Below are positions 1 through 25,279 of a stretch of DNA of 25,279 bases, one piece after another. Source of the DNA: Pseudomonadota bacterium (GTDB lineage: Bacteria > Pseudomonadota > Alphaproteobacteria > RF32 > CAG-239); contig CAKJXZ020000067.1 of NCBI GenBank assembly GCA_918234285.1, positions 1 through 25,279 on the forward strand, in the 5' to 3' direction. The notes below the pieces were generated by a model. It was given only the letters and a program-made list of their open reading frames with translations. It was not told where the DNA came from and did not search any database. Position 1 is the first letter of the stretch, and every line of letters starts with the position of its first letter. The translations under genes and the position numbers were made by a program.

Positions 1-618
1 ATGTATATCAATGCGCTGATTAACGGTATTACGCCGATTCCGGAAGTTGAACCGGCGGTGCGGGCTGATTTGCGGGAGCGTTTGCAAAGTGAAGGATTGA
101 CGCGGTTGTATGTCGAACTGAAGGAGAAAGACCCTGAAATTGCCGCCAAACTCAGCCCGAACGATAAAACGCGGATTGTGCGGGCGCTGGAAATTATCGC
201 CACTACCGGTAAAAAGGTGTCGGAGTGGTATAAGGCGCCGCTGATTAAAAAGTTACCGGAAGCCGAATTTACGGTAGCGAAAATCGTGCCGGAAATCGAG
301 GTAATCGAACAGCGTTGTCGGGCGCGGCTCGATAAGATGGTTGCACTCGGCGCGTTAAAGGAAATTACCGGTTTGCTCGAGCGCGGAATTGATGAAACTT
401 TGCCGGCAATGAAGGCGCTCGGAGTGCCGGAGCTGAGCTTGGCGGTTAAAGGTGAAATGCTGCTTTCCGAAGCGGTGGAACTGGCCAAACTGCACACCAG
501 ACAATATGCCAAACGTCAGCGCACCTGGCTTCGTAATAAGTTGCAGGCGGATATTGAATTTACCGAAGTCTACACAGGTCAGCCGGAATTTACGGCAAAA
601 ATAGCAGATTTGGTGTGA
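1..618 (+). CDS. miaA: tRNA dimethylallyltransferase, 5'-truncated by the window edge
   Basis: Motifs ND..RIVRALEI, KALGVPEL and TRQYAKRQRTWLR are typical of MiaA. The N-terminal P-loop is absent, so the true start lies upstream of the window. Confidence 0.95.
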   Translation: MYINALINGITPIPEVEPAVRADLRERLQSEGLTRLYVELKEKDPEIAAKLSPNDKTRIVRALEIIATTGKKVSEWYKAPLIKKLPEAEFTVAKIVPEIEVIEQRCRARLDKMVALGALKEITGLLERGIDETLPAMKALGVPELSLAVKGEMLLSEAVELAKLHTRQYAKRQRTWLRNKLQADIEFTEVYTGQPEFTAKIADLV

Positions 619-725
619 TACGGTGGCACAAAAAAACAATCTACACATAATCAAAAATATTGCTTGCACATTGTGGCGAGTTGTTATAAAAGGTAAAAAT
701 AACGTTAAAATTTTGGAGATAATAA

Positions 726-1769
<1,044 letters not shown>

Positions 1770-1801
1770 TCGCTTTAAATCGTTGTTAAAAGGAAAATAG
1801 T

Positions 1802-2683
1802 ATGGTGCGTCGCAGTGTGTTGTTGATTCAGACAAGTGAATTAAAGATATTACTGCGACGCCTTTTTATTGCCGTTTTATTCTTCTGTTCGATTTTTTTT
1901 ATTTTGCTCAGTACGGTGGACAGCCCGTTGACTTCGGGGATTAATAAAGCAGCGTTACGGATAACCGGCCCGATTATGCAGGTGGTGGAATATCCGGCGC
2001 GAATTTTGCATCGGGCCTATACTTATTTATATGATTTCAGCCGTATTTATATCGACAATCGCGAATTGCGGGCAGAAAATAAGCAGATGTTAATCTTGCA
2101 AAACAAGGTGCGCAGTCTGGAAGTGGAAAATCAGCTGTTGAGCCGGCTGTTGAATTATACTCCGCCGCCTGAAGCCAATTTTATCAGCGCCAAGATCATT
2201 GCCGAATCCAGTGATAATTTTACCCATATTTTGTTTGTTTATATCGGTGACGAAGCCGTTAAAAAGGGGCAGATTGTGCTGGGCGAAGAAAGCGTTATCG
2301 GCAGGGTGGATACGGTTAGCGGCCAATATGCCAAGGTTATTCTGGTGACCGATATAAATTCCAAAATTCCGGTGGTGGTGGAAAGAACACGGGCACGCGG
2401 TATTTTGAGCGGTGACAATACGGAAATGCCGTCATTAATATTCACACGCTCGACGGCGGATATTCAAGAAGGAGATGTAATCGTCACTTCCGGTGTGGGC
2501 GGAATGTTTCCGGCCGGTCTGCCGATAGGCTTTGTCAGCTTGTTGCAAAGCAACGAAATCAAGGTGGAAACTCTGGCGGATATCAGCCGCATTGAATATG
2601 TGCGGATTGTTGATTACGGTTTGTCGGCCGAGCAGGTAAAGATTTTTGATGATTCTTCCGAAAGCGGCGCAGATGAAAGATAG
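1802..2683 (+). CDS. mreC: Rod shape-determining protein MreC
   Basis: N-terminal TM helix, coiled coil (LRAEN...LEVEN..L..LL) and GDVIVTSGVGGMFPAGLPIG motif; follows mreB. Confidence 0.95.
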   Translation: MVRRSVLLIQTSELKILLRRLFIAVLFFCSIFFILLSTVDSPLTSGINKAALRITGPIMQVVEYPARILHRAYTYLYDFSRIYIDNRELRAENKQMLILQNKVRSLEVENQLLSRLLNYTPPPEANFISAKIIAESSDNFTHILFVYIGDEAVKKGQIVLGEESVIGRVDTVSGQYAKVILVTDINSKIPVVVERTRARGILSGDNTEMPSLIFTRSTADIQEGDVIVTSGVGGMFPAGLPIGFVSLLQSNEIKVETLADISRIEYVRIVDYGLSAEQVKIFDDSSESGADER

Positions 2684-3197
2684 TCTGTACGAAAAATGGA
2701 GATTGTTCTGGCTACACGGTATCCCGTTGTGGACCACGCTCTTATTGATGTTTTTGTGCCTTATTCCATCCGATTTGGTCGGGATAAGTCGTTTTTGCCC
2801 GACCGTCGGTTTGATTTGCGTTTATTATTGGAGTTTGAAACGCGGCTATATTTTCGGGTATATTTCGGCATTTACTGTTGGTTTTTTTATGGATGTGTTG
2901 AGTTCATCGCCGCTCGGGATTAATATTTTGCTGATGATGCTGACGGTTTTTGCGGTACAATGGCCGGCACGGTATTTTCAGAGCGCTTCTTTTTCGGTGA
3001 TTTGGTTTATTTTTGCCGTGGTCGGATTGGGAATATTTGTGCTCAAGTGGCTGTTGCTGTCGGTTTATTATAAGCTGCTGATATCGCCGAATGAGATAAT
3101 GTTTAACTATTTGGCCACCGTGTTGTTTTATCCGCTGGTTGCCGCGATTAATACCGGAATCCAGAAACTTTTGCCGCAAGAGAGAATTAATGAGTGA
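2673..3197 (+). CDS. mreD: Rod shape-determining membrane protein MreD
   Basis: Multi-pass hydrophobic protein with VYYW and GFFMDVLSSSPLG motifs, between mreC and mrdA. ATG at 2673 chosen over the ORF-track start at 2646. Confidence 0.88.
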   Translation: MKDSLYEKWRLFWLHGIPLWTTLLLMFLCLIPSDLVGISRFCPTVGLICVYYWSLKRGYIFGYISAFTVGFFMDVLSSSPLGINILLMMLTVFAVQWPARYFQSASFSVIWFIFAVVGLGIFVLKWLLLSVYYKLLISPNEIMFNYLATVLFYPLVAAINTGIQKLLPQERINE

Positions 3198-5001
3198 TTA
3201 TAATACCGAAAAAAATCATATCCTGAGCCGGCGGTTGGTGATTATTATCTTTATCAATCTGTTGGCTTTTGCGGTGTTGGCGGCACGGCTCTGGTATTTG
3301 CAGGTGTTTGAAGCGGAAAAATATCGGATGTTGTCAGACGAAAATCGTATTTCTACACGTTTTTTGCTTTCTCCGCGCGGTACGATTTATGACCGCAACG
3401 GCGAGATAATCGCCAAAAACGAGCAGAATTTTCAGGCGGTTATAATTGCCGAACAAACCCCGAATATTGAAAAAACACTAGAAGTTTTCAAATCAATTAT
3501 TACCCTGACCGAAGATGAAGAAACGCGGATTAAAAATGATTTGAAAAGCAAAAACCGCTTTATTCCGGTTAAGCTCAAAGAAAATCTGAGTTGGGATGAA
3601 GTTTCGCGGCTTATGTTGCATGCGCCGGATATGCCTGGGGTGGAAATCAGCGAAGGCTTAAATCGCAGATATCCGTACGCCGAACTGTATGCTCATGTGC
3701 TCGGTTATGTCGGGCCGGTGTCGGAAGCCGACCGTAAGGATAATCCGTTGTATATGGTTCCGGGTTTCAAAATCGGTAAATCCGGTTTGGAAAAATATTT
3801 TGATTATAAATTGCAGGGCAAAAGCGGTACGGTAAAGCTGGAAGTTAATGCTTACGGGCGTGTGATGAAAGAAATCGAGCGTGATGCCGGCAAGCAGGGG
3901 GATAACATTACCATCACGGTGGACTCGCGGTTGCAAAAAGCGGCTTATGAAGCGTTTGGAAAACAAAGCGGAGCGGCGGTGGTTTTGGATGTGCATACCG
4001 GCGAAATTCTGGCTATGGTTTCGGCACCGTCATTTGATCCGAATTTATTTACCAACGGTATCAGCTACAAGCATTGGAACGAGCTGTTGAACAACGAGCG
4101 AATGCCGCTGATTGATAAAGCGGTGTCAGGACAATATTCGCCGGGGTCGACCTTTAAAATCGTAGTAGCGTTGGCGGCACTGGAAGCCGGAATTATTAAC
4201 GGCGAAACTCGCTATTATTGCGCCGGCGGTATGGAAATCGGCAATACGCGTTTTCATTGTTGGAACCATTACGGACACGGCAGTTTGAATGTGGTGGAAG
4301 CCTTGAAATATTCGTGCGATATTTTCTTTTATGAAACGGCGTTGCGTTTGGGAGCCGATAAAATCAGGGAGATGGCGCTCAAACTCGGCTTGGGACAAGC
4401 ATCGAATGTGGGATTGGATAATGAAAAGAGCGGCCTGATACCGTCTAAGAGTTGGAAAATGGCCAAATATGACGCGCAGTGGGCGCCGGGCGACAGCGCC
4501 AATACCGGTATCGGGCAGGGGTATGTGTTGGTGACGCCGATGCAATTGGTAACAATGTTGGCGCGCGTGGTTAACGGCGGCTATGCCGTAAATCCGACTT
4601 TTATTAAGCCAACAGAAAAACAGTTAAGTAAAATCAAGCATTTAAACATTTCAAAACGCAATATAGAGCTGGTAAAGCTGGGAATGTATGAGGTGGTAAA
4701 CGGGGTCGGCGGTACTGCCAAAAAGGCCAAGTTCAATTTGGACGGAGCGCGGATGGGCGGTAAAACCGGTACTACTCAAGTGCGACGTATCAGTATGAAA
4801 GAACGCAGAAGCGGTATACGTCATGATTCGCAGTTACCGTGGCGTTTAAGAAATCATGCCTGGTTTATGGGGTATGCACCGGCGGATAATCCGCGTTATG
4901 CGGTGGCGGTTATTGTCGAACACGGTTCATCGGGCAGCGGGGTGGCGGCACCGATTGCTTCAAAGATTTTGCAAGAAACGCTCAAATTGGATATAAAGTA
5001 G
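3190..5001 (+). CDS. mrdA: Penicillin-binding protein 2 (peptidoglycan transpeptidase)
   Basis: RLWYLQV, PRGTIYDRNG, SxxK (PGSTFK), SCD (SxN-equivalent) and KTG (GKTGT) motifs. ATG at 3190 overlaps the mreD end. Confidence 0.96.
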   Translation: MSDYNTEKNHILSRRLVIIIFINLLAFAVLAARLWYLQVFEAEKYRMLSDENRISTRFLLSPRGTIYDRNGEIIAKNEQNFQAVIIAEQTPNIEKTLEVFKSIITLTEDEETRIKNDLKSKNRFIPVKLKENLSWDEVSRLMLHAPDMPGVEISEGLNRRYPYAELYAHVLGYVGPVSEADRKDNPLYMVPGFKIGKSGLEKYFDYKLQGKSGTVKLEVNAYGRVMKEIERDAGKQGDNITITVDSRLQKAAYEAFGKQSGAAVVLDVHTGEILAMVSAPSFDPNLFTNGISYKHWNELLNNERMPLIDKAVSGQYSPGSTFKIVVALAALEAGIINGETRYYCAGGMEIGNTRFHCWNHYGHGSLNVVEALKYSCDIFFYETALRLGADKIREMALKLGLGQASNVGLDNEKSGLIPSKSWKMAKYDAQWAPGDSANTGIGQGYVLVTPMQLVTMLARVVNGGYAVNPTFIKPTEKQLSKIKHLNISKRNIELVKLGMYEVVNGVGGTAKKAKFNLDGARMGGKTGTTQVRRISMKERRSGIRHDSQLPWRLRNHAWFMGYAPADNPRYAVAVIVEHGSSGSGVAAPIASKILQETLKLDIK

Positions 5002-5008
5002 GTGGAAT

Positions 5009-6133
5009 ATGGCGGAATACGGTTTTCACGGGTATGAACGCAGTTGGAAAGATAAACTCTTTTCCATGAGTTTTATGTATATGTTTCTGATTATCCTGCT
5101 GGCGATTATCGGTACCGTAACTCTTTATTCTGCCGCCAACGGTGATTGGCAACCATGGGCAATCCGGCATATTATGCGGTTTGTGACGGCATTTGCGCTG
5201 ATGCTCGGGATGGCGGTTATTGATGCAAAATATTACTATAAAAGCGCTTATGCCTTTTATTTGCTGACGTTTCTGTTGTTGGTGGCGGTTGAATTGACCG
5301 GACATATCGGCATGGGGGCACAGCGTTGGATAAATTTCGGGATTTTTAAGCTACAGCCGTCGGAATTGATGAAAATCGGCATTGTGCTGTTTTTGGCACG
5401 TTATTACAGCGCGATGACGGTGCAGGGGATTAAATCGATACGCGGGCTTATTATTCCGGCAATTATGACTTTGGCACCGGTGGCGCTGATTGCTACCGAG
5501 CCGGATTTGGGAACGGCGCTGATGGTATTGTTGACCGCTTCGGTAATGCTGTTTGCGGTGGGGGTTCAGTGGTGGAAATTTGCGGCGGTGGGTGCGGCTT
5601 TGGCGGCCATGTTGCCGATAGGCTGGAACTTTTTGCACGAATATCAGCAAAATCGGGTGCTGACGTTTTTAGATCCGGAGCGCGATCCGCTCGGCACCGG
5701 TTATCATATTATTCAATCTAAAATTGCATTCGGTTCCGGCGGACTGCTGGGAAAGGGCTTTTTGCACGGCACACAGACGCATCTGAACTTTTTGCCGGAA
5801 AAGCATACGGACTTTATCTTTACCATGTTTTCGGAAGAATTCGGTCTGTTCGGCAGTCTGAGCGTGTTGCTTTTAAATATGCTGGTGTTGGCTCTGGGTT
5901 ATGTGTTTGCTTTTCGCACCCGTAATTATTTTGCACGGCTTACCATGGTGGGATTGAATACCAATTATTTCTTGTATGTTTTCATTAATATTGCCATGGT
6001 TATGGGGGTTTTACCGGTGGTCGGAGTGCCGTTGCCGCTGATTTCGTACGGCGGAACCGTGATGTTTTCGATTATGGCCAGTTTCGGTATAATGCTGTGT
6101 ATGTCGGTAACTTATGACAATTACGAAGAATAA
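5009..6133 (+). CDS. rodA: SEDS peptidoglycan glycosyltransferase RodA
   Basis: GAQRWI, QPSELMK, PDLGTA, LPEKHTDFIF and GVPLPLISYGGT motifs; follows mrdA. Confidence 0.96.
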   Translation: MAEYGFHGYERSWKDKLFSMSFMYMFLIILLAIIGTVTLYSAANGDWQPWAIRHIMRFVTAFALMLGMAVIDAKYYYKSAYAFYLLTFLLLVAVELTGHIGMGAQRWINFGIFKLQPSELMKIGIVLFLARYYSAMTVQGIKSIRGLIIPAIMTLAPVALIATEPDLGTALMVLLTASVMLFAVGVQWWKFAAVGAALAAMLPIGWNFLHEYQQNRVLTFLDPERDPLGTGYHIIQSKIAFGSGGLLGKGFLHGTQTHLNFLPEKHTDFIFTMFSEEFGLFGSLSVLLLNMLVLALGYVFAFRTRNYFARLTMVGLNTNYFLYVFINIAMVMGVLPVVGVPLPLISYGGTVMFSIMASFGIMLCMSVTYDNYEE

Positions 6134-6161
6134 AAAAAGCGCTGCCGGTTAAGACAGCGCT
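6132..6161 (-). terminator. Intrinsic terminator for the convergent minus-strand genes
   Basis: AGCGCTG (6138-6144) / CAGCGCT (6155-6161) stem with an A-run on its left, which is a U-tract on the minus strand. Confidence 0.65.
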
Positions 6162-6182
6162 GAGGAGAAAAACATATATTTT

Positions 6183-7250
6183 CTATACGGTGCGTTCGTT
6201 TCCGTGGTTGAGTGAAGACGGCATGGCTGCACGCTTTTCCTGAACGGAAAGGTTGTGTTGTTGCGGCAGAATATTATCGCGTACCGCAGATATATTCTTT
6301 GCTACGGCAATAGCCTGCTGGGCAACGGATAAGCCTTGACCGAGTTTACTGCGACGGAAACTCTTTTCCATAACCTCACTGTTGCTGATATCAGGAAGTT
6401 CTTTAAGTACGTAATGCGCCAACAGGTCACGAGTTTCGTCTTTGAAGTGTCCGATTTTGGCCTGAATGTTTTTACGTTGAACATACGACAGTAATTCGGA
6501 TTGTCGGTCTTTAAGGTGAGGTTGCAAATCGGCCATAATTGCCACCAATTCTTTCTGATCCATTTTGCCGGCATTAAATTTGCCCAAAACGTGGATGAGC
6601 AATTTTTCAGGCTGATTCGGTTTGATACCCTTGGCTTTGTCGCCGCCCCAATCTTTTTTGATGATGTTGTATTCACTCTGATGGAGGGCCAGGAATTGGC
6701 GATGAATGGCTGCTTTTTCTTCATCAGTGAGATTAGGATTCTCCAACTGAGACGAAAGGTCGTCGCTTTGCATACGGCAACGGGCAAGATCTGCAGCATT
6801 TTCTGCCATATATCCGGCAACAATGGCACCGGAGAAGATACCTTGGGCAATAAGAGATGCTTGAATAATGTCTTCCGGTGCAATAATATTGCGGTATTTA
6901 TCCTCAACTTCGGCGCGGACTTCATCAACATTTCTCTTTTCCGGATGATATTCCATCTCGCGTAAAACATAAATTTCATCGCGTTCGGCCGCTTCCATAA
7001 TTTCCGGAGGCACACGACCGTCATAGCGATCACGCAGAATGGACGGAACTTTCTCCCATACTTCATATTTGTGTACACGCTCGGAATCATTGGCCAAAGT
7101 TTTGATTTCTTCATCAATTTGAGCTTTGGCTTTTTCAATTTCTTCCGGGGTGTTACCGGTAGGAGTTTCGCTCATCAGAGTTCCCAAACGTCCGGCAATG
7201 TCCGGATAGTTTTTGCTCAAGAACTCCATATATTGACTTGTAATATCCAT
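6183..7250 (-). CDS. Hypothetical protein, 355 aa, soluble and helical
   Basis: Long ORF with GGAGG RBS upstream and protein-like composition; no family recognised. Confidence 0.8.
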   Translation of the reverse strand: MDITSQYMEFLSKNYPDIAGRLGTLMSETPTGNTPEEIEKAKAQIDEEIKTLANDSERVHKYEVWEKVPSILRDRYDGRVPPEIMEAAERDEIYVLREMEYHPEKRNVDEVRAEVEDKYRNIIAPEDIIQASLIAQGIFSGAIVAGYMAENAADLARCRMQSDDLSSQLENPNLTDEEKAAIHRQFLALHQSEYNIIKKDWGGDKAKGIKPNQPEKLLIHVLGKFNAGKMDQKELVAIMADLQPHLKDRQSELLSYVQRKNIQAKIGHFKDETRDLLAHYVLKELPDISNSEVMEKSFRRSKLGQGLSVAQQAIAVAKNISAVRDNILPQQHNLSVQEKRAAMPSSLNHGNERTV

Positions 7251-7271
7251 GTTTGCCTCCCTTATAATGTA

Positions 7272-8882
7272 TTATCGCTCGTTTGAGTTGGTCTTACCGA
7301 GCAATAAATTCCGACGATCCAACTGATCTTTTTGAATTTGTGTAAAGACGGATTTTTCTGCATCGCCGAGCTCTTTTACGTCAAACTTTTTGCCTTTATT
7401 AGCCTCTTGCCACAAATCGGCATAGTTTTTGGTGGTTATCTTGCTCTTGGAGATGAAATCTGCAAGTTCTTGGCCTTCAAGTGCCTGTATTTCGCCCTTA
7501 GGATCTTCGGTAATGCCGAGTTTAATCGAAATGTCTTCACGCAACTTTTTAACCTTTTCGGCTCGCGCCTCCGGAGATAATGCATCGTGTTCACCCAGCT
7601 TTTTCTGATCCATATCGTTACGAATACGTTCAAGCCGTTCTTCATTGAAGGTGTTGTTGTCTTTTTGCTGAGCTTCGTTCAATTTACCGCTCAGGGTTTT
7701 GCTGGACATAACAATTTCGGCCGCTTCGGCAATCAGCGCTTTGGCATCGGTAACGGCTTTTTCCGCTTTTTTCTGTTCTTCTTCGCTTTTGCCGCTAAAG
7801 GCCGGACCAGCAACGATTTCCGGCTTTTTGGTTTCCAAATTGGTGGTAACGGCAATCAATCCGTTTTCTTTCATCTTATTGAATTTTTCTTTGATGTCAC
7901 GAATGCTTTCCACCGCTTTGCTCAATTCTTCGACGTTGGATATGGCAGCGGCTTTTTCTTCTTTGGCCGGCTTTTCGCCTTCAGGCTGCGGATTAATGGC
8001 TTCGTTAAGTTGTTTGAAGCGTTCCGGCCCCAATTCCTGACTGAGCTTTTGCAAATCGGCATCCGTAAATTCAGGCTGAGCACCGGTCATGGCGCGACCG
8101 TTCAATAAGCAGGCTGCCTTGAGATGGATGGCCGTATCGTGCGGCATATTGTCGGCAAAATTAATGGTACGGTTTTGGTTATCCGGTTCGTTCAAAATGG
8201 TTTCAAACACCTTGATACCGGCATTTTCCGAAACATTGACATTATCCGGAGAAGAATAGTGAATGGTGGCACCGTCAAACGAAGCCACAAATTCGGTTTT
8301 GTTTTCCTTATCGTAAGTGAAGTCGGTAATCTTACCGGCCGCGGACATGGCAGTATAATCATCAATCTTTTTCTGCACCCAATAAACCGGTTTTTCCGGT
8401 TGCTTTTCTTCTTGCGGAGCCGGAGTATCGTTGATTACGCCGACTTTAAGTTCTTTATTATTTTTCTTCTCGTCGGCTTCTTTTTCAACCATTTTGTCTT
8501 TATCTTTATCATATTCGGCAACCAGTTTACCGTTTTCGCTGCCGTCTTTAATCAGAACCTTATCACCGTCGACAATGTATCCGGCATCGTTGATTTTGCC
8601 CATTACTTCTTCGGCACTGGCGCATTTTTTCCAATCAACACCGGCCTTATCCGCCGCCCACAGTTGAGCTTTGGTCAGTGTAAACTTAGGCTGGTCATTG
8701 CTGTCGCCGCCTTTGGCAGTATCCGGATTGTTGTGTTTATCCATAATCCGTTCCAAATTATCATAATAAATTTGGAACGTTTCGCGCGAAATCTTCGCAT
8801 CCGGTACTTCCATATTGTTATCGGCAAAGCGCTTTTTCATCGCTTCCAGCATTTCTTTTTGTCTGTCGGTTAAATCAGTCAT
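7272..8882 (-). CDS. Hypothetical protein, 536 aa, K/E-rich with coiled-coil character
   Basis: Long ORF with GAGGAG RBS; highly charged, no signal peptide or TM segment; probably co-transcribed with 6183..7250 (21-bp gap). Confidence 0.85.
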   Translation of the reverse strand: MTDLTDRQKEMLEAMKKRFADNNMEVPDAKISRETFQIYYDNLERIMDKHNNPDTAKGGDSNDQPKFTLTKAQLWAADKAGVDWKKCASAEEVMGKINDAGYIVDGDKVLIKDGSENGKLVAEYDKDKDKMVEKEADEKKNNKELKVGVINDTPAPQEEKQPEKPVYWVQKKIDDYTAMSAAGKITDFTYDKENKTEFVASFDGATIHYSSPDNVNVSENAGIKVFETILNEPDNQNRTINFADNMPHDTAIHLKAACLLNGRAMTGAQPEFTDADLQKLSQELGPERFKQLNEAINPQPEGEKPAKEEKAAAISNVEELSKAVESIRDIKEKFNKMKENGLIAVTTNLETKKPEIVAGPAFSGKSEEEQKKAEKAVTDAKALIAEAAEIVMSSKTLSGKLNEAQQKDNNTFNEERLERIRNDMDQKKLGEHDALSPEARAEKVKKLREDISIKLGITEDPKGEIQALEGQELADFISKSKITTKNYADLWQEANKGKKFDVKELGDAEKSVFTQIQKDQLDRRNLLLGKTNSNER

Positions 8883-8939
8883 TTCTTTATCTCCTCGGGT
8901 GTCAGGTTTAATAAAAAATATTAAAAAACCATTTTCTGT

Positions 8940-8968
8940 ATAATAACACGTCTTTTCTGTTTTGTCCA
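8940..8968 (-). promoter_or_regulatory. Putative sigma70 promoter for the two orphan genes
   Basis: Minus strand reads TGGACA-17 nt-TATTAT with a TG extended -10. Confidence 0.5.
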
Positions 8969-8996
8969 GTCTTTTTGTGCAAAAATACCGTACTTT

Positions 8997-9926
8997 TTAT
9001 TTTTTATCGGCCTCTCGAATCATTTTCTTGACTTCTTTCAGGAGTTTGGGGTTGGAGTGCCCGTAAATCGGAACAATTCTGAACTCGGCCTGTGGCAACG
9101 CCATATGTAAATCCCATGCCTGTTTGAGCGGACAGCAAAAATCCATACGATCGTGAGCGATGAGAGTCGGAATATGGCTGATTTTGTCGATGTTGCGCAG
9201 AATCTGGTTTTCGTTGATAAAAAAGCGATTTTTATCGTAATGATGATAAATCCGGGCGCTCTTCAAAACTTTTTCATCAAGCTCTTCTTTTTGCACAAAT
9301 TTCGGATTAAGCTGACCGAGCTTGTGCTCGTAGCTGCCGTAATAAGAAAGCGCCGACAGGTTGTCTTCCGCTTTGTCGGAAAACAGCTGTTTTTCGTAGG
9401 CATCAAAAAATTTCTTCTCCGGTAAGATTTTATGCATTTGTGCCCACAAATCCGGATAAAAGCGCAGGCTGTCGCGTTTTACCCACATATAATCTTCTTC
9501 GCGGGCCAAAAATACGGAAGAAACCACAATGCGGCGCACCATTTTCGGATAAGCCTCGGCAAACAACAGCGCCAGAGTTGAACCCCACGAGCCGCCGTTA
9601 ACCACCACCGGTTCGTTGATATGCAAATAAGCCAAAAGATGAATGGCATCTTGCAACAAATATGATGTTTCGTTGCGGAACAATAAATCGTTGGCCTCGG
9701 ATAAACCGCAACCGCGTTGGTCAAACTGCAAAAAACGATAGCGTTTCAAATCAAAAAGTTTGGCATATTTGGGGCGCGAAGACCCGCCCGGACCGCCGTG
9801 GAAAGACAACACCGGAATTCCGACCGGATTGCCGTATTGATAATAATAAACCCGATGGCCGTCGGTAGTCGGCAGATAACCTTCGTCAAACGGCTTCGGC
9901 ATACGTTGAAACAAATTCCAAAACAT
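8997..9926 (-). CDS. pip: Proline iminopeptidase (alpha/beta hydrolase, peptidase S33)
   Basis: HGGPG, FDQRGCGLS, nucleophile GGSWGSTL, D..CP and GHS motifs. ATG at 9926 has a GGGAG RBS. Confidence 0.9.
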   Translation of the reverse strand: MFWNLFQRMPKPFDEGYLPTTDGHRVYYYQYGNPVGIPVLSFHGGPGGSSRPKYAKLFDLKRYRFLQFDQRGCGLSEANDLLFRNETSYLLQDAIHLLAYLHINEPVVVNGGSWGSTLALLFAEAYPKMVRRIVVSSVFLAREEDYMWVKRDSLRFYPDLWAQMHKILPEKKFFDAYEKQLFSDKAEDNLSALSYYGSYEHKLGQLNPKFVQKEELDEKVLKSARIYHHYDKNRFFINENQILRNIDKISHIPTLIAHDRMDFCCPLKQAWDLHMALPQAEFRIVPIYGHSNPKLLKEVKKMIREADKK

Positions 9927-10037
9927 ATTACTCCCTTTCGTTGTTTGCTTTGAGTATAAATGATTTGTTTTAAGTTGCAAGCATAAAGCGCTGGAGGGCT
10001 CAAAAATTATCCCAAAGGGATAAAAAGGTTAATTTAC

Positions 10038-10065
10038 TTGTTTTTTTGTAAGCGATTGCTATAAT
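10038..10065 (+). promoter_or_regulatory. Putative sigma70 promoter
   Basis: TTGTTT-16 nt-TATAAT with TG extended -10, upstream of the GGAGG RBS of 10095. Confidence 0.55.
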
Positions 10066-10094
10066 AACTTCGTTAATAATTCGGGAGGTAAAAA

Positions 10095-11027
10095 ATGCGT
10101 TTTATAATATTGTTTATCGGGTTATTTATGATAACCGACAGCGCAGCGGCAGTCGAATCAATGGAAGATTATGCCAATCGCTTGCGTGAAGATTTTGAAG
10201 CCAACAAAAATGTAACAAGGGGAGCATTTTCGCCGAACCCGGTAAAAACGGCACCGAAACAGCCGGCAGTGCAACCGAAGCAACCGGAAAAACCTGTAGT
10301 TCAACCGAAGCAACCTGTGGTTCAGCCGAAGCAGCCGGTGATTCAGCCTAAACAGCCGGAAAAACATCATGAGGCCCATAATGACAACAAACGGCACGAA
10401 CACAATAATCATCATGACAAGAAGGATTATGATAAACATCATGCGCCGCATCATGCGCCGCATCATCCGCAGCCTCAACCGGCAGCGCGTACTTCGACTT
10501 ATGTGGTAACTACCTCGTCGGTGCCGTATGTGGTTTCCGGCGGCGGGGTTGTTTATGAGGCCAATCCGCATATTTATTCGGCAAATTCCTATTATTGCAC
10601 CAAGAAAAACGAGTTGAAATATTGCACTGACGGTATCGGCAAAGCGCTGAGCGGCAGAGTGGTACAAAACTACACGGACAGCGTGGCGTACGAAACCTAT
10701 AAAAATGGCTATTTGCACGGCGAAACCTCGGTTTATACGCCGGATGGAACGTTGTTGCAAACAACCAATTATTCCAAAGGTCTGAAACAAGGCAAAGAAA
10801 AGGTTTACTTCGGTAACGGTCGGGTACATTACGTGGCCAATTACAGCCGCGGAGTGTTGAACGGTGAAGTAAAACAATACGACCTTGCCGGTGCGTTGGT
10901 CGGCGAAATGCGCTATAAAAACGGCAGATATACCTCGCGTTATTGCCGTAATGAAACCAGCAACGACTTACTCAGGGCTCGTATTCGCGCCAACGAAAAA
11001 AATGTGTTGATTTTGTGCGCCGATTGA
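10095..11027 (+). CDS. Exported protein with Pro/Gln repeats, His-rich tract and C-terminal MORN-variant (YwqK-like) repeats
   Basis: Signal peptide-like N-terminus (MRFIILFIGLFMITDSAAA); five PKQP units; His-rich stretch; YKNGYLHGETSVYTPDG / YSKGLKQGKEKVYFGNG / YSRGVLNGEVKQYDLAG repeats. Confidence 0.8.
   Translation: MRFIILFIGLFMITDSAAAVESMEDYANRLREDFEANKNVTRGAFSPNPVKTAPKQPAVQPKQPEKPVVQPKQPVVQPKQPVIQPKQPEKHHEAHNDNKRHEHNNHHDKKDYDKHHAPHHAPHHPQPQPAARTSTYVVTTSSVPYVVSGGGVVYEANPHIYSANSYYCTKKNELKYCTDGIGKALSGRVVQNYTDSVAYETYKNGYLHGETSVYTPDGTLLQTTNYSKGLKQGKEKVYFGNGRVHYVANYSRGVLNGEVKQYDLAGALVGEMRYKNGRYTSRYCRNETSNDLLRARIRANEKNVLILCAD
10254..10364 (+). repeat. Coding tandem repeat (V)QPKQP x5
   Basis: Imperfect units of mostly 21 bp, differing largely at synonymous positions. 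Confidence 0.85.
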
Positions 11028-11050
11028 TTGACGGGCAAAAGACCTGAAGA

Positions 11051-11088
11051 TAAAAATACCGAAGATTAATCTTTCTTCGGTATTTTTA
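11051..11088. terminator. Bidirectional terminator-like hairpin
   Basis: TAAAAATACCGAAGA / TCTTCGGTATTTTTA perfect 15-bp inverted repeat between convergent ORFs, overlapping the stop of the 71-aa ORF. Confidence 0.7.
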
Positions 11089-11281
11089 CTGCTAAATGCT
11101 TGTTCATATTTGCATTTTCTTCTTTGCTGATTTGTTCATGATAATGATTAACCACATGGTTGAGCTTTTGCCAGAATTGTTCTTCATAGGCGATAATCGT
11201 GCCCCAGATTGCCATCACAAACATAATGATGGTAACAATGCTTTCGGCGATTTCCAATTTTTCTTTGACAGTGTATTTCAT
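11066..11281 (-). CDS. Small hypothetical single-pass membrane protein, 71 aa
   Basis: One hydrophobic helix (IVTIIMFVMAIWGTIIAY) and fills the intergenic gap, but has no clear RBS. Confidence 0.5.
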   Translation of the reverse strand: MKYTVKEKLEIAESIVTIIMFVMAIWGTIIAYEEQFWQKLNHVVNHYHEQISKEENANMNKHLAVKIPKKD

Positions 11282-11334
11282 AACACAAAAAATATGCCGC
11301 GTACGGCACTTTTCAATCGGCCGAAAGTTTTAGA

Positions 11335-12018
11335 TTATTCATAAAAACGATGCAAAATGTCAGCCACTTCCGACATGGAGCGAGTAATATGTGCGGCGCC
11401 GTTCAAACGGCATTTTTCGGCATATTCGTCGCTGTTGTTGCCGGTAGCTCCGATGTAGGCGATTACCGCCATTTTGGCAGCCACTCCGGCAGTTATACCG
11501 GCCAGAGAATCTTCAATTACCACGCAATTTTCCGGTGCGTAACCCATTTTTTGAGCGGCATATAAAAACAAATCCGGAGCCGGTTTGCCTTTTTCAACCG
11601 CGTAGGCGGTAAACATATTGTCGGCGGAAAAATACTTATCCAGCCGCAGTTTTTCCACTTTGAGCGCATTTTTACGCTCGGTGGCGCCGGTGGCAATACA
11701 ATGGGCAAAGCGACGGTTTGCAAAAATCGGCTCAACCCCCGGTGTTAACGTGAGTTCGGCGGCAATCAGCCGGACGGTGTTTGCGCGCAGTTTATCCCAA
11801 AATGCATCGGCGAATTTTAAGTGCGGAAAGTCCTTACACAGCAGTTCTACTTTGGTTTTGTTAGACTTGCCGCGGATATAATATTCGACTTGTTCTTCCG
11901 TCAGTTCCAACCCGAAAAACAAACGCAGACAATCAATCCAGTTTTGTACCCACAGGTGTTCGCTGTCGGCGATAACTCCGTCAAAATCCCAGATAATAAG
12001 TGTCTTCGGTTTGGTCAT
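11335..12018 (-). CDS. HAD-superfamily phosphatase (beta-PGM/CbbY-like, subfamily IA)
   Basis: WDFDGVIADSE (DxD motif), GKPAPDLFL and VVIEDSLAG motifs. ATG at 12018 has a GAGGAG RBS. Confidence 0.92.
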   Translation of the reverse strand: MTKPKTLIIWDFDGVIADSEHLWVQNWIDCLRLFFGLELTEEQVEYYIRGKSNKTKVELLCKDFPHLKFADAFWDKLRANTVRLIAAELTLTPGVEPIFANRRFAHCIATGATERKNALKVEKLRLDKYFSADNMFTAYAVEKGKPAPDLFLYAAQKMGYAPENCVVIEDSLAGITAGVAAKMAVIAYIGATGNNSDEYAEKCRLNGAAHITRSMSEVADILHRFYE

Positions 12019-12162
12019 AGTCTCCTCTGTCAAGAGTATACAAATAACGGCAGATTGAAGTCAATACACTTATAACTTTTGCACAAATTATGCACATCGC
12101 GTAAAAATATTTCTGTTTTTTTCGGGTAAAATAACATACAAAAAACTTAAAGGAGAGAGAAA

Positions 12163-12786
12163 ATGAGCACAATAGGGAACTTTTGCCTGAATTTATGGCG
12201 GCGGATTGATTGGAAGTTTAATTTATTGACGCTTATCGAGGTAGCCATGTTGTTGGCAATATATCCGCTGATGCGTTGGCAGTGGCCGGATGCGGCATAT
12301 TATGTTGAGGACGGCTGGGTAGAAAATATTCAGCTGGCGGTGTTGGCAATTGCCGCAATAATCGCATTTGGTACGCGCAACGAGCACAGATTGTTTGTTT
12401 TTGCCGGACTGATTTTGATTTTTATGATTTTACGGGAAACCAATCTGTTTCGCGGCTATTTTTGCATGGCTTATCTTAATCCGGGGGATTTGTGTCGCTG
12501 GGAAGAGTTTGAGTACGGATATTTGGTTAAGGGTGCGCGTTGGGTGTTTGTGGCCTATACGGTGTATTATTTTCTGCGCTACAAAATCTGGCAGCCGATA
12601 ATCAAATATGTTATGAAAGCACCGATTTTTATTTGGGATATCGCAATTGTCGGGCTGATGATCGTAGGCGGAACACTGGCCGAATTTCCGAGCATAGATA
12701 ACGAAATTATGGAAGAATGTTGCGAGTTGACTTGCTATTTGGCGCTGGCTAACTGTGTGTGGCGTTATAGACAGGTGAAAATATAA
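12163..12786 (+). CDS. Hypothetical multi-pass membrane protein
   Basis: About six hydrophobic helices with intramembrane acidic motifs (EDGWVENIQ, LRE, EECCEL); AAGGAG RBS. Confidence 0.8.
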   Translation: MSTIGNFCLNLWRRIDWKFNLLTLIEVAMLLAIYPLMRWQWPDAAYYVEDGWVENIQLAVLAIAAIIAFGTRNEHRLFVFAGLILIFMILRETNLFRGYFCMAYLNPGDLCRWEEFEYGYLVKGARWVFVAYTVYYFLRYKIWQPIIKYVMKAPIFIWDIAIVGLMIVGGTLAEFPSIDNEIMEECCELTCYLALANCVWRYRQVKI

Positions 12787-12804
12787 AACAGATATTGCAA
12801 AAAT

Positions 12805-12834
12805 AAAACCTCCGACCGAATAGCCGGAGGTTTT
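12805..12834. terminator. Bidirectional intrinsic terminator
   Basis: AAAACCTCCG / CGGAGGTTTT inverted repeat between convergent genes. Confidence 0.8.
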
Positions 12835-12855
12835 GTTTTATGCAGTCAATTCGAA

Positions 12856-14310
12856 TTAAGCAGCGGACTTCTTAGAAGTTTTCTTAGCCGGTGCTTTTTT
12901 AGCTGTGGTCTTGGTTGATTTGGCCGCGGTTTTGCTTTCGGTTTTCGCCTTCGGAGCGGATTTTTCCGTGTTCGCGGCGGTTTTCGAAGCAATCTGATTG
13001 AAGTCATAAAGCTCAGCTACCGAAATTTCCGTATCGTTCAATTTAGCCTGGCTCAAAACAAAGTCGATGATTTTATCTTCGTATGCCGGAGCACGCAGAG
13101 CTTCAACGGCTTCTTTGTTGCGGGCATAATAATCAAAGACCTGTTTTTCCTGTCCCGGATACTTTCTGGCTTCATTCATGATGGCTTTGTTGATGTCATC
13201 AGCCGACAACATAATTTTGTTGACGTTGCCGACTTCGGAAAGCAACAGACCTAATTTGACACGGCGCAAAGCAATATCTTTGTATTCGGCCAAAATGTCT
13301 TTTTCATCGCGTTTTTTATCGGCTTCGTCCAAACGATTGTTGGCTTTGGCTGCCTGATATTGTCTTTCAATCATTTCATATTCGGCATCAACCAGCTTCT
13401 GCGGAATTTCAAACTTATATTCCTTATCCAAAACATCGAGCAGGTCGCGTTTGAGCTTAATGCGCGAAGTAGCTTCGTAATTGCCGGAAATGTGAGCGGA
13501 AATCTGCGCCTTCAAATCATTCAAATCTTTGGCACCGACAGCCTTGGCAAAATCATCATTGATTTCGGTCGGAACAAATTCACGCAATTCTTTAATGGTG
13601 GTAACGAACAAAGCTTCCTTACCGGCCAATTCTTTGGCATGATATTCTGTCGGGAAAGTGGTCTTAACATTAACCGTTTCGCCGGCTTTGTGGCCGATGA
13701 GCTGGTCTTCATAACCCGGAATGAAGGAATTGGAACCGAGCTCTAACGGGTAATTGTTGCCTTTGCCGCCGTTGAACTCAACACCGTCAATGGAGCCGAC
13801 AAAGTCGATAACCACAATGTCGCCTTTTTGCGCGGCACGATCTTTTTCAACTTTAGCGGTGTTGCGGCGAGATTCTGCCATATAATTAATGGCTTTTTCG
13901 ATTTCTTCTGCCGGAACTTTGGCAACATATTTTTTCAAAGTAATCTTGGAGAAGTCGCCCAACTTAATTTCAGGCAGAACTTCCGCTTCCATGGTGAATT
14001 CGATATCTTTACCGTCTTCAAATTTTTCGATTTTGATATCCGGAGTAACGGCCGGACGCAGTTTGTTTTCAACAATAACCTGATTGGCGGCATCGCGAAT
14101 CATTTCATCGAGAACTTCACCCAAAACCGACGGACGGTATTTTTGCTCAATCATGCCTTTCGGAGCATGGCCGGCTCTGAAACCCGGCATTTTGATATCT
14201 TGTGCCACTTTGGCTAATTTTTTATCGACGGCAGCGGCAAAATCGGCGCTGGCAATCGTAATTGAATATTTCTTTACTAATCCTGTTGATTTTTCTTCTT
14301 TTGCTTTCAT
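12856..14310 (-). CDS. tig: Trigger factor
   Basis: MPGFRAGHAP ribosome-binding signature, FKBP domain (IDFVGSIDGVEFNGG, LGSNSFIPGYEDQLIG) and K/A-rich C-terminal tail. Confidence 0.97.
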   Translation of the reverse strand: MKAKEEKSTGLVKKYSITIASADFAAAVDKKLAKVAQDIKMPGFRAGHAPKGMIEQKYRPSVLGEVLDEMIRDAANQVIVENKLRPAVTPDIKIEKFEDGKDIEFTMEAEVLPEIKLGDFSKITLKKYVAKVPAEEIEKAINYMAESRRNTAKVEKDRAAQKGDIVVIDFVGSIDGVEFNGGKGNNYPLELGSNSFIPGYEDQLIGHKAGETVNVKTTFPTEYHAKELAGKEALFVTTIKELREFVPTEINDDFAKAVGAKDLNDLKAQISAHISGNYEATSRIKLKRDLLDVLDKEYKFEIPQKLVDAEYEMIERQYQAAKANNRLDEADKKRDEKDILAEYKDIALRRVKLGLLLSEVGNVNKIMLSADDINKAIMNEARKYPGQEKQVFDYYARNKEAVEALRAPAYEDKIIDFVLSQAKLNDTEISVAELYDFNQIASKTAANTEKSAPKAKTESKTAAKSTKTTAKKAPAKKTSKKSAA

Positions 14311-14347
14311 GTTTTTTTCTCTAAAAATAAGTTATAACATATTGAAA

Positions 14348-14432
14348 TGGTGCGGATAAAGAGACTTGAACTCTTACGCCTTGCGGCACCAGATCCTAAG
14401 TCTGGCGTGTCTGCCAATTCCACCATATCCGC
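14348..14432 (-). tRNA. tRNA-Leu (anticodon TAG)
   Basis: Minus strand GCGGATATGGTGGAATTGGCAGACACG-CCAGA-CTTAGGA-TCTGG, long variable arm, GTTCAAGTC T-loop, TATCCGC-A-CCA; 85 nt. Confidence 0.96.
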
Positions 14433-14456
14433 ACGGAATTTCTGGCTTCAGCGGGC

Positions 14457-14485
14457 AGTAAAGCATATTTATTGTGATAAATCAA
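14457..14485 (-). promoter_or_regulatory. Putative promoter of tRNA-Leu/tig
   Basis: Minus strand TTGATT-17 nt-TTTACT followed by a GC-rich discriminator (GCCCGC). Confidence 0.4.
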
Positions 14486-14517
14486 GCAAAAAAGTATGCT
14501 CTACACATAAAAATATG

Positions 14518-14545
14518 TTGCAAATTCAAAAAAAACGGCTATAAA
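14518..14545 (+). promoter_or_regulatory. Putative promoter of prfC
   Basis: TTGCAA-16 nt-TATAAA. Confidence 0.45.
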
Positions 14546-14577
14546 ACAGGCATATTAATCAACCATACGAGGATAAA

Positions 14578-16164
14578 ATGGCAGAGAAAATCAATCCGCG
14601 CAAGACTTTTGCGATTATTTCCCACCCGGATGCCGGTAAAACGACATTGACCGAAAAGTTGTTGTTGTTCGGCGGAGCCATTCAGCAGGCCGGTGCGGTA
14701 AAGGCGCGCGGCGAGAATCGCAAGGCGCGTTCCGACTGGATGAAGGTGGAGCAAGAACGCGGTATTTCCGTGGCTTCGTCGGTGATGAATTTTGATTATG
14801 ACAACATCACTTTCAATTTGTTGGATACACCGGGACACGAGGATTTCTCGGAAGATACATATCGGGTTCTAACCGCGGTTGATTCGGCGGTGATGGTGCT
14901 TGATTCCGCCAAAGGTATCGAAAGTCAGACCAAAAAACTGTTTGAGGTTTGCCGTTTGCGCAACATTCCGATTATGACCTTTATTAACAAGTTGGATCGC
15001 GAAGGTTTGGACCCGTTTGAACTGCTTGACGATATTGAAAACACGTTGGCGCTTGAAGTTACTCCGGCCAGTTGGCCTATCGGTAGCGGAAAAGACTTTC
15101 TCGGCTGTTATGACTTGATTAACGATCGCCTGATTTTGATGAATAAAACCGGCAATAAGTCGCAAATTAACGACACCATCGAAACCTGTAACGGGCTGGA
15201 CGACGAAAAACTCGATAAGCTGTTGCCGGCGCATGCGGTTGCCAAGTTGCGCGAAGATGTGGAAATGGTGCGCGAACTTTGTCCGGCGTTTGATTTGGAT
15301 GCTTATCTTTCCGGCTCGCTGACACCGGTGTTTTTCGGCAGCGCAGTCAATAATTTCGGGGTGCGCGAAGTGTTGCAGGGTTTATGCAAATTTGCGCCGA
15401 CACCGCGGCCGCAACCGAGTGCCGAGCGTATTGTCAACGCCGATGAGCCGAAAGTTACCGGCTTTATTTTTAAAATTCAGGCCAATATGGACCCGAAACA
15501 CCGCGACCGTATTGCGTTTATGCGAATTTGTTCGGGGCATTTCAAACGCGGCATGAATCTGTTGCAAATTCGTACCGGTAAAGAGGTGAAAATCGCGACG
15601 CCGGTGATGTTTTTGGCACAAGAGCGCGAACTGACTGAAGATGCGTATGCCGGCGATATTATCGGTATTCCGAACCACGGACAGCTCAGAATCGGCGACA
15701 CTTTGACCGAGGGCGAAAAAATCCATTATACCGGTATTCCGAGTTTTGCGCCGGAATTGCTGCAATCGGTACACGCCAAAGACCCGCTGAAATCAAAGCA
15801 TTTGGCCAATGCTCTGCAACAAATTGCCGAGGAGGGCGGTGCCAGTATTTTTAAGCCGATGTCGGGCGCCGAATATATCGTGGGCGTAGTCGGAGTGTTG
15901 CAATTTGAGGTGATTGCCGATCGGCTTCGTACCGAGTTTAACGTGGATGCGGTGTTTGAGCCGACACAATATTTTACGGCGCGTTGGGTCAGTTGCGATA
16001 ACAAGGAAGTGCTCGAAAAATTCTACCGTACCAATATGTTGAATTTGGCTGAAGATTATGACGGCGCTAAGGTGTTTTTGGCCCGCAATGCCTGGCATTT
16101 GGGCAAGGTCGGCGAGGATTATCCGGAAATCGTATTACACAAAACCCGCGAACAAAGTTTTTAA
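14578..16164 (+). CDS. prfC: Peptide chain release factor 3
   Basis: FAIISHPDAGKTTLTEKLLL, DTPGHEDFSEDTYR and FKIQANMDPKHRDRIAF motifs. Confidence 0.98.
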   Translation: MAEKINPRKTFAIISHPDAGKTTLTEKLLLFGGAIQQAGAVKARGENRKARSDWMKVEQERGISVASSVMNFDYDNITFNLLDTPGHEDFSEDTYRVLTAVDSAVMVLDSAKGIESQTKKLFEVCRLRNIPIMTFINKLDREGLDPFELLDDIENTLALEVTPASWPIGSGKDFLGCYDLINDRLILMNKTGNKSQINDTIETCNGLDDEKLDKLLPAHAVAKLREDVEMVRELCPAFDLDAYLSGSLTPVFFGSAVNNFGVREVLQGLCKFAPTPRPQPSAERIVNADEPKVTGFIFKIQANMDPKHRDRIAFMRICSGHFKRGMNLLQIRTGKEVKIATPVMFLAQERELTEDAYAGDIIGIPNHGQLRIGDTLTEGEKIHYTGIPSFAPELLQSVHAKDPLKSKHLANALQQIAEEGGASIFKPMSGAEYIVGVVGVLQFEVIADRLRTEFNVDAVFEPTQYFTARWVSCDNKEVLEKFYRTNMLNLAEDYDGAKVFLARNAWHLGKVGEDYPEIVLHKTREQSF

Positions 16165-16185
16165 GCGGATAACGCAAGACAACAG

Positions 16186-16213
16186 TTGCATTTTATAAAA
16201 ATCGGCATATAGT
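16186..16213 (+). promoter_or_regulatory. Putative sigma70 promoter
   Basis: TTGCAT-16 nt-TATAGT upstream of the GAGG RBS of 16236. Confidence 0.45.
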
Positions 16214-16235
16214 AATCAGCATATAAAGAGAGGAT

Positions 16236-16868
16236 ATGCCGATGAGATTTGTTTTGGCTTGGATAAGAATTTTGGCGGCACTGCTGCTGTTCGGGTTGTT
16301 GGCAAATTATTTGTATTTTGCCTTTATGAACGGTTCGTCCGTGGCTGCCGGTTGGGCGCTCGGTTTATTGCTGACCGCGTTTTTTATGTGTATTTTCGTA
16401 TATATATGGGGCTGGAATATGGCGCGTAAGGTACAGAAATCGCCGCTCGATGCTTATATTGAAGATGTGCATAAAGAGGAAGAACTGGTACAGCAGATGA
16501 CAGCTTCGGCGCCGCTTACAAATGCCGACGAGGTGGCGGCAGTGTTGGAAAAATTGGTGGCGGCCAATGCCAAAAATACCACCACACTCAATTTGGCGAT
16601 GGAGAATCTGAATTCGCGGCTGGATGAGCTGGAAGAAAAGTTTATTCGGCGCGAAACCGCTAAAGAAAAGTCGGAGCCGAATTTTGCCGCCGTGGAAAAA
16701 GCAGTATCGGAATCGACGGTTGCGGCAGATGAAAAAGTTGCGCCGAGCGGTAATTTTGATGACGAATTTGCCGCTATATCCGACTTGGAAATTATGCAAG
16801 AAAATCTTAAAGAATATAATGAAGTTGATGTAGATAAGTTATTGAAAGATATGGATAAAAATAAATAG
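16236..16868 (+). CDS. Hypothetical protein with two N-terminal TM helices, coiled coil and acidic tail
   Basis: Hydrophobic residues ~5-58, heptad-like segment (LNLAMENLNSRLDELEEK); RBS present. Confidence 0.75.
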   Translation: MPMRFVLAWIRILAALLLFGLLANYLYFAFMNGSSVAAGWALGLLLTAFFMCIFVYIWGWNMARKVQKSPLDAYIEDVHKEEELVQQMTASAPLTNADEVAAVLEKLVAANAKNTTTLNLAMENLNSRLDELEEKFIRRETAKEKSEPNFAAVEKAVSESTVAADEKVAPSGNFDDEFAAISDLEIMQENLKEYNEVDVDKLLKDMDKNK

Positions 16869-16883
16869 AAAGAAGATGGTGAA

Positions 16884-18314
16884 ATGACGCAGACAATGTA
16901 TGATCCGAAATCGCTTAAGGCCGATGAATTTATCTGTAACGACGAAATTTTGGAGAGTTTGAAATATGCCGACGAAAACAAAAATAATCGCGAAGTGATT
17001 GAAAAAATTATGCAAAAAGCGCGGCTTGAAAAAGGTCTGACACATCGCGAGGCTTCAGTGCTGTTGGCATGCGATATACCGGAAATCAACGAGCAAATTT
17101 TTGCGCTGGCCAAGCAAATCAAACTCAATTATTACGGCAACCGCATGGTGCTGTTTGCGCCGCTGTATCTTTCGAACTATTGTGTCAACAGCTGTGTTTA
17201 TTGTCCGTATCATATTAAAAACAAGCACATTTTCCGCAAAAAAATGACGCAGGACGAAATCAGAGAAGAGGTGATTGCCCTGCAGGATATGGGACATAAA
17301 CGGCTTGCCATCGAACTGGGCGAAGACCCGATCAATAACCCGATTGAATATGTGTTGGAGAGTTTGAAAACCATTTATTCGATTAAGCATAAAAACGGGG
17401 CAATTCGCCGTGTGAACGTCAATATTGCCGCCACTACGGTCGAGAATTATAAAAAGCTCAAAGATGCCGGAATCGGCACGTATATTCTGTTTCAGGAAAC
17501 GTATAATCGCCAATCGTATGAAACATTGCATCCGGCGGGGCCAAAACATAACTACGCATGGCATACCGAGGCGATGGACAGAGCAATGGAAGGCGGGATT
17601 GACGATGTTGGTATCGGCGTGTTGTTCGGACTTTCTACTTATCGTTACGAATTTGCCGGCCTGTTAATGCATGCCGAGCATTTGGAAGCAGTGCACGGAG
17701 TAGGGCCGCACACCATCAGCGTACCGCGTTTACGTCCGGCTGATGATATTGATACCAACGATTTTAAGGACTGTATCAACGACGATATTTTCTCCAAGAT
17801 TGTGGCTTGTTTGCGGATTGCCGTGCCGTATACCGGTATGATTATTTCTACCCGTGAGAGTAAAAAGACACGGGAAAGAGTGTTGCAACTGGGTATTTCG
17901 CAACTTTCCGGCGGTTCCAAAACGTCGGTCGGCGGCTACAGTCATCCGGAAAAAGAAGAGCCGAATTCGGCGCAATTTGATGTGATTGATAATCGTACGC
18001 TCGATGAAGTGATTTATTGGCTGTTGGAGATGGGCTATATTCCGAGTTTTTGCACCGCGTGCTATCGGGCGGGGCGTACCGGCGACAGATTTATGGAATT
18101 GTGTAAAAATAAGCAGATTCACAATTGTTGCCACCCGAATGCGCTTTTAACTTTGCAAGAGTACTTGACCGATTATGCTTCACCGGAAACTAAGAAAATC
18201 GGCGAAGAATTGATTGCTCGTGAGGTGGCGACTTTGGCGCCGCAGACGCAAGTTACGACCAATAAGTGGCTGGAGATGATACGCTCGGGCCAGGGCAGAG
18301 ATTTCCGATTTTAA
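16884..18314 (+). CDS. hydG: [FeFe]-hydrogenase H-cluster radical SAM maturase HydG
   Basis: Radical SAM CxxxCxxC (CVNSCVYC) plus C-terminal Cx2Cx22C (CTAC...CCHPNA), which distinguishes HydG from ThiH; GPHTISVPRL motif. Confidence 0.93.
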   Translation: MTQTMYDPKSLKADEFICNDEILESLKYADENKNNREVIEKIMQKARLEKGLTHREASVLLACDIPEINEQIFALAKQIKLNYYGNRMVLFAPLYLSNYCVNSCVYCPYHIKNKHIFRKKMTQDEIREEVIALQDMGHKRLAIELGEDPINNPIEYVLESLKTIYSIKHKNGAIRRVNVNIAATTVENYKKLKDAGIGTYILFQETYNRQSYETLHPAGPKHNYAWHTEAMDRAMEGGIDDVGIGVLFGLSTYRYEFAGLLMHAEHLEAVHGVGPHTISVPRLRPADDIDTNDFKDCINDDIFSKIVACLRIAVPYTGMIISTRESKKTRERVLQLGISQLSGGSKTSVGGYSHPEKEEPNSAQFDVIDNRTLDEVIYWLLEMGYIPSFCTACYRAGRTGDRFMELCKNKQIHNCCHPNALLTLQEYLTDYASPETKKIGEELIAREVATLAPQTQVTTNKWLEMIRSGQGRDFRF

Positions 18315-18333
18315 GCGACAGTGAAAACAAACC

Positions 18334-18631
18334 GTCATTCTGAATGTAATATAAAAATAGTCATCCCTCGAAGTGCACAAAAACAAACCGTCATCCCTCG
18401 AAGTGCACAAAAACAAACCGTCATCCCTCGACCTGTGCTGTGCATCAGGTCGTCAAGGGATCTTATCTTTGCGAAGCGCAAATTATATATGTGAATCGGA
18501 AGCAATGCTGTCGCATTGAAAGGTCAGATACCTTGACGCACGGACACGCAGTGCCGTGCGAGGTATGACAATATTTTTTTTCAGTGCCGTGCGAGGTATG
18601 ACAATGATATTTTACCGTTACTTAAAATGAC
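18334..18631 (+). repeat. Palindromic repeat cluster A: left half-units (18334 degenerate, 18360, 18390), full element 18420-18569, right half-units (ending 18602 and 18631, the latter degenerate)
   Basis: Exact 30-bp duplication GTCATCCCTCGAAGTGCACAAAAACAAACC x2; the full element matches copies at 22209, 23435, 24729 and 24960. Confidence 0.93.
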
Positions 18632-18670
18632 AACTTTGATACTCGTGAAAATATTTTTGTCAAAAAATGA

Positions 18671-18698
18671 TTGACAATGCGGATTGATGTGGTATGCT
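18671..18698 (+). promoter_or_regulatory. Putative strong sigma70 promoter for 18750
   Basis: TTGACA-16 nt-TATGCT with TG extended -10. Confidence 0.65.
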
Positions 18699-18749
18699 TA
18701 AAATATTCAAGAGATTATTCAGATAGATATTCACAAAAATCCATACATT

Positions 18750-19670
18750 ATGAAAGAAAATCATACTAAGTACATTTGGCCGGTAGAAGCACCGTTCAGG
18801 ATTGCCTACCGTGACCCGCTGTCCGGAGTTATGACGTTGCTTCCTTATGTTGACCTCCAGTGGAAGATGAAAATCTGGGGAGTGTCAGTCGAGGAGCGCG
18901 TTTATAAGCTTACGCACGAGCCGGGTGCCGATTGGTTTAAGGCCAAGGGCTATGTCGACAAGCTTTGTCAGGGCTATATGCCGAATACCGATGATTTGGA
19001 TACGGCATTTGCCTATAAAGAGGGGTTTAACGAAATCGTCGAATTCCTCAAGTCCAAAAAGATTGTCGCCGAGCCGTGGAACGATGGTTGGTATTGGAGT
19101 ACTGAGGAAGAAGCCGACAATGCGGCAGTGGTTGATATGGCCACCGGCAGGGCTGAGCTGATTGATAAAAAAATCAAAAACGGCTATACCCGTCTTGTCA
19201 GTCGCCGTATTACCGACAAAACTCCCGGTGTACATTACCCGTTGGTTTATTTTGACGAGGGCATTTTCAAAATCTCTTATGATTTGATTTTGTCACGCAA
19301 AGACCAGTTGTGGGGTATCCAATCGGGCAAAAACTACTTCTGTCTGCGCGAGGAAAAGCCGCAGAACTGGTATCAGGCTAAAGCCGCAGCCGAGAAAATG
19401 TCTAACGATTTGGTGCGCATTTCGCTGCCCAAAAAGGAGATGTTTGACGAGCTGAGGCGTGAGCGTGAGGCTGTCAACGATGCGTTGATGAAACTCCAAG
19501 CTTTCGGAATTGCAACCGACTTGTGGCTCGATAAGTCTTGGGGCTATTTGACCGCTTCGGAGTATCTCGACCATTATGTTACCTGTGAACACGAGATGAT
19601 TCCGAAAAGCGAGGTAAATCCGTGTCGTTTTATCGGTGAAAACCGCAGACACCACACAGTATTGCTGTAA
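18750..19670 (+). CDS. Hypothetical protein with two tandem DUF1566/C-type-lectin-fold-like domains
   Basis: Two internally homologous halves: WG[VI]...W[FY].AK...[ML]P...W...(W)YWS/GYLT...R[LF][VI]. Fold assignment is by eye. Confidence 0.6.
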   Translation: MKENHTKYIWPVEAPFRIAYRDPLSGVMTLLPYVDLQWKMKIWGVSVEERVYKLTHEPGADWFKAKGYVDKLCQGYMPNTDDLDTAFAYKEGFNEIVEFLKSKKIVAEPWNDGWYWSTEEEADNAAVVDMATGRAELIDKKIKNGYTRLVSRRITDKTPGVHYPLVYFDEGIFKISYDLILSRKDQLWGIQSGKNYFCLREEKPQNWYQAKAAAEKMSNDLVRISLPKKEMFDELRREREAVNDALMKLQAFGIATDLWLDKSWGYLTASEYLDHYVTCEHEMIPKSEVNPCRFIGENRRHHTVLL

Positions 19671-19678
19671 ATTATAAC

Positions 19679-19716
19679 AAATCCTTCAAAAACGAGTTGT
19701 TTTTGGAGGATTTTTT
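19679..19716 (+). terminator. Intrinsic terminator
   Basis: AAATCCTTCAAAAAC / GTTTTTGGAGGATTT stem running into a T-tract. Confidence 0.75.
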
Positions 19717-19746
19717 ATTTATAGTGCCGGTTAAGGGGAGAAAATT

Positions 19747-20958
19747 ATGCAAATAAGTGCGAAATATCAGGCAGTGTTGGAAATCTTGGAAAAAGTACTG
19801 CAAGACCAGTATCCGGCCGATAACATCATCAAAGAATACGTGCGGGCGCGTAAATACATCGGCTCCAAAGATCGCAAGTTTATCATCAACACGGTGTGGG
19901 ATATCATTCGTCATCGCAGCCGGTTGGAATTTGATTGCGGTTGTTGCGAGGCGCGAATGTTGCTGTTGACCTATCTCAAAGATGAGGATTTCGATATTGT
20001 GGCCGACGGTTCGGAATACGGCTTAAAACCGCTCGATAAGCTCGAAAAAGAAAAACTGGCGCACTTAAATCCGGAAGTTTATCCGGAAAATATCGAAAAC
20101 GAATGCCCGAAATGGCTGTATGAAAAAATCAACAACCCGGCATTGGCGGCGGCGCTTAATACCACGGCTTCGGCCGATATCAGAGCCAATTTTATCTCGC
20201 GCGAAGATGCCAAAAACAAGTTGCAAAAAGAGGGGTTTTTCTTTTCGTTTACGCCATATTCGCCGTACGGGTTGCGTTCGGACGAGCGGATTAATTTGCA
20301 GAATTGCGTTGTTTATCAAAACGGCGAAATCGAGGTGCAGGATGAGGCGTCGCAACTGGGAGCGATTTTGTGCGATGTGCGTGCCGATTTGAAAATCATC
20401 GATTATTGTTGCGGCGGCGGAGGTAAAAGTATGATGCTCGGCGCATTGCTCAACAATAAAGGTACGATTTTTGCCCACGATAAAAACGTTAAGCGGATGG
20501 ACGGGTTACATGATCGGGCGGCGCGGCTCGGCATTAAAAACATTAAGATAATCGATGCGCTTAAACCGGCGGATTTGTACGATAGGTTTATCGTTGATGC
20601 GCCTTGTTCGGGCAGCGGAACCTGGCGGCGTTCGCCTGATGCCAAATATCGGCTGACTCCGAAGCAGTTAAAGGCAATCGAGCAGGCACAGGAAGAAATT
20701 TTGGAGATTGCCGCCGCACACCTGAGCGATAAGGGGCGGATTGTGTATATGACCTGTTCGGTGTTGCCGGAAGAAAATGAGGGGCAAATGGAGCAATTTT
20801 TGGCGGCTCACCCCGATTTTATGACGGTGGATATGCAAAAATTGTGGGAACGCAAGCTGGAAATGCCGTATCCGTTTAACGAAACGCGTTGGCTTAAATG
20901 TTCGCCGCTGACCACCGGTACCGACGGCTTTTTCGTTTGCGTTTTGCAACGGAAATAA
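19747..20958 (+). CDS. RsmB/NOL1/NOP2/Sun-family RNA m5C methyltransferase
   Basis: QDEASQL, DYCCGGGGKS, VDAPCSGSGTWRR and YMTCS (both catalytic Cys motifs present). Confidence 0.92.
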   Translation: MQISAKYQAVLEILEKVLQDQYPADNIIKEYVRARKYIGSKDRKFIINTVWDIIRHRSRLEFDCGCCEARMLLLTYLKDEDFDIVADGSEYGLKPLDKLEKEKLAHLNPEVYPENIENECPKWLYEKINNPALAAALNTTASADIRANFISREDAKNKLQKEGFFFSFTPYSPYGLRSDERINLQNCVVYQNGEIEVQDEASQLGAILCDVRADLKIIDYCCGGGGKSMMLGALLNNKGTIFAHDKNVKRMDGLHDRAARLGIKNIKIIDALKPADLYDRFIVDAPCSGSGTWRRSPDAKYRLTPKQLKAIEQAQEEILEIAAAHLSDKGRIVYMTCSVLPEENEGQMEQFLAAHPDFMTVDMQKLWERKLEMPYPFNETRWLKCSPLTTGTDGFFVCVLQRK

Positions 20959-20985
20959 CGTAATCCGCAAGGTAAAAAATAGCGC

Positions 20986-21014
20986 TTGCAATCGGCGGGA
21001 TAATTGTTTATAAG
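20986..21014 (+). promoter_or_regulatory. Putative promoter of ychF
   Basis: TTGCAA-17 nt-TATAAG. Confidence 0.5.
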
Positions 21015-21047
21015 AGGTACAATTTAATAATTTGCGGAGTAAGAAAA

Positions 21048-22157
21048 ATGGGTTTTAATTGCGGAATTGTCGGCTTGCCGAATGTGGGAAAATCTACTTT
21101 ATTCAATGCGTTAACGCAAACAATCGCGGCACAGGCGGCAAACTTTCCGTTTTGCACGATTGAGCCGAATACCGGTCGGGTGGCGGTGCCGGATAAGCGT
21201 TTGGATAAGCTGGTGGAGATGGTGCAACCGAAAAACATTGTGCCGACACAGCTGGAATTTGTGGATATTGCCGGTTTGGTGAAGGGCGCGTCGAAGGGCG
21301 AGGGGCTGGGCAACCAGTTTTTGGCAAACATCCGCGAAACCGACGCGATTATCCATGTTTTGCGCTGCTTTGAAGACGATAACATCACCCACGTTGAGGG
21401 CAGTGTCGATCCGGTGCGCGATGCCGATATCGTGAAGACCGAGCTGATGATTGCCGATTTGGAATCGCTGGAAAAACGCATTGAAAATCTGCGTAAAAAA
21501 GCCAAGGCCGGCGACAAGGAATCTGCAGTCAGCGTGCGGGTTATCGAGCCGATTATCGAGGCCTTAAAACAAGGCAAACCGGCGCGTTCGGCGGCTCCGG
21601 ACGAGGCGGACAAAGAGGCATATAAGTGCTATAAAATGTTGCAACTGCTGACCTCTAAGCCGGTGTTGTACGTGTGTAACGTTGATGAAAGTTCGGCGGC
21701 CAGCGGCAACGAATTCTCCAAGGCCGTAGAAAAAATGGCAAAAGAAGAAGGAGCCGAGAGCGTGGTAATTTCCGCCGAAATTGAGTCCGAAGTGGCACAA
21801 CTGGAAAGCGAAGAAGAAAAGACCGAGTTTTTGTCGGCTCTGGGGCTGGAAGAAACCGGCTTGGCCAAGATTATTCACGCCGGATATAATTTGCTCAGTT
21901 TGCAAACATATTTTACCGCCGGACCGAAAGAAGTGCGGGCCTGGACGTTTGTTAAGGGGATGAAAGCGCCGCAATGCGCCGGTATAATTCACTCCGATTT
22001 TGAGCGCGGCTTTATTCGGGCGGAAACGATTTCGTATGATGATTACGTTAAATTCGGCGGCGAACAGGGGTGTCGCGATGCCGGTAAAATTCGCTCCGAA
22101 GGCAAAGAATATCAGGTGCGTGACGGCGATTTGATGAACTTCTTGTTCAATGTATAA
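21048..22157 (+). CDS. ychF: Ribosome-binding ATPase YchF
   Basis: GIVGLPNVGKSTLFNALT, ANFPFCTIEPN, DIAGLVKGASKGEGLGNQFL and IHSDFERGFIRAE motifs. Confidence 0.98.
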   Translation: MGFNCGIVGLPNVGKSTLFNALTQTIAAQAANFPFCTIEPNTGRVAVPDKRLDKLVEMVQPKNIVPTQLEFVDIAGLVKGASKGEGLGNQFLANIRETDAIIHVLRCFEDDNITHVEGSVDPVRDADIVKTELMIADLESLEKRIENLRKKAKAGDKESAVSVRVIEPIIEALKQGKPARSAAPDEADKEAYKCYKMLQLLTSKPVLYVCNVDESSAASGNEFSKAVEKMAKEEGAESVVISAEIESEVAQLESEEEKTEFLSALGLEETGLAKIIHAGYNLLSLQTYFTAGPKEVRAWTFVKGMKAPQCAGIIHSDFERGFIRAETISYDDYVKFGGEQGCRDAGKIRSEGKEYQVRDGDLMNFLFNV

Positions 22158-22172
22158 GGCGAAAAAAATAAT

Positions 22173-22402
22173 GTCATCCCTCGGTCTGCGCGGTGTAAAA
22201 AATAAACCGTCATCCCTCGAGGTGCGCGGTGCGTCACCTCGTCAAGGGATCTTGTCTTTGCGAAGCGCATATTATGTGAATCGGAAGTGGCACTTGCGTG
22301 CCAGAAGTCGAGATACCTTGACGCACGAATGCACCGCATCGTGCGAGGTATGACAATAATATTTTCTGACGCACGAACACACCGTGCCTCCTCGGAAGGA
22401 TG
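22173..22402 (+). repeat. Palindromic repeat cluster B: left half-unit 22173-22195, full element 22209-22354, decayed hairpin 22367-22402
   Basis: Same architecture as cluster A with compensatory stem changes; lies between convergent ychF and ldh. Confidence 0.93.
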
Positions 22403-22405
22403 TTT

Positions 22406-23344
22406 TTATATCATCGACAAGGCTTTATCGGTATATTCCTTCATGGTTTCGGCGCTCTTACGCAGTTTGGCGTGTTCTTCGGCGTTGAGCTTCGGTGTAA
22501 TCACATGATGAATGCCGCGACGGGTAATCACGGTCGGCAACGAAAGGCATACTTCCTTAACCCCCTCAACCTCGGCATGATGCGATGACAAAGTTAAAAT
22601 CGAATAATCGTTGTTGCCGATGGCGCGGCAGATTTGCGTCAATGCACCGGCAATACCGTAGCAGGTGGCGCCTTTGCCGGCGATGATTTGATAGGCGGCA
22701 TTGACAACACCGTCGTTGATTTCGGCCTTTTTGGCTTCGTCGAGAGTTTTGCCCACGTCGGCGGCATATTCTTCGAGCGTCAGCGTTCCGGCTTCGGCAT
22801 TAGACCAAACCAAGACTTCGCTGTCGCCGTGTTCGCCCAAAACGTCAGCGTGTACGGATTTGGTGGAAACGCCCAAGAAAAAGGCCAAGAGCGTTCTGAA
22901 ACGCGCCGTATCCAACACCGTGCCGCTACCGATGACGCGTTCTTTCGGGAATCCGGAAAGTTTGAGCGCAACCTCGGTCATAATGTCGGCCGGGTTGGCG
23001 GTAATCAGCAAAATACAATCCGGCGCATATTTCACGATTTGCGGAATGATATCGGCAAAAATTTTGACGTTGCGACCGAGCAAATCGATTCTGGTTTCGC
23101 CCGGTTTTTGGTTAGCTCCGGCGGTAACGATAACGATGCTGCAATCCTTCAAGTCGGCATAAGTACCGGCCTTGATTTTGCCGGCATTGGCAAACGGCGC
23201 GGCATGTCCGATATCGCTGGCTTCGGCCAGGGCTTTTTGCTCGTTGGCGTCGATTAAGACTATCTTATGCGCCACTCCGGTCATCATCAGCGAAAATGCG
23301 GCCGCACTTCCAACGGCACCGGCTCCGATAATTCCTATTTTCAT
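22406..23344 (-). CDS. ldh: NAD-dependent L-lactate dehydrogenase
   Basis: GAGAVG Rossmann motif, TAGANQKPGETRIDL (Gln at the specificity position, i.e. LDH rather than MDH), SGTVLDTARFR and GEHGDS. Confidence 0.93.
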   Translation of the reverse strand: MKIGIIGAGAVGSAAAFSLMMTGVAHKIVLIDANEQKALAEASDIGHAAPFANAGKIKAGTYADLKDCSIVIVTAGANQKPGETRIDLLGRNVKIFADIIPQIVKYAPDCILLITANPADIMTEVALKLSGFPKERVIGSGTVLDTARFRTLLAFFLGVSTKSVHADVLGEHGDSEVLVWSNAEAGTLTLEEYAADVGKTLDEAKKAEINDGVVNAAYQIIAGKGATCYGIAGALTQICRAIGNNDYSILTLSSHHAEVEGVKEVCLSLPTVITRRGIHHVITPKLNAEEHAKLRKSAETMKEYTDKALSMI

Positions 23345-23434
23345 ATTTTTTCTCCCACAAAATTAATTTCTTCCGCATATCTATACTTTTTTTACACAAA
23401 AGCAAGATTTTTTTGATAAAATAGTGAATAAGAT

Positions 23435-23764
23435 GTCATCCCTTGAAGTGCGCTGTGTGTCACTTCGTCAAGGGAACTCATCTTTGCGAAGCGCATTATT
23501 CTGGGTGAATCGGAAGCAATGCTATTGCATTGAAAGGTCAGATCGCTGGACGACTTGAGGCACAGCCCAAGTCGAGCGATGACAATAAAAACAACCTGTC
23601 ATCCTGAACGAATGTGAAGGATCCAGCTACACCCTTGGTGTTGTTCGTTCCGGCGGAACGAATGGATACTTCGGCTTTGCCTCAGTATGACAATAATATT
23701 TTTCGCGCAGCCTAAGTCGAGCGATGACAATAATATTTTTTCACAGTGCCGTGCGAGGTATGAC
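23435..23764 (+). repeat. Palindromic repeat cluster C: full element 23435-23583, family-2 element 23598-23691, right half-units 23704-23728 and 23742-23764
   Basis: Direct sequence match to the other clusters; lies between divergent ldh and ybaK. Confidence 0.93.
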
Positions 23765-23788
23765 GATAAAGTACAAAAAGGATAAAAA

Positions 23789-24271
23789 ATGCTGAAAACC
23801 AATGCCATGCGCATAATCGAAACCGCCAAAATACCGTACCGCGCCTATGAGTGGGAGCCGGTTAACGGGCTTGAGGCGAGTGTGGTTGCCTCGTATTTGG
23901 GGCAGCCGGCGGAGCAGGTTTTTAAAACGTTGATAACCGAATCGCCGACGGCTCAGCACGGCTTTGAACACTATGTTTTTGTGGTGCCGGCCAACAAAGA
24001 TTTGGATATGAAAAAAGCGGCGCAAGCGGCGGGGGTAAAAAGCGTCGAGATGCTACCCTTAAAAAAGCTGTTGCCGCTGACGGGGTATATTCATGGCGGC
24101 TGTTCGCCGGTGGGGCTGAAAAAGGCGTTTCCGGTGTTTATTGACGAGACAGCGATTTTGTTTGACACGTTTTTCATCAGCGGCGGCAAAGTGGGGCTGA
24201 CTCTGGAGCTCAACGCCGAGGCGTTAGCGGCGGCCATCGGTGCCCAATTTGCCGACTTAACGCAAGATTAA
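23789..24271 (+). CDS. ybaK: Cys-tRNA(Pro) deacylase YbaK/EbsC
   Basis: KTNAMRI, QVFKTL, LTGYIHGGCSPVG and ISGGKVGL motifs. Confidence 0.93.
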   Translation: MLKTNAMRIIETAKIPYRAYEWEPVNGLEASVVASYLGQPAEQVFKTLITESPTAQHGFEHYVFVVPANKDLDMKKAAQAAGVKSVEMLPLKKLLPLTGYIHGGCSPVGLKKAFPVFIDETAILFDTFFISGGKVGLTLELNAEALAAAIGAQFADLTQD

Positions 24272-24275
24272 GACA

Positions 24276-24563
24276 ATGAAGGCAATGTATGTTTACATTT
24301 TGACCGGCAAGAGTAACTCCACGTTTTATGTTGGTGTAACCAGTGATTTGCCGCGGCGGGTGTGGGAGCATAAAAACAAGCTGTATGACGGCTTTACTGC
24401 CCGCTATAATCTGAACAAACTGGTGTATTATGAGGTTTATGATGACGAACTCACGGCAATTGCACGTGAAAAGACGCTGAAGAAGTGCTACAAAAAGACT
24501 AAACGCCAGTTGATAGAGGCGAAAAACAAGAATTATGACGATTTGTACGATACGCTGGTATAA
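24276..24563 (+). CDS. Small stand-alone GIY-YIG nuclease-family protein, 95 aa
   Basis: YVYIL...FYVGVTSDLPRRVWEHK...GFTARY...LVYYE...AIAREK.LK: GIY and YIG motifs plus catalytic Arg and Glu. Confidence 0.92.
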   Translation: MKAMYVYILTGKSNSTFYVGVTSDLPRRVWEHKNKLYDGFTARYNLNKLVYYEVYDDELTAIAREKTLKKCYKKTKRQLIEAKNKNYDDLYDTLV

Positions 24564-24578
24564 CAATAAACACAAACC

Positions 24579-25279
24579 GTCATCCCTTGCGGTGTGCGAT
24601 AATAACCTGTCATCCCTCTCGCAGTATAAAAACAACATGTCATCCCTTGCGGTGTGCGATAATAACCTGTCATCCCTCTCGCAGTATAAAAACAACATGT
24701 CATCCCTTGCGGTGTGCGATAATAACCTGTCATCCCTCGAAGTGCGCTGTGCGTCACTTCGTCAAGGGAACTCATCTTTGCGAAGCGCATTATTCTGGGT
24801 GAATCGGAAGCAATGCTGACGCATTGAAAGGTCAGATACCTTGACGCACGGACACACAGTGCCGTGCGAGGTATGACAATAATATTTTTTCGCAGTGCCG
24901 TGCGAGGTATGACAATATTTTTCACAGCCCAAGTCGAGCGATGACGATAAACATAAGATGTCATCCCTCGAAGTGCGCTGTGCGTCACTTCGTCAAGGGA
25001 ACTCATCTTTGCGAAGCGCAAATTATGATGGAATCGGAAGCAATGCTGTCGCATTGAAAGGTCAGATCGCTGGACGACTTGAGGCACAGCCCAAGTCGAG
25101 CGATGACGATAATTTTTTCGCACCGCGCAGACCAAGGTATGACAATATTTTTCACAGCCCAAGTCGAGCGATGACAATAAAAACAACGTCATCCTGAACG
25201 AATGTGAAGGATCCAGCAACACCCTTGGTGTTGTTCGTTCCGGCGGAACGAATGGATACTTCGGCTTTGCCTCAGTATG
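24579..25279 (+). repeat. Palindromic repeat cluster D, running off the window: five 30-bp left half-units, full elements 24729-24877 and 24960-25107, four right half-units, family-2 element from 25188
   Basis: GTCAT starts at 24579, 24609, 24639, 24669, 24699, 24729, 24960 and 25188; ATGAC ends at 24877, 24913, 24945, 25107, 25143 and 25175. Confidence 0.95.

What the first reader, a model, noticed from the sequence alone, without database searches (positions are those of the whole stretch)
18420..25107. 43-bp bulged hairpin conserved in structure, not sequence: extensive compensatory covariation
Seen: ten complete copies (two per full element) fit one template, written in right-end orientation: GAT-xxx-T-[TGA/GGA bulge]-CG-yyyyy-[A bulge]-zzz-(ACA/ACC/GCA loop)-zzz'-yyyyy'-CG-A-xxx'-ATGAC. 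Left-end 5-bp stems are ACCTG/CAGGT (18420), AGGTG/CACCT (22209) and AAGTG/CACTT (23435, 24729, 24960). Right-end stems are CACGG/CCGTG (18527, 24835), CACGA/TCGTG (22312) and ACTTG/CAAGT (23541, 25065). The outer triplet varies CCC/GGG, ACC/GGT, CGC/GCG; the apical stem varies TGC/GCA, CGC/GCG, CAC/GTG, GGC/GCC. Length, bulge positions and the ATGAC tag stay fixed. Inference: a protein reads a folded single strand through extrahelical bases, as integron integrase does with attC sites.
Basis: seen in the sequence. Interest (0 to 1): 0.8.

Follow-up and report, generated by a model that had tools for sequence, protein, structure and literature searches.

The report
Bulged-hairpin repeat family in rumen Alphaproteobacteria
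A roughly 148-base intergenic repeat in uncultured rumen bacteria ends in two hairpins whose shape, bulges and end tag are kept while the stem letters change in matched pairs, much like the REP/REPIN repeats of other bacteria, but no enzyme that handles it was found.

Summary
The five elements and ten 43-nt hairpins sit at the stated coordinates. The 2.0-Mb genome holds 37 such hairpins, of which 28 are distinct. 99.2% of stem positions pair, and 12 of 14 pairs show compensatory changes. Sliding the partners drops pairing to 28-48%. A scan of about 185,000 species genomes that left 11 stem pairs free gave 73 distinct hairpins, 96.4% paired, with 29 stem versions. Nearly all come from uncultured rumen or gut Alphaproteobacteria. 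The T bulge is invariant, and the 3-nt bulge is TCA, or less often TCC.

The element resembles a REPIN/BIME: hairpin, 62-nt centre with two small hairpins, inverted hairpin. It is always intergenic and is missing at orthologous sites in sister species. About 30 half-hairpin stubs, broken near the loop, flank the elements. G·T wobbles outnumber A·C mismatches on the 5'-GTCAT strand at both ends, so a single transcript across the element cannot be the selected form.

The attC analogy holds only loosely. There is no integron integrase, and each end folds on itself. No Y1/RAYT, TnpB, IS110 or DDE transposase was found either. The partner and mechanism remain unknown.

The parts
18420..18569 (+). 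Full element e1. Left hairpin 18420-18462, centre with two small hairpins, right hairpin 18527-18569.
   Evidence: Fold as ssDNA gives -38.4 kcal/mol, z -6.1, four hairpins.
18360..18419 (+). Two 30-bp units, each the outer half of a left hairpin (AAGTG type) followed by an 11-nt A-rich spacer. A shorter GTCAT stub of the second repeat family precedes them at 18324.
   Evidence: A near-identical strain has one unit fewer (30 letters left out at 18360 in runs X3 and X4).
18582..18602 (-). Outer-half stub of a right hairpin (CACGG type), lying after a T-rich spacer.
22173..22195 (+). Outer-half stub (GTCTG type) upstream of e2.
22209..22354 (+). Full element e2, between ychF and mdh (convergent genes).
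   Evidence: In another strain 74 other letters replace 22157-22408. In two sister species this spacer is 97 bp with an ordinary terminator-like hairpin.
23435..23583 (+). Full element e3, in the divergent mdh/ybaK promoter region.
   Evidence: The whole repeat cluster of about 330 bp (23435-23764) is missing at the orthologous site of G007 and G009.
23598..23690 (+). Second repeat family, 93 bp, with ends GTCATCCTGA...TCAGTATGAC.
   Evidence: Six copies of 92-93 bp in the genome, plus shorter matches.
23704..23764 (-). Two outer-half stubs of right hairpins (23704-23728 and 23742-23764), each with a T-rich spacer.
24579..24728 (+). Array of five 30-bp half-hairpin units of two alternating types (GCGGT and TCGCA), in the order A-B-A-B-A.
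24729..24877 (+). Full element e4.
24891..24945 (-). Two outer-half stubs of right hairpins (24891-24913 and 24923-24945).
24960..25107 (+). Full element e5.
25119..25175 (-). Two outer-half stubs of right hairpins (25119-25143 and 25153-25175).
25188..25279 (+). Second copy of the 93-bp repeat, cut by the contig end. Contig C33 starts with the same repeat.

Best explanation
This is a lineage-specific, non-autonomous mosaic repeat of the REP/BIME/REPIN kind. Its anatomy is a 43-nt bulged hairpin, a centre of about 62 nt with two small hairpins, and a second hairpin in inverted orientation.

Shown:
- The hairpins are maintained as structures.
- The bulges and the GTCAT tag are fixed.
- The element is gained or lost between species and strains.
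- It sits only between genes.
- Truncated copies break near the hairpin loop.

Inferred:
- At each end, the strand that reads 5'-GTCAT inward folds as single-stranded DNA.
- A structure-specific DNA enzyme recognises it through the extrahelical bases and the tag, as a RAYT does with REPs or TnpA with IS608 ends, and moves or processes the element.
- Cutting or stalling at the hairpin tip leaves the half-hairpin stubs, which then vary in number by slippage.

The enzyme was not identified. It is not any of the usual transposase families in this genome.
For: Structure conservation:
- 99.2% paired with 12/14 compensatory pairs in 28 distinct own-genome hairpins.
- 98.4% paired with 13/14 compensatory pairs in 113 distinct hairpins of relatives.
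- 96.4% paired in 73 distinct hairpins picked without regard to pairing.
- The centre hairpin also switches between CAATG/CATTG and TGGCA/TGCCA, with all 5 pairs changed on both sides.

Bulges: T in 73/73, and TCA/TCC/TCG in 64/8/1.

Strand asymmetry is mirrored at the two ends. On the GTCAT strand the left hairpins show 10 G·T against 3 A·C, and the right hairpins 11 against 2. These come from 43 elements chosen by frame only. In the own genome the count is 11 against 0.

Mobility or instability:
- The cluster is absent at orthologous mdh-ybaK and ychF-mdh spacers in G007 and G009.
- 74 other letters replace the e2 spacer, and there is one 30-bp unit fewer, in contigs of other samples.

Distribution:
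- 15 of 24 other species of the genus have the hairpin, and 0 of 16 genomes of other families of the class.
- 78 of the 80 listed stretches of the scan of 185,579 species are rumen or gut Alphaproteobacteria MAGs.
- All 16 clusters in this genome are intergenic.
- About 30 stubs all keep the outer arm and end at hairpin positions 16-25.
- One hairpin in a relative is a chimera of two types joined at the loop.
Against: No enzyme was found.
- Own genome (100% complete by markers, 71 contigs): no Y1_Tnp, TnpB (36), IS110 (37), rve (59), DDE_Tnp_1 (60) or Transposase_31 (62).
- Genus: Y1_Tnp occurs in 19 of 50 genomes, but none of 16 Y1 loci has a hairpin within about 1.5 kb.
- Among the 24 species scored for both, substantial Y1 matches occur in 3 of 15 hairpin-positive and 4 of 9 hairpin-negative genomes.
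- No Y1 homologue lies in 160 hairpin-bearing loci totalling 1.05 Mb.

Other gaps:
- No longer element with these ends around a gene was seen.
- No clear target-site duplication; the flanks are merely A-rich on one side and T-rich on the other.
- Copy number is modest, 37-39 hairpins.
- The G·T excess is weaker in the pattern-defined set of relatives, 22 against 13. Copies are also related, so no real significance test is possible.
- No new insertion was observed directly.
Confidence: 0.5

Rival explanations
1. RNA-level role. Each hairpin acts on transcripts that run into the element from the neighbouring gene, as a terminator or as a 3'-end hairpin that protects the upstream mRNA, as has been proposed for E. 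coli REPs. Spread would then be a separate matter.
For: The mirrored G·T excess fits RNAs entering from either side, since these read 5'-GUCAU at whichever end they meet first. A U-rich stretch follows each hairpin on the inside (CTTATCTTTG). The elements are intergenic only. In G000 the e2 cluster takes the place of the ordinary terminator-like hairpin that sister species have after ychF.
Against: 3 of 14 classifiable clusters lie between divergent genes, where no transcript enters. The simple terminator scan does not flag the hairpins. Invariant bulges, an invariant unpaired tag and half-hairpin arrays are not needed for a terminator. No RNA data could be laid.
Confidence: 0.2
2. The complementarity is a by-product of DNA mechanics. 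In near-palindromes, template switching during replication copies a change in one arm into the other. Matched changes would then arise without selection, and the hairpin would have no reader.
For: This rests on established knowledge of quasi-palindrome template-switch mutation (recalled, not looked up). The stubs and the 30-bp copy-number change show that replication errors do occur here.
Against: Template switching should also erase the bulges. Yet the T bulge is kept in 73/73 and the 3-nt bulge in all (also invariant columns). The unpaired GTCAT tag is invariant. G·T exceeds A·C on one strand.
Confidence: 0.12
3. Ordinary MITE moved by a DDE transposase that reads the ends as double-stranded DNA. 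The conserved part (A-rich stretch, GTCAT, first stem bases) is the real terminal repeat. The stubs are extra or leftover binding sites, and the internal palindrome is incidental.
For: The ends are inverted and share a 43-bp frame. A second, unrelated 93-bp repeat has the same GTCAT...ATGAC termini and the same A-rich/T-rich flanks. The terminal 30 bp occur as tandem units.
Against: No rve or DDE_Tnp_1 gene is in the genome. No target duplication was seen. A double-strand reader does not explain covariation of 13 of 14 pairs, or the strand asymmetry.
Confidence: 0.1
4. attC-like site of an integron-type system, recombined by a tyrosine recombinase on a folded strand.
For: Structure is kept rather than sequence, and extrahelical bases sit at fixed places. 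The genome has 12 matches to tyrosine recombinases.
Against: No integron integrase: best 82.8 bits against a cut-off of 265, and the two best places are the same two frames of 312 and 314 aa that score highest for the general Phage_integrase family; I take them for XerC/XerD-type recombinases by length only, since no call names them. Each end folds alone, and left and right ends share only 24-34 of 43 letters. There are no cassette arrays, and neighbours are housekeeping or surface-protein genes in both orientations. Only 5 of 160 hairpin loci hold a recombinase homologue, at 0.65 kb to more than 5 kb away.
Confidence: 0.03

Closest known systems
REP / BIME / REPIN repeats with their RAYT (Y1 HUH) transposase
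   Same: Imperfect palindrome of about 40 nt with a bulge. A short invariant tag at the 5' foot of the hairpin (GTAG there, GTCAT here; the GTAG is recalled). Pairs in inverted orientation around a spacer. Intergenic only. Mosaic arrangements with partial copies. Stem changes that keep pairing. Doublet structure, RAYT and typical abundance are as in the abstracts of PMC3337134, PMC3116915 and PMC2817692 (listing and abstract starts only).
   Different: No RAYT or other Y1 gene in this genome, and none next to hairpins in the genus. The tag differs. There are 37-39 hairpins rather than the >100 copies per genome that PMC2817692's abstract gives as usual. The spacer is long (62 nt) and itself structured. 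Arrays of half-hairpins have no counterpart that I know of.
IS200/IS605 ends and their miniature derivatives
   Same: Ends that work as folded single-stranded hairpins with an extrahelical base read by the transposase (recalled knowledge of IS608).
   Different: In that family both hairpins lie on the same strand and there are no inverted ends (recalled). Here the ends are inverted, and the favoured strand flips between them. No TnpA or TnpB was found.
Integron attC sites
   Same: Structure is conserved and sequence is not. Extrahelical bases sit at fixed positions. The site is read as a folded single strand (abstracts of PMC3053210 and PMC5027507, listing only).
   Different: An attC is one long hairpin made by the two halves of the site. 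Here each end is its own hairpin. There is no IntI and no cassette array.
Neisseria Correia elements and intergenic mosaic elements (recalled)
   Same: Elements of about 100-150 bp with inverted ends, mosaic arrays, and frequent placement beside surface-protein genes.
   Different: No sequence likeness was tested. Those elements are not known for bulged end hairpins with covarying stems. This comparison rests on memory only.

Membership tests
Integron attC site | An integron integrase gene (IntI, NCBIfam TIGR02249) in the genome | tested here: not met
   best match 82.8 bits, cut-off 265. The best places are the two highest-scoring general tyrosine-recombinase frames (312 and 314 aa). The assembly has 71 contigs, so absence is not proven.
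Integron attC site | The two halves of the site pair with each other into one long imperfect hairpin | tested here: not met
   each end folds on itself; left and right ends agree at only 24-34 of 43 positions, and 0 of 43 elements have the same stem at both ends.
Integron attC site | Extrahelical bases at fixed positions in the folded strand | tested here: met
   the 1-nt bulge T is invariant, and the 3-nt bulge is TCA/TCC/TCG.
Integron attC site | Same-orientation sites, each following a promoterless cassette ORF | tested here: not met
   the elements lie between housekeeping genes in tandem, convergent and divergent settings.
REP/BIME/REPIN with RAYT | Imperfect palindrome with a conserved short tag at its 5' foot | tested here: inconclusive
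   An invariant tag exists (GTCAT in 37/37, and part of the pattern). It is not the GTAG of known REPs (recalled).
REP/BIME/REPIN with RAYT | Inverted doublets separated by a spacer, intergenic | tested here: met
   43 distinct full elements of 139-150 bp after orientation by the centre motif, out of 47 found; 16 of 16 clusters are intergenic.
REP/BIME/REPIN with RAYT | A cognate Y1 transposase (RAYT) gene, usually single copy and flanked by the repeats | tested here: not met
   none in the own genome; found in 19/50 genomes of the genus, with no positive link to hairpin presence; 0 hairpins in 16 Y1 loci; no Y1 homologue in 160 hairpin loci.
REP/BIME/REPIN with RAYT | High copy number (usually over 100 per genome) | tested here: not met
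   37-39 hairpins in 2.0 Mb. Relatives have 0-34. Draft assemblies undercount repeats.
IS200/IS605-derived miniature elements | Both end hairpins on one strand, no inverted ends, TnpA (and often TnpB) in the genome | tested here: not met
   the ends are inverted; no Y1_Tnp and no TnpB zinc-ribbon domain.
Classical MITE of a DDE insertion sequence | Terminal inverted repeats | tested here: met
   both ends fit one 43-nt frame in inverted orientation.
Classical MITE of a DDE insertion sequence | Direct target-site duplication | tested here: inconclusive
   the flanks are A-rich on the left and T-rich on the right, with no recognisable direct repeat. The empty sites in sister species are too diverged to fix the junctions.
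Classical MITE of a DDE insertion sequence | A full-length parent element with the same ends and a transposase gene | tested here: not met
   no rve, DDE_Tnp_1 or Transposase_31; apart from the 118-150-bp elements, the only plus/minus pairs are 3.7 and 5.6 kb apart; the 3.7-kb pair in L097 has further, weaker hairpin matches between its members, and I did not examine the genes inside either pair. Only six transposase families were tested.
Intrinsic terminator | G+C-rich stem followed at once by a run of U | tested here: inconclusive
   the scan flags none of the ten hairpins as a whole. A U-rich stretch does follow on the inner side, and a T run lies about 9 nt beyond the outer side.

The most novel reading that the evidence does not exclude
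The hairpins are the substrates of an undescribed structure-specific DNA enzyme that belongs to none of the known transposase or integron-integrase families. At both ends of the element it reads the bulges and the GTCAT tag on the strand with its 5' end at the terminus, and it cuts at or near the hairpin tip. That would account for the half-hairpin stubs, the loop-joined chimera, and the shared termini of two unrelated repeat families. It would be a new way of moving or reshuffling short DNA modules, possibly tied to the surface-protein genes that often lie beside them.
Probability: 0.15. Interest if true: 0.8.

Novelty: new variant of a known kind. Interest (0 to 1): 0.55.

Why it matters
Structured intergenic repeats such as REPs are common, but their origin and handling are understood only where a RAYT is present. 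Here the structural signal is unusually clean: more than 140 distinct hairpins, about 98% paired, with fixed bulges and tag. The family sits in small genomes (1.1-2.0 Mb) that appear to lack the usual transposases. It also shows break points at the hairpin tip and a strand preference that flips between the two ends. If an enzyme is behind it, these genomes are a good place to find a new single-strand DNA recombinase or nuclease. If not, the family is a natural test of how far replication mechanics or RNA-level selection alone can preserve DNA hairpins. In practice, these repeats break rumen metagenome assemblies: contigs end in them.

Tried and rejected
- Rfam: no family matches the region. 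The only window hits are a tRNA and one chance-level match.
- My first pattern was one base out of register and found only 3 sites. It was replaced by scripts.
- GIY-YIG gene beside the array as a possible partner: its homologue is in only 1 of 80 hairpin loci, so I dropped it.
- Multi-copy gene families of the genome: I checked eight members of the larger families against Pfam, and none is a transposase. Six are transporters, glycosidases, a nucleoside deoxyribosyltransferase-like protein and similar; two have no Pfam match, one of them from the 29-member family.
- Recurrent neighbours of hairpins in relatives: type IVb pilins and other surface or housekeeping proteins, with no recombinase.
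- Tyrosine recombinases and Y1 proteins against 160 hairpin loci: a few scattered recombinase hits, nothing recurrent.
- Viral contigs: 0 matches.
- Same stem at both ends: 0 of 43 observed, but only about 1.5 expected by chance (my arithmetic), so no claim is made.
- RNA evidence: no RNA holder was listed. Reads were laid on four DNA contig sets.
- The 909-bp skip at 24278-25186 rests on a 22-letter side and is only a hint. Other joints are repeat-mediated joins.
- Literature: one search for miniature inverted-repeat elements, Alphaproteobacteria and rumen listed nothing relevant among the 8 of 787 papers shown. This is not proof that the family is undescribed. No paper was read beyond the listing and abstract start, and supplements were not consulted.
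- Structure prediction, complex prediction, the protein-atlas tool and the large protein searches were not used, because there was no candidate protein.


Full report
**What is in the window.** The window is a whole 25,279-bp contig (C67) of a 2.0-Mb, 71-contig, 43% G+C draft genome. Between 18.3 kb and the contig end lie five copies of a 146-150-bp element, at 18420, 22209, 23435, 24729 and 24960. All five sit in spacers between ordinary genes. The genes are a radical-SAM/BATS protein, a 306-aa protein of unclear family, RsmB-like methyltransferase, YchF, malate/lactate dehydrogenase, a YbaK-type editing protein and a small GIY-YIG protein. Each element reads: 43-nt hairpin, about 62-nt centre, then the same kind of hairpin inverted.

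**Is the covariation real?** BLAST with the five elements found 22 full or partial elements in the genome. A template scan found 37 hairpins and one chance hit, which I dropped. Every hairpin of the BLAST-found elements is in that set, so the pairing filter removed no real copy. On the 28 distinct sequences:
- 99.2% of 392 pair cells form a standard pair.
- 12 of 14 pairs have a change on both sides.
- No shuffle of 500 reaches the observed pairing or covariation score.
- Sliding the 3' partners by 1-3 columns gives 28-48% paired.
- RNAalifold predicts the same fold, plus a T-A pair that extends the outer stem.

**Relatives and distribution.** A covariance model built from these hairpins finds 39 sites in the genome. 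It also finds sites in 15 of 24 other species of the same genus, and in none of 16 genomes of other families of the class. For a set not chosen by pairing, I scanned one genome for each of 185,579 species with a pattern of 19 fixed letters that leaves 11 stem pairs free.
- 92 stretches matched, and 80 are listed.
- 78 of the 80 are uncultured rumen or gut Alphaproteobacteria MAGs, some of them titled 'proteobacterium' or 'Rhodospirillaceae'.
- One is a Planctomycetota soil MAG whose match pairs at only 6 of 11 positions, so it is a chance hit.
- One is a Bacteroidales MAG from goat abomasum whose hairpin scores the same as one from an Alphaproteobacteria MAG. It is probably a mis-binned contig (inference).
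- The 73 distinct 43-mers are 96.4% paired at the free positions and carry 29 different 7-nt stem arms.
- The 1-nt bulge is T in all 73. The 3-nt bulge is TCA in 64, TCC in 8 and TCG in 1.

The model-fitted alignment of 150 matches from these loci (113 distinct) is 98.4% paired, with 13 of 14 pairs compensatory. Viral contigs gave no match. Metagenome contigs gave 81 stretches.

**Anatomy of the whole element.** Folded as single-stranded DNA, either strand gives four hairpins, with z-scores of -5.4 to -7.1 against shuffles. In 43 distinct, oriented full elements, the second centre hairpin switches between CAATG/CATTG and TGGCA/TGCCA, with a few more versions, and all five of its pairs change on both sides. 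The first centre hairpin (GCG-NAG-CGC) hardly varies, so it says nothing either way. Stem versions are modules: seven occur at left ends in some elements and at right ends in others. No element has the same version at both ends, but only about 1.5 such cases are expected by chance.

**Which strand folds?** G·T wobbles are tolerated in a hairpin, and the same change appears as A·C on the other strand. On the strand that reads 5'-GTCAT inward:
- The own-genome set has 11 G·T and 0 A·C.
- The 43 elements, chosen only by their frame, have 10 against 3 at left ends and 11 against 2 at right ends.
- The pattern set of relatives has a weaker excess, 22 against 13.

So the favoured strand is the top strand at the left end and the bottom strand at the right end. 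One RNA running across the element cannot be the selected molecule. Two readings fit. The first is a DNA process that treats the two ends as equivalent, as in inverted REP doublets. The second is RNAs that enter from either flank. Copies are related, so these counts are not independent.

**Gain, loss and breakage.** In sister species G007 and G009, the mdh-ybaK spacer aligns on both sides but lacks the cluster of about 330 bp (e3, the 93-bp repeat and two stubs). Their ychF-mdh spacer is 97 bp with an ordinary terminator-like hairpin, against 254 bp here. Contigs from two samples of another study were about 96% identical across the flanking genes. They carry 74 other letters in place of 22157-22408. 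A contig with no other differences lacks one of the two 30-bp units at 18360.

The genome has about 30 stubs. Each starts with GTCAT, continues through the outer arm, stops at hairpin positions 16-25 (around the loop), and is followed by an A-rich stretch of about 11 nt. The stubs lie outside the ends of full elements, often in tandem with a 30-bp period. Their stem versions may differ from that of the adjacent full hairpin. One hairpin in a relative joins the 5' arm of one version to the 3' arm of another at the loop. Relatives and metagenome contigs also show other forms:
- shorter right hairpins that keep the outer frame and 3-nt bulge;
- same-orientation arrays with periods of 120-145 bp;
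- very short GTCAT stubs.

I cannot derive one mechanism from these forms. Together they point to breakage or stalling at the hairpin tip, and to slippage of terminal units.

**Search for a partner.** The own genome has no match to Y1_Tnp, the TnpB zinc ribbon, IS110, rve, DDE_Tnp_1 or Transposase_31. It has 12 tyrosine-recombinase matches, none of which is an integron integrase, and one reverse transcriptase far from any hairpin. The genome is 100% complete by marker genes, but it is a draft in which repeats break contigs, so absence is not proven.

Y1_Tnp occurs in 19 of 50 genomes of the genus. Among the 24 species scored for both features, substantial matches are in 3 of 15 hairpin-positive genomes (G009, G011, G021) and 4 of 9 hairpin-negative genomes (G012, G015, G017, G018). 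Sixteen Y1 loci contain no hairpin. 160 hairpin loci (1.05 Mb) contain no Y1 homologue, and only five hold a recombinase homologue, 0.65 kb to more than 5 kb from the hairpin. The only plus/minus hairpin pairs wider than 150 bp are 3.7 and 5.6 kb apart, and I did not examine what lies inside them. The GIY-YIG gene next to the array recurs in only 1 of 80 loci.

**Setting.** All 16 clusters in the genome are intergenic. Of the 14 that can be classified, 9 lie between tandem genes, 2 between convergent genes and 3 between divergent genes. Neighbours are often surface-protein genes, though this was not tested against a background:
- two Opacity-like outer-membrane barrels;
- three paralogous giant proteins with clusters just upstream;
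- type IVb pilin paralogues in 8 of 80 loci of relatives;
- BspA-type leucine-rich-repeat proteins beside two metagenome arrays.

**Comparison with known systems.** The closest match in behaviour is REP/BIME/REPIN: tagged imperfect palindromes in inverted doublets, intergenic and mosaic (abstracts seen). It fails the defining RAYT test. attC sites share only the principle of a structure with extrahelical bases read on a folded strand (abstracts seen). The architecture, the integrase and the cassette context are not met. IS200/IS605 ends share the folded-strand principle but not the inverted arrangement. I therefore file this as a new variant of the structured intergenic repeat kind, with its handling enzyme unknown.

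**Verdict.** The probability that a structure-specific DNA enzyme reads these hairpins is about one half, and the rest is shared among an RNA role, replication mechanics and an ordinary double-strand transposase.

Noticed in passing
window 23598-23690 and 25188-25279; also C33:12-104, C43:6998-7090, C65:38619-38711, C12:30764-30856: A second repeat of 93 bp, unrelated inside, has the same GTCAT...ATGAC termini and the same A-rich/T-rich flanks. It folds with z about -5. Shared termini suggest that the same agent handles both families.
   Followed up: partly
window 24276-24563 (+); paralogue at G000:C49:10481-10753: A 95-aa GIY-YIG protein lies directly before the half-hairpin array. Its 57%-identical paralogue lies about 2.2 kb from another element. 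Contigs of another strain may skip 24278-25186, but the shorter side of that joint is only 22 letters.
   Followed up: partly
G000:C12:31724-45169, C51:3022-21108, C33:547-2991: Three related giant open frames (4481 aa, 6028 aa and one cut by the contig end) each have a repeat cluster just upstream of their start. C33 begins with the same 93-bp repeat that ends the window, so it may continue it.
   Followed up: no
L090, L094, L110, L115, L120 and others (relatives): Tandem paralogues of type IVb pilin (PilS/Bundlin domains) have hairpins between or beside them in 8 of 80 loci. Two Opacity-like outer-membrane proteins (C1:44889-45578, C49:8321-8923) and two BspA-type LRR proteins (L198, L230) also neighbour the repeats.
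   Followed up: partly
L107:6755-6797: This hairpin's 5' arm belongs to one stem version and its 3' arm to another. The two are joined at the loop, so only 6 of 11 free pairs form.
   Followed up: no
G011 (several contigs), G009, G021: In G011, six of seven matches to a Y1 transposase carry an in-frame TAA (the longest frames are 166 aa). G009 and G021 have copies with TAA or TAG. This could be decay or recoding. They are not next to the hairpins.
   Followed up: no
G000:C27:9733-10341 (-): This is the only reverse-transcriptase match in the genome (366-aa frame). It lies about 5 kb from a tyrosine recombinase match on the same contig. Its type was not determined.
   Followed up: no
window 18750-19670 (+): A 306-aa protein directly downstream of element e1 has only a weak, sub-threshold match to the Lcl C-terminal domain and no paralogue in the genome.
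   Followed up: partly
window 22366-22390: Just right of e2 lies a fragment resembling the inner arm and tip of a right hairpin (CACGA type) without its outer arm. Not all remnants are outer halves.
   Followed up: no
window 14351-14432 (-): A tRNA gene (Rfam, 58.4 bits) lies between the trigger-factor and RF3 genes.
   Followed up: no

Follow-up and report, generated by a model that had tools for sequence, protein, structure and literature searches.

The small gene at positions 24276-24563 of the window (the whole contig of 25,279 nt, or 1.26% of the genome) most probably belongs to the Ssn family of nucleases. Judging from sequence, its 95-residue product is predicted to bind the GTC-headed hairpins of the surrounding repeats in single-stranded DNA and to cleave this DNA a few bases to their 5' side. 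The gene and the GTCAT-headed hairpins around it are real and associated with one another, and the idea that pairs them is essentially a rediscovery of a system published in 2025 (Chenal et al., Nat Commun 2025;16:2388; PMC11893778), in which Ssn nucleases and their NTS/SRM hairpins are described. The original prediction treated gene and hairpins as a cognate pair that follows RAYT/REP-like logic with a different enzyme, and this part is upheld by the experiments on homologues described in PMC11893778, by the hairpin enrichment in the flanks of 24 homologue loci and by homologues bracketed by NTS. Its statement that the subfamily has no established function is contradicted by the same paper, where the enzymes are characterized as site-specific single-stranded DNA (ssDNA) endonucleases. 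The further proposal that the nuclease drives the spread or maintenance of the repeats is not supported; in PMC11893778, Ssn as a mobilizer of repeats is a hypothesis of the Discussion, and no result computed here shows it.

As set out in PMC11893778, Ssn enzymes modulate natural transformation in N. meningitidis, and loss of ssn leads to five-fold more transformation with motif-bearing DNA. Members are single-domain GIY-YIG proteins of roughly 94-100 residues that have no additional DNA-binding domain, and they are recognized there by assignment to CDD cd10448 or by a tblastn E < 1e-10 against SsnA of N. meningitidis. The enzymes characterized there come from N. meningitidis, N. elongata, N. 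wadsworthii and Wolbachia. Their binding and cutting are restricted to ssDNA, with double-stranded DNA (dsDNA) and RNA reported as inactive substrates, and the cut falls just upstream of the motif, beside the hairpin. Cutting is sensitive to the three bases ahead of the palindrome and binding to the C that follows it; extensions at the loop position are tolerated. Substitutions Y6A, Y17A and E64A are given as dead mutants of SsnA. The same account states that roughly half of dRS3 copies are NTS motifs, that 71% of Ssn homologues are flanked by motifs, and already draws the comparison between Ssn/SRM and RAYT/REP.

The window protein matches the GIY-YIG family of Pfam (PF01541) over residues 4-76 of its 95 (E 4.7e-15), and the Pfam scan found no second family in it. 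An alignment of 23 homologues shows no variation at Y7, Y18, R28, H32 or E65; Y7, Y18 and E65 are equated with Y6, Y17 and E64 of SsnA by position and motif, the Neisseria protein lying outside the alignment. In NCBIfam only a group I intron endonuclease model responds, weakly and below threshold (E 4e-4), and the PDB matches are marginal, namely the UPF0213-type proteins 1ZG2 (BH0048; E 7e-4, 23 bits) and 1YWL (EF2693; E 8e-3). The gene lies on the + strand, its start 4 nt past the stop of ybaK (23789-24271, + strand), a Cys-tRNA(Pro) deacylase gene of the host (TIGR00011 YbaK_EbsC, E 2e-45) that is context outside the system; the two genes are therefore probably co-transcribed. No hairpin stands immediately 5' of the nuclease gene, the upstream cluster sitting past ybaK, and the closest homologues of this copy (64% identity) are placed in other genomic contexts. 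The genome has two small GIY-YIG paralogues, the second of which is on contig C49 and is syntenic in three species. A GTCAT...ATGAC element lies 17 nt past the stop of the C49 gene and 15 nt past that of the window gene, and the hairpins beside the C49 gene are of a second type. Both copies stand inside host operons without a left hairpin and without a promoter of their own, and resemble a domesticated gene more than a mobile one that is still active. ComEC and DprA models match in this genome, which is weak support because the same models also match in 10 of 14 and 11 of 14 control genomes.

Turning to the repeats, the 3' array has its first GTCAT at 24579 and runs for 701 nt to the contig end at 25279, in agreement with the predicted array of more than 700 bp that starts 15 bp after a 95-residue GIY-YIG gene. 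It opens at 24579-24728 (+ strand) with five 5' half hairpins, each made of GTCAT, the 5' arm and an A-rich spacer, at 30-nt spacing and with two kinds alternating (TRF period 60, 2.7 copies, 100% identity). One kind is identical to the opening 20 nt, the other to the opening 16 nt, of full hairpins located on contigs C28 and C11. A type-1 pair element follows at 24729-24877, consisting of a 43-nt hairpin on the + strand (24729-24771, ending in AAC in place of ATC), a 63-nt core and a 43-nt hairpin on the - strand (24835-24877). Two 5' half hairpins of family D5/D6 (24891-24913 and 24923-24945, - strand; together 24891-24945) separate it from a second type-1 pair element at 24960-25107 (hairpin on the + strand at 24960-25002, core, hairpin on the - strand at 25065-25107), which is the second copy of a 230-nt tandem unit. 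Two more 5' half hairpins on the - strand (25119-25143 and 25153-25175; together 25119-25175) lead to a type-2 pair element at 25188-25279 that begins with a short hairpin on the + strand (25188-25214) and is interrupted by the contig end. This last stretch is 99% identical to 23598-23689 (D9) and is completed in contig C33 if a 103-nt overlap is a true join: the last 103 nt of the window are the first 103 nt of C33, where some 230 nt more of repeats follow, and since what the two contigs share is repeat sequence, the join is ambiguous. The large array is partly the outcome of recent local tandem duplication, of the 60-nt unit and of the 230-nt unit (2.0 copies, 85% identity), so part of it does not represent independent copies. 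The three hairpins closest to the nuclease gene share the 3' foot AAC, not ATC. A reading of the half-hairpin arrays as nested insertions into hairpin loops was dropped, as the matching 3' halves are absent on the far side.

Three further clusters lie upstream, at 18334-18631, 22173-22354 and 23435-23764. The first comes after a radical-SAM gene and comprises a degenerate head at 18334, two identical half hairpins on the + strand (18360-18419), a type-1 pair element (18420-18569) and half hairpins on the - strand that end at 18602 and 18631. The second, between the 3' ends of ychF and mdh, holds a half hairpin on the + strand (22173-22208) and a type-1 pair element (22209-22354). The third, 5' of ybaK, starts with a type-1 pair element at 23435-23583 (hairpin on the + strand at 23435-23477, core, hairpin on the - strand at 23541-23583) that is absent from the corresponding spacer in the genomes G007 and G009. 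It continues with a type-2 pair element at 23598-23691 (27-nt hairpin on the + strand at 23598-23624, 39-nt core, 28-nt hairpin on the - strand at 23664-23691), whose left and right ends match those of a gene-bearing cassette at locus L030 of a relative, and closes with two 5' half hairpins on the - strand (23706-23728 and 23742-23764; together 23706-23764, D6/D5). All repeat clusters are intergenic, and T runs follow some hairpins. When four repeat stretches were searched against the genome with blastn, positions 1-18317 of the window gave no match. Clusters at 22.2 and 18.4 kb, none in the first 18.3 kb, and another cluster that brackets ybaK and the nuclease gene upstream had all been anticipated correctly.

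The 43-nt bulged hairpin, which the original prediction put forward from the letters alone, is a genuine structure. Among 21 distinct copies, 99.1% of the cells in its 16 pairs are paired, as against 24-45% when partners are slid by one or two columns, and many pairs have changed on both sides, which is covariation. Its DNA folding energy is -12.8 kcal/mol, compared with -4.9 +/- 2.0 kcal/mol in shuffles. Its GTC leader is unpaired, its 3-nt bulge (TCA or TCC) is conserved, and a C comes right after the palindrome; the GTC(A/T)Y leader and the trailing C were set by the search pattern, which left the stems free, so leader and tail are not independent evidence. Thirty full type-1 copies are found in the 2.0-Mb genome against none with the pattern reversed, and the reversed pattern has no match in 50 genomes. 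The window holds seven of the thirty, together with three one-base variants. Type-2 hairpins number 26 genome-wide, mostly as inverted pairs, and again the reversed control gives none. No Rfam model matches the repeats at E <= 1.

The published degenerate SRM search motif has no match in the window, six in the genome (3.2 +/- 1.6 in 20 dinucleotide shuffles) and matches at 3 of 28 homologue loci. It misses the 43-nt hairpin because its loop of at most 5 nt and its 7-nt stems are too short, and under the criterion given in PMC11893778 the window gene would consequently count as unflanked. For the same reason the 71% share of motif-flanked homologues quoted there is probably an underestimate. 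The SRM motif as published thus overlooks a longer, bulged class of hairpin that is well supported.

Evidence for the association extends to other genomes. A hairpin consisting of GTCAT, an AT-palindrome and C lies within 300 nt at 19 of 24 distinct homologue loci, and hairpin density at these 24 loci is 3.81 per kb within 300 nt versus 0.11 per kb beyond 700 nt, about 35-fold, so the flank enrichment proposed as a check was indeed found. Genomes that carry the exact published NTS motif encode proteins homologous to that of the window, at E 2e-24 (48% identity), 8e-20 and 6e-19. Among these are the genes at loci L163, L164 and L165, which a second comparison puts at E 4e-28, 1.6e-22 and 8e-22; identity of the window protein to NTS-bracketed genes is 43-48%. 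At L163 an exact NTS stands 33 nt upstream in gene orientation and another 32 nt downstream, inverted; at L165 the gene sits within arrays of 12 exact NTS motifs; and at L164 it is bracketed by matches to the published SRM motif. In the Neisseria genomes N. lactamica NS19 and N. mucosa the window protein has no match. A small GIY-YIG gene of N. lactamica (L173) is of a different type, UPF0213-like by eye from a shared GKGAKYT stretch; the window protein does not match it at E <= 1e-3, and no NTS lies within 1.5 kb of it. In the protein tree the window copy groups with L005, L007 and L008, which have type-1 neighbors, at a weak placement support of 81/0, and the C49 copy groups with L025 and L030, which have type-2 neighbors, at 95/91.

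Within the genus, 50 related draft genomes were surveyed by counting type-1 hairpins only and by calling the gene at E <= 1e-5. Copy number was expected to track gene presence, and it does so only loosely: the gene is found in 15 of 19 genomes with at least three hairpins, and it is also found in 13 of 31 with two or fewer. Four of the 19 hairpin-rich genomes (G001, G042, G044 and G008; sorted by size, their hairpin counts are 4, 13, 14 and 33) have no gene at that cut-off, these being draft assemblies in which genes inside repeats may be unassembled, and two more hairpin-rich genomes retain the gene as broken fragments only. Matches per genome range from 0 to 5, several of the copies being broken.

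Some relatives carry a complete unit, in which a left hairpin is followed by some 50 nt that hold a TTGACA...TATAAT-like promoter, then by the gene and an inverted right hairpin (loci L005, L006, L008, L015, L030, L020 and L163), and in many loci the gene abuts just one half of a hairpin pair. In the present genome the gene-less type-2 pairs end, on the left and on the right, in the distinct sequences that also delimit the L030 cassette. By-eye comparison of the core of the 150-nt pair element with the 5' and 3' flanks of the relatives' cassettes gave a similarity too weak to claim. One site offers a before-and-after comparison. Between dnaB, ycgN and ycgN', three genomes (G000, G007 and G009) are filled, with a 15-nt direct duplication at the borders, and four of five further genus members (G001, G005, G042 and G011) are empty, with no hairpin inside; the fifth, G044, lacks the upstream ycgN. 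The second gene copy is thus an insertion flanked by a 15-nt duplication, and at that site it did not land in a pre-existing repeat. The ychF-mdh-ybaK locus of the close relatives G007 and G009 contains neither the nuclease gene nor repeats.

These observations give some weight to a view in which the hairpin-gene-hairpin unit is a selfish mobile cassette mobilized by its nuclease, with the gene-less pairs as miniatures and the clusters as its own products. The complete cassettes, the shared type-2 ends, the filled and empty sites with their duplication, the absence of the gene and of both clusters around ybaK at that locus in G007 and G009, and the shifting number of often broken copies across the genus all fit this view. 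Several features count against it. Strand-transfer or ligation activity is not known for a 95-residue nuclease domain, and inverted hairpins offer one cut site per strand per element, where IS200/IS605 elements use two cuts on the same strand. In this genome the left hairpin and promoter are missing from both copies, and the synteny of the C49 copy extends over three species. The filled dnaB-ycgN-ycgN' site may record a single old event, with the 15-nt duplication the downstream gene also keeps its ribosome-binding site and start, the local array is partly plain tandem duplication, and no Ssn is known to transpose. On balance a selfish cassette is possible but doubtful. Such a cassette is compatible with the Ssn biochemistry and differs only in the purpose of the system. 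The stronger proposal, in which the cassette is an autonomous mobile element whose mechanism defines a new class, with a 95-residue GIY-YIG single-strand nuclease as the driving enzyme, is unlikely. Were it correct, the gene-less pairs, about 95 and 150 nt long, would have descended from the element as miniatures, and each hairpin type would be mobilized by its own paralogue. Each insertion would create a duplication of about 15 nt and might take up the start codon of a host gene, and the arrays of 5' half hairpins that face inward would mark places where element ends had been cut and repaired again and again.

GIY-YIG is a classic homing-endonuclease domain, and the gene could in principle be a free-standing homing endonuclease for which the hairpin repeats are landing sites and not products. 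Besides the domain type, the weak group I intron endonuclease match, the many loci where the gene adjoins only one half of a pair, and the placement of the 64%-identical homologues in other contexts would suit this. The hairpin-free state of the empty dnaB-ycgN-ycgN' sites speaks against it, as do the lack of a DNA-binding domain of the kind carried by homing GIY-YIG enzymes and the restriction of Ssn to ssDNA reported in PMC11893778, and a homing role is judged improbable. It is very improbable that the hairpins are mainly terminators or REP-like mRNA-stabilizing structures, or are moved by another enzyme, with the nuclease nearby by coincidence. The intergenic location, the T runs and the hairpin-rich genomes without a detected gene would be expected in that case, but terminator-like sites are not enriched over 18000-25279 (12 versus 9.7 +/- 3.6 in shuffles), the 35-fold enrichment recurs beside homologues in other genomes, conservation of the unpaired GTC leader, of the bulge and of the trailing C indicates a protein-recognized site and not a bare stem, and Rfam yields nothing. 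As for another enzyme, the 22 window ORFs scanned with Pfam include no transposase, integrase or reverse transcriptase domain, as the original prediction had said, with four ORFs matching nothing at E <= 1e-5. Genome-wide (71 contigs, completeness 100% by marker genes), Y1_Tnp (PF01797) has no match at E <= 0.01 and IS110 (PF01548), rve (PF00665) and DDE_Tnp_1 (PF01609) have none either, in a draft assembly of a kind that often misses repeats and IS copies. A TnpB model (PF07282) has a single match of 19.4 bits, below cut-off. Hence neither a RAYT nor an IS transposase, named in advance as evidence that would tell against the pairing, was found elsewhere in the genome.

Since an Ssn nuclease is the most likely identity of the window gene, its product is predicted to cut ssDNA beside the hairpins. 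The 43-nt type-1 hairpin may be the partner of the window copy, and the short type-2 hairpin that of the C49 copy. Single strands at the repeat clusters, whether unwound or incoming, would be trimmed by the enzyme, and such trimming could modulate recombination near the flanked genes. Relatives carry a hairpin-gene-hairpin cassette, from which the gene-less hairpin pairs of this genome are probably derived. With a hairpin type next to each of its two paralogues, this one small genome offers a convenient natural pair for the study of specificity, and the clean empty and filled sites, with the gene-less pairs that have cassette-type ends, provide material on the mobility of Ssn cassettes.

Compared with known systems, the protein resembles the UPF0213-type proteins 1ZG2 and 1YWL in having about 95-107 residues and a single GIY-YIG domain, but its similarity to these solved members is only marginal. 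The gene-less pairs recall IS/MITE pairs in that they share inverted ends with the gene-bearing cassettes of relatives and in that one filled/empty site shows a direct duplication; on the other hand, the protein has no transposase fold, 15 nt is unusually long for such a duplication and mobility here is putative. As in the dRS3 elements of Neisseria, inverted-repeat hairpins border short repeat units in intergenic clusters, although the hairpins here differ in sequence and length; dRS3 in Neisseria is also a phage integration site. The RAYT/REP-BIME arrangement is similar as well, with a single-copy or low-copy nuclease gene flanked by hairpins that are recognized as ssDNA (predicted here) and with clustered mosaics. 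RAYT enzymes are HUH tyrosine transesterases, whereas the GIY-YIG enzyme is a hydrolytic nuclease, and no Y1_Tnp gene is present in the genome; without a covalent intermediate, GIY-YIG has no obvious rejoining step, unlike RAYT. The closest counterpart is the SsnA/NTS system as described in PMC11893778. Relative to that description, the main hairpin here is 43 nt and not about 28 nt, with a second, sequence-variable distal stem and the conserved 3-nt bulge, and the 30 and 26 hairpins are a modest number and not hundreds. Two paralogues with two hairpin types, both inside host operons and without a left hairpin, also set this genome apart from the published Ssn, and the activity here is predicted from sequence. 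What the two have in common is a single-domain GIY-YIG protein of about 95 residues with the same catalytic Tyr/Tyr/Glu pattern, intergenic hairpins that start with (C)GTCAT and continue with an AT...AT palindrome and a C, and the clustering of these repeats, in both orientations, around the nuclease gene and its neighbors.

The small GIY-YIG gene of the window and the hairpins beside it very probably constitute an Ssn/SRM pair, SRM being the degenerate Ssn-related motif of the Ssn nuclease family (PMC11893778). The source genome comprises 2.0 Mb in 71 contigs at 43% G+C, and the window is one entire contig of 25,279 nt. Housekeeping genes lie in its first 18.3 kb (miaA, mreBCD, PBP2, rodA, trigger factor, RF3 and others), followed by a radical-SAM gene, an unknown ORF, rsmB/F, ychF, mdh on the minus strand, ybaK and the 95-aa GIY-YIG gene. 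The GIY-YIG ORF (24276-24563) starts 4 nt past the ybaK stop, and repeats begin 15 nt 3' of it and extend to the contig end. Aside from uvrC, the genome holds only one further small GIY-YIG gene, on contig C49, where a GTCAT...ATGAC pair element also lies downstream, 17 nt from the stop. No mobile-element domain was found in the 22 window ORFs scanned; four of these, with lengths of 207-536 aa, match no Pfam family at E <= 1e-5 (6183-7250, 7272-8882, 12163-12786 and 16236-16868). The ORF at 10095-11027 has in-frame tandem repeats of 21-30 nt, rich in CCG, AAG and CAG codons, at 10254-10365 and a MORN-type repeat at its end.

The repeats of the genome are of two hairpin types. Type 1 spans 43 nt and consists of a GTC leader, a 6-bp foot starting with AT, a variable 7-bp stem and a small distal stem-loop; its 3' side carries a conserved 3-nt bulge (TCA or TCC) and a foot ending in AT, then C. 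A pattern of our own finds 30 copies genome-wide; 28 have the 43-nt length, and among these 21 are distinct. Over 16 pairs in the distinct copies, 99.1% of cells are paired versus 24-45% with the partners slid, and several pair types occur at each of 6:40, 7:39 and 12:31 to 17:25. The DNA folding energy is -12.8 kcal/mol versus -4.9 +/- 2.0 kcal/mol in shuffles. Type 2 is a hairpin of 27-40 nt (GTCAT, N, CTGA ... GAAG, N, AT, N, C) with 26 copies genome-wide, chiefly as inverted pairs, and none in the reversed control.

Both types usually take the form of a pair element, in which a core of 39-64 nt separates a plus-strand hairpin from an inverted one, for a length of about 150 nt (type 1) or about 95 nt (type 2). 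Around these elements stand tandem 5' half hairpins, each composed of GTCAT, the 5' arm and an A-rich spacer, that face inward from both sides. In the window their arrays have a 30-36-nt period (18360-18419, 23706-23764, 24579-24728, 24891-24945 and 25119-25175), and a comparable order of half then full hairpins is seen 3' of the gene at three loci of relatives (L009, L010 and L027). A nested-insertion model does not fit as the origin of the half-hairpin arrays. The large array is partly a recent tandem duplication, in which a 60-nt unit has 2.7 copies (100% identity) and one of 230 nt has 2.0 copies (85%). Each type-1 core contains a small palindrome (TTTGCGAAGCGCAAA; 18468-18482 in the window and equivalent places) and a second one beyond it, one of the two being terminator-like by score. 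The final 103 nt of the window (25177-25279) are identical to the start of contig C33, and a join of the two ends is plausible though uncertain. Contig C33 continues with about 230 nt of further repeats, including more right-hand half hairpins, and then an ORF of at least 823 aa, whose start resembles a signal peptide by eye. Repeat clusters beside membrane-protein genes have been noted for Ssn motifs (PMC11893778).

The original prediction held that the repeats concentrate around the nuclease gene. Of the 30 type-1 hairpins defined by the pattern, seven fall within the window, which is 1.26% of the genome, as do three one-base variants; the pair element following the C49 copy agrees with this claim. 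In a blastn search, the four window clusters (18334-18631, 22173-22354, 23435-23764 and 24579-25279) matched 26 intervals on 17 contigs totaling 5.3 kb, including 1.85 kb of self-matches of the query stretches. The expected enrichment at homologues was also borne out. A hairpin with GTCAT, an AT-palindrome and C lies within 300 nt of the gene at 19 of 24 distinct loci of other genomes, a count that omits near-duplicates (L006, L028), fragments (L024, L031) and the source genome's own loci; hairpins number 3.81 per kb close to the gene versus 0.11 per kb beyond 700 nt. Most commonly the upstream hairpin has the gene's orientation and the downstream one is inverted.

Across 50 related draft genomes of the genus, with one hairpin type counted, the proposed tracking of gene presence by hairpin number shows up as a real but loose association. 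The family profile matches 15 of the 19 genomes with at least three type-1 hairpins (two of the 15 by broken fragments only) and 13 of the 31 with two or fewer; gene and hairpins are both missing from 14 genomes. Against the claim stand G042, G044, G001 and G008, which carry 33, 14, 13 and 4 type-1 hairpins and no nuclease-family profile match at E <= 1e-5. The 14 copies of G044 are nearly identical among themselves. As to hairpin type and protein phylogeny, the C49 copy forms a group with L025 and L030 at a support of 95/91, each of the three beside type-2 hairpins; the grouping of the window copy with L005, L007 and L008, beside type-1 hairpins, is weakly supported (81/0). Two further clades each have arm sequences of their own. 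As for another enzyme behind the repeats, no RAYT or IS transposase of the families searched turned up in the source genome, where the Y1_Tnp, IS110, rve and DDE_Tnp_1 models have no match and TnpB has a single one below cut-off.

One alternative is that the hairpin-gene-hairpin unit is a selfish cassette, and signs of insertion bear on it. G000 (the source genome), G007 and G009 share the order dnaB, ycgN, gene, pair element, ycgN'. At the corresponding empty site of G001, G005, G042 and G011, the ycgN paralogues overlap by ATGA with no insert. At the filled site on C49 (L001, compared with L179-L182), the nuclease ORF is followed after 16 nt by an entire type-2 pair element and a further 8 nt, and the junction is present as a 15-nt direct copy on either side. 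Of these copies, the upstream one, the duplicated start of the downstream host gene, supplies the nuclease start codon, and the downstream one retains the ycgN' ribosome-binding site and start. The ychF-mdh-ybaK order of the ybaK locus is also that of G007 and G009, whose spacer of about 100 nt contains neither repeats nor nuclease gene. In G002, the left and right hairpins of a cassette are the same as those of the source genome's gene-less type-2 pairs. These observations are in keeping with past movement of the cassette, but they fall short of showing the nuclease to be its mover.

Both copies in the source genome are read as domesticated, because they lack a left hairpin and a promoter of their own and are embedded in host operons. 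Overall, the selfish cassette appears rather unlikely. By homology, the enzyme is predicted to bind the folded hairpin in single-stranded DNA and to cut the motif strand just 5' of GTCAT. Its likely role would be to trim single strands at the repeat clusters, which could modulate how DNA that is incoming or unwound recombines. The presence of ComEC and DprA in the source genome lends this role weak support.

Turning to the family itself, the pairing of gene and hairpins very probably belongs to an already published system (Chenal et al., Nat Commun 2025, PMC11893778), the only paper that a literature search for such a nuclease-repeat pairing returned. According to that paper, the N. meningitidis protein SsnA has 94 aa and a single GIY-YIG domain (CDD family cd10448); it binds the NTS, the Neisseria hairpin motif, as single-stranded DNA only and cuts a few bases upstream, and it leaves dsDNA, RNA and the reverse strand untouched. 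Cutting is influenced by the three bases ahead of the palindrome and binding by the C after it; the mutants Y6A, Y17A and E64A are inactive; and when the gene is knocked out, transformation with NTS-bearing DNA rises five-fold. The original prediction knew of no established function for the subfamily, a statement superseded by the site-specific ssDNA cutting and transformation effect published for SsnA. Among 23 homologues of the window protein, Y7, Y18, R28, H32 and E65 are invariant.

As a surrogate for direct comparison with the N. meningitidis protein, genome contigs were scanned for the exact NTS, which occurs in at least 129 stretches from many phyla. By record labels, the matches listed (L034-L162) for this 28-nt motif include Dehalococcoidia, Planctomycetes, Nitrospirae, Gemmatimonadetes, Candidatus Peribacteria and many Proteobacteria. 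Five NTS-bearing genomes were then searched with the window protein, giving homologues in a Betaproteobacteria MAG (48% identity, E 2e-24), an Alphaproteobacteria MAG (43%, 6e-19) and Sphingopyxis witflariensis (eight matches, best 8e-20). N. lactamica NS19 and N. mucosa have no such homologue, though both carry the exact NTS; a small GIY-YIG gene of N. lactamica encodes 91 aa of a different type, UPF0213-like by eye, and no NTS lies within 1.5 kb of it. At L163 the gene is bracketed by exact NTS, the upstream one in the gene's orientation and the downstream one inverted; the L165 gene lies inside arrays of the motif; and those of L164 and L172 each lie between matches to the published SRM. 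In S. witflariensis (L164-L172), several copies are bracketed by SRM matches and two are 1.4 kb apart.

At least one SRM flanks 71% of homologues in the published work (PMC11893778). That degenerate motif misses the hairpins of the source genome, with no match in the window and 6 genome-wide versus 3.2 +/- 1.6 in shuffles; it occurs at 3 of 28 homologue loci, all from high-G+C class relatives. The type-1 hairpin nevertheless keeps the GTC leader, the AT...AT palindrome and the C of the NTS and SRM, and its longer distal stem is consistent with the extensions at the loop position that the Ssn enzyme tolerates (PMC11893778). In their Discussion, the authors of that study liken the NTS-ssnA-NTS arrangement to insertion sequences and to RAYT/REP/BIME.
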